Origin: Trypanosoma brucei
Taxonomy: Eukaryota
NCBI GenBank assembly: GCA_000002445.1
Contig: CM000207.1
Location: 2,560,001 to 2,624,000 of the forward strand
Direction of reading: 5' to 3'
Length of the DNA stretch: 64,000 bases
The notes beneath the pieces were generated by a model. That model searched no databases and had not been told where the DNA came from. It worked only from the letters and a program-made list of their open reading frames with translations. This document shows, piece after piece, positions 1 through 64,000 of this stretch. A program made the translations under genes and the position numbers. Each line of letters starts with the position of its first letter. Position 1 is the stretch's first letter.

Positions 1-3000
1 CTTACCAGTCGAGACCGGTATGGCCGTTATTGGTCGCATTGAACAAGTGCATGCAACAATTCACCTTGCACGTGGAACGGCGCTGACTGTCACGTCGGCA
101 TACATCCCACCAAAACACACCTTCACGGCAACTGACCTAGATACGCTTCTGACAACTGACGGTGCCCAGCTCATCGGTGCAGACGCTAACGCACACGCGT
201 TGGCATGGGATCGCGCGAGCCCACCAAATACCAAGGGTGAAACCCTCACACAGTGGTGCATTGACAACCAGTTTCTGGTATGTAACACTGGTGAGTGCAC
301 CAGGTACACGCGCCACCACGGGGAGTCCACCCCTGATGTGACACTGTCAAGGAATTGCACAGTGTACACGTGGACATCGCTGTATTCTCCCGATAGCGAT
401 CACCATCACATATTTTTCGACGATATCGTTGGAGACGACACAGATGCACTGAGTTGCCCGCGGCTTCGAAAGCCCATGTACGCATGGCTAAAAGCTAACT
501 GGAGGAATTTCCGTCTCAAGGTTCACGAGCTCTGCAGGAAAATTGGTAGAGAGAAGAATGTCAACACTCTGGAACAGAAATTGAGCTCCGCCATCCGCAC
601 TGCGACGAATGTCTCCGTCCCCCGTGGCTGCAGAGTAACGCCACCACATTGGACACCTGCGCTCGCGAAAATCGATGAAGAGATCGCTGGATGCGCACCC
701 TCCCACCGAAGGGAAAAGTTGGTAGCCACGCGTAAGCAGATCCTGGACCGTACCACAAAGAAGAGATGGAGCACGCTATGCTCCAGACTTGCGGTGTCAG
801 ACTGCTGCAGTTGGCACATTGTCAAGAAGGTATATGCGCCACGAACACTAACCACACCGGCTGTACTTGTTGATAACGCGGCCACCACGGACTACCATCA
901 AGCTGAGAGGTTCAGTAAACTGTACTCGTCCCGTGCAAGAAGGCACCCCGACTCACACCCACCGGCACCAATAAAGACGATAGCGAGTGAGTTCAGTCCC
1001 ATCACGATGGCTGAACTACGGAGATCGATCAAACTGCTACAGAGTGGATCCGCAGCAGGACCTGATTGCTTATACAACGAGGCAATACAACATTTCGGTA
1101 GAACAGCGCTGAATGTTGTTCTGAGGCTATTCAATGAGAGCCTACGAATGGGAGTCGTGCCGCCTGCATGGAAGATTGGTGTTATCATCCCCATCCTGAA
1201 GGCCGGAAAAAAGGGCGGAGGACCTCGATTCTTACAGGACTGTAACACTCACGAGCTGTCTCTGCAAAGTCATGGAGCGCATAATTGCCGCGAGGCTTAG
1301 AGACACTGTTGAGTCCCAGCTGATGCTACAGCAATCAGGCTTTCGCCCCGGATGCTCAACGCTCGAACAACTCCTGCACGTCCGCGCTGCCCTCTGCCGC
1401 CCCACGCACCAATATCGTACGGGTGCTGTATTCGTTGACTACGAGAAGGCATTCGATACAGTAGACCACGACAAAATTGCGAGGGAAATGCACAGAATGA
1501 AGGTATCACCCCACATTGTGAAGTGGTGCGTATCATTTCTGAGTAACCGAACTGGCAGAGTGAGATTCAAGGAGAAGCTTTCCAGAAGCAGAACATTTGA
1601 GCGAGGAGTGCCACAAGGAACTGTCCTTGGCCCAATCATGTTCATTATTGTCATGAACTCGTTGAGCCAGCGCCTTGCAGAAGTGCCGTTACTGCAGCAC
1701 GGATTCTTTGCAGACGACCTGACGCTACTTGCGAGGCACACAGAGAGGGATGTCATCAACCACACACTGCAATGCGGCCTAAACGTGGTGTTACAGTGGT
1801 CAAAAGAGTACTTCATGTCTGTCAACGTAGCGAAAACAAAATGCACACTCTTCGGGTGTATAGAGCGCCACCCCCTTACATTACAACTGGACGGCGAAAG
1901 AATAGGAGCTGACAGGACACCGAAGCTTCTAGGAGTAACATTCCAGTGTCTGCAAGGGATGGCAACACATGCGGCCGAAACGAGACGCAAGATGGACTTC
2001 CGACTACTGCAGATAGTGTCCATCTCAGCTTCTACATGGGGGCCAAGACGACAAGTACTGAGAGCTTTTTATCTAGCACTCGTACAGGCACACACAATGT
2101 ATGGCATTGAGGTATGGTACTGGGACGCTTCGGAACGAAGTCGTGACCTCCTTGCAGCAGCACAACACAAAGCCAGTCGCATCATAGCCGGCATACCGCA
2201 TGGGACGCGCAAAGAGGACTCTCTGCTGGAAGCAAACCTCCTGCCACTCAAGACGGCCACTCTTGTGCGCAGCATGAAATTCATACTGATCTGTGAGTCA
2301 CGAGGCGGATGTTTGCGGCGCAGTGCTGAGGAAGTATACCGCAACAAACACCCAGTCAGAGCCCAACATTCCCGCATCATGCGGTCCTATCCACACCTCC
2401 GCATTGAGCCACGCGAGCACCCACTAGAGAAATCGACGCTCCGCCACAGCTGTCGACCGCTATTTCACACGCAGATAAAGCCTGTGTGCGCTGATGACCC
2501 TGACGATGTCAAAAGGGAGGCTTCCGAAAAGTGGATTGAACGGCATTTTTCACGGAGGGGGAAGGAGCTACCGCGGCGAGAGCACTACGAATTGTGGACT
2601 GATGGATCCGTGTCCCTCGGTGAGAAGTCCGGAGCAGCTGCCCTGCTCTATAGAAACAATACGCTTATTTGTGCACCCAAAACCGGAGCAGGGGAACTCT
2701 CATGCAGTTACAGAGCGGAATGCGTATCATTAGAGATAGGACTGCAACGGCTGCTGAAATGGCTTCCGGCATACAGAAGCACACCGAGCAAGTTGTCTAT
2801 CTTCTCTGACTCGCCGTCAATGTTAACAGCACTGCAGACAGGCCCCCTAGCCGTAACGGACCCAATTCTAAGACGACTATGGAGGCTTCTGCTTCAAGTT
2901 CAGAGAAGGAAGTTGCGTATCCGACTGCAATTTGTGTTCGGCCATTGTGGCGTGAAACGGAATGAGGTTTGTGATGAAATGGCCAAAAAGGCCGTAAATT

Positions 3001-4637
3001 TACCACAGTTGCGAGACACATAGATCCCCGACATCATTGCTTATGCGAAGCGAGTGCTTAGGTCGGAAGAAGTCCATGAGAACACTCATAGGTTTGGTAT
3101 CACGGGCAACAACTTTCCAACAAAGCATAAAGAAAAACTGACGAGGGAAGAAGAAACGGCACTGGCACGCTTTCGGGTTGGGTCTTCAAGACACTATGGA
3201 TGGATGTTGCGAAAGATCAACCCGAGTGTGCCTCCACAGTGCCGATGGTGCAACCCGCAAAATGCAGAGATAGGGCCAACAATACAAACAGCCCCAACTG
3301 TTGCGACACGCACTCTTCAGAGAACCTCCGAACCGACAAAATGTACGGAATGTGATGCCACATACCAATGCCGCTCGAGTGCTGTAACGCATATGGTAAA
3401 CAAACACGGCTTTGTGCGAGCTGATGCCCTCCGGAGGATCAAATACGGCGATGCAACACCTGCAGTGGATATCCCCCCGGAGCCCCCTCCAGTGGTGCCT
3501 ATCGTCCCTCTACCATCGAGCACACGAGTCCCGATGAGACCGCAGGTACTTCATTGTACCATCTGTGCCTCCAAATTCGCAGTGCCAGGCCGACTATTAC
3601 ACCACCTTAGAACAATACATGGTATAGGCAGCGGTAGTTGCCGCGTGAAAAGGGGGCGAGAGAACGAGGACTCAGTGCAAGGAGATGGTAGAGCCCCAGC
3701 AGCGCCAGTCTCTCAGGATACACGGAAGCTGCCGTTTCAATGTGACCTGTGCGAGGCGAGCTTCGGTACACGCTCTTCCCTGTCACTACACAAGAAATTC
3801 AAACATAAGAGCATAGTGACGGAGGACGGTACCGTAGTGGTGGTGCAATTCCCTCGTAAGCTTGCCCGTGAGGAAAATGTTGACGTCCCGGGGAAAGGCG
3901 AGGTGCAGTGTGGTGTGTGTCAAAAAGTGCTCAGTTGCAGGGACTCCCTCATCCGACACTGTAAGGCTTTCCACAAAGGTGAGGGAGTCGAGCTTAAATG
4001 CAGCAAAAGCACAAAATTGTGTGCCACTGATTCCCCGCATACAAACACATCCATGTTGGTGTGCCCGACATGCGGAAGGCAGTGTGCTAGCAAAACTGGC
4101 CTCACCCTACATCAAAAGAAGATGCACGGTATGAAGGTAGAGCGCGCTGTTACCATCCAACGCGGCGACTTCGAAGAAACGTCGCTGCACTTGATGAGCT
4201 GCCCCTGTTTGAAGGAGTTACGTGTCAGGTTTGCGGTAGAAGGTGAGTGTGTGCAGGATGTATGTTTTTCTAAAAGGCTGGCGCAGTTTCTCATTGCGGT
4301 TGAACGGAACCTGCCGCAGGTGAAGTCCTCACCTAAGGTAACAGTCATACAACCCACTCTCCCTTCTGCAACTTCCCCCCTTATTGCCGAGTGTGGAGCT
4401 AGCAGGAAAAGCACCGGACGCAGGAATAGTCCATACACCCTCAGAGACAGAGAGGGTATGCAGTCAACAAGCAACAGGAACAGAAAGAGGGGGAGAGAAT
4501 AATAAACGAATAACAAAAATCAAAACAAAAGGATTGCTAATTGACATCTTTTGGAGAGTCCGGGTTGGGTGGCTTCTCGCCCCATCTGCTGTATTCCGTT
4601 CAACTGCGGAGCTACAACAAAAATTATAGAGAGTGTG
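1..4637 (+). mobile_element. ingi non-LTR retrotransposon, partial copy (5' end cut by window start, 3' end truncated about 130 nt after the ORF stop)
   Basis: It is colinear and about 95% identical at the protein level to the two full copies at 28135-33388 and 44051-49308. RT motifs (FRPGCSTLEQLL, VFVDYEKAFDTVDHD, FFADDLTL), RNase H (ELWTDGSVSLGEKSGAAALLY) and four C2H2 fingers are present. The 3' terminal roughly 150 nt seen in the other copies is replaced by 70-bp repeats starting at about 4631. Confidence 0.9.
20..4502 (+). pseudogene. ingi ORF (endonuclease/RT/RNase H/zinc-finger polyprotein), disrupted
   Basis: The ORF is split into 20..1300, 1272..3023 and 3054..4502. An extra G in the run ggaaaaaagggcgg near 1213, compared with ggaaaaaaggcgg in the other copies, causes a frameshift. 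TGG becomes TAG at 3019-3021 (gacacatagatcc versus gacacatggatcc). Confidence 0.85.
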
Positions 4638-4800
4638 TTGTGAGTGTGCATATACGAATATTATAATAAGAGCTGTAATAATAGTAATAATAATAATAAT
4701 GATAATGATAGATAATAATAATAATAAGAAAGTGTTGTGAGTGTGTGTATACGAATATTATAATAAGACAAGTAATAAAAAACATAATAAGAAAAGCAAT
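4631..4800 (+). repeat. VSG 70-bp repeat, about 2 units
   Basis: gagtgtgttgtgagtgtgcatatacgaatattataataagag followed by (TAA)n/(TGA)n runs, twice. Confidence 0.85.
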
Positions 4801-5681
4801 GATAAAAACGAAGGCAGAAGGGGTTTGACAACGGCTATGAACAGGTAACAGAACAAGAAAACCACCGGACGGTAAGTGACAGCGTCCATAGACCAAGTCA
4901 GATCCAGATTACAACCGGCAGTAACAGCAGCCAGCCGACCCGAAGCCACCACCTCAAGCGCTAGAACAGGCAGGACAAGCAATGCCTAAAGCGTCAAACA
5001 TTCGACTCTGACATAAACTCGCAGTGACAAACCAACAGCTGCGGAGCCAAAGGCGGCGGTAGCGCTACCAGATCACAAGAGAACAGCAAAAGGATGAACA
5101 AATAAAGACAAACCGACACCGGCCTACAACCAAAAACCAAAACCGCCACCAAGTACAGGCATCGGTATAAAAACTGTTTTTACACCAGCTTTAATGCAGA
5201 ACGACCGCAGAAAACGGCGCACACGGCCTTAGAAATGAGCACTCTAACCCAGCTTAAACCAATAACGCCACAGCGCCTGCAAGAACAAAAAAAAGGGAAA
5301 ACAGCGGCTTTTAAACTGCTGCTAAAGTCTAATAAATTTAACTAGAAGTTGAAACAGCACACAATGAGTGGCAATATCTGATAACGAAAACGCAGCAAAA
5401 GCAGGCGGCAGCGTCAGCAAAGCACTAAATACAACACTGAAACCGAACGACGCAAAACCAAAGCAGCAAGAGTCACCGCAGCATCAGCAAACGAGACCAA
5501 CAAACTTACGGAAAAGAATCAGGACACAATTGGCCTAAACCCTAAGCCACAGCAACGGCACTTTCTCAGAGATGTGCAAAGAAACCAGATTTTACGCTTT
5601 TACAAAGACGCCACAAACGCCAAATCTCCTAAATCTCCGCAGTCCAAACACCTACGAAACCAAACAGCAAGAGAAAAGCAA

Positions 5682-7050
5682 ATGTGGAGACTAAAAGCGT
5701 TAGCAATGCTAATAGCAACAATACCAAGCTCAGCTGCAGCAGCGAAGCAAGAAGCAAACAGACCCCAGTGCGGCAATCCGTGCGGTTGCATGGTGCGCAT
5801 CGACGTGCTGTTGGAAAGGCTGGAAAAAGCGGCAAGCACAGGGGTAGCGAAAATTTCAGGAAACGCAGAAGCAATGCAGCAGCTAGCACTAGGAGCGGCA
5901 AGCACAGACGACAAGGTAGCACGGCTTCTAGCACCATTGCTAGCCGTAGCAACGCACGTAAACGCAGAAGCGACGGCAAAGCTCTCAGCAGCACCGGACA
6001 CGATCGCAAGGGCAACGGCGCTACTAAATAAAAAGAAAGCAGTGCAAGAAGCTAAAAAACGGCTGTACGGTAGCTATGAGGCGGCAATTTTAACGAGAGC
6101 CAGCCACTTCGGCGACGCCACGTACGCGCCGAAGACGCACAAGCAAGCACCGCGGACAGCGTGCGGAGAATTCCAGGACGATGCCTATTTTTCTCTGGAC
6201 GAGCTTAATTTTGACCATGATGCCGGACTAGGCGACTCAAACCTAGGACTAAACGTCAAACAGGCTTGCTACAAAAGCAACCCGGGCTCACCGTGCGACG
6301 CAAGCGGCAGCACCGACAAACTAAGCACAGCAATAACTATAGCGCCCGCGGCAACGGCCACTGCGTCAGGACCACTTGCAGGCGGCAATGAAAAGATCAC
6401 AACGAAGGCAACAATAACACTGGCCAATGAAACTGACGATGAAAAGACGGTACTCAAAGCGGCGCAGACGGCCGAAAAACACCTAACATCAGTGCCAGAC
6501 CTATCAAAGCTAAGCACGTACACGGACAGCACAGCATTCAAATTACTAGTAAACCGATTAGTGATGGGGACAGCAGCAGACAGCCCAATACAAGGAAAGA
6601 TGGCTGAAGAAACGGCCAACTTTATAACCAAAAATTACGGCAAAGACGACGAAGAGTTTACAAAAAACATATGGGAAAAAATAAAAACAGCCACGACAAT
6701 ATACTACGAAGATAAGGCAAAAAACAAAAAAGATCAAAGACCTAACCGAAACCGAACAAGTCACCGCGCTAACACCTGCATTTTTAAAGGCGGACAAAGA
6801 AACGCCAGCAACGATAAAAGAGACAACACCAGCAGGAACAGGAGAAAAACCAGATACAGAAGACAAAACAGAAAAGAAAAACGTGGATAAAAAGGACGAG
6901 GTTTGCACAGGCGCTGAAGAAGGTAAATGTGACAAGACAAAATGCGATTGGAACGCAGAGAAAAAACAGTGCAAAGTTAAAGAGGGGGCAGTTACTATTT
7001 CAGCTGTAATTAAAGCCCCTCTTTTGCTTGCATTTTTGGTTCTAGCTTAA
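5682..7050 (+). pseudogene. VSG with one frameshift in an A-run near 6725
   Basis: Signal-peptide-like start MWRLKALAMLIATIPSSAAAA. After the frameshift the reading continues as ...CTGAEEGKCDKTKCDWNAEKKQCKVKEGAVTISAVIKAPLLLAFLVLA*, a typical Cys-rich C-terminal domain plus hydrophobic GPI signal. The 3'UTR 16-mer lies downstream. Confidence 0.8.
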
Positions 7051-7109
7051 CACTTTTAAGAATTATTAGTAAAAGCTTTTTGCTTGATTTTATGAAATTT
7101 ATGAAAATT

Positions 7110-7125
7110 TGATATATTTTAACAC
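7110..7125 (+). promoter_or_regulatory. VSG 3'UTR conserved 16-mer
   Basis: tgatatattttaacac, about 60 nt after the VSG stop. Confidence 0.85.
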
Positions 7126-7304
7126 TATTCGAAAAACAATGCGAAAATTAGTGAAAATTTGGAAATTTTGACTTTTATTTAAATGTATGTGACTGTGGTT
7201 CATGGGTATAAAGTAGTAGTCTAATAGGATATGATAATAGAGTGTCATTCAATTTTGTATTATTATGCTTATCATATGAATATTATTAGTAATTTAGTGT
7301 TTTA

Positions 7305-7535
7305 ATAATGATAATGATAATAATAGAAGAGTGTTGTGAGAGCGTGTACATACGAATATTATATTAAGAGCAGTAATAATAATAATAATAATGATAATAA
7401 TGATAGGAAAGTGTTGTGAGAGTGCGTATATACGAATATAATAATGAGAGCAGTAATGATAATAATAATGATAATGATAGGAGATTGTTGTGAGTGTGTA
7501 TATACTAATATTATAATGAGAACAGCAATAATGCT
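7305..7535 (+). repeat. VSG 70-bp repeat, about 3 units
   Basis: Three copies of gtgttgtgag(a)gygtrtatacgaatattataa(t)gagagcagtaataataataatgataatgatag. Confidence 0.9.
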
Positions 7536-9285
7536 AAAGATAGTAAATCAAAATAGAAGAACTTTAAGCATTAAAAGTTTTTATTATAAGGAAGTAAGTG
7601 AGAGTAATGAAGTACGCGCAATTTTAAACAAAAACATGAAGAAGGGTATTATCATTAACAGGTAGATGATGAATACAATACTGAGAGTGGGACACAATCC
7701 AGTGTTCAAGCCGAATGGGATCGCTACTTTACCTGGGAAAACAGAAACAATGGATTCAAAATAAGGATAAAAAATACCAAAGAAAGCCATAAAATTCTCA
7801 ACATCATCGCGCAGAAGAAAAAGGAACAGGACAATGTTGTAGAGTCGTCTTTCTCACAAAAACGAATAGATGCAGTGGAGATTGTGGAAGGTGCTATTTT
7901 TAGAACGACAACAGCTCATAATCAATGGCTGTGAAAAACCAGGGGCAGACTTATGAAGGCTGAGGCGGGTAATTGTAAGCTAATATCGAACTCTTCTTCT
8001 AATTGGCTATATTCACAATAGCAAATTTTGTGGTTAACAGTATAATATTATCCAGAGTAAAATTTTAAAACTAGGAGTACCAATAGATTATCGTGGTAAG
8101 CAAAAAAAGAATTAAAGCTCGAAAGGAATTTACAATAGCGCACGTACCAGACAACTGATAAACTTTGTGTGATGTAACGGCCGTTTCAAATAACGCTTCT
8201 CCCGCGCTCTAGTTGTGTAAGGAGCAAATCTAAAAGCCAGTTAACGAACATATAATGCACAGAAAGCTTGCCAACAGCAAACAGCTGGCAGCGTATATTT
8301 AAAAAACAGAAGTGGTGGCGAAGCAACGCTAAGCCACCACATTAGCAGGTGTTGGCCGCTAGTATGTGGCTAAAGATAGGCTATGAAAACACAGGCAGCA
8401 GCCGAGCCGTTTTCTGACTGGCCGCTTGTCTTACTTCGTGGAAGCACTGACTTGGAAAAGAGGTGAAGTTGTAGCAAATTGAAGCGGCTAACAAATAAAA
8501 TGGTTGACATTTTACATATAGAGAGAGTTATCCTGTAGTTTAGCAGATACAAGGCTGAGATTCCTGGAACATTTAGATTAAAACAATAGATACGCAATGA
8601 TAGGTATTAAAATAGCTATAGCAACAAGATAATTAAAACTATTAATCCAAAATAATTGGTGAGCCAACGTGAGTTTTTTTACCGAACTTCCCAAACCGAT
8701 CAAACGACTAACAGACACGCACAAGTCATGGAAACTCGAACTAAAAGCAGCAAAAATAGGGGTAGAAAATTGAGAGGTTACATGAATCATTGAGGAAGCG
8801 AAGCACACGCGGCTTAAAAAGGGCCAGCAAAAATATTTATGTGGAGAATTTTGTTTTTATGGCAACGACGTATGTAATGAATGGATGCGCGCCTTAACGG
8901 TCCTACAGCTGAGACTCCAATGTTAGCCAAAGGTAAAGACAACCTTGGTAAATTTTACACTATATTCCGCCTAAGAATAAGGAATTAATTCCGAAGTATA
9001 TTGTAAAGTTGTTGCACGCAGATGCGGCACGCTAAACGAAACAATCAGCGGCTCAAAAAGGCGAACACTCAAACTTTAAAATAACCGTTGATGGCCGCTA
9101 AGAGACCACACACAGCTTTATTTCATTAAATTAAGTAAGGGGACACGCCACATGCAGGACGTTCCCTCAGCAGAACAAACTAAACCAAAAGCCATTCGTT
9201 AAAAAACAGAGAATACATAAGTCCTTGTTTTTGAGCCATACCAACGCATTGGCACAAAATTTTCTAGGACGAGGGCGGCAAGATC

Positions 9286-10797
9286 ATGATATCATGGCTA
9301 GCGAGGACCGCAATTTTTCTGAGGCTTACGGTGCCAGCGATGCATGCGGCCACAAACCCAGGTGATAACGCCGCAGAGTTCAAGGCGCTTTGCGCAGTCA
9401 TAAAACTAGCGAAAATACAGCCGAGTGACCTGCAGCCTGGGACCGAAGCCGAGAAAGCTCTCAAAGAAATTGAAGTGTTAAACATGTCGGTAGCTGACGA
9501 GAAGTGGCAAAAACAATATGGCGATGGAACAGAAAAGTTTGCTTGGTCAACTTTCGAATCAAAATTAGGAGACACCGACCCCAAAAAACACTGGAAAGAG
9601 AACTGGCAAAACTGGCTTGACACAAAAAAAAGACTGGAAGCCGCAAAAAAAACTGACGAATGGAAACACACCCACCCTGCGCCAGCAAGCTCCGAGGCAA
9701 GGCAAGTAGCATCAAAGCAAATAGCAGCTCTAACAGCGGCAGCGACCAAACTGTACCAAGATTTCAAGACAAAAGCGGACAACCTGAACACAGCTGACAG
9801 AGAGGCAGTAACCTCGGAACTAGCCAAGGCGCTGCACGGAGCAGACAAGGTTACAGCGGAAGGCCAAGTCACACCGCACAAGACGCCCGACGGAGTACGA
9901 AGCGGCACCAGCTGCAACGCCGCAGCTAGCGGCCAGCGCCTGTTAACGGACCTCATGTGCATCTGTGCAGGACAAACACAACTGACAAGCAAAGCGTGCA
10001 CCACGACACCACTCTCAACGGGGTGGACAGGCGGCTTTGGAAACGCTGCCACACAACAAGCGGAACTGGAGGCAAAGTGCGGCACAGGATATCCAGCAGA
10101 TCTAACAGCGGAAAATATAGAGAACGCTGTACATGGCCTCGAAATCTTGGTCGGGCGGCATAGCGGCACCAACAACAAGGGCGGCTACCTCGGCAAAGAC
10201 GCAGGCGCAAATTGCGATGGCACTGACGGCAACATCTGCGCCGACTATACCAACTACTTCAAAGATGCGGCAAACACAGCCGACGCAGAACTACCGTGGG
10301 CGAAACACACGCGACTAGCAGCAACCGCCTTGATAAACAGGGCTAAAAACTTCAGGGCGGCCGAAGGGCTAGCGGAGCGCATTGAAACGATAAAAATACA
10401 GACAGAATCCACTTTCCAACTAACGCAGTTCACATTTCCGACGCAAAAAGCGGAGGCGGCAGAAGAAGAGCTCACCACAAGCAAAAATAAAGACTGCAAT
10501 AATCACAAAACAAACTCAACCTGCACAGAAAATAAATGCAAATGGGAAGGAACAAGTGAAACAGTTGGGGAATGCAAACCTAAAGATGGGGAGAATAAGA
10601 CAAACGCAGCAGGGACAGAAGGAGCTGCAGGAGCAACAAACTCCGAAGCCAAAAAGTGCTCTGAAAAGAAAAAGCAAGAAGACTGCAAAGATGGCTGTAA
10701 GTGGGAGGGAACAGAGTGCAAAGATTCCTCTATTCTAGAAAACAAACAATTTGCCCTGAGTATGGTTTCTTCTGCATTTGTTTCCTTGATTTTCTGA
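9286..10797 (+). CDS. VSG, intact 503-aa ORF
   Basis: N-terminal signal MISWLARTAIFLRLTVPAMHAA. C-terminus ...CKDGCKWEGTECKDSSILENKQFALSMVSSAFVSLIF*. It is preceded about 1.75 kb upstream by 70-bp repeats and followed by the 16-mer. Confidence 0.85.
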   Translation: MISWLARTAIFLRLTVPAMHAATNPGDNAAEFKALCAVIKLAKIQPSDLQPGTEAEKALKEIEVLNMSVADEKWQKQYGDGTEKFAWSTFESKLGDTDPKKHWKENWQNWLDTKKRLEAAKKTDEWKHTHPAPASSEARQVASKQIAALTAAATKLYQDFKTKADNLNTADREAVTSELAKALHGADKVTAEGQVTPHKTPDGVRSGTSCNAAASGQRLLTDLMCICAGQTQLTSKACTTTPLSTGWTGGFGNAATQQAELEAKCGTGYPADLTAENIENAVHGLEILVGRHSGTNNKGGYLGKDAGANCDGTDGNICADYTNYFKDAANTADAELPWAKHTRLAATALINRAKNFRAAEGLAERIETIKIQTESTFQLTQFTFPTQKAEAAEEELTTSKNKDCNNHKTNSTCTENKCKWEGTSETVGECKPKDGENKTNAAGTEGAAGATNSEAKKCSEKKKQEDCKDGCKWEGTECKDSSILENKQFALSMVSSAFVSLIF

Positions 10798-10833
10798 ATT
10801 TTCCACCGCCTTCCTTTAAGAAATTTTGCTATT

Positions 10834-10849
10834 TGATATATTTTGACAC
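10834..10849 (+). promoter_or_regulatory. VSG 3'UTR 16-mer variant
   Basis: tgatatattttgacac. Confidence 0.8.
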
Positions 10850-11192
10850 CTAAAATTTTCCCTGGAAATTTTTTTGTTGGCTGTAAAAAATCTGATTCTG
10901 TGATTTTTTTCTGGAAACTAAAAGAATTTTTTTCAACTATTTTTCTTGAATTTTTTAGGGCTATGTCTTAGTTTTTTTTAATTTCCGTTTCCGCGTTTAG
11001 CGGTTTTTTTGACATTTCTATTTTCGCAACAGCAGTGCCTCAATTTTTTACCCCACTTTCGACTTTCTTTCAATTTTTTGTGTCTTTAGTTTTTTTTAAT
11101 TTTTTTATCTTCACTTTTTTAATTTTTTTTATTTTACATGCCGACAGCAATTTTTTTCGGCAACGAACTTTTTTTTTTTTTGCAGCGGTGGT

Positions 11193-11232
11193 GTTTCGGG
11201 TTAAGGTGTTGAGGGTTAGGGTTAATTTTCCT
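11193..11232 (+). repeat. Degenerate telomere-like (TTAGGG) tract
   Basis: gtttcgggttaaggtgttgagggttagggttaattttcctc, about 400 nt downstream of the VSG stop and preceded by long T-runs. Confidence 0.7.
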
Positions 11233-11699
11233 CTTCCTGCTAATTATTTTTTTACCCCACAGCTCCGTTCTGTATTGCTCCGCTTTTTTTTAATTTTTAT
11301 TCTTTTAGTGACTCAGCGGCTATTTTTTATTTGCAGCAGCAGTGTCAACTCGATTTATTATGTTTTTTTAATTTTTTAAATTTTCTTAATTTTTTTATTC
11401 GTTTTTTTAATTTTTTTCTTAAACAGTGGCGCATGACCTATGGCGCTGCGAGCCGTTTTCTTTTTACACTGGCACGGGGAGTTTTGGTGCTCGAAACGAT
11501 TTGCTTTTTAAGAGACGGTAACGAAAAAATCTTAATATTTGGAAGTGGCAGAATATGGAGTTCGGAAGATAAAGCCAGCCGACATGGCAGCCTGGACTGG
11601 TTGCGGCACGCCACAACAACCTGGCCAAAGCAATCGGATGCGGCGAGCAGTTAACTTGTGCGTCAGCAGGCCAATGCGTGCACATTGCCATGCCGCAAC

Positions 11700-12190
11700 A
11701 AATCCGGCAGCAGATGTAAAGCACCTTAATGCAGGGCTCCATAATCACCACGGGTATAAATTCACCGCAAAAACCAAGCAACAAGCCAACAGTAGAGGAA
11801 CAGAATAAATGTAAAACTCCAGCAAACAAAACAGCAGACGGGTGTGCGGCTATTGAATATGACTATGACTATGATGAAACTTACAAAGAATGCAAACCTA
11901 AATCAGGAAAAGAAAACACATCAACAGGAACAGGGGAGACAAGTACCGGGGTAGACTGCAGTAAACACCAAACCAAGCAAGCCTGTGAAGCTGAAAACAA
12001 GGATGTAAAACCTGGTCAGAAAGCAGTATCTGGATGTATTGAAGATAAGTGTAAAGATTTATTTTTTCTCGTCAGTAAGAATTTTGCTCTGATGGCTGCT
12101 TCTTTTGTGAGCTTGGTACTATTCAAGGATTTTGAATTTTTAAATTTGTTATTTAGAGAGAATTTGATATATTTCAACACCTCTAGATGA
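11700..12190 (+). pseudogene. VSG C-terminal-domain fragment (5'-truncated)
   Basis: ORF 11729..12190 reads ...CKPKSGKENTSTGTGETSTGVDCSKHQTKQACEAENKDVKPGQKAVSGCIEDKCKDLFFLVSKNFALMAASFVSLVLF. The 16-mer follows at 12165. There is no N-terminal domain or signal peptide. Confidence 0.65.
12165..12180 (+). promoter_or_regulatory. VSG 3'UTR 16-mer variant
   Basis: tgatatatttcaacac. Confidence 0.75.
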
Positions 12191-12329
12191 TGATGTGCAA
12201 ATTTTAAAAACACAAAATTATAAAATTATGGTTTCAAATTGGTCCATGGTCGTATCGTACTAATTTTATAAGAATATTAAAAGATTTATAGTGTAATTTG
12301 CTTTATTTTTCTTATTTTATGAACGTTAG

Positions 12330-12420
12330 TTAGGGTTATAATGGTGAGAGTAATAATGATAAAGATAGAGAGTGTTTTAAGTGTGTAAATACGAATATTA
12401 TAATAAAAGTGGTGGTGAAG
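12330..12420 (+). repeat. VSG 70-bp repeat, about 1 unit
   Basis: taataatgataaagatagagagtgttttaagtgtgtaaatacgaatattataataaaag. Confidence 0.8.
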
Positions 12421-14177
12421 AATAAATGAACAGAAGAAGTGAACCTCCTCAAAAATGGCAAAGGTACAATAAAAGTAAGTGAATTGATGTGAGGGTGAGA
12501 AAGAGAGAAAAACTGGAAAGAGAAAACAAGGAGTTTTATTAAAAGAATGGGGAGCGAAAGAGATAAATGAGGAAGTGAGGAAAGGGAAAAAGAACGATGG
12601 AATATACTGAGTTTTAAACACAATCATATTGATTGGCATGATTATACAAAGGGGTATGGAAAGTGAAATGAGGGAGAGAGTATGTGTACCGTGGAGAAAA
12701 CAAATATAGTTTCTACGTTATATGCAGGAACAGTGAGAGAAGAGAAAATATAAGAAAAGAAGATGAGGAGTGAAAGAACTGGAGGAGCTGTAGAGTAGCA
12801 CAGAGGTTAATAATACAAGAATATGTTGCGCTCCTCATTCCCAGACAAATATGGGCTGGTGCTGCTGTGCATATGGTTAAGATTGTAGTTTGTCATCTGA
12901 TTTCAGATCCTAATGTCTACCTATCAATAACAAATAGGTGAAAGGGATTGGATAAATGTGATGTAATGTTAAAGTTTTCTTATCATTTTTACTAGTAAAA
13001 GCCAACATTAGAGTCAGAAACAATATGGTATTTTTCGGAGGAAGATTTTAATACTGAGATTACAAATCTATTTCTGTGGAAAGCAAAAGAATTATTAAAA
13101 TCGGTAAATGTTTAAAAAAGTATGTATGAATCAACCGGGATGCTTTATTGAAGTGAAGAGAATTAATAGTGATACTCTTTCATTTCCATATTGATGTGCT
13201 TTTCAGACATGGAGACTTCTCAAAGAGAAAATAATTAGTATAAAAGTGGTCTCTGAGCAAAACTAACGGGTTGTATTGACGATTATAAGGCAGCGATGAA
13301 GTTACATTCGGGAAGAAAAGCACTGACTATTAAGCATCTGACAGAGTTATTTACGCAAAAAGCGTGGCTAAAACACAAAGCCAATCTTATTCACGAACAA
13401 CAAAAACGCCTCCTTGTTATAGCACCACCATTTAATGGAAGATTTCCGACAGTAGCGTGTGACAAAAAACATAAGATTCAAATTTTTAGGCATAGAGATG
13501 TGTGAAGTTTTCTTACTTGTAACAGAGGCTCAGACTCGCGGCGGCACAGAGTATATTCAATATATATATATATAGGGAACGATGAAGACGATCAAGACGG
13601 AAATATCAGACTTCCTTGTGAAAAAATAGGAAATCAAAACTATAACGGTGTTTGTATTTACAAATTTTTATAAACGTCAAAAACACTCGCAACACGATTG
13701 AAAAAGCGGAGGTGGGAAGCCGGAAAGATTAATTTAAATAAACTGAACGCAGGGCTAGAACCATCGATTCAAGCGCTCACGACAGACAAAATCTCAATAG
13801 AAAAATTTGCGGTTACTTAGCACCATGCCGCCGTGAGCAGATGAACCGTTCCTAATTTACGAGTGTAGCCTTGCCACCGCCGAACAGATCGCAGTAGGAA
13901 ATAAGCGGTAGACAGTCACAGCGCAGGCGGGACCAACGCCAACCCAGGCGATATTTAATCGCAAGGTTAGGCAAACACACACCCTGCAAGTCAACAAAAC
14001 TCCTCATATTTGTCATCTCTTCGTGAATTTTACTGATTACTTTTGTAAATGAGCGGCAAAGATTTTGTTGTAAAAACTAAGCTGCTTTAGGCAGGGTTCC
14101 TGCAATAGCACAGGGAACTGAAGAGATTTATAAGATTATAGCGGTTACAGAAACGCGATACACAAATTAATCAACCC

Positions 14178-15728
14178 ATGTCCGCCGGAACCGTCGTTTT
14201 AATCTACATACTTCTAATAACTGCGTCACAAACGCGAACGACGTCAGCTGCAGAAAGCATCGGTCTGAAAAACACGGTGCGGCAACCCATTTGCAAGCTA
14301 TCAGAAGAACTAGCAACTCTTCCAGGGTTTGCACTTGACCAAGCGGTGCAGGCGCTCAAAGCTGCACAAACCTTCGACGTGGCTTCAAAGCGGGCGGCCA
14401 TAGACGCAGCGATCAACATAGGGACACCTATAGCCGAAAAGACGACCCTTTTAAAAGATTATTACGCCAGGCTAGCGGAAAGGGCATATAGCAAACTGCT
14501 AGCAACAGGCGTAAAAACGCAATTCACAGCCGCGGCGAAAACAGCTTACCTGAAAGGAAGACTGGACGACTATCTAGCGCTGCTTGCGCAGTCGACGGCA
14601 ACATCAAACAATGCTTGCTTACTGCCCGGCACAACCAACAGCGACGCAGCCACTTACACACACGGGAAAACAATTGGGGAAGCCGCGTGCAAGCTAACGG
14701 CGCCAGATCTAGCCACAAAAACCAGCACGACAACAGAGCTAACAAAGGACGGATACAAAAACCTAATTGAGGGAGCGCCGGCAGGCGACAAGCACCAACC
14801 GGTCGCTGGCGGCAACGGCAACAAGTGCAAACTGCTAAGCGGGACCACCAGCGGCTATGCAAATGGAATCAGTCTAGCAGGCCAGCCGAAAGTTATGGCC
14901 GGTTATATCACGATACCAACCACGGCAACAGGGATAACGCTAGAAACACAAACGACACTCAAGGACTCAAACAGTGCCGCCACCGCACCGTGGTATGAAG
15001 CCTTCGAAGCAACAAACGCATTAACCACAGCGACCGCCGTAGAATTCCGCAACGAGACTGGTGACTTACACAGCAAAACGGCGCTTAAGGAAACTGTAAA
15101 AGCGCTCTTTCTAGCAGACCCCAAAGCAACTGACACTGACATAACAACGGCGATAGCCAAGATATTTGGTGATAAAAGCGACGACAAGTGCACAGAACTT
15201 GAAAATGCGATAGACAACACATAAATCCCAGGGACAGTAACGAAACAATAAGATACGACGAGACTCAGCTCTATAACAAGCGTGGCAACGCTAAGCGGTA
15301 TTCTTAGTCATTACGACCTAAAAATATCCCAAAACCTGGCAGACATAAGAAAAAAATTGGCGATCCTAAACAAAAAGAAACAAGAAAAAAAACGGCAGAC
15401 TGCGAACAGATAGAAAAAGTAGCGGAATGCAAAGGAAAGAAACCACTATGCAAATGGACTAAAGAAACTGAGGAAACAGGAAAACGCTGCAAATTGAATA
15501 AAACCAAAGTAGAACAAGAAATTCCAGAAGGAACTGGAGCTCAAACTGGTAAAAAGTGCTTTGATCACACAAAAAAAAAGGATTGTGAAGCTGAGAATAC
15601 GGGACTGACCATAGGTTCTCATAATAAATGTGGCTGTATCAGAGGCAAGTGAAAGTATTCCAGTTTCCTGATCAACAAGCAATTCGCCCTGATGGCTGCT
15701 GCTTTTATGAGTTTGGTAATTTTTTGAA
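14178..15728 (+). pseudogene. VSG with an in-frame stop after the N-terminal domain and stops in the C-terminal domain
   Basis: Signal MSAGTVVLIYILLITASQTRTTSAAE. The N-terminal ORF runs to 15224. The C-terminal region 15340-15728 encodes ...ECKGKKPLCKWTKETEETGKRCKLNK...KKCFDHTKKKDCEAEN...CGCIRGK*KYSSFLINKQFALMAAAFMSLVIF* with internal stops. Confidence 0.8.
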
Positions 15729-15815
15729 GATTTCTTGCTCAACTTTATTATGTCTCATGAATTTTTTCCTCTTAAGAGAGAGTATTTGTAAGAATTTTCT
15801 GAAGTTTATGAAATG

Positions 15816-15831
15816 TGATATACTTTAACAC
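15816..15831 (+). promoter_or_regulatory. VSG 3'UTR 16-mer variant
   Basis: tgatatactttaacac. Confidence 0.75.
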
Positions 15832-15939
15832 TTTTCAATTGAAATATAAAAATTAGTTAAAAAATGAAAAATATGAAAACTTGGTATGTCTATGATCTAT
15901 AGGTGTGACGTATTATGGTGACAAGGTATAGACCGTGAG

Positions 15940-16090
15940 TGCACTTATAATATGGTTGACTGTGTTAGTTCTATAGGTATTAGTTATGGTTATAATAGTA
16001 AAAACATTGATAGTTGCAATGATAGTACTGATATTAGGGTGCTATCAGTCTGTATCTACTAATATTGTAATAACAGTTTGGATGAAGACT
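15940..16090 (+). repeat. Degenerate 70-bp-repeat-like sequence
   Basis: ...gtctgtatctactaatattgtaataacag... and gttatggttataatagtaaaaacattgatag resemble the repeat core. Weak match. Confidence 0.4.
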
Positions 16091-17269
16091 AAATGAAAAG
16101 CGGAATAAAAGCACTTAACCCCATTGTAATGGTTGTATGTAGTGAGTAAGTGAGAGAGAATGGCTGGGAGTCACGATAAATAATATTGTGAAACAAATGG
16201 AAAAGGGGGAGCAGATTATAAGCAATCTCAAGCACAGAAGTGAGTAATGGCACTTACATTGCAGAATAAGGAGGTTGCATTCATTCACAGACATAATACA
16301 GCGACTGCAACATATGTATCTTTACTTATGAACATGGCGATAACAAAAGGAGATGTTTCTGTCTAAAGAAAAAGGGAAAAAAGCACGAAAAGAAAAAGAA
16401 ACTGCACATATGAACTCATGGAGGATCTTTGATAAGTAAAGGGAACCAATGGAAAAACGCTGAAAATTCGGTATTGGCATACTGGAGATACCCTAAGACC
16501 TTCTAAGGAACGAGCAGTCGATATGATAGCGGTTTATAAAATGCAGGCAACAACGCGTATTAACCAAGAAAGAGGTTACAAGGAGGTCAATTTTGGGAGC
16601 CCAGATGTACAACTCTTATGTGGAAGCTCCACAAACAGAAACACGAGGGTCGAAATCACAAACCAAAAGTTAATCACATATAGGATAAGTAGAAGATTAA
16701 CCTGGTCATTCCAGGCCAAACTGACACTTCCAAAATGTCAGATGACAGAGAGCAATGACGACAAAAGAGTTCAAAGTTTTATATATAAAAGATAATAACC
16801 TGTTATTGTCTGTGTGGAAACTGCATCTTAACTAAATGTTTTTTACGCCACTGTTTAGCAGATACGATGAATTAAAATTTTCCCTTTTCCCCACTACACA
16901 TTGCATTAATAAACAAGAAAAAACAGACACACATAACTGTAAATCGTGTGGCCGTTGTCTCTGCAGCGTCTGTTGCTAATATAAAAAGAAAACAACCAAA
17001 AATAGGTGGATAAGTTCAGCCAATAGTTCATGGTTCCAATATAAAAAATATCCACTCGAACCGTGGTGACGTCGGAGTACTGTGGCTATCAATATGTGAC
17101 TATGGAAGCTAAGATAAACTTTGTTGAAATTCAACACCGTTTCCTGCCGCTTCAGCTAATACTTAAACAACAAATGCTTCTTGTCCAAAATAATTTAGCT
17201 AAACAGCGAACCGACTGGTACAATGACAATGAAGGACGGGAAAGCCTAAGGACGCGATACACAATAGGG

Positions 17270-18760
17270 ATGCTGTGTGCTTCGGCATTACTTTACAGCA
17301 GACACGTGGAAGCAGCTGCAGGAGATGCGGTGAAGCACGACAACGTGAAGGCGATATGCGACGTAGCTGCCGATGGGCAGAAACTAATGGCGACGCTGCT
17401 GAAAAACATGCAAGACCTCGGGAGAGAAGCCAGAATTGCGCAGCTGCGGTCACTGCGGCTGCAGGTGTACGACGCTGCAACGAATCAAGGGCAAACGCCA
17501 AAGCACACCACGGCGGTATGGTCCATGCTAACTGAACAGATCGAACGAGCGAGCACCATAGTAGCTGGAACAGCAGCTGCAACGGCAATTAAAGGAGCAA
17601 GGGATGTCGGCCGACTCCAAGGAGCGATCACAGAGTTCCTGGAGACCCAAGCTGACGCATCCGCCGCTACCAAAGGATGCTTACAGGCGTCGAATGGTGG
17701 AACAAACATCATCAACGATAAAACACAGCTGTACTCAACGTACGCAAACTGTAAACTCGACTTGGCGGAACCGACGGCAGGAGCCACAGCTCTGACGGTG
17801 ATCACTAAAACAGGGATACAAGGCAAACTCAGAAACGGCCTTAGCCACGGCGCCACAACAGACTCTAGCGCGAATACGGACTGCGACGCTGGAATGGGAA
17901 CAGGAACGTACAAACTCACCTATGGCACCACAGGGCACAGCGTAACGGGTCATGTTCCAAAGCTAGCAGGTGGCCTATTGACAGTAGACACCAACGGGTT
18001 CACGGTGCCGGAGCTCGCCACAAAAGTAGCCGCATCAACTGCGACCGAGTATCTAGGGGCAGCGGTGACAGCGGCAGAGAACCTAACTCCGTTCATCGAA
18101 AGCGCAGACATAAACACAATAGGAACTCTGAAATACGCGGCCATATTCAAAGACAGCGCACGCCACTATTTCCTAAACAAAAGCAAGACAGAAGCACAAG
18201 AGGACAACAGTCTGCCCAGCCTAATAGAAGCAGCCTTCGACGATGACGCTGGGGTTAAGAAAGACATGTACGAAACCGCCAGTAACTACCCAATCCCTGA
18301 GGAACTGAGACCTAGTGTTGCAGAAGACTAACTCGGGAAGATAAACGATGCCCACAACCTTATGCGGCTGTACTTTCACTTCAAGAACAGCAACACTAAA
18401 ACTCTGCTGGACAAGATTAAAAAACTGCAGGATGCAGAAAATTTAAAAAAAGAAACCCCAAATCAGAATAAAACAAGAAATAATGTAATACCAAGGGGAA
18501 GGACAAAAAAGAAGATTGTGAAAAACTAGCTGAAGAAGGATGCGTTTTTAACCCAAAATGCGAAAAGGAAAAAAGTGCACATTGAGTGAAGAATGCAAAC
18601 AGAAAGTACAAAAAGAGGAGCCTCAGCTGCTACAACAGAGAAATGCAAAGGAAAATTGAAAACCGACTGCACCAAGGCCCCTGGTCGCAAAAAGGGAAGG
18701 AAAATATGAAAAAAACTCCGTTTCGTCAATAAGAAATTGGCTCTAATGGTTTCTTTTTCT
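17270..18760 (+). pseudogene. VSG with an intact N-terminal domain and a multiply frameshifted C-terminal domain
   Basis: MLCASALLYSRHVEAAAGDAVKHDNVKAICDVAADGQK... is open to 18331. The 3' part carries frameshifted ...KKCTLSEECKQKVQKEEPQLLQQRNAKEN... and ...VNKKLALMVSFSLVFYF pieces. Confidence 0.75.
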
Positions 18761-18837
18761 CTAGTTTTTTATTTTAAGGATTATAAAATTTAAAAGGTTT
18801 TTTCTCCATTTATAAAATTATAGAATTTACTAAAATT

Positions 18838-18853
18838 TTATATATTTTAACAC
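18838..18853 (+). promoter_or_regulatory. VSG 3'UTR 16-mer variant
   Basis: ttatatattttaacac. Confidence 0.7.
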
Positions 18854-19023
18854 TATTATAAGACTTTTGAGAAATCTGTAATTTTTGAAAAATATAAAAA
18901 CATGAAAAATTTTGTATGAAAGCGGGATAATGGTGTAAAATATTATATGGATTTTTATTAAAAAACTAGTGGTATTATGAAAATTCTAGATTTTGTTTAT
19001 TTAATTTGATATAATAGTAATTT

Positions 19024-19095
19024 CAATAATAATAATAAAAATGAAATGAGAGTGTTATGAGTGTGCATATACTAATATTAAAATAAGAGTAGTGT
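19024..19095 (+). repeat. VSG 70-bp repeat, about 1 unit
   Basis: aataataataataaaaatgaaatgagagtgttatgagtgtgcatatactaatattaaaataagag. Confidence 0.8.
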
Positions 19096-20726
19096 ACCTT
19101 TATCACAGTAAATGCAAAAGAGTAGAAATTAAACGAACTGCAACTGAGGAGTGAGTGCGTGGAAGTAAGTGGGAGAGAACTAGAAATATTGTTAAAGGAA
19201 AAGTATAGAGGGGGCGAAATATGTACATGCTCAAAAAAAACATAACTATGGGTGCCATCATACACAAGGAGGTGATAAATGGGAAAGTGTAGAAAAGTAA
19301 AGAGTCAAGTGGACAGGCCAAAGGTGTTACCGAAGAAAATACAAAGGAGGAGTGAAAGTTGGAACTGGCTAAAACCACCATCGCCAAAATGTTTTTAAAA
19401 ACTATTTGAATAATACATTTTTTTCGCTCAAAGCACTGTTATGAATAAAAAGCAATCTAATATAGAGAATGCAGCCGACTACAGCTGTAGGAGCGATCTA
19501 AAAGTACTTCACTCATAAAAAGTAAAAAATTGGATATTCAGCAATAAGGAAAGCGGCTGATGAGTGAGGAAACTTTCTAAAGCGATAATAGTAGCATCAA
19601 ATTTAGAGAGAGTAGCAGAAACCGGAAGCACGCATCGGAATCAAAAAAGACAGAACTGAAACTGTTATTACATCACAAGATAGTGTAGGACTAGACAGCA
19701 TTAGCAGCCCCTATACCCATATAAATTGTAAAACTTATTAAGAGAAGACAATGTTTTCGATGCTTTTTGGATATAAGCATGTAAATATTTTTTAAAACCT
19801 CAAAGGGTAAATTTAAAAGATTATGTACGAATTTACTAACAGCAGTATAATTGAATCTAAATTAAAAAACATATACAAACAAATAGCTGACACTTTGCAT
19901 AAACATTTACTCAAATTAAAGCTTTCTGTATTGTCATGTTTAAGAGAGAACAATGGTAGTGAAGGGAATGGAACTGAGAGAAGCGTCTAGGATGTGCTTG
20001 AAATCCACTGGGCGCAGTAAAAGAGTTACCGAAACTTATTATTTAACATAAAACTGCCGATATTTTTAGTTGAAAGAGCAGCAAGGCAAGCATCTATGTT
20101 CGCCCTGAATTTGTAGGAGAGTTCAAAAAGGGATATAGCATGAGAAGTCAAAAGAAGACAAAGAAAAACTTCCGATCATGCCAGCAAACAACCTAAATAT
20201 TATCCAACTCAAAACAAATGAGCCAGAGCAGCTCGTAACCAAACCAATGCTAGGAGACACAATTACAAAGCTCGTTCATTGAGGCCAGAAAAAGCATTAC
20301 AGTGGAAACCCCGGAGTAAGCATGGGATATTCTGACATGGTCAAACAATTCGAAGCGCACAAACTACTACAACCTGCAGCGTCATCCTTAACGATCCAAT
20401 TGGCTTCGTGGAAATGTCATGCAAGCAGATTTCCTGGTAGGACCGGACGTAAGCAGCGTGTAAAACAATGTCATATTTAGCATAACCAGGTATAACATCC
20501 GATGCAGTCTATTATAAGCAGTTTTTAAAAAAAATGTTTGTAGTGGAAAGTCTATAAAATCCCCGAAAAAAATGCACAATTATGTATAACACCAGAGCGC
20601 AGGCCACCATCGAACGCCCACTGTCAACAGCTGTATAGACAGCTGTTCCGCAAGCCAACCCCAACAGAAAACCCGTACAGTGACGCCACATGAAACTTAT
20701 TGTATACGAACTAGCAAAAAATAGGA

Positions 20727-22150
20727 ATGAAGATCGTACATGTATGCATACATCTTCTACTCGCAACAGCCATAAGCGCTCAAGGATCAATCCATGACGC
20801 AACAGACACCCCTAAAACAGCCTGCCAAGCGAAGGCACAGCTCAAAGCCATGGCTACAAAGTTGGAAGGAGCAGTCAAGACACAAGCTGACCAGATCGCT
20901 GCGGCTTTGCCAAAGTTTTTGCAGCTCTATGCAGCAGCCAGCACCGAAGTACTAACTGGAACCCAGAAACTCATGCTACTGCTGCCAGCCGCCGCAGCAA
21001 ATTTACAAGCAGCTTCAAACAATCTACAGCAATCCCAGACGACGATTCTAGAAGCATCTAGAGCCCTAACAGAACTGGCAGGAGTGCAACAAATGGTAGC
21101 CGAGGCAGGCGCAAGGGAAATAAACGGAAAAAACGCGGCCGTGGCAGCAACTTGGATAGGCGCCGCCGGTATGCAAATAAAGCTGAAAGATCTCAGCGGA
21201 AAACATCCGGAGTGCACTGAGCCATCTCCAAGCACATCAGGTCCCAAGCAGCCGAAAACACTAGTACACAGCACCTATCCAATAACGGTTATACACCTAG
21301 CAGCGGCAGACGACATACAGGCAGGCCAAAACGGTAACGGGCCACGAATCTGCGGACACTCAAGCACAACCCCGGCTCTACAGTGTCAGCTTGACGCACA
21401 AACCAACACAGGCAACCTTCTGCTAACGCCAGGCAAGCTGACAAAGCCATTACAAGCAAACTACCAGCCAGCATCACCGTCAGAAAAGGCGTACAAAGCA
21501 GCGCCAGCAAGAGCAGCCGGCCTGATGCCTCCGCAAAAAACAGTAGAGGAATTGCTAGCCACCCTGCACACAGCAGAAGCTGCAGCAGCGACGCTAACAT
21601 TTAAAGCAAGCGATATTGACCCAGCGCAACTCATTAACGACGCGGAGACGGATCAAGCCCTACTTCAAATACTAAAACCCGGCGAAAAACGGAGCAAAAT
21701 AGGAGACTACACATAGCAAATAAACGAACTCAAAAAAAACTATACGCAACCGACCAAAGTGACAACGCTGAAAAACTCAATAAGGCTTTAGAGTTGACAA
21801 AGACGACGGCGGAAAGCAGTAGCGAGCACAAAACTGAGGCCTTAAATGCTGTAACAGACTTCACTCAACTGGCCGCCTCAACAACACACAATATGTTGGC
21901 CGCAACGAAAAAAAACGCAGCAAGCGAAAAAAGTACACCAAAGAAGAACGAGTATAGCTGCGATGAAAAAGAAAAGGACAAATGCGAAGGCGATTGTCAA
22001 TGGGATAAAAAAGAGGGAAAGTGCAAACCCAAAAGTGGAGAAGAGGAAGTGAAAGCAGGGGATGATGGAAAAACAAACACAAACACCACAGAAAGCAATT
22101 CGTTTCTTATTACCAAGGACCATCTATTGCTTGCATTTTTGCTTTTCTAA
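20727..22150 (+). pseudogene. VSG with a stop separating the N- and C-terminal domains
   Basis: Signal MKIVHVCIHLLLATAISAQG. ORF 20727..21716 ends with a stop. The C-terminal-domain ORF 21794..22150 reads ...CDEKEKDKCEGDCQWDKKEGKCKPKSGEEE...SFLITKDHLLLAFLLF*. Confidence 0.8.
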
Positions 22151-22193
22151 ACAAATTTTCCCCCTCAACTTTCTTAAAGAATTATTGCTACTG

Positions 22194-22209
22194 TGATATA
22201 TTTTAACAC
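22194..22209 (+). promoter_or_regulatory. VSG 3'UTR 16-mer
   Basis: tgatatattttaacac. Confidence 0.85.
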
Positions 22210-22359
22210 CTAAAATCGACCGAGAAATTGTTATTGTTGGCTTCCTGCGCGTGTAAATTTTTTTGTTTCTAAATATTTTTCTCTTTTTTTCTGTTTTTTG
22301 TCTAGCAAAAAAAAGGTAAGAAGGAGGTTATGGAGGGTTTTCCTTGCTCAGAATCAGTC

Positions 22360-22400
22360 TTAGGGGTATGGTTATTTGGGCTAGGGTTAATTTTCCTCTA
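22360..22400 (+). repeat. Degenerate telomere-like (TTAGGG) tract
   Basis: cttaggggtatggttatttgggctagggttaattttcctc. It shares the ending GGGTTAGGGTTAATTTTCCTC with the tract at 11193. Confidence 0.7.
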
Positions 22401-23054
22401 ACTGTTTTTTTTATTTTTTTATTTTTTTATTTAATTGTTTTTTGTTTTTTCTTTTTTTCACTTTTTTTTACAATACGTTGCTAATTTTTTAATTTTTTAA
22501 AAGTGATGCGTACGTCGTTTATCTCCATTTATATGAAATCAATTGAAAATAGCGTTATTTGTTATTTTCTAACAAGTCAATATTTTGTTTTTTGCATTTG
22601 TTTCAGGAAGATTCAAAAAACCTAACATTGTAAAATGTACCATAAAAAACGAAAGTGAAATAAAACGCATTATGCTTCTGAGTTTGATCTTATTACAAAT
22701 TTTGGGTATTCATTGTACATTTTTTAATTACATCACAAACTTGTTGAAAAATAAAATTTAAGCTGCCATATCTATCGGTTACTAAACGTTTCTGTGGTTT
22801 TCAAACACCTTCGTCACAACTTGCATATATGGCTTCCATAAAACTGTGATGATTTAAGTCTACTGAGAAACTGTATAGAAGAATCACCGGTAAATCTATG
22901 ATCTAAGCAGCGCTCAGTAGCTGTTCGTAACATTAAAGATAACAATTAATCTGTTTCCGATTGTACACAAAAAGGTCAAGAACAGGCAAAACATGGTATC
23001 AGCGGCTGTAGTAGCTTTTTTTAACGCTTCCGACAGCCAGATCAGTGAACACTA

Positions 23055-24431
23055 ATGCTCGGGCCTTTTCAGTTTTTTTTCGAAACCTACAGGATTACTT
23101 TGAAACAAGTAACAAAAGAGGTGTTCAGCGATCTACCGCAAAAGCCTTTAACAGAAGAACTAAACGACTTGCAAATGGTAACTTTACAGGGCAAAAATTT
23201 CACAAACGCAACGCACGGCGAGTTCTCAACACCAATTGCCTGGGCCAAGAAAAAAAGCGAACTCTTAAGAGCAAAACCTGGCACACCCACACACAAACAG
23301 CTAAAACGTTACAGCGAAACGAAGCTAACAGCGGTCATAAACGACAGGATTATGCCCCTACAACAAGAAGCCAAAACAGTATCAGACAAATATGACAAGG
23401 CCAACAGCGACGTAAACCAAGCAGTGATCGATGCCAACACGTTCCTGAAAGCAGCCCGCAACGGCGCAAACGATACAGCAGACGACGCACAAGCCGCATT
23501 CGACACGAGGGACAAAGCATGCGCAACGGCAGACGGCAGCTCAGCGGGCAAATCGATAGTGTCGGACGTAGCATGCCCCTGCAGCGGAACCGGTGCATCA
23601 AACCTATGCTACAACGGCAACAGCAATACAGACTACGCCAGCGGTGCTACGGCAGCAGAGGCGCTAACAGCATGGTGTGCAGTAAAAGCGACATGCAAAG
23701 CGCAGGGGCAACAGCAGGTCCCAACGGGCGCCCAAATCACCGCAACTATTTCGGCACTCGAAAGACACCTTGGAGCGGACGCCACGGGCGTCGATGCCAC
23801 GACAATACTCGGAGGCGGGACTTCAGCTAACTGCAACGGTGGAACGGGCGTGGCAAACGCGTGCGTCGACTACAAGAAACGGATGTCAGGGCACGGCATA
23901 GCTGGGATCCCATGGGTTCAGAATTTGCTGCAAGCAGCGCAAGCCTTACAAAGAGGCAGACAAGCGACTGCAGAGTTGAAAGAAAGTGCAGCCGCTATGA
24001 AATCGATCACAGCAAGTGCATGGAGACTACACGATATGCTAGCAGCCAACGAGATGATAAACACTGAAGCCAAGCAAGGAGAACAAAAAGTAAGTGATAA
24101 AAAAGTAGACGAGTGCATTTCAGCAGGAGACGACACCGCTAAATGCAATTCGGCCAAAGGAAAGGGATGTACTTTTAACGAAAAAGGAGAAGAGGGAGAA
24201 AAGTGTGAGTTGAAAAAGGAAGTAATAGAATCTCTAAAAGAAGAAAACCAAGAAGGCAAAGATGGGAAGAAAGAGGAGAAATGTGCAGGGAAGGAGCAAG
24301 GAGACTGCGAGAAAGCTACTTGCTGCAAATGTAAAAATAATGCTTGTAAAAATTCCAGTATTCTTGTAAATAATAAATTTACATTGAGTGATGCTGCCTA
24401 TATGGGTTTGGTGGCATTTTTAGAATTCTAA
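23055..24431 (+). CDS. VSG-like 458-aa ORF with an atypical N-terminus (no signal peptide) and an atypical C-terminal tail; possibly a 5'-truncated pseudogene
   Basis: An in-frame TGA lies 9 nt upstream of the ATG. MLGPFQFFFETYRITLKQ... is not a signal peptide. There is no 70-bp repeat upstream. The C-terminal domain ...CKCKNNACKNSSILVNNKFTLSDAAYMGLVAFLEF* has D and E residues within the hydrophobic tail. Confidence 0.6.
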   Translation: MLGPFQFFFETYRITLKQVTKEVFSDLPQKPLTEELNDLQMVTLQGKNFTNATHGEFSTPIAWAKKKSELLRAKPGTPTHKQLKRYSETKLTAVINDRIMPLQQEAKTVSDKYDKANSDVNQAVIDANTFLKAARNGANDTADDAQAAFDTRDKACATADGSSAGKSIVSDVACPCSGTGASNLCYNGNSNTDYASGATAAEALTAWCAVKATCKAQGQQQVPTGAQITATISALERHLGADATGVDATTILGGGTSANCNGGTGVANACVDYKKRMSGHGIAGIPWVQNLLQAAQALQRGRQATAELKESAAAMKSITASAWRLHDMLAANEMINTEAKQGEQKVSDKKVDECISAGDDTAKCNSAKGKGCTFNEKGEEGEKCELKKEVIESLKEENQEGKDGKKEEKCAGKEQGDCEKATCCKCKNNACKNSSILVNNKFTLSDAAYMGLVAFLEF

Positions 24432-24514
24432 AGAGTGTTGCACAGTCTTATAAAATTTATGAGCATTTACTATTTTTAGAAAAATTTCAAAAATTGCTAA
24501 ATCTTGCTATAATT

Positions 24515-24530
24515 TGATATATTTTAACTC
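24515..24530 (+). promoter_or_regulatory. VSG 3'UTR 16-mer variant
   Basis: tgatatattttaactc. Confidence 0.75.
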
Positions 24531-24689
24531 TTTTTGATGAGAATATGCAATTCAGTGAAATTTCGAGAATTTTAAAATGTATATATATATTAGGAAAATT
24601 TGTACGAAAGGAGCACATAGGGGTAACGTAATATAGTGATAGGGTACGAAATTTTTACTATTTTAAAATTATCTGTATTTTTTATTTTT

Positions 24690-24800
24690 TATGAATTTTA
24701 GGGGTTATAGTCGTGATAATAATAACAAAACAAAAACAATCATAGTAATATGGTAATTTTAATAATTATTATGGAATTGTGTTTTGGGTGTGTATCACTA
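24690..24800 (+). repeat. Degenerate 70-bp-repeat-like sequence
   Basis: gtgataataataacaaaacaaaaacaatcatagtaatatggtaattttaataattattatggaattgtgttttgggtgtgtatcactattgtgg. Confidence 0.45.
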
Positions 24801-25650
24801 TTGTGGAGACAGTGATTGAGAAGCAGGAGTAGCAGGTACTATGTGGGTAAAAGAAGCGGTTAAATTTTATTTGAACACTACTAGACGTATACAAAAAGTT
24901 GCAGATATTAACTCTGGATTAGCAGGAGCAGAAAAATTATCCACAGCTGAACGGAAGAGTAAACACTGATAAATTTATGAAGGTAATTAAGCTGCTTGAT
25001 TGTATCCGCCATACCTCAGTGGCTTTCGAGAAGAAGCCTAGTAGTGGCGCAGATTTAGCGACAAGCTTTTAATTGTAACCAAACATATGTAAGGAAAACA
25101 ACTCAACAATTAACTGAGCTGATTCTCAGAGACATGATTCTTTACCACTCATAGTTGCCAAATGCTGATGCATTCGCCATGACCAAAGGGGGAAAAAAGC
25201 TCGACATGCTTATGGCGATAAAGATGTAATGAAGCCACATTCAATAGGGAGGTATAGAATGACCAGCCTATTGTGGTGATTGATTTTTGAACTAATGGAT
25301 AAAATTTATAGTCACACTCCCAAAAAGGTTAGTTGAAGTAATCTACTTACTAATCATAGAAGGATGTATGTTAAGTATTCTAGTTACTAAAGGCTTTAAA
25401 ATAAATAACCCAACGGCACCAAAGAAAACAGTGGACTATCAGCAGGAAATAAACCACTCAACAAACACCAACGACTCAGGGTGACCAGTGTGCACTACCA
25501 CAGGACAGGCATTCGCATGACTAATATTGCTGCTGCGAAATTTGCAAAGAAGCGACACAATAGTGGCAACTAAGTCACGCAGTTTAACTTTCAAAAATAC
25601 ACCCCCTGACATGACCATAAGCAATAGAACAAGGCAAGAAAGAACCATAC

Positions 25651-27062
25651 ATGCTTAATAAAGGTCGCTACCTCCTTATCTATCTTTTGGCCGCTGTGTC
25701 GTTGGCCAACTCCGCAAACGCAGCAGCAGGAGACGCCATAAAGAAGCAATACTGGACGAGCTTCTGCGATGTCGCAGTTGAAGCTGAGACAATACCGTCT
25801 CAAGCGATAACCAGCCTAGAGGCGGCGGCAACGGAGGGCCTAAACAAGTTCAAATTCCTACTAAAGGCGCAAATATACGCCGAAGGAAACTTGACAAGGC
25901 CGACGGCTCCCGAAGAAAGAATGCTATGGACGTTTGGCGCGCATGAAACAGAAAAGGCGTTCAATTACTATACCAGCGCTGCTCCAGGCCAGATAATAAC
26001 GGCGGTTAGGGATGCAGGACGACTGCAAGGAGCAATAGGTGAATGGATAAACCTGATGGCAGAAGGTTCAGACGGCACAGACGGATGTCTCAGCAACAAC
26101 GACGGTGGTGGCAACCCAATAAGCGGGAGAAACGCGCTGACTGGAGACATGTAAAAATGTAAACTGAAATGGGAACCGGTACACAAAGGACAGGTACAAG
26201 GTACTTTGCTTGGACCAACAGGCCTTACGGGTAGTTTCTCAACGGGCGTAGCCCACGGAAGCTTAGTCAACGGAAACAAAAAATGCGGCATAAATTCGCC
26301 AAACACAGGCTTCCTGTTAAACGACGCGGATACAAGCGGCAGCGGCAACGGCGCAAATGTAGCGGGCCACACTCCAAAGATGGCTGCTGGACTACTAACC
26401 ATAGACAACACAGGCCTAATAATCGAGGTGTTAGCTGACACAGAAACTAAGCAGGCAACACACCCTTACCTGCATTACGCAGTAAAAGCCAAAACGAACG
26501 TTCAGCAGATGTTCAACTCCGATATGCCGCAAACTTTAGAGACAGCAAAGACATCTGAGCAACTAAAGCGGGCAGCAAGAAGGCAACTACTAGGCAAAAA
26601 AGACAGTGAAACTTCCGAAGACAACCAGATACCCGACAAAATCAAAAGTGTATTCACGACCAACGACAAATACCTAGCGATCCTACACAAAAACATAGAC
26701 GCCATGCCTACACCCAAAGAGCTGACAGATGATAAGCAGGAAACCACCCTAGGCGAAATCAACGACGTGGACCTCCTAATTCGTCTGTATTTTTACTATG
26801 TGGATGCCAACAAGAGAAAACTGCAAAACACATTAGACGAGCTACGAAATGTAAATAAAAAGCAAGAACCAAAATCAGCAGAAGACAAGGAAAAAGAGTG
26901 CAATACCAAAGGCAATGATAAGCAAGAAGAGTGTGAAAAACTAGAGAGTCAAGGGTGTATTTTTAACAAGGAGGGCAAGAAGTGGAAAAAGTGCACATTG
27001 AGCGAGGAAGGCAAAAAAGGAAGGAGCTAAACAACAATCAGAAAAAGAAGGAGGGAAAGATG
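25651..27062 (+). pseudogene. VSG with a frameshift near 26160 and a 3' end truncated by the ingi fragment
   Basis: Signal MLNKGRYLLIYLLAAVSLANSANAAAGDAIKK... ORFs 25651..26154 and 26206..27030. The C-terminal domain ...ECNTKGNDKQEECEKLESQGCIFNKEGKKWKKCTLSEEGKKG... ends abruptly at ingi-derived sequence, with no GPI signal or 16-mer. Confidence 0.75.
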
Positions 27063-28134
27063 AGAATTTTAATTTTAATTTTCTTCGTGCCTTCGTGGGA
27101 GTTTCCCCCCACTGGCGCGGCCATCAGCCATCACCGTAGAGCCCTGAGATGCTATCGGTCTGGCGACTGTGGCAGAGTCTCCCTTTTTTTATTCATCCTA
27201 ATACACCCTCTATAATTTTTGTTGTAGCTCCGCAGTTGAACGGAATACAGCAGATGGGGCGAAAAGCCTCCCACTCCGGACTCTCCAAAAGATGTCAATT
27301 AGCAATCCTTTTGTTTTGATTTTTGTTATTCGTTTATTATTCTCTCCCCCTCTTTCTGTTCCTGTTGCTTGTTGACTGCATACCCCCTCTGTCTCTGAGG
27401 GTGTATGGACTATTCCTGCGTCCGGTGCTTTTCCTGCTAGCTCCACACTCGGCAATAAGGGGGGAAGTTGCAGAAAGGAAAGTGGGTTGTATAACTGTTA
27501 CCTTAGGTGAGGACTTCACCTGCAGCCGGCTCCGTTCAACCGCAATGAGAAACTGCGCCAGCCTTTTAGAGAAACATACATCCTGCACACACACACACAC
27601 ACACACCTTCCACCGCAAACCTGACACGTAACTCCTTCAAACTGGGACAGCTCATCAAGTGCAGCGACGTTTCTTCGAAGTCGCCGCGTTGGATGGTAAC
27701 AGCGCGCTCTACCTTCATACCGTGCATCTTCTTTTGATGTAGGGTGAGGCCAGTTTTGCTAGCACACTGCCTTCCGCATGTCGGGCACACCAACATGGAT
27801 GTGTTTGTATGCGGGGAATCAGTGGCACACAATTTTGTGCTTTTGCTGCATTTAAGCTCGACTCCCTCACCTTTGTGGAAAGCCTTACAGTGTCGGATGA
27901 GGGAGTCCCTGCAACTGAGCACTTTTTGACACACACCACACTGCACCTCGCCTTTCCCCGGGACGTCAACATTTCCCCCACGGGCACGCTTACGAGGGAA
28001 TTGCAACACCACTACGGTACCGTCCTCCGTCACTATGCTCTTATGTTTGAATTTCTTGTGTAGTGACAGGGAAGAACGTGTACCGAAGCTCGCCTCGCAC
28101 AGGTCACATTGAAACGGCAGCTTCCGTGTATCCT
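27063..28134 (-). mobile_element. ingi 3' fragment (about 1.07 kb; zinc-finger region to poly(A)-like tail)
   Basis: It is the reverse complement of ingi from ...aggatacacggaagctgccgtttcaatgtgacctg... to the 3' end. A T-rich tail (aattttaattttaatttt) sits at the low-coordinate end. The minus-strand ORF 27566..28189 reads ...RKLPFQCDLCEASFGTRSSLSLHKKFKH... Confidence 0.88.
27586..27608. repeat. (CA/GT)n microsatellite expansion inside the ingi fragment
   Basis: The fragment has cacacacacacacacacac where the full copies have gtgagtgtgtgc. Confidence 0.8.
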
Positions 28135-31100
28135 CCCTGGTGATGCTGGTCACATCAACGTGGTGCCAGGATCCAGTACCCCGTATCATCGGGTGAAGCC
28201 AAGAGCCAGCAGCGTTCCTTTCATGGGGAACACTGCTGTGCTCTGGCTACGGCATCATACAGCACAGGGATCAGCAGCGTCTTGCTGGGACACCGTTTTT
28301 CATTTGTCGGTCCCTGGGCACGTGGCTAGCGTGCCATCAGCAGTATCATCCGCACTAAGATGCTGCTGTCCGGTGATGTGGAAGAGAATCCCGGCCCGTC
28401 GTTGCGCGGGATGCAGTGGAACTGCGCCGGGCTATCTCAAGGAAAGAGATTAGCACTCCACAAAACCCTTGTTGATGAGCGGATCGCCTTTTGTCTGTTG
28501 AGCGAGACAAGGATGACGCCTGGAGAGGCGGCTTTCTTTAGCGTTGCTGGCTACCAACATCACGGAATAGCTCGTAACTGCAAAGGAGGTGGTGTATCAA
28601 TACTAATGAGGGAGGACCTACCAGTCGAGACCGGTATGGCCGTTGTTGGTCGCATTGAACGAGTGCATGCAACAATTCACCCTGCACGTGGAACGGCGCT
28701 GACTGTCACGTCGGCATACATCCCACCAAAACACACCTTCACGGCAACTGACCTAGATACGCTTCTGACAACTGACGGTGCCCAGCTCATCGGTGCAGAC
28801 GCTAACGCACACGCGTTGGCATGGGATCGCGCGAGCCCACCAAATACCAAGGGTGAAACCCTCACACAGTGGTGCATTGACAACCAGTTTCTGGTATGTA
28901 ACACTGGTGAGTGCACCAGGTACACGCGCCACCACGGGGAGTCCACCCCTGATGTGACACTGTCAAGGAATTTCACAGTGTACACGTGGACATCGCTGTA
29001 TTCTCCCGATAGCGATCACCATAACATATTTTTCGACGTTATCGTTGGAGACGACACAGATGCACTGAGTTGCCCGCGGCTTCGAAAGCCCATGTACGCA
29101 TGGCTAAAAGCTAACTGGAGGAATTTCCGTCTCAAGGTTGACGAGCTCTGCAGGAAAATTGGTAGAGAGAAGAATGTCAACACTCTGGAACAGAAATTGA
29201 GCTCCGCCATCCGCACTGCGACGAATGTCTCCGTCCCCCGTGGCTGCAGAGCAACGCCACCACATTGGACACCTGCGCTCGCGAAAATCGATGAAGAGAT
29301 CGCTGGATGCGCACCCTCCCACCGAAGGGAAAAGTTGGTAGCCACGCGTAAGCAGATCCTGGACCGTACCACAAAGAAGAGATGGAGCACGCTATGCTCC
29401 AGACTTGCGGTGTCAGACTGCTGCAGTTGGCACATTGTCAAGAAGGTATATGCGCCACGACCACTAACCACACTGGCTGTACTTGTTGATAACGCGGCCA
29501 TCACGGACTACCATCAAGCTGAGAGGTTCAGTAAACTGTACTCGTCCCGTGCAAGAAGGCACCCCGACTCACACCCACCGGCACCAATAAAGACGATAGC
29601 GAGTGAGTTCAGCCCCATCACGATGGCTGAACTATGGAGATCGATCAAACTGCTTCCGACCGGATCCGCAGCAGGACCTGATTGCTTATACAACGAGGCA
29701 ATACAACATCTCGGTAGAACAGCGCTGAATGTTGTTCTGAGGCTATTCAATGAGAGCCTACGAACGGGAGTCGTGCCGCGTGCATGGAAGACTGGTGTTA
29801 TCATCCCCATCCTGAAGGCCGGAAAAAAGGCGGAGGACCTCGATTCTTACAGGACTGTGACGCTCACGAGCTGTCTCTGCAAAGTCATGGAACGCATAAT
29901 TGCCGCGAGGCTTAGAGACACTGTTGAGTCCCAGCTGACGCCGCAGCAATCAGGCTTTCGCCCCGGATGCTCAACGCTCGAACAACTCCTGCACGTCCGC
30001 GCTGCCCTCTGCCGCCCTACGCACCAATATCGTACGGGTGCTGTATTCGTTGACTACGAGAAGGCATTCGATACAGTAGACCACGACAAAATTGCGAGGG
30101 GAATGCACAGAATGAAGGTATCACCCCACATTGTGAAGTGGTGCGTATCATTTCTGAGTAACCGAACTGGCAGAGTGAGATTCAAGGAGAAGCTTTCCAG
30201 AAGCAGAACATTTGAGCGAGGAGTGCCACAAGGAACTGTCCTTGGCCCAATCATGTTCATTATTGTCATGAACTCGTTGAGCCAACGCCTTGCAGAAGTG
30301 CCGTTACTGCAGCACGGATTCTTTGCAGACGACCTGACGCTACTTGCGAGGCACACAGAGAGGGATGTCATCAACCACGCACTACAATGCGGCCTCAACG
30401 TGGTGTTACAGTGGTCAAAAGAGTACTTCATGTCTGTCAACGTAGCGAAAACGAAGTGCACACTCTTCGGGTGTATAGAGCGCCACCCCCTTACATTGCA
30501 ACTGGACGGCGAAAGAATAGGAGCTGACAGGATACCGAAGCTTCTAGGAGTAACATTCCAGTGTCAGCAGGGGATGGCAACACATGCGGCCGAAACGAGA
30601 CGCAAGATGGACTTCCGACTACTGCAGATAGTGTCCATCTCAGCTTCTACATGGGGGCCAAGACGACAAGTGCTGAGAGCTTTTTATCTAGCACTCGTAC
30701 AGGCACACACCATGTATGGCATTAAGGTATGGTACTGGGACGCTTCGGAACGAAGTCGTGACCTCCTTGCATCAGCACAACACAAAGCCAGTCGCATCAT
30801 AGCCGGCATACCGCATGGGACGCGCAAAGAGGACTCTCTGCTGGAAGCAAACCTCCTGCCACTCAAGACGGCCACTCTTGTGCACAGCATGAAATTCATG
30901 CTGATGTGTGAGTCACGAGGCGGATGCTTGCGGCGCAGTGCTGAAGAAGCATACCACAGCAAACACCCAGTCAGAGCCCAACATTCCCGCATCATGCGGT
31001 CCTATCCACACCTCCGCATTGAGCCACGCGAGCACCCACTAGAGACACCGACGCTCCGCCACAGCTGCCGACCGCTATTTCACACGCAGATAAAGCCTGT

Positions 31101-33388
31101 GTGCGCTGATGACCCTGACGATGTCAAAAGGGAGGCTTCCGAAAAGTGGATTGAACGGCATTTTTCACGGAGGGGGAAGGAGCTACCGCGGCGAGAGCAC
31201 TACGAATTGTGGACTGATGGATCCGTGTCCCTCGGTGAGAAGTCCGGAGCAGCTGCCCTGCTCTATAGAAACAATACGCTTATTTGTGCACCTAAAACCG
31301 GAGCAGGGGAACTCTCATGCAGTTACAGAGCGGAATGCGTAGCATTAGAGATAGAACTGCAACGGCTGCTGAAATGGCTTCCGGCATACAGAAGCACACC
31401 TAGCAGGTTGTCCATCTTCTCTGACTCGCTGTCAATGTTAACAGCACTGCGGACAGGCCCCCTAGCCGTAACGGACCCAATTCTAAGACGACTATGGAGG
31501 CTTCTGCTTCAAGTTCAGAGAAGGAAGATACGTATCCGACTTCAATTTGTGTTTGGCCATTGTGGCGTGAAACGGAATGAAGTTTGTGATGAGATGGCCA
31601 AAAAGGCCGCTGATTTACCACAGTTGCGAGACACATGGATCCCCGACATCATTGCTTATGCGAAGCGAGTGCTTAAGTCGGAAGAAGTCCATGAGAACAC
31701 TCATAGGTTTGGTATCACGGGCAACCACTTTCCAACAAAGCATAAAGAAGAACTGACGAGGGAAGAAGAAACGGCACTGGCACGCTTTCGGGTTGGGTCT
31801 TCAAGGCACTATGGATGGATGTTGCGAAAGATTAACCCGAGTGTGCCTCCACAGTGCCGATGGTGTAACCCGCAACATGCAGCGATAGGACCAACAATAC
31901 AAACAGCCCCAACTGTTGCGACACGCACTCTTCAAAGAACCTCCGAACCGACCAAATGTACGGAATGTGATGCCACATACCAATGCCGCTCGAGTACTGT
32001 AACGCACATGGTAAACAAACATGGCTTTGTGCGAGCTGATGCCCTCCGGAGGATCAAATACGGCGATGCAACACCTGCAGTGGATATCCCCCCGGAGCCC
32101 CCTCCAGTGGTGGCGATCGTTCCTCTACCATCGAGCACACGAGTCCCGATGAGACCGCAGGTACTTCATTGTACCATCTGTGCCTCCAAATTCGCAGTGC
32201 CAGGCCGACTATTACACCACCTTAGAACAATACATGGTATAGGCAGCGGTAGTTGCCGCGTGAAAAGGGGGCGAGAGAACGAGGACTCAGTGCAAGGAGA
32301 TGGTAGAGCCCCAGCAGCGCCAGTCTCTCAGGATACACGGAAGCTGCCGTTTCAATGTGACCTGTGCGAGGCGAGCTTCGGTACACGCTCTTCCCTGTCA
32401 CTACACAAGAAATTCAAACATAAGAGCATAGTGACGGAGGACGGTACCGTAGTGGTGGTGCAATTCCCTCGTAAGCGTGCCCGTGAGGGAAACGTTGACG
32501 CCACTGGGAAAGGAGAGGTGCAGTGTGGTGTGTGTCAAAAAGTGCTCAGTTGCAGGGACTCCCTCATCCGACATTGTAAGGCTTTTCACAAAGGTGAGGG
32601 AGTCGAGCTTAAATGCAGCAAAAGCACAAAATTTTGTGCCACTGATTCCCCGCATACAAACACATCCATGTTGGTGTGCCCGACATGCGGAAGGCAGTGT
32701 GCTAGCAAAACTGGCCTCACCCTACATCAAAATAAGATGCACGGTATGAAGGTAGAGCGCGCTGTTACCAGCCAACGCGGCGACTGCGAAGAAACGTCGC
32801 TGCACTTGATGAGCTGCCCCGGTTTGAAGGAGTTACGTGTCAGGTTTGCGGTAGAAGGTGAGTGTGTGCAGGATGTATGTTTCTCTAAAAGGCTGGCGCA
32901 GTTTCTCATTGCGGTTGAACGGAACCTGCCGCAGGTGAAGTCCTCACCTAAGGTAACAGTCATACAACCCACTCTCCCTTCTGCAACTTCCCCCCTTATT
33001 GCCGAGTGTGGAGCTAGCAGGAAAAGCACCGGACGCAGGAATAGTCCAGACACCCTCAGAGACAGAGAGGGTATGCAGTCAACAAGCAACAGGAACAGAA
33101 AGAGGGGGAGAGAATAATAAACGAATAACAAAAATCAAAACAAAAGGATTGCTAATTGACATCTTTTGGAGAGTCCGGAGTGGGAGGCTTCTCGCCCCAT
33201 CTGCTGTATTCCGTTCAACTGCGGAGCTACAACAAAAATTATAGAGGGTGTATTAGGCCGAAAAAAAAAGGGAGACTCTGCCACAGTCGCCAGACCGATA
33301 GCATCTCAGGGCTCTACGGTGATGGCTGATGGCCGCGCCAGTGGGGGGAAACTCTCACGAAGGCACGAAGAAAATTCAAGAAAAAAAT
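28135..33388 (+). mobile_element. ingi, full length (about 5.25 kb)
   Basis: The 5' end ccctggtgatgctggtcacatcaacgtggtgccagg... is the RIME/ingi 5' terminus. There is a single long ORF. The 3' end is ...cacgaaggcacgaagaaaattcaagaaaaaaa. No TSD is detectable. Confidence 0.9.
28360..33117 (+). CDS. ingi polyprotein ORF, uninterrupted 1585 aa: 2A-like leader, AP-endonuclease, reverse transcriptase, RNase H, four C2H2 zinc fingers
   Basis: MLLSGDVEENPGP (2A-like D-x-E-x-NPGP). Endonuclease-like WNCAGL...LSETRM. RT motifs FRPGCSTLEQLL, FVDYEKAFDTVDHD and FADDLTLLA. RNase H motif WTDGSVSLGEKSGAAA. Fingers HCTICASKF...HHLRTIH, FQCDLCEASF...HKKFKH, VQCGVCQKVL...RHCKAFH and CPTCGRQC...LHQNKMH. Confidence 0.9.
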   Translation: MLLSGDVEENPGPSLRGMQWNCAGLSQGKRLALHKTLVDERIAFCLLSETRMTPGEAAFFSVAGYQHHGIARNCKGGGVSILMREDLPVETGMAVVGRIERVHATIHPARGTALTVTSAYIPPKHTFTATDLDTLLTTDGAQLIGADANAHALAWDRASPPNTKGETLTQWCIDNQFLVCNTGECTRYTRHHGESTPDVTLSRNFTVYTWTSLYSPDSDHHNIFFDVIVGDDTDALSCPRLRKPMYAWLKANWRNFRLKVDELCRKIGREKNVNTLEQKLSSAIRTATNVSVPRGCRATPPHWTPALAKIDEEIAGCAPSHRREKLVATRKQILDRTTKKRWSTLCSRLAVSDCCSWHIVKKVYAPRPLTTLAVLVDNAAITDYHQAERFSKLYSSRARRHPDSHPPAPIKTIASEFSPITMAELWRSIKLLPTGSAAGPDCLYNEAIQHLGRTALNVVLRLFNESLRTGVVPRAWKTGVIIPILKAGKKAEDLDSYRTVTLTSCLCKVMERIIAARLRDTVESQLTPQQSGFRPGCSTLEQLLHVRAALCRPTHQYRTGAVFVDYEKAFDTVDHDKIARGMHRMKVSPHIVKWCVSFLSNRTGRVRFKEKLSRSRTFERGVPQGTVLGPIMFIIVMNSLSQRLAEVPLLQHGFFADDLTLLARHTERDVINHALQCGLNVVLQWSKEYFMSVNVAKTKCTLFGCIERHPLTLQLDGERIGADRIPKLLGVTFQCQQGMATHAAETRRKMDFRLLQIVSISASTWGPRRQVLRAFYLALVQAHTMYGIKVWYWDASERSRDLLASAQHKASRIIAGIPHGTRKEDSLLEANLLPLKTATLVHSMKFMLMCESRGGCLRRSAEEAYHSKHPVRAQHSRIMRSYPHLRIEPREHPLETPTLRHSCRPLFHTQIKPVCADDPDDVKREASEKWIERHFSRRGKELPRREHYELWTDGSVSLGEKSGAAALLYRNNTLICAPKTGAGELSCSYRAECVALEIELQRLLKWLPAYRSTPSRLSIFSDSLSMLTALRTGPLAVTDPILRRLWRLLLQVQRRKIRIRLQFVFGHCGVKRNEVCDEMAKKAADLPQLRDTWIPDIIAYAKRVLKSEEVHENTHRFGITGNHFPTKHKEELTREEETALARFRVGSSRHYGWMLRKINPSVPPQCRWCNPQHAAIGPTIQTAPTVATRTLQRTSEPTKCTECDATYQCRSSTVTHMVNKHGFVRADALRRIKYGDATPAVDIPPEPPPVVAIVPLPSSTRVPMRPQVLHCTICASKFAVPGRLLHHLRTIHGIGSGSCRVKRGRENEDSVQGDGRAPAAPVSQDTRKLPFQCDLCEASFGTRSSLSLHKKFKHKSIVTEDGTVVVVQFPRKRAREGNVDATGKGEVQCGVCQKVLSCRDSLIRHCKAFHKGEGVELKCSKSTKFCATDSPHTNTSMLVCPTCGRQCASKTGLTLHQNKMHGMKVERAVTSQRGDCEETSLHLMSCPGLKELRVRFAVEGECVQDVCFSKRLAQFLIAVERNLPQVKSSPKVTVIQPTLPSATSPLIAECGASRKSTGRRNSPDTLRDREGMQSTSNRNRKRGRE

Positions 33389-34399
33389 TTAGCTGTTGTT
33401 GGTAGTGCCATAACTGTCGGCTCTGCGGTCTGATAATGCTGATTTGCTGCTGAGATTAGACCGCTGATCTGCACTCCTAGAGCTGTCGCCTCCGCTGTTT
33501 TCGCTGGTATTTCGTCTAGTATTTTAGCTGCTTCTTCTAGTTTTGAGGCCCATGGTTTATTTACCCCCACATCTCTCTGGTTGCCGCGTAATATTTCGTG
33601 TACTTTATGCATAAGTTGCTGGTCGCCCCGCTATTTAATGTGGCAGCTTCGGCTCCTAGTAAATGTTCTACTGTCTTTCCCTCCTTTGCTGTTTGCACGC
33701 GGGCTTCTAGGCTTGCTATGACTAACATGATCACTGTCCCTGTGTGTTTGCTGCTTTCGCCTCTGTGGCGCCAGCCTTTTACTTTTGTTTCGGCTGCTAG
33801 CGGCGCGCTTCCCCAACCTACAGAAGTTCCTGTATTTTTGTATTTGTCGCTGTTTCGACCAGCAGAAAGCCAGAAGTGCCAAAGAATGTCGTTCCAAACT
33901 GACATGCTTGCATTTTCCGCGGACTCCGAGGTCCAGGCAGTTGCTTGCTAGAGTGTTTTGGTCGTCTCGGCTTTGAAGTCAGTTGCTCCTTCGCCCTACA
34001 GCGCCTCTGAAATCTTTTCCTTTCGGCCTTGCTTAACCCTGTCGATATTTCTTGTTTGAGCCTGGTGTAGGTGTTGCCAAGTGGTTGCAAGCCGTTTAAC
34101 GTGTCATTTAAATTTTTTTCAGCAGTTATTCTTGCCCAGTTTTCGATTAGTCTCGGATTTTTTTGTAGCGAGGCCTTTCCGTTTACGGGTTTGTTTAGTT
34201 TTGTTTCTGCTCAACCCATTTGTTCCACTTTGTTACCCAGTTTTTTTAGGTTTTCCTCTTTGTGTTTTGTTTTCCCATTTACTGTTTGCCCCTCAGCCTT
34301 CGAATAAGCTTTGTCAGTCCTGGCTGCTGGTTGACATATTCATCTGGTTTAGATTCTCGATGTCAGCGGTGAAGTCGACGACTGCGGTGGGCTGCTCCC

Positions 34400-37300
34400 C
34401 GCCTGCTCCCTGAATGTTGACGAAAGTGCAGTGCAGCCCGAAGTCTGCCGCATCCTTCTCTTGCAGAGTGACTTCTCTGCGGCGTAAAGAAAGCAGCGCC
34501 GCCGTAATGGTCGTTGCTAAAAAGCTTCGTGCATTGTCGTTGCTATTTGGTAGTTGAACCGGGTTCTGCCGCTTATGTTGTGAAGGTTGCTTGTGGTCTC
34601 TGCTGTCACTCACTCGGTATAGGTTTTTAAAATCCGAAAAATTGGAAGAAATATGGCTTCCATAATTCGTATATTGCGTCGGCAAAAAACATTTGGTCTG
34701 GTGGGAGAGATAGCACTTTATTCAACAATTCACCTTTTTCTTCTTTTTATATTTAAAATATCTGTTTTTTTTAACGGTCTCCGCGAGTGACTCTGAAAGT
34801 GTCTGCTAAAGTTATGGTGCATGTGCCGCCTGCGCTGTTCGGTCATCTATGGATTGCATTGGTGCACAAAACTCGCTTTCAAAATCCATGCAGAGTACAT
34901 GTTGATCCCTTATCTGCTCTGCTTCCCTTGGGAACTTATTTGTGAACCTGGCTCTGTTGTGCCTTGCGTATGGTTGAAAACTTCGCCTATTCACTACGTG
35001 TCATGGTATAGTGGATTGTAGGCTAGTTGTTAAAACTGCTTTGTTTTTTCCTTCTTTGGTTCTTGTTGTCCGATATGGTCTGTTTTTTGTGGCTGTTTGT
35101 GGTTTTCTATCTGGTTGCATCTCCTCTTCTTGCAGGTTGAGCTGGTATTTAAATTCCCCTCATGTGCTTGTACCATTATTGGTTAGCATTATCAGCGTCA
35201 TTAATTTCGGCGTTTGCTATTCTACCGCTGAAAAGCCGTTGTATCCTCGGAGTTTTTCAGAGTGATAAGAGCCAACACTGTTTAAGCTGGCGACAGCGTA
35301 CAGAGTTCTCTTTTGCTCTGATCATTGCTTTCTCTTCCTCTTGACATTTTTGTGCTAGTAATTTGCTTCAAGAGAACGAAAGGTGGCGTGCGAGGTTGAT
35401 TTTGGATATCATTTGTTGGTCCTCAACGGTTGAAAAAAAGGAGCACGTACCACTGCTGTATTTTATGCTATGACGATATAAAATGCAAGCAGTTACACTA
35501 CATTGTTTGCAGTTTATAATTCCGATCCATATTGACCTATATTTGTATCGAAAAAAGATTTAAATTTATTGTGTTTTCTCTACTCTATCAGCTTCAAAAA
35601 TGCGTGACAGCTTTTGACTCAAAATAAAAAATAATGCTTTTTGTTTCTCAAGAACTTGAGTGGCCTTTTGGTTTTTTCCTGAGTTGTACGCGACAGTATT
35701 TAAGCTCCCTTTTAAGTTTAAGTAATTTAGTCCACAAAGCTGCATTTGCTTTATTGATTTGCACCATTAGTTTTGCGTCAGAAATAACGCTTAAATTAAT
35801 TAATCGCTCTCTGAAAATTTTTAGTGTCTGTCCAGTATACCCACATGGAACTGTTGTTGTTTTATGACAAATTTTTTTACTTCATAAACCTCTTACAACG
35901 GCACATAAATACTACACATTAACAATTTTCGCTTTTTTATTTTTATTTTGATGTCTTTAAAAATTTTAAAATAACATTTTCCTTAAAATTTTTCTTGATA
36001 ACATCATATTGTTACCCACGAATATCTTCGACTGTTAGTATATCCAATGACAAGAAAAACTTCAAAATAACATCAAACTTACCTAATCCCTTCTGCCATA
36101 TTCTTTTGTTTCTGAACATTTTTATTTACAGCTGGATGTTTGGATCCACTATAAGATCAAAAAATACAGTTTACACCATCTTTGGCTTTTTCTATCCTTT
36201 TTCAGTTAAATATGGAGCAAAATCTCCACCTGCGTAATTTGCTTCTTTTATGTGCTGTTGCGCATGTCTTAGCTTCATGCTGTACTTACTTTCCTCTTTT
36301 TTGTTTTCTGTTGCTTTTGCGTGTAGTGTACCGCCTTTATTTTGTTTGCGAGGTCTTCCACTTTGTCATTTCTCTGGAAACCGCAATGCAAAAACACAAA
36401 CTGAAACGACATGGATACTCTCAGTTTCATGAAGTGTATGATCAGATCCTAAATGCGTCGTAGCATGGTATCTGTCACTTCTGTAGGATCCGTTTTAAGT
36501 GCCATTAATAAAGATAACATGTCTGTAAATATTGCCACTTTCGTTTTTATGCTCTCGTTGATCTTTATTACTGTTTTGAGTTTCATAAGTCCTGCATCCA
36601 TGGCTACACACTCGGCTCTGTAGCTTCATGCTAACCTGACTGCTCCTTTTTTCACTTTTACCGCATTACCTTGTCAAGGATGTATTATCGCGGCGGCACC
36701 AGAGGGTTCGTCCAGTATCACTGACCCATCTGTCCACACTTGGTAATTGTAGTCTTTGAGTTTACGTAACTTTTGAATTGTGTGTCTTTTCTCGCTGTCG
36801 GAGGCATCAGAATGGAGACCATCTGGTGCTGTAGTGTTGAGGTATGGTCTCCTCGCCAGTTGCAATGCGCTTGCCGTGTGTGGTTCCTCCGGTTCGTCTA
36901 CTTCCTCATACAAGTATGACACATTCTCCAGGAGCGTGCATATCATATGACTAGGTGGGAAGATTCTTTCCACTGTGTCGGATGATGCCTTACTATTCGC
37001 CTTCCTTGTTCAATAGTATTATATTGCTCGTCTATGAGTAATATAATCTATCTGGTGAAGGAGGGCCTCCTTTATGACAACATGCCTGCTCGCTTACGTT
37101 GGAACACCCGCAATAACATGTGCCTCCTGCGCTTGCACTCGTTCAAGCTGCTTTTTGTCTGATTGAAAGGCATTGAACCACCATGCCGCAATACCATAGC
37201 ATAATTTTTCCTGGATTAAGGCTAAAAAAAAATGCTCTAACACTTTCTTTACTCGCTCCCTATTCAGGTGATGCAACAGCCCTTAGTTTCATTAATCTCA

Positions 37301-39797
37301 TAGTTGCTGCTGTTTGCAGGGTGTGAGCATTTTTTCTTACTCAGTCCTTTGTTTGGCTGCATTGTCACCCCAAGGAGTCTGTGGTTTCTTGTCTAATTTA
37401 ATCTGCGCTCTCCTAGAAATAAGTGTAGTGAGTCGCGGTCTCTCACCACAAAGAACATGTATTCCGCTTTTTCTGAAGACACATCCATACAGTCCTCTCC
37501 TAACCAGCTCACTATACAATACATCCCTGTTTGTACCGTCTGCCGAATAGCTTCCTGGTCAGTTTTAGAGCGTACTATCGTGAGGCCGTTTGCGAAGAAG
37601 CAGTATTTAAGGACTGTCATGGCATTTAGTTTCGCACTGAGAGAGTCCATTGCGATAATGAATAGCAACAGCCCCAACACGGAACATTGTGGAACACCAC
37701 ACGTGAGTTATATTTTCTTTGAGAGGGATGTTGTTTATTCGTACTACTTTAGTCCGTCCCTCAAGGAAATTTGCAACCCATGCAATAAAGTGCATGCCTA
37801 TCTCATATCTTTTTAGTGCATCCATTATGCACCCGTGATACACAGAGTCAAATGCCCTCGCATAATCTGTGAATACCGCTGCAGCTGTTTCTCCTGCTAT
37901 TCTATGTGTCACGAAGTCTGTGAGTGCCATCAGGGCCTCTAACTTAGACCTCCCTGGACGAAAAGCGGATTTCTGTAGTTGCGCCTTACATTCTACCGTG
38001 TCTCGTATGCGTCTCGCTACAATCCTTTCTATTAGCTTACAGAGAGTGCTATTGAGCGTGATGAGCCGGAATGATGACATACACTTGGCAGGTTTGTTGT
38101 TCTTGAGTAGTGGGACGATAACTCCATGCTTCCATTTCTCCGACACCCGGTTTCTCTGTAGGCTACAGTTGAATTGCTTGAGGACACGTTTCTTGCTACA
38201 GCGTCCTAATTGCTTCAACCATTCACAATGTATATTGTCCTTACCGGAGCAAGTGCCTGAAGAGAGTTCCTTCAGTTCTGTCTCAAGTTTTGCAATCGTT
38301 ATTAGTGCGAATTCTCCACTCACTCGTTAACGTGTACTCATGTGAAGAGCATCTGGTGCTTTTGTCGACCTCTCTCGATACATCTGTGCTAGTTTATTAA
38401 CTTGCTGTCTACATGTTAAAATGTGGTCGTTTACTACCAGAACCGGAGATGTCAGTGGATTCGATGCGTCAATGGACTTAACTAAATTCCAACTTTTTGT
38501 ATCGGTCACTGACATATTTGACACATTTTTCTTCCACCGTTGTAGGGATTTTTCAGCGAGAACCTTCCTTCTCTTGTATATAAGGGAACCTCTCTGTGCT
38601 TTTAACTTGTATATTCTTTTATTGTTGTGTCAATACGGTCAGTTCTCGTGTCCAAAACGGTGGCGATTCTTCCTTACCTTTCTGTGTTTTTTCTTTGTTG
38701 CTGTGCGAATGCCTTTAGCCACAGCCTCATTCATAGGATCCACATTCTTTCTTGATTTCCTTAATTTTTACACCATTGTTACACTATACACTTTTCTAAA
38801 CTTCCGTCAATTTGCTTTGTTGCAAACATAAAACACCTTTAGTGGCTTTGTAATGGCGATAATTTCTACACCAATCCCAGTACACACCTCGAACGGTTAT
38901 CCGGTAGTGGTGACTATCTGGACTGAGTTTTATCTCCCATCTTGTGACTTCGCAGTCTCTGTACATCGTAACGTCGGGAGACGACCTGGTTTCCATGTGA
39001 GCCGTTCTTCTCGTTGGTGTTCCATCATTTGCAATTTTGATATCATTTTGTATACATCAGTCTACAATGCATTCTCCTGCTGTATTATTGGGGCGAAGCG
39101 GGTCCCATAAGTTATGATGTGCGTTGGTATCGAATCCTATTATTAGTGATACAGTTCAACTTTGAAGGCTTTCAAGCGTGGAGTTAGTGACATTTTTGTT
39201 CTGTGGGAAGTAAGCTGATTTGACAGTTAAAGTTGTATCAGATGAGGACATCAGTGTTGCCGAGACTCTTTCCGGCTGTCTTTCCGTCCTACGGACATTG
39301 GATGACTCCCACGCCATCTTTGATTATAATGGAAACATTGCAAAAATGTGGAGAGCGTGCCATTTCCATGTGTTTGTATCCACTAATTTTCAATGCGCAG
39401 TATTCTTTTGCTGCCAAGTGAGTCTCCTGCAATAAACAAAAAAATACCATATCCTCGTGGAGCTTCTTCTCAAGGCCATTCGCTTCACCTTGGAGCAACC
39501 CCCAGAATTCCACTGGAATGCACAAATCATGGGACAGGGATCCTGTTCCATATCTCCGTTAAGAAGTAGTAGAAGCCGATGTATCTCAACTAAGGCACGC
39601 CTGCACATGCAAAGGAGCAATCTAATATATTTATTCACTCCAGAGTGCCGATGCTGCTACTTTCTCCTTTTTTGGTCGCTGAAAGCCTGTTACCAGCCCC
39701 AATCCTGTTGAACTATGTATAATGCGTGCACTTGGCTTCATCCTGGACGAAGTAATAGACCCTGGAACTACGATGAGGTGGCCGACGTCACCAGCGA
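34400..39797 (-). mobile_element. Degenerate ingi-related element (DIRE); 3' boundary uncertain
   Basis: On the minus strand the 5' end at about 39797, cgctggtgacgtcggccacctcatcgtagttccagggtc..., is homologous to the ingi/RIME 5' terminus. Fragmented ORFs follow in ingi order: a degenerate 2A-like LLLNGDMEQDPCP (39390..39638); endonuclease-like CLLQETHL...YKHMEMARSPHF; RT (37393..38323: FRPGRSKLEALMAL, VFTDYARAFDSVYHG, FFANGLTIV); and RNase H (36674..36973: WTDGSVILDEPSGAAAIIHP, then SYRAECVAM near 36610). The stops and frameshifts are numerous. Confidence 0.7.
36610..39638 (-). pseudogene. DIRE EN/RT/RNase H ORF remnants
   Basis: Minus ORFs 39390..39638, 39289..39525, 38796..38996, 37607..38323, 37393..37680, 37094..37276 and 36674..36973 each align to successive parts of the ingi ORF. 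Confidence 0.7.
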
Positions 39798-39858
39798 TAT
39801 TTCATAATTTTTATAAAATTCAGCAAATAAATTTTTGACAATAATCCTTAAAAGAAAT

Positions 39859-41350
39859 TCAAAACAGAAAGCTCATAAAATATGCAGCAATTAAAGAAAA
39901 CTTCTTATTTACAGGAAAATTGGGATCTTTGCAAGTGCTACTTTTCGATTTACAACTGATGTCCTTTTCGCAAGTTCCTTTGTCTGTTCGATGTTTTGAA
40001 CATTTCTCTTCGTTTTTGTCGCCTCCTTGAGCTTTCGCCTGTGCACCTTGTTGTTCTTTTGCCTTTTCGGATATAATAAGCATTTCTTTCTTTATAAGCT
40101 GCACTTTCGTCCCATTTTCATGGTGGTTTGCATGGCGAGTTATTCATGTTGGAAACCTTGCACGCTTGTTCTTTAGACACTCGTTGCTTTGCGGAAGGAC
40201 TTGTCGTTGTTCTGGCCCCTTTAATTTAGTGTAGAACCAAAAAACCGTGTTTTCTAGGGCTGCCGACCGGGAAAGTAACGTCTTCGTCGCTTCTTTTGTA
40301 GGTAGGTGCGCCGCGTTTCTGTTTATGTGGTCAATAGCTCTAGCTCTGGTGTTATTTGGCTAAGCCACGGCGTGTCCGTGTCACTTGTTACTTGTCCTGG
40401 AAGTTTGCCGTTCCATTTGTAGCATCCTTCCGTTTCTCTGTTGGCCGTCACACGAGTTTTTGAATGCCCCAGGTAAGAATTAGTGTCATCTCTTGTGACG
40501 TATTTCACGACGTCTTTTAATATTTCTGTTGGTGAACTTGCCAGTGCATTGGTGTCGCCGTCCGCCATGCCCTTTTTAAACACTTTTTGTATTAGACAGT
40601 CTGTCGGTTCAGCGTTATCCGCCCAGTCCACCGTGGCTCTGACACCTTTTCAGCACGTGTGCTGAGTTTCGCCTGATTTTGAGCCGCACACACGGGCTAG
40701 TGCTGCTGCTAGCCCTTTTGTTTTGGCATCGTTTATTGTCTGTTGCGCTGCCCTCAGTCGACTGTGCGTGAGCTGTGATTTGCTTAGTATTGGTACTAGC
40801 ACCGTTAGAAATTTCCTTTTATGCGCCGCAGTCAACTTGGCAGTTGCAGCCTTCAAGTCGTTGTGATTATTTGCTTTTATCTTATCCAGTGGTTTTGCGC
40901 CTTCTGGCCAATTGGTGTAGAGGCTGTGCTACGGTTTTGTCTCCTTCAAAGTCTCTGGTGATTGATTCTGACAACTTTGCTTGTCGTCTTTGTGTTTAAA
41001 AACCTGCAAAACTGATGCGTTCGCAGTACTGAGGTTTAAAGCGTGCAGTTTGTTGAATGCTTCTGACTCAGTTGTCGTCGCAGTAGACTGTTTATAACTA
41101 GTTGTTGCGGCTGCCGCTAGCTCGCAAAGCCGTCGGGCCGCTTCCCTGTTGCCTACCGCTGGCACGGTTTCTGTTACCTGTCTTGATTCAAAAATAAACG
41201 CTGTTGTCAATAATACTGCTTGCTTTTCTCACATCATCCCTTGCTTTCGACTTGTGCTGGTGAAGGTGTGCAGTTTGGGATATCATCGTGTTATTGCAGC
41301 GGAATGCACCACATGTTCATTTGGTAAAAAACTGCAGTTCCTTTGACTTC
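39859..41350 (-). pseudogene. VSG pseudogene, fragmented; N-terminal boundary uncertain
   Basis: The C-terminal ORF 39859..40104 reads ...CSKHRTDKGTCEKDISCKSKSSTCKDPNFPVNKKFSLIAAYFMSFLF*. Upstream minus ORFs (40323..40631, 40650..40856, 40929..41210) are Ala/Thr/Lys-rich and VSG-like. No intact signal peptide was found. Confidence 0.5.
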
Positions 41351-42039
41351 CTGTAGCTGCACGTACTGATCTTCGCACTCCTATTTCAGTTAATATCCAC
41401 TTTAAACAAAGTCTAATATACTTTTACGATCTAAATACATATTTCCTTTTAATTCTCTTTATTTTACACTCAACTATGTAAACCACAGTCATTCTATTAT
41501 TTTTGATTCATCCTGTTTTTAACAATCTTAAAAGGAGAATCCGCCATCATATTTAAAATTTCAGTCGCCCCCATCATATATACAATAGTATCTATCCATC
41601 TTTGAGTAAAATAAACTGCGTTAGTATCTTCAGTATTATTTTCTTCTGTGCTGTGCTGCGCTGTCGGGAATCTATCCGTTACATTCTGTATTTCCTTTCC
41701 ACCTTTTAGTTTTCTGTCACTGTTTCTGCGGAAGGTTTGGCGACTCCATTTGGCTTGTATGCTGCACTTCGTCTCTTCATTGTTGCTTCCTTGGTCACAT
41801 CTTTATGTATTATAATGACAATTTCTATCTTTGTGTTTAAACTTGCGCATATTCCATTTCCTTGTTTCTATCTGTTTCTGTCTTTTTACTTGTCTTCAAT
41901 AATAATATTCCACTCGCTCTCTAACGCTCTCCATCCCTCTTCCACCCACCGTCAAGTTAGGTACTTAGTCAAATTTTACTTGTCCCACTTTTTTTGGCTA
42001 CCTCTATTTTGGATTTACAGTAATTTTATTCTACAACTC

Positions 42040-42110
42040 ATATTATAATATCAGTATATACATGCACTTTCAACACACTTATATGTGCTTAGTGTTACTA
42101 TTTTTTTTGC
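42040..42110 (-). repeat. Degenerate 70-bp-repeat-like sequence (minus orientation)
   Basis: The reverse complement of tcatattataatatcagtatatacatgcac resembles gtgtgtatatacgaatattataat. Confidence 0.4.
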
Positions 42111-42266
42111 CTAACTGGTGGCCATAAAATAAACCAAATTAAAAAATCTTCGTTATATCTCTCACTTTTCATCCCTTCACACGCTACTGATTTACAGCTT
42201 TACTCCATGTTCATACCAAAATTCCATGTTTTTAAGTATTTCAAAATTTTTATATTTTCATCTAAA

Positions 42267-42283
42267 AGTGTTAAAATATATTA
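42267..42283 (-). promoter_or_regulatory. VSG 3'UTR 16-mer variant (minus)
   Basis: Reverse complement of gtgttaaaatatatt = aatatattttaacac. Confidence 0.7.
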
Positions 42284-42361
42284 AATTTAACAAAAGTTTA
42301 CCAAATTATTTTAAGATGGAAGTTTCATAAATTTCATAAAGTTAGCAAATCAAAAAAATAT

Positions 42362-43852
42362 TTAGAAGCTTTTTATTATAGAAGCAAAAATTCCAGTCAA
42401 AGAGGGTCCTTTACTAGAACAGATTTGCTTCCTGTGGTGTTTGAGTTTGTGCTTGTTTTTGTTGTTGTTGTTTGTGAAGAGTATTTTCGCATTTGCTCTC
42501 TCCGTCATTATATTTGCACCCAAGTTTCTTGTTGCAAGAATCTTTTTCTTCACCTGTGCACTCCTCTTCCTTTACTTGGTTTTGGGGTGTCGCTTTAGTT
42601 GCTTTTTCTGCTCTCTTCGCCGCTTCACCTGAAAAATAGGCCAAGGTTAGGGCGTATTTTTCTGTTTCCACGGCCTCTTTAACGCTTGTTTCCACTGTTG
42701 TGTCGCCTCTTGTAAACTTTATGTTTCTGTCGTCCACTCCTATGAAAAAACATCCTTTAGTTGTTTACCTGTGCCACCAAGTATCTGTTGGACTTTCTTT
42801 TTGCGTTCACCAGCGTCTTGTTTTAGGGTAGTAACATCCGTTGTTGTTGTGAGAAGTATCGTCTGTATGTCGTTGTCGCTGGCGAGCTCATCCACTGTTT
42901 CGTCCTGTAGTGTCTTCACTTTGGGGGACGAGCCCCGTTTTAGTGTACAGATTGCATTGGCTATCGCCTCGGCTGTTGTTAAGAAGTGGTCGCTGTTATT
43001 GTCTGCGGCTACACAGCTTGCGCCGTCTAAGAGTTTGATGTCCACTGGTTGTAGGGTTTGCTTGTGCAGGGCCGCTGATGCAAACGCTACACCGTTGCTA
43101 ACGCTTGCTGCTTGTGCATTGTCGCCGCAGCCGGCCTTGCTGTTGTGCTGTGCCTTGCTGCCTGCTGGCGTTCCTTTGTGCTAGACTTCTATTTTGAGGT
43201 CGGGGAACGCGAAGTCAGTGATGGGCGTCAGTTTCACTTTGGTTATCTTGGCCAGGTCTGTTGCTGCGGCTGTTAGCTTATTTTTTGAGGCAGTTGTTAC
43301 TTCGCATCGTTTGGTTGGAGTCGCTGCCAGTTTCGCCCGCGCCTGGCACTTGCCAGTACCGGTCGTAAAGTATTTGTTGCTGTCGTGCTCTTTGGCTTTC
43401 GACTCCGAGAATTTTGCCGTCTCTGTCGCGCCCATCCGCTGTAGCGCGGCGATGTTTCGTTGCCTTTTTGCCAACAGCGCCACGGCTGCGCCGAGCGTCT
43501 GTTGATGCTTATTGATGTCTTTTAGGACCGCCGCAGCTCGCTGGCTTGCTAGCGAAGCGAGGACTCCAGCTAGTATTGACCTCATGCCTGGCGAGGATTT
43601 TGCCGCCGTTAGTGTTAGCATTCGTTGTTCTTTTGAAAGCTCGCTAGCCCTCGTAATCAGGTCGTTCTCTACTTGTCTGTAGTGTTTTCTCACCGCCTCT
43701 AACCACTCGCCTTCGTCGCACGGAGTTTGGATGGCGTCCACTTTTTCGTCGGAGTCCGCTGCAGTCGCAGTTGCCAGCAGTAGTGCCATCAACAACGCTG
43801 GTGTGAGACCGAGTGTTTGTCGGCGTGAAAATAATACCTTAGTCTTTAACAT
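42362..43852 (-). pseudogene. VSG pseudogene with an intact N-terminal ORF and a frameshifted C-terminal domain
   Basis: Minus ORF 43181..43852 starts MLKTKVLFSRRQTLGLTPALLMALLLATATAADS... (signal peptide). C-terminal ORFs 42740..43045 and 42414..42737 read ...EECTGEEKDSCNKKLGCKYNDGESKCEN. A degenerate GPI-signal frame ...CSSKGPSLTGIFASIIKSF* ends at 42362. Confidence 0.7.
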
Positions 43853-44038
43853 TGATTTCTGAGTTGTCTTTCCTTGTCCGGTAGTTTGTCAAGGTGGAGG
43901 AAATTAGCGGTATTTGATTTCTTGGGCTGCATCTAGTTTGTGGTGCTAATTTATTATGGTTGTAGCTGTGTGAAGATAGCTTTCCGTTCAGACACACGCT
44001 AGTTTAAATTCTCTGGTTGGTTTTTTCTGCGGGTTATC

Positions 44039-44050
44039 TTTGTTTGAAGC
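44039..44050. repeat. 12-bp target-site duplication, left copy (TTTGTTTGAAGC)
   Basis: It is identical to 49309-49320, immediately after the ingi poly(A). Confidence 0.85.
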
Positions 44051-47000
44051 CCCTGGCGATGCCGGCCACCTCAACGTGGTGCCATGGTCCAGTACCCCGT
44101 ATCATCGGGGGAAGCCAAGAGCCAGCAACGTTCCTCTCATGGGGAACACTGCTGTGCTCCGGCTACGGCATCATACAGCACAGGGATCAGCAGCGTCTTG
44201 CTGGGACACCGTTTTTCATTTGTCGGTCCCTGGGCACGTGCCAGCGTGCCATCAGCAGTATCATCCGCACTAAGATGCTGCTGTCCGGTGATGTGGAAGA
44301 GAATCCCGGCCCGTCGTTGCGCGGGATGCAGTGGAACTGCGCCGGGCTATCTCAAGGAAAGAGATTAGCACTCCACAAAACCCTTGTTGATGAGCGGATC
44401 GCCTTTTGTCTGTTGAGCGAGACAAGGATGACGCCTGGAGAGGCGGCTTGCTTTAGCGTTGCTGGCTACCAACATCACGGAATAGCTCGTAACTGCAAAG
44501 GAGGTGGTGTATCAATACTAGTGAGGGAGGACCTACCAGTCGAGACCGGTATGGCCGTTATTGGTCGCATTGAACAAGTGCATGCAACAATTCACCTTGC
44601 ACGTGGAACGGCGCTGACTGTCACGTCGGCATACATCCCACCAAAACACACCTTCACGGCAACTGACCTAGATACGCTTCTGACGACTGACGGTGCCCAG
44701 CTCATCGGTGCAGACGCTAACGCACACGCGTTGGCATGGGATCGCGCGAGCCCACCAAATACCAAGGGTGAAACCCTCACACAGTGGTGCATTGACAACC
44801 AGTTTCTGGTATGTAACACTGGTGGGTGCACCAGGTACGCGCGCCACCACGGGGAGTCCACCCCTGATGTGACGCTGTCAAGGAATTGCACAGTGTACAC
44901 GTGGACATCGCTGTATTCTCCCGATAGCGATCACCATAACATATTTTTCGACGTTATCGTTGGAGACGACACAGATGCACTGAGTTGCACGCGGCCTCGA
45001 ATGCCCATGTACGCATGGCTAAAAGCTAACTGGAGGAATTTCCGTCTCAAGGTTGACGAGCTCTGCAGGAAAATTGGTAGAGAGAAGAACGTCAACACCC
45101 TGGAACAGAAATTGAGCTCCGCCATCCGCATTGCGACGAAGGTCTCCGTCCCCCGTGGCTGCAGAGCAACGCCACCACATTGGACACCTGAGCTCGCGAA
45201 ACTCGATGAAGAGATCGCTGGATGCGGACCCTCCCACCGAAGGGAAAAGTTGGTAGCCACGCGTAAGCAGATCCTGGACCGTACCACAAAGAAGAGATGG
45301 AGCACGCTATGCTCCAGACTTGCGGTGTCAGACCGCTGCAGTTGGCACATGGTCAAGAAGGTATATGCGCCACGACCACTAACAACACCGGCTGTACTTG
45401 TAGATAACGCGGCCATCACGGACTACCGTCAAGCTGAGAGGTTCAGTAAACTGTACTCGTCCCGTGCAAGAAGGCACCCCGACTCACACCCACCGGCACC
45501 AATAAAGACGATAGCGAGTGAGTTCAGTCCCATCACGATGGCTGAACTACGGAGATCGATCAAACTGCTACCGAGTGGATCCGCAGCCGGACCTGATTGC
45601 TTATACAACGAGGCACTGCAACATCTCGGCAGAACAGCGCTGAATGTTGTTCTGAGGCTATTCAATGAGAGCCTACGAACGGGAGTCGTGCCGCCTGCAT
45701 GGAAGACTGGTGTTATCATCCCCATCCTGAAGGCCGGAAAAAAGGCGGAGGACCTCGATTCTTACAGGACTGTGACGCTCACGAGCTGTCTCTGCAAAGT
45801 CATGGAACGCATAATTGCCGCGAGGCTTAGAGACACTGTTGAGTCCCAGCTGACGCCGCAGCAATCAGGCTTTCGCCCCGGATGCTCAACGCTCGAACAA
45901 CTCCTGCACGTCCGCGCTGCCCTCTGCCGTCCCACGCACCAATCTCGTACGGGTGCTGTATTCGTTGACTACGAGAAGGCATTTGATACAGTAGACCACG
46001 ACAAAATTGCGAGGGAAATGCACAGAATGAAGGTATCACCCTACATTGTGAAGTGGTGCGTATCATTTCTGAGTAACCGAACTGGCAGAGTGAGATTCAA
46101 GGAGAAGCTTTCCAGAAGCAGAACATTTGAGCGAGGAGTGCCACAAGGAACTGTCCTTGGCCCAATCATGTTCATTATTGTCATGAACTCGTTGAGCCAA
46201 CGCCTTGCAGAAGTGCCGTTACTGCAGCACGGATTCTTTGCAGACGACCTAACGCTACTTGCGAGGCACACAGAGAGGGATGTCATCAACCACACACTAC
46301 AATGCGGTCTAAACGTGGTGTTACAGTGGTCAAAAGAGTACTTCATGTCTGTCAACGTAGCGAAAACAAAGTGCACACTCTTCGGGTGTATAGAGCGCCA
46401 CCCCCTTACATTGCAACTGGACGGCGAAAGAATAGGAGCTGACAGGATACCGAAGCTTCTAGGAGTAACATTCCAGTGTCAGCAGGGGATGGCAACACAT
46501 GCGGCCGAAACGAGACGCAAGATGGACTTCCGACTACTGCAGATAGTGTCCATCTCAGCTTCTACATGGGGGCCAAGACGACAAGTACTGAGAGCTTTTT
46601 ATCTAGCACTCGTACAGGCACACACCATGTATGGCATTGAGGTATGGTACTGGGACGCTTCGGAACGGAGTCGCGACCTCCTCTCAGCAGCACAACACAA
46701 AGCCAGTCGCATCATAGCCGGCATACCGCATGGGACGCGCAAAGAGGACTCTCTGCTGGAAGCAAACCTCCTGCCACTCAAGACGACCACTCTTGTGCGC
46801 AGCATGAAATTCATGCTGATGTGTGAGTCACGAGGCGGATGTTTGCGGCGCAGTGCTGAAGAAGTATACCACAGCAAACACCCAGTCAGAGCCCAACATT
46901 CCCGCATCATGCGGTCCTACCCCCACCTCCGCATTGAGCCACGCGAGCACCCACTAGAGACATCGACGCTCCGCCACAGCTGCCGACCGATATTTCACAC

Positions 47001-49308
47001 GCAGATAAAGCCTGTGTGCGCTGATGACCCTGACGATGTCAAAAGGGAGGCTTCCGAAAAGTGGATTGAACGACATTTTGCACGGAGGGGGAAGGAGCTA
47101 CCGCGGCGAGAGCACTACGAATTGTGGACTGATGGATCCGTGTCCCTCGGTGAGAAGTCCGGAGCAGCTGCCCTGCTCTACAGAAACAACACGCTGATTT
47201 GCGCACCTAAGACAGGAGCAGGGGAACTCTCATGCAGTTACAGAGCGGAATGCGTAGCATTAGAGATAGAACTGCAACGGCTGCTGAAATGGCTTCCGGC
47301 ATACAGAAGCACACCTAGCAGGTTGTCCATCTTCTCTGACTCGCTGTCAATGTTAACAGCACTGCAGACAGGCCCCCTAGCCGTAACGGACCCAATTCTA
47401 AGACGACTATGGAGGCTTCTGCTTCAAGTTCAGAGAAGGAAGATACGTATCCGACTGCAATTTGTGTTTGGCCATTGTGGCGTGAAACGGAATGAAGTTT
47501 GTGATGAGATGGCCAAAAAGGCCGCAGATTTACCACAGTTGCGAGACACATGGATCCCCGACATCATTGCTTATGCGAAGCGAGTGCTTAAGTCGGAAGA
47601 AGTCCATGAGAACACTCATAGGTTTGGTATCACGGGCAACCACTTTCCAACAAAACATAAGGAAGAACTGACGAGGGAAGAAGAAACGGCACTGGCACGC
47701 TTTCGGGTTGGGTCTTCAAGACACTATGGATGGATGTTGCGAAAGATCAACCCGAGTGTGCCTCCACAGTGCCGATGGTGCAACCCGCAACATGCAGAGA
47801 TAGGGCCAACAATACAAACAGCCCCAACTGTTGCGACACGCACTCTTCAAAGAACCTCCGAACCGACAAAATGTACGGAATGTGATGCCACATACCAATG
47901 CCGCTCGAGTGCTGTAACGCATATGGTAAACAAACATGGCTTTGTGCGAGCTGATGCCCTCCGGAGGATCAAATACGGCGATGCAACACCTGCAGTGGAT
48001 ATCCCCCCGGAGCCCCCTCCAGTGGTGGCGATCGTTCCTCTACCATCGAGCACACGAGTCCCGATGAGACCGCAGGTGCTTCATTGTACCATCTGTGCCT
48101 CCAAATTCGCAGTGCCAGGCCGACTACTACACCACCTTAGAACAATACATGGCATAGGCAGCGGTAGTTGCCGCGTGAAAAGGGGGCGAGAGAACGAGGA
48201 CTCAGTGCAAGGAGATGGTAGAGCCCCAGCAGCGCCAGCCTCTCAGGATACACGGAAGCTGCCGTTTCAATGTGACCTGTGCGAGGCGAGCTTCGGTACA
48301 CGCTCTTCCCTGTCACTACACAAGAAATTCAAACATAAAAGCATAGTGATGGAGGACGGTACCGTGGTGTTGGTGCAATTCCCTCGTAAGCGTGCCCGTG
48401 AGGGAAACGTTGACGTCCCGGGGAAGGGCGAGGTGCAGTGCGGTGTGTGCCAAAAAGTGCTCAGTTGCAGGGACTCCCTCATCCGACACTGCAAGGCTTT
48501 TCACAAAGGTGAGGGAGTCGAGCTTAAATGCAGCAAAAGCACAAAATTTTGTGCCACTGATTCCCCGCATACAAACACATCCATGTTGGTGTGCCCGACA
48601 TGCGGAAGGCAGTGTGCTAGCAAAACTGGCCTCACCCTACATCAAAAGAAGATGCACGGTATGAAGGTAGAGCGCGCTGTTACCAGCCAACGCGGCGACT
48701 GCGAAGAAACGTCGCTGCACTTGATGAGCTGTCCCGGTTTGAAGGAGTTACGTGTCAGGTTTGCGGTAGAAGGTGAGTGTGTGCAGGATGTATGCTTCTC
48801 CAAAAGGCTGGCGCAGTTTCTCATTGCGGTTGAACGGAGCCGGCCGCATGTGAAGTCCTCACCTAAGGTAACAGTCATACAACCCACTCTCCCTTCTGCA
48901 ACTTCCCCCCTTATTGCCGAGTGTGGAGCTAGCAGGAAAAGCATCGGACGCAGGAATAGTCCAGACACCCTTAGAGACAGAGGAGGTATGCTGTCAACAA
49001 GCAACAGAAACAGAAAGAGGAGAAGAGAATAATAAACGAATAACAAAAATAAAAACAAAAGGATTGCTAATTGACATCTTTTGGAGAGTCCGGGGTGAAG
49101 GGATTCTCGCCCCATCTGCTGTATTCCGTTCAACTGCGGAGCTACAACAAAAATTATAGAGAGTGTGTGTGTTAGGATGAATGAAAAAGGGAGACTCTGC
49201 CACAGTCGCCAGACCGATAGCATCTCAGGGCTCTACGGTGATGGCTGATGGCCGCGCCAGTGGGTGGAAACTCTCACGAAGGCACGAAGAAAATTCTAAA
49301 AAAAAAAA
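44051..49308 (+). mobile_element. ingi, full length, flanked by a perfect 12-bp TSD
   Basis: The 5' end is ccctggcgatgccggccacctcaacgtggtgcc. The 3' end is ...cacgaaggcacgaagaaaattctaaaaaaaaaaa. It has one uninterrupted ORF and is about 97-98% identical to the copy at 28135. Confidence 0.92.
44275..49032 (+). CDS. ingi polyprotein ORF (2A-like, EN, RT, RNase H, 4x C2H2)
   Basis: It starts MLLSGDVEENPGP at 44275 and reads through to the stop at 49032. In this copy the frame is also open upstream to 44017 because the in-frame stop seen in copy 2 (tggctagc) is absent (tgccagc). The start at the conserved ATG is inferred. Confidence 0.88.
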   Translation: MLLSGDVEENPGPSLRGMQWNCAGLSQGKRLALHKTLVDERIAFCLLSETRMTPGEAACFSVAGYQHHGIARNCKGGGVSILVREDLPVETGMAVIGRIEQVHATIHLARGTALTVTSAYIPPKHTFTATDLDTLLTTDGAQLIGADANAHALAWDRASPPNTKGETLTQWCIDNQFLVCNTGGCTRYARHHGESTPDVTLSRNCTVYTWTSLYSPDSDHHNIFFDVIVGDDTDALSCTRPRMPMYAWLKANWRNFRLKVDELCRKIGREKNVNTLEQKLSSAIRIATKVSVPRGCRATPPHWTPELAKLDEEIAGCGPSHRREKLVATRKQILDRTTKKRWSTLCSRLAVSDRCSWHMVKKVYAPRPLTTPAVLVDNAAITDYRQAERFSKLYSSRARRHPDSHPPAPIKTIASEFSPITMAELRRSIKLLPSGSAAGPDCLYNEALQHLGRTALNVVLRLFNESLRTGVVPPAWKTGVIIPILKAGKKAEDLDSYRTVTLTSCLCKVMERIIAARLRDTVESQLTPQQSGFRPGCSTLEQLLHVRAALCRPTHQSRTGAVFVDYEKAFDTVDHDKIAREMHRMKVSPYIVKWCVSFLSNRTGRVRFKEKLSRSRTFERGVPQGTVLGPIMFIIVMNSLSQRLAEVPLLQHGFFADDLTLLARHTERDVINHTLQCGLNVVLQWSKEYFMSVNVAKTKCTLFGCIERHPLTLQLDGERIGADRIPKLLGVTFQCQQGMATHAAETRRKMDFRLLQIVSISASTWGPRRQVLRAFYLALVQAHTMYGIEVWYWDASERSRDLLSAAQHKASRIIAGIPHGTRKEDSLLEANLLPLKTTTLVRSMKFMLMCESRGGCLRRSAEEVYHSKHPVRAQHSRIMRSYPHLRIEPREHPLETSTLRHSCRPIFHTQIKPVCADDPDDVKREASEKWIERHFARRGKELPRREHYELWTDGSVSLGEKSGAAALLYRNNTLICAPKTGAGELSCSYRAECVALEIELQRLLKWLPAYRSTPSRLSIFSDSLSMLTALQTGPLAVTDPILRRLWRLLLQVQRRKIRIRLQFVFGHCGVKRNEVCDEMAKKAADLPQLRDTWIPDIIAYAKRVLKSEEVHENTHRFGITGNHFPTKHKEELTREEETALARFRVGSSRHYGWMLRKINPSVPPQCRWCNPQHAEIGPTIQTAPTVATRTLQRTSEPTKCTECDATYQCRSSAVTHMVNKHGFVRADALRRIKYGDATPAVDIPPEPPPVVAIVPLPSSTRVPMRPQVLHCTICASKFAVPGRLLHHLRTIHGIGSGSCRVKRGRENEDSVQGDGRAPAAPASQDTRKLPFQCDLCEASFGTRSSLSLHKKFKHKSIVMEDGTVVLVQFPRKRAREGNVDVPGKGEVQCGVCQKVLSCRDSLIRHCKAFHKGEGVELKCSKSTKFCATDSPHTNTSMLVCPTCGRQCASKTGLTLHQKKMHGMKVERAVTSQRGDCEETSLHLMSCPGLKELRVRFAVEGECVQDVCFSKRLAQFLIAVERSRPHVKSSPKVTVIQPTLPSATSPLIAECGASRKSIGRRNSPDTLRDRGGMLSTSNRNRKRRRE

Positions 49309-49320
49309 TTTGTTTGAAGC
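49309..49320. repeat. 12-bp target-site duplication, right copy (TTTGTTTGAAGC)
   Basis: Matches 44039-44050. Confidence 0.85.
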
Positions 49321-50654
49321 AACAACGAAGGCCTCATGGGAGACCTTGGCGGAGTAAATTTGGCCGGCATTTTTAGGAAATAGTAAGGGTTGGTATACAT
49401 CAACTCTCAAAAAAGCTGGTGACTTTGTGTAAAAAAATTAAAAGTCTGGTTTATAGTTTTTTATTTCTAATTTTTCTTCTGTTGTTATTTTTACGATAAT
49501 TCCTTAAATTTAAGGCATCTATTAGGTTAAGTTTTTACTTAATTTAAATAAACATGCAAATATTTAAAATATTTCCCATATTTATGTTACTGGGAATTCA
49601 AATCTAATGGTGTGCAATCCTGTCATTCTCCACTACAGCCTTGTCAGTACGTAGTGGTTGGGCGACAACATAACGTCTTTGCATAGCTCGTATGAGCATC
49701 TGCATCTGGGGTGCTCTGAAATCAGGCTTGTGTTAAGTCTTCTTTGTTTAAAACTAGATAATTTGGGTTCGGAAGGCGCCTTCTTATCTGGTTTTGCTCT
49801 GTTAATACGATGCATTAGTTTTGATTCACCACAAGTCTTATGGTAACTATTCGTCCACTATAAGGCCTTTGTGTCTGTTCATCATATCAATACGTAATTG
49901 AAAGAGTACTATCATTGATTCTCTCAACTTCATATACCTCGTCTATATCTTTATATATGTTCTTTGTTAAGCAGCCTCAGCGTCTTTATTTTTCATGTCC
50001 TGTCCGTAGTAAAACATTAGTAGTTCTTTTTTTTAAAAATTCTTACTCTATATATAATATTATATATATTTTGGAAAGTATTGAATAGGAGTACTGTATT
50101 TTATGGGAAAATTAGACAATACCTCACGCTTATCCAATTCTTCCACGCATATCTCTCACAGCTCATTATTGAAATGCGCCTTCAGATTAAAAACGAGTCG
50201 TGATCATTTTCAGCGTTGAATCTATCCATTTTGCAAATACGGGATAGAAACAGCTTTTTCTGCTCATGTATTTTTTCTTGTGTTTTTTATTCCGCCTCCG
50301 AATGCTTTACTCTGTATTTTTTCCTTCTATTTTATCTTCGCACTGCTCCTGCGTGTGGCATAGTGACACCATTTGCTTTATACAGCACACATGCTTCTTC
50401 TCCCTCAATTTTACTTTCTTTTCCCTCTTCTGCGATGATGTCAGTCGACATGTTTGTGTCCTAAACTCTTCATATTCCATATAATACTTTTTTATATTCC
50501 TCACTTCCTTATTTTTATCTTTCGTTCTCCATTCTTTAAATAGTTTTCCTGTGATTCTCTCTTCAGTTTCTTATTCTTTCTCACCCTCACATCAATTCAC
50601 TTACTCTTATTGCACGTTAACCATTGCCGTAAGTGTTTCTATTTGTAAGCTCAT

Positions 50655-50735
50655 TCATTACTATTACTGCTCTTATTATAATATTAGTATATATACACTC
50701 ACAACACTCTCCTATTATTATTATTTAATAAAGAA
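50655..50735 (-). repeat. VSG 70-bp repeat (minus orientation), about 1 unit
   Basis: Reverse complement of ...ctcttattataatattagtatatatacactcacaacactctc... The adjacent flank 50570-50595 (ctttctcaccctcacatcaattcac) is the reverse complement of the flank next to the repeat at 12470-12500. Confidence 0.8.
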
Positions 50736-50850
50736 AATAAAATAAATTAGAATAGCACACATTTTTCACACACTATTATCCTACTACTTTACACCCATAT
50801 GCCACGTTCATACACATGTTACTAAGAGTCGCACACTTCAATAATAGAGG

Positions 50851-50866
50851 GTTGAAATATATCAAC
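50851..50866 (-). promoter_or_regulatory. VSG 3'UTR 16-mer variant (minus)
   Basis: Reverse complement of gttgaaatatatca = tgatatatttcaac. Confidence 0.7.
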
Positions 50867-50946
50867 GTTTAGAAAATATTAGCAAATTATTACAAAAATA
50901 TTTTTCTTATAAAACAACATATTTATAAATAAAAATACCTAAAATT

Positions 50947-52476
50947 CTACAAATCCACAAAATCAGAAACAATCGGGGCGAATTGTTTTTTTAGGAGAAA
51001 ACTGGAGTCTTTGCATTCTGTTCCTTCCCATTTGCAGCCATCTTTGCAATCTTTCTCTGGTTTCCCTTTGCATTTTTCTGTTGTTGCCTCTCCTGTTCTT
51101 GCTTTTCCGGTTGTTCCTTCTACAGCCTTCGGTTTGCATTCGCTCTTGACTTTATCATAATTGCACTCTGCGCCTGTGCAACCGCTTTCATTGCCGTTGA
51201 ACGTTTCGCATAGTCTCGGACCCGCCGTTGTTATGCTCGGCTGTGCTGGTGCTATGCCCGGCTGTGTTGCTGCTGTTAGTGTACCTGCTGGTGCGATGGC
51301 AACTTGTTTGAATATTGCTTCAACTTGCCTTCGCATTGACGTTATTTGACGCTGCGTCGTATCTCGGTGAGCCTTCGCTTGTTCTGCTGCGTTAAGCTTG
51401 TCCACCGCTTCCTGCAGCTTTTGTTCCCACCCTATTTCTGTTGCCGATGCTTCGCTTGTTGAAGCAGTGGCCTTTGTCAGGTCTATGCAGGCGGTGCCGG
51501 CGTGATCTTTGCAGGTGTTGTCGTCGGTTTTGGTTCCTAGGATGACGGCCCTCCCACCGGCGTTGCCCACGTCCCTGTAGAGCCTCTTCAGCGCTGCCAG
51601 TCTCTTCGTTATCGCTTCGGCTGTTAGTTTGATCTGCTTGTTTTTCTTGCAGATGGAATCGTATGTTGCGTAGTGAGTTTTCATGTTTCCTGAGCTCCAA
51701 TCCGAGAGGTTTGGCGTTGAAGAGTCGCCGCATATATCTTTGCTTTGTGTTGACCCTTTGGCACATATACAGACTAGCGCTCCGCAGATGGCCTCGCCAG
51801 CTTTTGGTAGTTCGCAGGTTTTTTGCCGGCTGGTGTCTACTTTGACGTTGCACTTGTGGTTGCTTTGCGCCGGAACGGGGTCGACGTTATACGCCGCCTT
51901 GTTAAGTAGGGTGGTTACGGCTGCTTTAAGACCAGTTACATGTGCTTTGTGGTTGGTCTCCCAGTTTTTTTTGAGTTTCTCTGCTTCCTCCAGCAGGCTT
52001 GCAACTTGTAACGCGGCTGATCTACCGTAGCTTGAAGTTAACTTGACTTCTTCGAGTTTCAGCTTGTCTGGTCGTATATTGTTGTCTTTTGCTTTCACTT
52101 TCGCAGTTTCCCACTTTTTCCAGTGGCTTTTGCATGGGTCTGTCGCCGCTTTTCCTTTGCAGGGGACTGGTTCATCAGTTGGTTTGGAAGCGTCATCCGA
52201 GAATTGCTTGCTCCAGTTAGGATCTGCTAGTGTCATGTTTAACGCCTCCATTATGGTAAGGTCATTTGTATCTATTTCCTCGTCGCTTAGAGCACTCATA
52301 TCTGCTTCTGTTAGTTTTATGAACTCGCACAGAGCGGTCAACTCCGCGGCGTTTTTGCTTTGGTCCGGGCCGGCTGCCTCGCAACGCATAGCGCTGCAAA
52401 CGAGGGCTATAAAAATAAGCATTGAGGGTGCTAGTCTTCGAGTCATCGTTTGCTGTATCGGAGTGTTTATTCGCAT
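50947..52476 (-). CDS. VSG, intact 509-aa ORF with an atypical extreme C-terminus
   Basis: The probable start is MTRRLAPSMLIFIALVCSAMRCEAA. The C-terminal domain ...CKGKPEKDCKDGCKWEGTECKDSSFLLKKQFAPIVSDFVDL* has a short tail with charged residues where a hydrophobic GPI signal is expected. Confidence 0.75.
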   Translation of the reverse strand: MRINTPIQQTMTRRLAPSMLIFIALVCSAMRCEAAGPDQSKNAAELTALCEFIKLTEADMSALSDEEIDTNDLTIMEALNMTLADPNWSKQFSDDASKPTDEPVPCKGKAATDPCKSHWKKWETAKVKAKDNNIRPDKLKLEEVKLTSSYGRSAALQVASLLEEAEKLKKNWETNHKAHVTGLKAAVTTLLNKAAYNVDPVPAQSNHKCNVKVDTSRQKTCELPKAGEAICGALVCICAKGSTQSKDICGDSSTPNLSDWSSGNMKTHYATYDSICKKNKQIKLTAEAITKRLAALKRLYRDVGNAGGRAVILGTKTDDNTCKDHAGTACIDLTKATASTSEASATEIGWEQKLQEAVDKLNAAEQAKAHRDTTQRQITSMRRQVEAIFKQVAIAPAGTLTAATQPGIAPAQPSITTAGPRLCETFNGNESGCTGAECNYDKVKSECKPKAVEGTTGKARTGEATTEKCKGKPEKDCKDGCKWEGTECKDSSFLLKKQFAPIVSDFVDL

Positions 52477-53229
52477 TTACAGCCTACTGTTCGCTGGCCT
52501 GGTTACTGTCTTTTCTTATTTAGAGGCAGATGCTGTCCCTACAAGAAACGCAAGTGCATATTGTAACGGCTTCATTCTTATCGACAATTTAAAAAAATAA
52601 ATATATGGCATGAAGCTTGCCTTGGGTTTACATATTCTAATTGACGTTCATTTACAATATACCAAACAGGTTTGCTTATAATCTATATCATTCACTTTCC
52701 ATTCCATCCATGGTATTTGTCAAGTAAAAAACACCCATATTCACTCTATAAAACTTCGGCCAAGGCCCTTACCGCTTAACATCAACATCCACTGTAGAAT
52801 TAAAAACATCAGTTGGCACCTTCTCCGCTGCCACATCTATTTATGTATGAAATACATGGTATAATTGATTTATGCTGCTCATCATAATGTACCATTTGAC
52901 TCTTTGCTGTACTGCTGTGTTGCGTATTCTATAATTTCATTAATTTTTCTTTCCCGCCTCTCTACTACTTCCTATGCTTCAGTTTATGCAGCGAATTCAT
53001 TTGGAACGCACATTTTCCTATCTACCACGCTCATTGTCCCTTACTAAAATCTTCTGGTATACAATGATGCCCATAATCATATTTGTATTTGAAACTTCGA
53101 ATATTCCATATCCCTTTCTTTCACGCTGCCTTTCTGACTCACCATCTAACTTATTCAGTTACTCCCATAGGGCGTTTTCAATTGCTTTAAGTGCATTTAT
53201 TTTGGCTAAGGTTCCGTTCTGCATCACCA

Positions 53230-53320
53230 CGCTTATAATATTATTATATATCTTTATTACAACTTTTCTATCATTATTATAATCATTATTGCTGTTGCTA
53301 TTATAATTCTAACTAATATA
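53230..53320 (-). repeat. Degenerate 70-bp-repeat-like sequence (minus)
   Basis: cttataatattattatatatctttattac...tcattattataatcattattgctgttgctattataattc. Confidence 0.45.
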
Positions 53321-53579
53321 CATAAAATAAACAAATGAAGAAAAAGTTAGAGTATTAATCATTTTTCATACTCTATTACCCTGCTAAGTTTCATTCATAG
53401 ACCACAATAATATCAAAATGTCATAATTGTTACTAATTTGTACATTTTCATTGAATGTGTCGTAATCTATCATATTTTAGAGAAATTTACCAAGTTTTCT
53501 CAGAACAGCAAATTTTAATAAATTCCATAAAATTGAAAAAAAATCTTTTAAAATTCTTAAAAAACTAACAATCTCGTAA

Positions 53580-55060
53580 AGAAAGCAGCAATCAAAGAAA
53601 CTTTCTTATTTACAAGAAAACTACCACTTTCTCAATTTTCCGTTTCCTTGGCATCTTCAATATCTTTACCCTTTCTCTACACGCAAACAGATTTTTCTTT
53701 TTCTTTATAGACTTCTTCGCATTTGTCTTTCGAGACATATTCGGAGAATCTTACAGTTGGTGTCCCTGAATTTCCCTCTGTTGCTGTTCATGCTGCTGTG
53801 GTTTCTGCCCCTGTTTTAGGTTTTTATTTCTTTTTTGGTGGCATCATAGTTGCAGTTAGTCTCTGGACATTCTTCTTTTGTTGCGGGTGGGGACTTGCAT
53901 TTTGACTGCTCTGCTGCTGCGAGTTGTTTTTTGGCAGTTTTTGGTTGGTGGCGTGTTTTAGCGCGGCTATAGCTTGAGCTTGCTTATACGCTACCACCGT
54001 TTTCTGTGCGGCCTGTCGAGCCACCCTTTTTAGATCTTCTATTGCGCGTTGCCGCTTTTCGTGGCTAGAAATGTCAGAGATCGCGGCCTTGAGGGTGATT
54101 AGCTAGGTTATGCCCGTTCCGGTTCTTCCAATTGGTATTTGTAGTTTATACATCCGTCCTCGTTGGCAGCACTGCAGGTGTCTGCGCCTCCGGCGCCGTA
54201 GTAGTAGACTCAGTCGGCGTTTGTGCTCGCGCGTGCTCTGATTAAACTGTTGAATATGTCTTCCAGGGCTCGCAGCTGCTGTGCACTTGTTTTGGTTTTG
54301 ACTTTGTTGTGGCATTTGGCTATTACGGCCACGAACGCCGTTGGTCCGCTGGCTTCATTTGTAAACTTGTTGCTTATGGTTCCGCCCGTTGAAAGGCACG
54401 CTTCCGCTGGGGTGTTGCCCCGTTGCCGCCACAAAGGCAGACTATATCGTTGGCTAGCGACTTGCCGGCTGAGTTAGAGCCGCCGTCGCTGTTGCCGCAT
54501 GCGTCGGCTCCTGTGCTCCAGAATGTAGTTTCTCCGTTGCCTTGAGCAGCTGTCTGCTTGGCGCCAACCAAAACCGCTTTTAGCTTTGCGTTTGTTTCTG
54601 CTGCCATCTTTTCCTTTGGCAGTTCAGCAACTGCTGTCTCTATTGTGTCGATAGAAGAAAGTGCCTGAAGCTGCAACGCGTTGCGCATTTCTCGTCCAGG
54701 AAGACGTTCGAGTTTGGTCTGTTGCTTGCCAAGCTTTCGGGTTCCTAGGTCTTTTTGCAGTTTGATTCAGAGCGGTTTGTACTTTGTGTATTTGGAATCA
54801 TTTTTGTGGTCTTTGTCTTCTTCGAAGTTCCGCTTGAAAAATCCTTCATCTGCTGCCGTTAGGTTTAGGGCGATTAAAGTTTCGAGTTCATTGGCGACCG
54901 CGGTGTCTGGGTCCTTTTCTGTTGAGTCTATTCCTTCGCTGCACGCTGCGTAGAGCTGACAGAGCACAGCAAATTCTTTGAGATTCGCTCCAGCAGCTGC
55001 TTCTGCACAGTTTGATAAGAGCATCAGGCTTAGAGCAGCTAGTAAGCTGTATGCCAACAT
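53580..55060 (-). pseudogene. VSG pseudogene with multiple frameshifts
   Basis: Minus ORF 54767..55060 starts MLAYSLLAALSLMLLSNCAEAAAGANLKEFAVLCQLYAA (signal plus N-terminus). Fragments follow at 54374..54688, 54210..54434 and 53824..54024. A C-terminal signal-like ...SFLVNKKVSLIAAF is encoded near 53590-53640. Confidence 0.65.
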
Positions 55061-55243
55061 ATTTTCAATAATGGCTACACTTGAAAAGCGATACTTTTTG
55101 GTATTGAAGGAGGTGGTTTCTGCTGTAGTCAGTATCGGGAAACAGTTAGTTTCTTTTGGAGTGTTTCAACTTAACTTTGAGCACGGCTGTGCTATTTATT
55201 TGGCGTTGTCCTTTCGTATTTTTCTGGTCTAGCACGTTGCTTC

Positions 55244-56106
55244 CTACCAGTTTTTGTCAATTTGATTGATTTGTTGCCTAAGGTCTGCTTTTGCTAGTGT
55301 TGATGCGCTAATAGTCATCATAGAGATACAATCACTTTTTTTCAGGCGGTTGGTCACTATTATTTTAGTTAAATTTGGTGGTTTCTCTGCAACTGTCTTG
55401 TGAATTAAGTAACGACAATCTTGCATATCTACTGTTAGCAATTCTTCAAATTTCAATTTGTTCCTTCTAACTTCCCCAACCATAATGTGTTCGTTGAGTG
55501 CTCTAAAATCAATATATGTTTCGAAATTTCTGAAATTGATTGGTGACTTTACTAATTGTTTCAAAGGTTTGTAATCGACAATTTCCTTAACCACGTCCCT
55601 AAACAGTGTGGACGTATAACCAATAGTGTGCTATGTAATTTCATCACTAAAATATTTATAATATCCAATTGCTCTGCCAATATTCAATTTGTCTCTTGAA
55701 AGCACCTTCATATATTGCAGATACAGTGGTACCCTCACGAAAATATCATCATCTGCCTTCATTATACATGGAGTACTTGGTCTGAACATTTCAAGTGCGA
55801 ATTTGAACCACAAATATGTTTTTCTGCTCACAGTGAGCTCTGCTTTTCAACCCCAATTACACGCATCTCCAATTTTTTATTCGTTGTTGGATTCACATCG
55901 CAAACAGGTAAAATAATAACATCCTGATCCACATAACCCTCTTCTCCAACAACTTCTCTAAGTTCGCAAATGTTATTTGTATGAGGTGAAAGATCATATA
56001 CTATAAGCAACTTCCCACTGAAATTATTTGACTTTCTTGCAACTTCAGGATAATTCCAACAACTTTTTCCTCTATAAATTCCGTCTGCTAAACCTCTCAC
56101 CATCAT
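55244..56106 (-). pseudogene. Glycosyltransferase-like pseudogene fragment with a Galactosyl_T-type DDD motif
   Basis: Three minus ORFs in three frames (55828..56106, 55631..55831, 55244..55594). The middle one reads ...RPSTPCIMKADDDIFVRVPLYLQYMKVL, which resembles the beta-1,3-glycosyltransferase DxD region. Such GT pseudogenes are known in T. brucei subtelomeres. The assignment is from motif memory only. Confidence 0.4.
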
Positions 56107-57019
56107 CTATTGAGGTATTCCAACTACAAACAAATAGTCTCCACTTTGCCAAATCTTCCTAAAATCTTGTGAAACAAATTTGCATACGCTTACCTTTTAC
56201 AATTTCTAGCGAAATGGTTTCGCATTCATTAATCAAGCCAATTATCGACAGCTTCAAACCAATTCCCATAGTAATAAGGACTAAATAACTCACTTTTACA
56301 TAAATAATTCTTATATAATTCATAAGGTTCTGTTATCATTCTAATGATAACATTAAATATCTTAAAATTATAAAAGACTTTAAAGAGATGTCAGTTGCGA
56401 CAATAATTTGCTTAGTGAAGAAGCCATGTCTTTACACGTACAAGTGATACATTGATATTATAATGATATAGATATTGAAGGATGTACGCTCGGTGAAGAC
56501 AGTTTATCTTTCTGCATTCATCTACATTTTTCGTCTTACAAGTTACATTGAAGCACAACCACTCTTACACGCTCCATGAACCCCTACTTACATTGTTATG
56601 AAAATTGAAGTAACCAGATACGCTACTTTTCTTCACACATACTATGAATTGTACAACCTTAGCGTAGTCAATAAGCCAAATATCCGCTTTCCTAGAATTT
56701 CTATCGGCTTATCTTCTTAACTAAATTTACTATTGTTGAGGGTAATGCCGTAACTCCATTTGGTCTGCACACTAGAGTCAACCAGTCTCTAATTTTCCGC
56801 GCCATAACCACTATATGTATAAGGATGCCTATCTTCAAAGTTTCGTTTGAAGCTTCCCATATTCCATCCCTCACATCCTTTTTTCATTTCTATCAATAAT
56901 AATATTCCTTGCCTTCTTCCGCTTTCTTTCACTTTCATCCACTCACTCCTACCTCACCCTTGCCTTTATTATAGCCCCTGCTATTAAGGCCTTCCGTTTA
57001 GTATTCATTAACATTCTTT

Positions 57020-57100
57020 AACAATATTAGTATATACACACCTACAAAACACTCCTATTATTGCCATTATTATTGCTACTATCATTATCCTAATAAATAC
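57020..57100 (-). repeat. VSG 70-bp repeat (minus), about 1 unit
   Basis: Reverse complement of aacaatattagtatatacacacctacaaaacactcctattattgccattattattgctactatcattatc. Confidence 0.75.
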
Positions 57101-57285
57101 AGTTACGACCCCACTTGATATCCATAAAAAAATTGGAAATAAACTAAATTAATATATTACTAATTTTAATATACAATCACCCTACTACATTCCACAGACT
57201 TACCTTTATAATACAAAAATTTTACAAGTTCTTATTTTTTAAAAATTTTAATGAATTGCACGTTTTGAAAGTTTGCAATTAAAAA

Positions 57286-57301
57286 GTGTTAAGATATATC
57301 A
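57286..57301 (-). promoter_or_regulatory. VSG 3'UTR 16-mer variant (minus)
   Basis: Reverse complement of gtgttaagatatatca = tgatatatcttaacac. Confidence 0.75.
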
Positions 57302-57409
57302 AATTTTATATAACTTCAGCAAATTATCTCAGAACAAAAAATTTCATAAATTTCATAAAATTGAGCGAAAAATACATAAATTTATAGAATTCTATAATTC
57401 TAGAATGCT

Positions 57410-57700
57410 AACAAAGTAACAAAAGCAGGAGAAATAAGAGACGATTTGTCATTGGCAATAAAACTGGGATCCTTGCACTCTTTTCCATCCCATTTACAGT
57501 TGCTGTCCTTTTCACAAGCTTGTCGATTAGTGCCATGTCTGGTGCACTTATATTTCTTCTCATCTTTCCCTCCTTCTTTTGCTGCTTCTTTTTATAATTG
57601 TTTTTTGCCTTCCCCACCCAATGTGCACTTTTTACTTTCGTTTCCTTTTAGATTGAAAACGCAGCCCCGACAGTTGAGCGGCTTTAGACGTCTGCTGGTA
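57410..57700 (-). pseudogene. VSG C-terminal-domain fragment (5'-truncated)
   Basis: The minus strand encodes ...RQACEKDSNCKWDGKECKDPSFIANDKSSLISPA.., a Cys-rich C-terminal domain plus part of the GPI-signal region. Only about 0.3 kb is present. Confidence 0.5.
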
Positions 57701-58047
57701 GGGACGGATCTGGAAGTCGTTCCTTAACTGCTGATCGTAATAATCTCCTAGCTTCGAATAACTCTCTTTTTAGATTATTTATGCTTTAAAAGCAATTCGT
57801 TTCGCGCAGCTACACTGCCACGCGCCAGCGTTAAAAACATATATTTTTAAGCCTGGCGCAACTCGAAATGCAGACCGGAAATTCACAAAAGAATAAAAAG
57901 TAGTATCGTAACAATGTAGAAATAAAATAAATAGGTGAAAAATGTGAAGGAAAAGTTGCCTACTCTCTGAAGAACCGCAAGCCATAATATAAAAAATAGC
58001 CGCTGCATCATTATTAAAAAATTTAAAAAGGTGAAAAGGAAAAAGTA

Positions 58048-58130
58048 ACCCTAACCGCATGACCCTAATCCTAAGCCTAAGTCTGGAAATCCTCTCTAAC
58101 CTCCCTAACCCCTACAACTAACCTACCTTC
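58048..58130 (-). repeat. Degenerate telomere-like (CCCTAA = TTAGGG on minus) tract
   Basis: ccctaaccgcatgaccctaatcctaagcctaagtctgg...ctaacctccctaacccctac. On the minus strand the reverse complement of 58028-58053 reads ggttagggttactttttcc.., similar to the GGGTTAGGGTTAATTTTCC junction of the plus-strand tracts. Confidence 0.7.
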
Positions 58131-58248
58131 CTACACAAAAAAAGTTCGAAAAGAGAAGAAAAAAGGAAGAAATTCTTTAGCCATCAGAAAACAAAATTTT
58201 ACACGCGCAGAAATTCAAAATAAGTTAATTATTTTAAAGTTTATTCAG

Positions 58249-58264
58249 TTGTTAAAATATATCA
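58249..58264 (-). promoter_or_regulatory. VSG 3'UTR 16-mer variant (minus)
   Basis: Reverse complement of gttgttaaaatatatca = tgatatattttaacaac. Confidence 0.8.
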
Positions 58265-58314
58265 GAAGTTTTCAAATAGCAAGGAAAATTTTAAAAAGAG
58301 GGGGGTAATTTCTT

Positions 58315-59889
58315 TTAAAAAAGCAAAGCCACAAATGCAGCAGAAACCACGCTGAGGGTGAATTGTTTGCTTAGGAGGAAACTAGAATCGCGGCATTTAA
58401 CTTTGTCCTTTTCATCCTCGTTATCTTTTCCGCTTCTCCAACCACAAACTTTGGTAGTCTTACCTTCATTGGCCTTCTCACAGGTCGACTGGTCTTTATG
58501 ATCGGAGCATTTGACGCCATCGCCGGTTGTCCCTCCAGTTTGAGTTTGTGTTACAGGGATACCCTTTTCTTTAGCTTTTGTCGAATTAAATTTGCACTTT
58601 TTTGTCCCATCAGTTTTTGTTTCGTAACTGCATTTTGGATCAGCATTACATTTTTCTACCTCGGCAATGCTGTTGCAGTGGATTTGGTTTTTCGTGCTTT
58701 CATCGTCTTTTTGTTCATCTGACTTTGAAGTTTTTAGCTTTGTGTTTTCGTTTTTTAGCTGCAGTATCAGTGCGCCTTCTATCTGCTGAAACTTGTGTGT
58801 ATCGACAATGCTCCTGAGTTTAGTTTTTGCATTGACTCCGGCAATCTTCTCCGGCAGCTGCGCTTCGTTTGCCCTGTGTAGGAGATTATTTATGCTCGTG
58901 CCAGTCGGTTTTGGGAATACAGCTAGTACCGCAGTCTCAGGCTGCCCTGCTGCTCCCTCCTGTCCATTATGCAGCGTGTTGGTTATTGCTGCTTGTAGCT
59001 CGCTTGTTGCTTCCGCGCCTTCGGTTGCGTTGGGTTTCGTTTCTTGCTCTGCGCTGTCGAGGGCCTGTAGCTTGTGCCACGCATGCTGGTACATGTTTCC
59101 TGTTTTCGTCGCTGTGCTTGACCCTTTTTTGATTTCTACTGTTTTTATCTGTTTGTCGTCTTTGTTTACTACCCACAGGCCGCCGCCTAGCTCTAAGTCG
59201 GCGTCCAGTTTCGCTGCGCCGAAACCTGCGCCGTCTACTGTTAGCAATTTGCACGTTTTGTCTCCGCCGCTGCCGGCCAGATCGGCTTTGGCCGTTGTTG
59301 CGTGACTGCTCTTCCATCCGTTTGCGTCCATTACTTCATCCAGGTTTTCGTAGGTGTCGAGTACTGGTGGTTCCAGCTTCCGAGAGCAAGGTGTTTCTCC
59401 GATCTTTGCTGGGCCGTGCGCCGCTAGAGTCCCACTGTCGTCCGTCAGAAGGCATCCGTTGCTTGTTGTTTTCGCTTGCGCTAGAATGTTTAGTGCTTCG
59501 TCGGCTCGACCTTTTACGTAGATGCTGCTCGCCACGGCGTCGATTGTGGTGTCAACTAAAGTGGTCTTCAACAGATTGTCATTTAAGTCGGCGAGTCTGC
59601 TGTACCAGGCAGCTAAAACCACTGCGGCCTTGGACTCTTGCGCTTCTTCTGCCAGCAGCGCGTAAACGCCGAGTTTTGCTGCCGCGAGTCGCTGGCCTTG
59701 TGTTGTTGTTATTAATGCCCTTAGTCTTAGCTTTGAATTTGAAGGTACTTTGTTAAGAGCTTCTGCTAGTTGGCATACGGGCTGCCAAGCCGCGGCTTTG
59801 AGGCTATCGCCTGCGGCTGCTGCTGCCTTTTCCGCTGACAGTGGTAGCATAATCGCTAGCGCCGCTAGTAGCAAGCATGATAGCGTCAT
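58315..59889 (-). CDS. VSG, intact ORF (ORF open from 59967; the likely start is M at about 59889)
   Basis: MTLSCLLLAALAIMLPLSAEKAAAAAGDSLK... The C-terminus ...CGWRSGKDNEDEKDKVKCRDSSFLLSKQFTLSVVSAAFVALLF* is a canonical Cys-rich domain plus GPI signal. Confidence 0.85.
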   Translation of the reverse strand: MTLSCLLLAALAIMLPLSAEKAAAAAGDSLKAAAWQPVCQLAEALNKVPSNSKLRLRALITTTQGQRLAAAKLGVYALLAEEAQESKAAVVLAAWYSRLADLNDNLLKTTLVDTTIDAVASSIYVKGRADEALNILAQAKTTSNGCLLTDDSGTLAAHGPAKIGETPCSRKLEPPVLDTYENLDEVMDANGWKSSHATTAKADLAGSGGDKTCKLLTVDGAGFGAAKLDADLELGGGLWVVNKDDKQIKTVEIKKGSSTATKTGNMYQHAWHKLQALDSAEQETKPNATEGAEATSELQAAITNTLHNGQEGAAGQPETAVLAVFPKPTGTSINNLLHRANEAQLPEKIAGVNAKTKLRSIVDTHKFQQIEGALILQLKNENTKLKTSKSDEQKDDESTKNQIHCNSIAEVEKCNADPKCSYETKTDGTKKCKFNSTKAKEKGIPVTQTQTGGTTGDGVKCSDHKDQSTCEKANEGKTTKVCGWRSGKDNEDEKDKVKCRDSSFLLSKQFTLSVVSAAFVALLF

Positions 59890-60751
59890 TTTTTGTCTAG
59901 TGTTCCTTCTTGTATTATTTCTGGAGGCTTGAAGTGAACAAGGAGCTGTGTTTGGTGTAGAAAACATGACTTATGCCTAAGTATGCAGTGCTGGTCACAG
60001 TTATAGTCGACGTTGGTGGTGCGTTCCTTCTGCTTATGTTAGTTGCTTAGATTTTCGCCGCTTGCCCTGGCAACAGCTTAGTTTCTGCAGTCCCGCGCTT
60101 TGTTTTTTAGGTGCGTTACATAGGTTTGCGCATGGAACTGATGCCTTCTCTTTTTTACATTAGAGCTATTATTGATTGGTCCCTTTCCGCAGGTTGCTTT
60201 GCAAGTTCGAGTCGTTTACAAAATTCTAGTCAACCTTTTTGGCTTATCCATCACACATCTTCTCTATTACTGGTTATATTCAAGTGAAAATCAACGCCTA
60301 CTTCATCTTTAGACACTTGCCTCGGCGACGTTAAACATAATTTCTCCAGATAATTAACAGTTAAAGTTAATGAAATCATCTATGCAGTAGCGTATATTCA
60401 TTTTAAAGTAAAATGTGAAGAATCATCAGTGAGTCATTCTGAAGTATCACTTTTCTTTGTCTGCGCTGTTTTGATGCGTATGAACTGGTGACCACATTTG
60501 CCAGCAAACCAAACTCTGTCTTCATTTCAATATTCCTTGCTTCATCTCTTTGTATGTACGGACCACTGTCATTAATTTACTTTTTGAAACTGCGTGTATG
60601 CCATCTCACTCCATCCTTCTTTATCTTTCTGCTTTTACTTTAATATCATTGGCACATTTCTTTTCTTTTACTCCTTTACCTACTATCATTTCACCCTTAC
60701 CATCATTTTTAAACGCTTTCCTTTTTTGCCGTATAGTAAGGTATTAACACC

Positions 60752-60830
60752 ACACTTATTATAATATTCGTATATACACACTCACAATACTCTCCTGTTA
60801 TTATCATCATTATAGTCCTCACTATTGTCC
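60752..60830 (-). repeat. VSG 70-bp repeat (minus), about 1 unit
   Basis: Reverse complement of cacttattataatattcgtatatacacactcacaatactctcctgttattatcatcattatag. Confidence 0.8.
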
Positions 60831-61040
60831 ATATAATAAACATAATAAAACAAATTAGAATGACTTGCGTTTTCCGTACTTACCATTATTCTACTTTGCA
60901 CCCGTACGCCGCTTTCGTACCAAAATTTATATTTTCATAAATTTCCACGAAGTTTCACATTTCGAATGAAAAATATTAGATTGTAAAAAATTTAAGAAAT
61001 TTCAGAGAATTTTCTCAAAATAGAATATTTTTTAAATATT

Positions 61041-62591
61041 TCATAAGATTGAGAAAAGATTTTTAAAATTCGAAAATTCTACCAATCCCTTAAAAGCAGT
61101 GTCCATACTCAGAGCCATTTTCTTATCGACGAGAAAACTGGAATATTTGTAATTTTCACCTTTCCACTTACAATCCATTGATTTGCAGTCTTCTTGTTGT
61201 TTCCCTGCACATTTCTCCTCTTTAATTCCATCATCTTTTTCTTCTACTTGTTTTGGCTTGTAATCAAGATCCTTTACGCACTTCTTATTGTCGCCTTCGC
61301 CGTCCCATTTGCAGCCATCTTTGTAGTTATCTTCTGTTCCTTTCTTTTCGCACGTTTCATCTGTTTCTTGCTGCTTTTGCTCTTGGCGAACTGCAGTGCA
61401 TGCCTGTTCCCTATTATTCTGAGACACTTTACTTAGATATAGCAGTATTGTTTCGTACTGAGCATCGGTTTCGAGGTTTTCTAGTTTGTTGTAGCTGAGC
61501 TCTAGCTCCCATTCTTTCGGTAGCTTTATTGTTTCTTTGTTGACCTTGTCGAGGTATGTGTTCTTGAAACTGTCGGCATCAGATCCTATAATACCCTTTA
61601 CTTTGCTTTCAAGCGCGCTGTCGGCGTTAATCTCTTGGTTTGTTCGTCTTTTTTTCTGCAGCTTTATGTCTGTCGCTGCTTTCACTGCTTCTGATGTAAG
61701 AGCCGCTGTGTAGAGCGCTACGTGAGTTGTTGCTGGGTCATCTGCTTTATGCACGTCGAAGTCCTTCAACTTTTTTTGAGTATTTTCGAAAACGCTTTGG
61801 TCTGCCGCTGATGAAAGGTTGGTTAGTTTGGCTATTTGTATGTTGTTGGAGGTTACGTGTATGGCGCCGCCGGCAACTAAAAGCTTGTTGCCGGTATAGC
61901 CTGCTCCGGTTAGGTCCGCATCACTGGCGTGCTGTAACAATTTGCAGCATGTTTGGCTGTAGGTGGCAGCGTTGCCGAGGGTTTTGATGTTGTTAAATCC
62001 GGTAAAATCTTGTCCTCGAAGAATCGGCTTCGCCGGTGGTTCAGTTGTTACTATTTCTGTTGTTTCACAGCCTGGCAATTGTTCTGCGATCGTGGTGAAC
62101 GTTGCTGTTCCACTTAATGCGTCTTTGTTGATGATACAGTTGTTGTTGGTTGTCCCTCCCGGCGTTACGCCGGCCACTAGCGCTATAAAATCGTCGATTA
62201 TGCCGGCTGCTAGTCCTGCCTGTACCGCTAGCACAGTTCCTTTAGATGCCATGGTTAGTAATTTTCGTGTTGCTGCTTCTTGCAGCTTTTGTGCTTCAGT
62301 GGCCAGTGCGAGAGCAATTCGTGCATCATCATCGTCTGTGCGCGTCTTTGAATAGACAACCAACTTTCGGGCTAGCTGTGTTATGCTATCCGTGTAAGTC
62401 GCTTGCTGATTGAGCTTCTGCTTAACGTAAAGCGCTGTAGTTTTGAGCTGCCCTGATAGGCCGCAGAGAGGCTTAATTTCTGTGGCAAGTAGTGGGTGCT
62501 TTGACGTATGAGCTGCGGATCGGTTTGATAAAGCCCCGCAAACGGCGATCAGAATTGCCGTTCGGATACCGCTTGATTGAAGTAAAGCCAT
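61041..62591 (-). CDS. VSG-like 516-aa ORF, intact, with an atypical C-terminal tail
   Basis: Signal MALLQSSGIRTAILIAVCGALSNRSAA. Cys-rich C-terminal domain ...CEKKGTEDNYKDGCKWDGEGDNKKCVKD...CKSMDCKWKGENYKYSSFLVDKKMALSMDTAFKGLVEFSNFKNLFSIL*. The tail is longer and more charged than a standard GPI signal. Confidence 0.7.
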   Translation of the reverse strand: MALLQSSGIRTAILIAVCGALSNRSAAHTSKHPLLATEIKPLCGLSGQLKTTALYVKQKLNQQATYTDSITQLARKLVVYSKTRTDDDDARIALALATEAQKLQEAATRKLLTMASKGTVLAVQAGLAAGIIDDFIALVAGVTPGGTTNNNCIINKDALSGTATFTTIAEQLPGCETTEIVTTEPPAKPILRGQDFTGFNNIKTLGNAATYSQTCCKLLQHASDADLTGAGYTGNKLLVAGGAIHVTSNNIQIAKLTNLSSAADQSVFENTQKKLKDFDVHKADDPATTHVALYTAALTSEAVKAATDIKLQKKRRTNQEINADSALESKVKGIIGSDADSFKNTYLDKVNKETIKLPKEWELELSYNKLENLETDAQYETILLYLSKVSQNNREQACTAVRQEQKQQETDETCEKKGTEDNYKDGCKWDGEGDNKKCVKDLDYKPKQVEEKDDGIKEEKCAGKQQEDCKSMDCKWKGENYKYSSFLVDKKMALSMDTAFKGLVEFSNFKNLFSIL

Positions 62592-63261
62592 TTTTGAGTG
62601 GGTTTGTGTCCCTGCCTTGTGCTAAAGATGTTGCGGGCTCGCTTCGGACGTCTTTTCCAAAAGAGGTGGTCGGAAAATAAAAAAATTTTACCATTTGTCT
62701 TTAAACTAGCACCTGATATCGGTACTGGGCCTTGCCTTTGTTGACTGCAACTCCACTTGGCTTCACATGACAAGTATCTTCTGTATTAATCGAAGAATAT
62801 GACCTGCAGCGGCTTAAAGTAGCATCCACTACTAAAGTAAAAACCACATTTGTCATCATATCTACAGTTTCAATCATCCAATTTATAAAAAAGAGGCACC
62901 ATTTGCGCCTCTTCCTGTATCATTTTCTGTTTTGCTGTACTTTTTAGTGACATATTCTGTCACTTCATTCCATATTTTCTTTCATTTTTTTCTTCTTTCA
63001 CTGCTTCTGCTGATAATATAGCAAACTCACTTGCCTTGTGCAATACACTCTGTCTCTCTCATTATCTGCTGCATCATTTCCTATATTATTATGAAGTCTA
63101 TCGTCATATTTGTGTATGTAAATGCTCATATTACATTTTCCTCTCCCTTTTCCTGCACTTTCTTCAATATAATCAACAGTGCTCTCCCATCCATTTACAT
63201 ACATTGCGTTTTGTTATAGGCATAAGTGCCTATACTTTGTCCGTCAACTGCTGCTTAACCA

Positions 63262-63350
63262 CCACTTTTATTATAATATTGGTATACACACACTCACAAC
63301 ACTCTCCTATTATTATTATTATCATTATCATTATTATTATTATTATACTC
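63262..63350 (-). repeat. VSG 70-bp repeat (minus), 1-2 units
   Basis: Reverse complement of cttttattataatattggtatacacacactcacaacactctcctattattattattatcattatcattattattattattat. Confidence 0.8.
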
Positions 63351-63513
63351 TTTACTGTTATGACCCTAAATATTATACAAACAGAATTGGATTTTTTAAA
63401 TAACAATCATCTTTCATACCATATTATCATACTATTTTAAACCATGGGACACTGTTATTCATAGTTTACGCAAATTGAAAAAAATTCATTAACTTTCACA
63501 TTTTCATCAAAAA

Positions 63514-63529
63514 GTGTTAACATATAACA
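63514..63529 (-). promoter_or_regulatory. VSG 3'UTR 16-mer variant (minus)
   Basis: Reverse complement of gtgttaacatataaca = tgttatatgttaacac. Confidence 0.6.
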
Positions 63530-63639
63530 AAATGTAGCAATATTAATAAATTTCTCATAAAAATAGCAAATATTCATAAAATTCATAAATTTGAGTAAAT
63601 ATGTTTTTAAAAAATTGATGCTAGAAGCAAAACTGCAAG

Positions 63640-64000
63640 CAAAAGAGGTGCATTCTTTATTAGAACGGAATTTATTCCTGTAGTTTTGTGGTTTTGCCAT
63701 CTTTTCCTCCTGTTTCTTGGTTTGCTTCTTTTGCTGATTCCCTTTTGGCTTTCTCACTCAATGTGCACTTTTTGCCCTCGGCTCCATTTTCTTTGAAAAC
63801 GCACCCCTTGTGTTCCAGTTTTTTACAGGCTTCTTGGTCGTCTTTTGCTTCATTGCATTTTTGACTTGTGGCAGCCAGCTGCTTGGTGCTGTCGTCTGCA
63901 TCTCTTTGCGGAATGTTCTGCTAATTCAACGGCTCTTCGCCTGTTGCTATGTTTGCCAGTGTTGTGTTTAATGCCACCAGTGCTATTTCTAGCCTGCTTA
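63640..64000 (-). pseudogene. VSG 3' portion (C-terminal domain); the gene continues beyond the window end and its intactness is unknown
   Basis: The minus strand encodes ...KCNEAKDDQEACKKLEHKGCVFKENGAEGKKCTLSEKAKRESAKEANQ... It is related to the C-terminal domains of the VSGs at 17270 and 25651 (the KKCTLSEE motif). Confidence 0.5.

What the first reader, a model, noticed from the sequence alone, without database searches (positions are those of the whole stretch)
44039..49320. Recent-looking ingi insertion with a perfect 12-bp TSD between a 70-bp repeat and its VSG on the opposite strand
TTTGTTTGAAGC flanks the element exactly at the 5' end and after the poly(A). The 1671/1585-aa ORF has no stops. 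On the minus strand the element sits within the roughly 1.5 kb region between the 70-bp repeat (50655-50735) and the VSG pseudogene start (43852). It therefore splits a VSG cassette's upstream homology block from its coding region, which would be expected to hamper 70-bp-repeat-initiated gene conversion of that VSG.
Basis: partly seen in the sequence, partly recalled or inferred. Interest (0 to 1): 0.55.

Follow-up and report, generated by a model that had tools for sequence, protein, structure and literature searches.

The report
Intact ingi retrotransposon in VSG cassette
This is a textbook full-length ingi retrotransposon of Trypanosoma brucei, still able to encode its enzyme, inserted 187 bases upstream of a dead surface-antigen (VSG) gene; it is a known kind of element in a known kind of place, and probably harmless there.

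Summary
A 5,258-bp ingi non-LTR retrotransposon lies on the + strand at 44051-49308. It starts with the Pr77 signature and ends in A11. It is flanked by an exact 12-bp duplication, TTTGTTTGAAGC, and 12 bp is the canonical ingi TSD length. The target matches the published ingi4 endonuclease signature at 7 of 10 positions (P about 0.005). The real ORF is 1,657 aa, from the ATG at 44059. The 1,671-aa figure starts in flanking DNA. The ORF has no stops and keeps the 2A motif and the APE, RT, RNase H and C2H2 domains with their catalytic residues. Its private substitutions are mostly synonymous, so the copy has decayed little since insertion. On the minus strand it does sit between a 70-bp repeat (50655-50735) and a VSG pseudogene (ATG 43852). 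The restored spacing of 1.53 kb is typical for this window. The functional reading is weak. The VSG is a pseudogene, and pseudogenes donate by segmental conversion inside the coding sequence. Lister 427 expression site BES2 carries an ingi in the same position and can still be activated. "Recent" is plausible but unproven, because no empty-site allele could be searched: the collections hold no T. brucei subtelomeres. The finding is ordinary and of a known kind.

The parts
44017..44038 (+). 22 bp upstream of the TSD: the endonuclease recognition region of the target site
   Evidence: Together with the TSD it matches the published ingi4 signature AxxxxxxxTxxxGTxGGxTxxx^xTxTxxTxxxxx (PMC3820030) at 7 of 10 specified positions. 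Only 0.54% of window positions score that well.
44039..44050 (+). 5' target-site duplication TTTGTTTGAAGC
   Evidence: Exact match; one of only two exact copies in the window.
44051..49308 (+). Full-length ingi non-LTR retrotransposon (5,258 bp)
   Evidence: It is 97.2% identical over its full length to a second ingi at 28135-33387. It is 96.9% identical to a third at 3-4641.
44051..44129 (+). Pr77 / '79-bp signature' at the 5' end
   Evidence: 75% identical to the published L1Tc Pr77 oligonucleotide. The literature gives 76.6% for ingi/RIME (PMC1874656; alignment).
44059..49032 (+). Single long ORF of 1,657 aa with no internal stop
   Evidence: Pfam finds Exo_endo_phos_2/Exo_endo_phos, RVT_1, RNase_H and zf-C2H2_4. 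All 103 columns invariant among ingi-clade relatives are retained.
44290..44313 (+). 2A-like ribosome-skipping motif DVEENPGP (aa 78-85)
   Evidence: Read from the translation. 2A activity of T. brucei Ingi is reported in PMC3708506.
44326..44943 (+). AP-endonuclease domain (aa 90-295)
   Evidence: Pfam PF03372 and PF14529. Conserved N93, E121, D219/N221/H223, D270 and D291/H292 are present.
45745..46470 (+). Reverse transcriptase domain (aa 563-804) with FADD at aa 727-730
   Evidence: Pfam RVT_1, E = 8.8e-44. FADD motif found.
47113..47526 (+). RNase H domain (aa 1019-1156)
   Evidence: Pfam PF00075, E = 3e-9. D1025, E1064, D1094 and D1149 are invariant.
48265..48336 (+). C2H2 zinc finger (aa 1403-1426)
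   Evidence: Pfam zf-C2H2_4, E = 1.2e-5, just under the curated cutoff (26.0 vs 27 bits).
49298..49308 (+). Poly(A) tail, 11 A
49309..49320 (+). 3' target-site duplication TTTGTTTGAAGC
50655..50735 (-). Single 70-bp repeat unit upstream (on the minus strand) of the interrupted cassette
42390..43852 (-). VSG pseudogene: a 223-aa ORF, then two in-frame stops and a frameshift
   Evidence: Three-frame translation. It is 70% identical to T. brucei VSG 1125.5528 (P0002, E = 2.4e-109) and 71-72% to P0001. Its stops fall where the homologue has E and Q. Pfam itself finds no VSG domain.
42268..42283 (-). Conserved VSG 3'-UTR 16-mer (TAATATATTTTAACAC, 1 mismatch)
   Evidence: 12 such sites in the window against 0.05 expected by chance.
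50947..52476 (-). Intact upstream neighbour VSG (B-type). The probable true start is M19 at 52422.
   Evidence: Pfam VSG_B plus Trypan_glycop_C. It is 97% identical to Lister 427 VSG 533.

Best explanation
A full-length, coding-competent Tbingi (ingi4 subclade, non-LTR retrotransposon) inserted by target-primed reverse transcription into the non-coding spacer of a silent subtelomeric VSG cassette of Trypanosoma brucei. The insertion lies 187 bp upstream of the VSG start codon, measured to the nearer edge of the 12-bp target, and in antisense orientation to the array. The inferred steps are as follows. The element's AP-endonuclease recognised a target resembling its preferred motif. It nicked the two strands 12 bp apart. 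The RT primed on the nick from the poly(A) end of the ingi RNA and copied it to its very 5' end. Repair then duplicated the 12 bp. The sequence shows the complete termini, the A-tail, the exact 12-bp TSD, the motif match, the intact 1,657-aa ORF with catalytic residues, and the selection signature. The timing of the event and the present activity of the copy are inferred. The insertion most likely has little or no consequence for antigenic variation, because the downstream VSG is a pseudogene that can contribute only by segmental conversion.
For: The TSD is exact and unique. The termini and tail are complete. The length of 5,258 bp agrees with the published 5.25 kb (PMC2323293). A 12-bp TSD is the conserved size for Tbingi/TbRIME (PMC3820030). 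The ingi4 target signature is matched at 7 of 10 positions, P = 0.0054. Pr77 is 75% identical to L1Tc Pr77. The domains are APE, RT, RNase H and C2H2. The 2A motif is present. All invariant ingi-clade residues are kept. Private substitutions are 42 synonymous, 31 non-synonymous and 0 stops, against a neutral expectation of 21.5, 49.2 and 2.3; none of 3,000 simulations reached 42 synonymous. The cassette context is established. An ingi in the same relative position exists in an activatable expression site (PMC2567434). Presence/absence polymorphism of ingi between T. brucei subspecies is documented (PMC2854126).
Against: No reference Tbingi sequence or T. brucei ingi protein could be retrieved for direct comparison. 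The protein search returned only T. vivax and T. congolense relatives at 39-42% identity. The copy carries the most private substitutions of the three ingi in the window (77 of 4,637 sites), so it is not conspicuously young by divergence. The target motif match is partial: the T of 'GT' and one T inside the TSD are missing. Rfam finds no HDV-like ribozyme in the 5' end. No empty-site allele was available.
Confidence: 0.9

Rival explanations
1. The insertion is old and fixed and only looks young. Its ORF and termini have been kept intact by gene conversion from other ingi copies, or by chance, and the TSD is simply too short to have been hit by mutation.
For: The copy differs by 2.8-3.1% from the neighbouring copies and has the longest private branch of the three. 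Zero changes in 24 bp of TSD are compatible with several percent divergence. Ingi and RIME are known to recombine (PMC2854126). The window itself holds two rearranged ingi.
Against: The private substitutions are strongly biased towards synonymous and third-position changes, with no stops or indels. This pattern is expected if they arose in an active lineage before insertion. In-situ neutral decay at 1.7% would give about 2.3 stops (P(0 stops) = 0.09) and about 70% non-synonymous changes.
Confidence: 0.25
2. The element did not insert here. An ingi-containing cassette, with the TSD already in place, was copied to this position by segmental duplication or gene conversion within the VSG archive.
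For: VSG arrays evolve by duplication and conversion. The neighbouring VSG shows a clustered patch of differences from Lister 427 VSG 533, typical of segmental conversion.
Against: The flanks on both sides of the insertion are unique within the 64-kb window. No paralogous filled or empty site was seen. This rival still requires an original TPRT event at the same sequence.
Confidence: 0.1
3. One reading: by moving the 70-bp repeat from 1.5 to 6.8 kb from the VSG, the ingi lowers the chance that this VSG is copied into an expression site. It thereby shapes the archive's usage hierarchy.
For: 70-bp repeats provide the upstream homology for most duplicative conversions and broaden donor choice (PMC4858185, PMC8612549, PMC12137147). 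A longer tract has to be copied.
Against: The VSG is a pseudogene, so whole-gene conversion would be non-productive anyway. Pseudogenes donate by segmental conversion inside the coding sequence. BES2 of Lister 427 has an ingi 3' of the 70-bp repeat and is activatable. Break-induced replication copies much longer tracts.
Confidence: 0.08
4. The 12-bp flanking repeat is a coincidence, and the element's position was produced by recombination.
For: None beyond the generally T-rich context. There are three 1-mismatch copies elsewhere in the window.
Against: There are only two exact copies, each precisely at an element terminus. The length equals the canonical 12 bp. The chance of this is about 7e-8. 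The target motif is also matched.
Confidence: 0.001

Closest known systems
Tbingi (ingi4 subclade of the ingi/L1Tc clade of APE-type non-LTR retrotransposons), Trypanosoma brucei
   Same: It shares the length of about 5.25 kb and the Pr77 5' signature. It shares the A-tail, the 12-bp TSD and the upstream target signature. It also shares the single ORF with 2A, APE, RT, RNase H and C2H2, and the T. brucei subtelomeric context.
   Different: Nothing material was found. The only departures are an incomplete (7/10) match to the target consensus and about 3% divergence from the two other copies in the window.
The ingi element 3' of the 70-bp repeats in Lister 427 bloodstream expression site BES2 (VSG 427-9 / VO2) (PMC2567434)
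   Same: An ingi lies between the 70-bp repeat and the VSG.
   Different: That case is in a telomeric, transcribable expression site with a functional VSG. This one is in a silent array cassette with a pseudogene and a single repeat unit. The orientation of the BES2 ingi was not checked.
L1Tc of Trypanosoma cruzi
   Same: It shares the Pr77 (75% identity), the 2A motif, the domain order and the 12-bp TSD.
   Different: It belongs to a different subclade (ingi6) with a different target signature, TTTTxxxxxA^A (PMC3820030). Outside Pr77 the nucleotide sequence is unrelated.
TbRIME
   Same: It has the same termini, TSD and target preference, and it is mobilised by ingi proteins.
   Different: RIME is 0.5 kb and non-coding. 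This element is the full autonomous form.

Membership tests
Tbingi (ingi4 subclade non-LTR retrotransposon) | Length about 5.25 kb | tested here: met
   5,258 bp between the TSDs. The published figure is 5.25 kb (PMC2323293).
Tbingi (ingi4 subclade non-LTR retrotransposon) | 77-79-bp Pr77 signature at the extreme 5' end | tested here: met
   60 of 80 aligned columns (75%) are identical to the published L1Tc Pr77. The literature value for ingi/RIME is 76.6%.
Tbingi (ingi4 subclade non-LTR retrotransposon) | 3' A-rich tail | tested here: met
   A11 at 49298-49308.
Tbingi (ingi4 subclade non-LTR retrotransposon) | 12-bp target-site duplication | tested here: met
   Exact 12/12 match that cannot be extended. 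The 12-bp size is stated in PMC3820030.
Tbingi (ingi4 subclade non-LTR retrotransposon) | Conserved ingi4 motif upstream of and within the TSD | tested here: inconclusive
   7 of 10 consensus positions match; the window-wide P for 7 or more is 0.0054. The match is clearly enriched but not complete. How real insertions score is not known here.
Tbingi (ingi4 subclade non-LTR retrotransposon) | Single long ORF encoding APE, RT, RNase H and a C2H2 finger | tested here: met
   1,657 aa with no stops. The Pfam domains are in that order. The catalytic residues are kept. My recollection that the canonical ingi protein is 1,657 aa could not be confirmed in the paper library.
Tbingi (ingi4 subclade non-LTR retrotransposon) | N-terminal 2A-like D(V/I)ExNPGP motif immediately before the APE domain | tested here: met
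   DVEENPGP at aa 78-85. Reported for Ingi in PMC3708506.
Tbingi (ingi4 subclade non-LTR retrotransposon) | High nucleotide identity to a reference Tbingi sequence | not testable with these tools
   No T. brucei ingi DNA or protein could be retrieved. Only within-window copies were available, at 96.9-97.2%.
Tbingi (ingi4 subclade non-LTR retrotransposon) | Retrotransposition competence | not testable with these tools
   This needs an experimental assay or polymorphism data.
Silent VSG array cassette (T. brucei) | 70-bp repeat 0.7-1.8 kb upstream of the VSG start | tested here: met
   The repeat lies at 50655-50735 (-). The restored distance is 1,533 bp. Other cassettes in the window measure 0.69-1.77 kb.
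Silent VSG array cassette (T. brucei) | VSG N-terminal domain homology | tested here: met
   70% identity to VSG 1125.5528, E = 2.4e-109. The Pfam VSG models do not detect it, so the identification rests on the homologue.
Silent VSG array cassette (T. brucei) | Conserved 3'-UTR 16-mer TGATATATTTTAACAC | tested here: met
   Found at 42268-42283 (-) with 1 mismatch.
Silent VSG array cassette (T. brucei) | Intact VSG ORF (functional gene as opposed to pseudogene) | tested here: not met
   Two in-frame stops lie where the homologue has E and Q, and there is a frameshift before the C-terminal domain. It is therefore a pseudogene.

The most novel reading that the evidence does not exclude
This copy is one of the few currently retrotransposition-competent master ingi of its strain. 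Its insertion is a strain-private polymorphism. Ingi insertions between the 70-bp repeat and the VSG measurably change which archive cassettes can be mobilised as whole units. Retrotransposons would then actively sculpt the VSG activation hierarchy.
Probability: 0.07. Interest if true: 0.5.

Novelty: already known. Interest (0 to 1): 0.15.

Why it matters
It matters little beyond annotation. It is a clean, well-bounded example of a coding-competent ingi, and such copies are a minority among ingi. It would be a reasonable candidate if someone wanted a natural template for an ingi retrotransposition assay. It could also serve as a presence/absence marker for strain typing. It does not open a new question about antigenic variation, for two reasons: the interrupted VSG is already a pseudogene, and an ingi in the same position is tolerated in a working expression site.

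Tried and rejected
1. Empty-site search. Six window-encoded proteins had no exact match on record. They were the neighbouring VSG with either start, the 223-aa pseudogene ORF, another window VSG, and the ingi protein with either start. The closest database homologues P0003 and P0001 also had no encoding contig on record.
2. Exact-pattern scans. I scanned with the 3' flank, the 5' flank and the ingi 5' end against the genome and metagenome collections. All found nothing. These collections are prokaryote- and metagenome-centred, so the negatives say nothing about T. brucei isolates.
3. Paralogous empty site. A search within the window found none; the flanks are unique.
4. Pfam on the VSG pseudogene. 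Neither the ORF pieces nor the read-through gave a VSG hit. Identity had to come from the homologue search.
5. Other window VSGs. tblastn of these against the pseudogene region showed no similarity.
6. Rfam scan of the element, looking for the HDV-like ribozyme reported in Pr77. No match at E <= 1.
7. Homologue search with the ingi protein. It returned no T. brucei entry, so comparison with a 'known active ingi' was not possible.
8. Literature. The 2004 MBE paper on ingi site preference and the 2009 Eukaryotic Cell paper are not held. The 1,657-aa figure could not be confirmed by text search.
9. Chance TSD. Considered and rejected.

Full report
**Observation**

The dodecamer TTTGTTTGAAGC occurs exactly twice in the 64-kb window, at 44039-44050 and 49309-49320. 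The first copy is followed directly by CCCTGGCGATGCCGGCCACC..., and the second is preceded directly by an A11 run at 49298-49308. The bases outside the two copies differ, so the duplication is exactly 12 bp. A 12/12 match at two fixed positions has a chance of about 7e-8, calculated from base composition. The enclosed element is 5,258 bp long.

**What the element is**

- Pfam on the long ORF finds an AP-type endonuclease, RVT_1 (E = 8.8e-44), RNase H and a C2H2 finger, in that order.
- The mechanically listed 1,671-aa ORF starts at a TTG in the flanking DNA (44017). The in-frame ATG at 44059, the ninth base of the element, gives 1,657 aa without a stop.
- The 1,585-aa figure corresponds to the ATG at 44275, which lies five codons before the 2A-like motif DVEENPGP (aa 78-85). 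2A recoding activity has been reported for T. brucei Ingi (PMC3708506).
- The first 79 bases are 75% identical to the published L1Tc Pr77 sequence. The literature gives 76.6% for ingi/RIME (PMC1874656).
- The length agrees with the published 5.25 kb (PMC2323293). The 12-bp TSD is the conserved size for Tbingi/TbRIME (PMC3820030).
- The 22 bp upstream plus the TSD match the published ingi4 target signature AxxxxxxxTxxxGTxGGxTxxx^xTxTxxTxxxxx at 7 of 10 specified positions. Only 0.54% of positions in the window score that well.
- Together these features identify a full-length Tbingi inserted by target-primed reverse transcription at this very sequence.
- No reference T. brucei ingi could be fetched. 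The protein search returned only T. vivax and T. congolense relatives at 39-42% identity. Family assignment therefore rests on the features above, not on identity to a reference.

**Coding integrity and age**

- The window holds two more ingi on the + strand: 3-4641, cut by the window edge, and 28135-33387. They are 96.9% and 97.2% identical to this copy. There is also an inverted 3' fragment at 27077-28134.
- In a three-way alignment this copy has 77 private substitutions in 4,637 columns and no private indels.
- Of the 73 private substitutions inside the ORF, 42 are synonymous, 31 non-synonymous and none creates a stop; 45 fall at third codon positions.
- Random substitution with the same transition bias would give 21.5, 49.2 and 2.3 respectively. 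None of 3,000 simulations reached 42 synonymous changes.
- Most of this copy's distinctness therefore arose while its lineage was under selection for a working protein, that is, before insertion. In-situ decay has been slight, at most about 1% if every non-synonymous change is assigned to it.
- All 103 alignment columns invariant among ingi-clade relatives are retained. They include the APE residues, FADD at 727-730 and the RNase H residues D1025, E1064, D1094 and D1149.
- By contrast, copy 1 is broken into three ORFs. Copy 2 has a stop and a frameshift in the pre-2A region.
- "Coding-competent and little decayed" is thus shown. "Recent" in the population sense is inferred only. A perfect 24 bp of TSD has almost no dating power, and no other isolate could be examined.

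**Context**

- The window is a T. brucei subtelomeric VSG archive. VSG genes and pseudogenes lie on the + strand up to about 27 kb and on the - strand from about 42 kb. Twelve copies of the VSG 3'-UTR 16-mer are present, against 0.05 expected. 70-bp repeats occur in the matching orientation.
- On the minus strand the order is as follows:
  - an intact B-type VSG (52476/52422 to 50947; 97% identical to Lister 427 VSG 533);
  - its 16-mer (50849-50864);
  - one 70-bp repeat unit (50735-50655);
  - 1.33 kb of unique spacer;
  - the antisense ingi;
  - 187 bp further, from the nearer edge of the TSD, the ATG at 43852 of an A-type VSG.
- That A-type VSG is 70% identical to VSG 1125.5528 (E = 2.4e-109). 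It carries two in-frame stops where its homologue has E and Q, plus a frameshift before the C-terminal domain. Its own 16-mer is at 42268-42283.
- Removing the element and one TSD restores a repeat-to-ATG distance of 1,533 bp. This lies inside the 0.69-1.77 kb range of the other cassettes in the window.

**Function**

The proposal that the insertion hampers 70-bp-repeat-initiated conversion is not supported, for four reasons.

- The VSG is a pseudogene, so copying it whole would not give a usable coat.
- Recent single-cell work shows that array pseudogenes are used as donors by segmental conversion within the coding sequence. That route is preferred over resection to the 70-bp repeats (PMC12137147).
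- Expression site BES2 of Lister 427 (VSG 427-9) has an "ingi element 3' of 70-bp repeat" and could be activated in vitro (PMC2567434). The arrangement is both known and tolerated.
- The active site's 70-bp repeats are also not strictly required for conversion (PMC4858185).

Some quantitative penalty on whole-cassette conversion cannot be excluded, but it has no obvious phenotypic consequence here.

**What could not be done**

The decisive empty-site test failed for lack of data. Exact protein look-ups and exact DNA scans of the genome and metagenome collections found nothing. Those collections do not hold T. brucei subtelomeres, so the negatives are uninformative. The flanks are unique within the window. 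Presence/absence polymorphism of ingi between T. b. brucei and T. b. gambiense is documented elsewhere (PMC2854126), so a polymorphic state is plausible.

**Verdict**

The structural interpretation is confirmed. "Recent" is plausible but unproven, and the functional consequence is unlikely. This is a canonical member of a well-described family in a well-described setting. Novelty is "already known" and interest is low. It remains a clean candidate for an active ingi copy.

Noticed in passing
window 1-4764: A second ingi (3-4641, + strand, ORF broken into three pieces) lacks its last ~136 bp. It is fused directly to a 70-bp repeat block (4629-4764) inside a shared GAGAGTGT microhomology. The ingi 3' region contains a GT-rich stretch resembling the core of the 70-bp repeat. 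This looks like a microhomology-mediated recombination joint.
   Followed up: partly
window 27077-33387: A third ingi (28135-33387, + strand, 97.2% identical) has no TSD. Its 5' end abuts, head to head, an inverted 1.06-kb ingi 3' fragment (27077-28134, - strand). The pair sits exactly where the + strand VSG array meets the - strand array. Its 1,585-aa ORF from the pre-2A ATG is intact, but the region upstream of 2A has a stop and a frameshift.
   Followed up: partly
window 36341-39656 (- strand): A degenerate ingi-related element (DIRE-like) is present. It has 31-37% amino-acid identity to the ingi protein across the APE, RT and RNase H regions, in several frames, with an RVT_1 hit in the ORF at 37607-38323.
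   Followed up: partly
window 50947-52476 (- strand): The intact B-type VSG differs from Lister 427 VSG 533 at 14 of 491 residues. Ten of these are clustered in aa 139-174, a pattern typical of a short segmental gene-conversion patch. The database protein starts at M19 of the window ORF, which suggests that the true start is at 52422.
   Followed up: partly
window 11729-12190 (+ strand): A short ORF with a VSG 3'-UTR 16-mer at 12165-12180 follows closely after the complete VSG at 9286-10797, which has its own 16-mer at 10834. It may be an orphan VSG C-terminal or 3' fragment.
   Followed up: no
window 5574-6890 and 20727-21716 (+ strand): Two long ORFs in VSG-cassette positions lie between a 70-bp repeat and a 16-mer but get no Pfam VSG hit, as is also the case for the pseudogene studied here. 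The Pfam VSG models evidently miss a share of A-type N-terminal domains.
   Followed up: no
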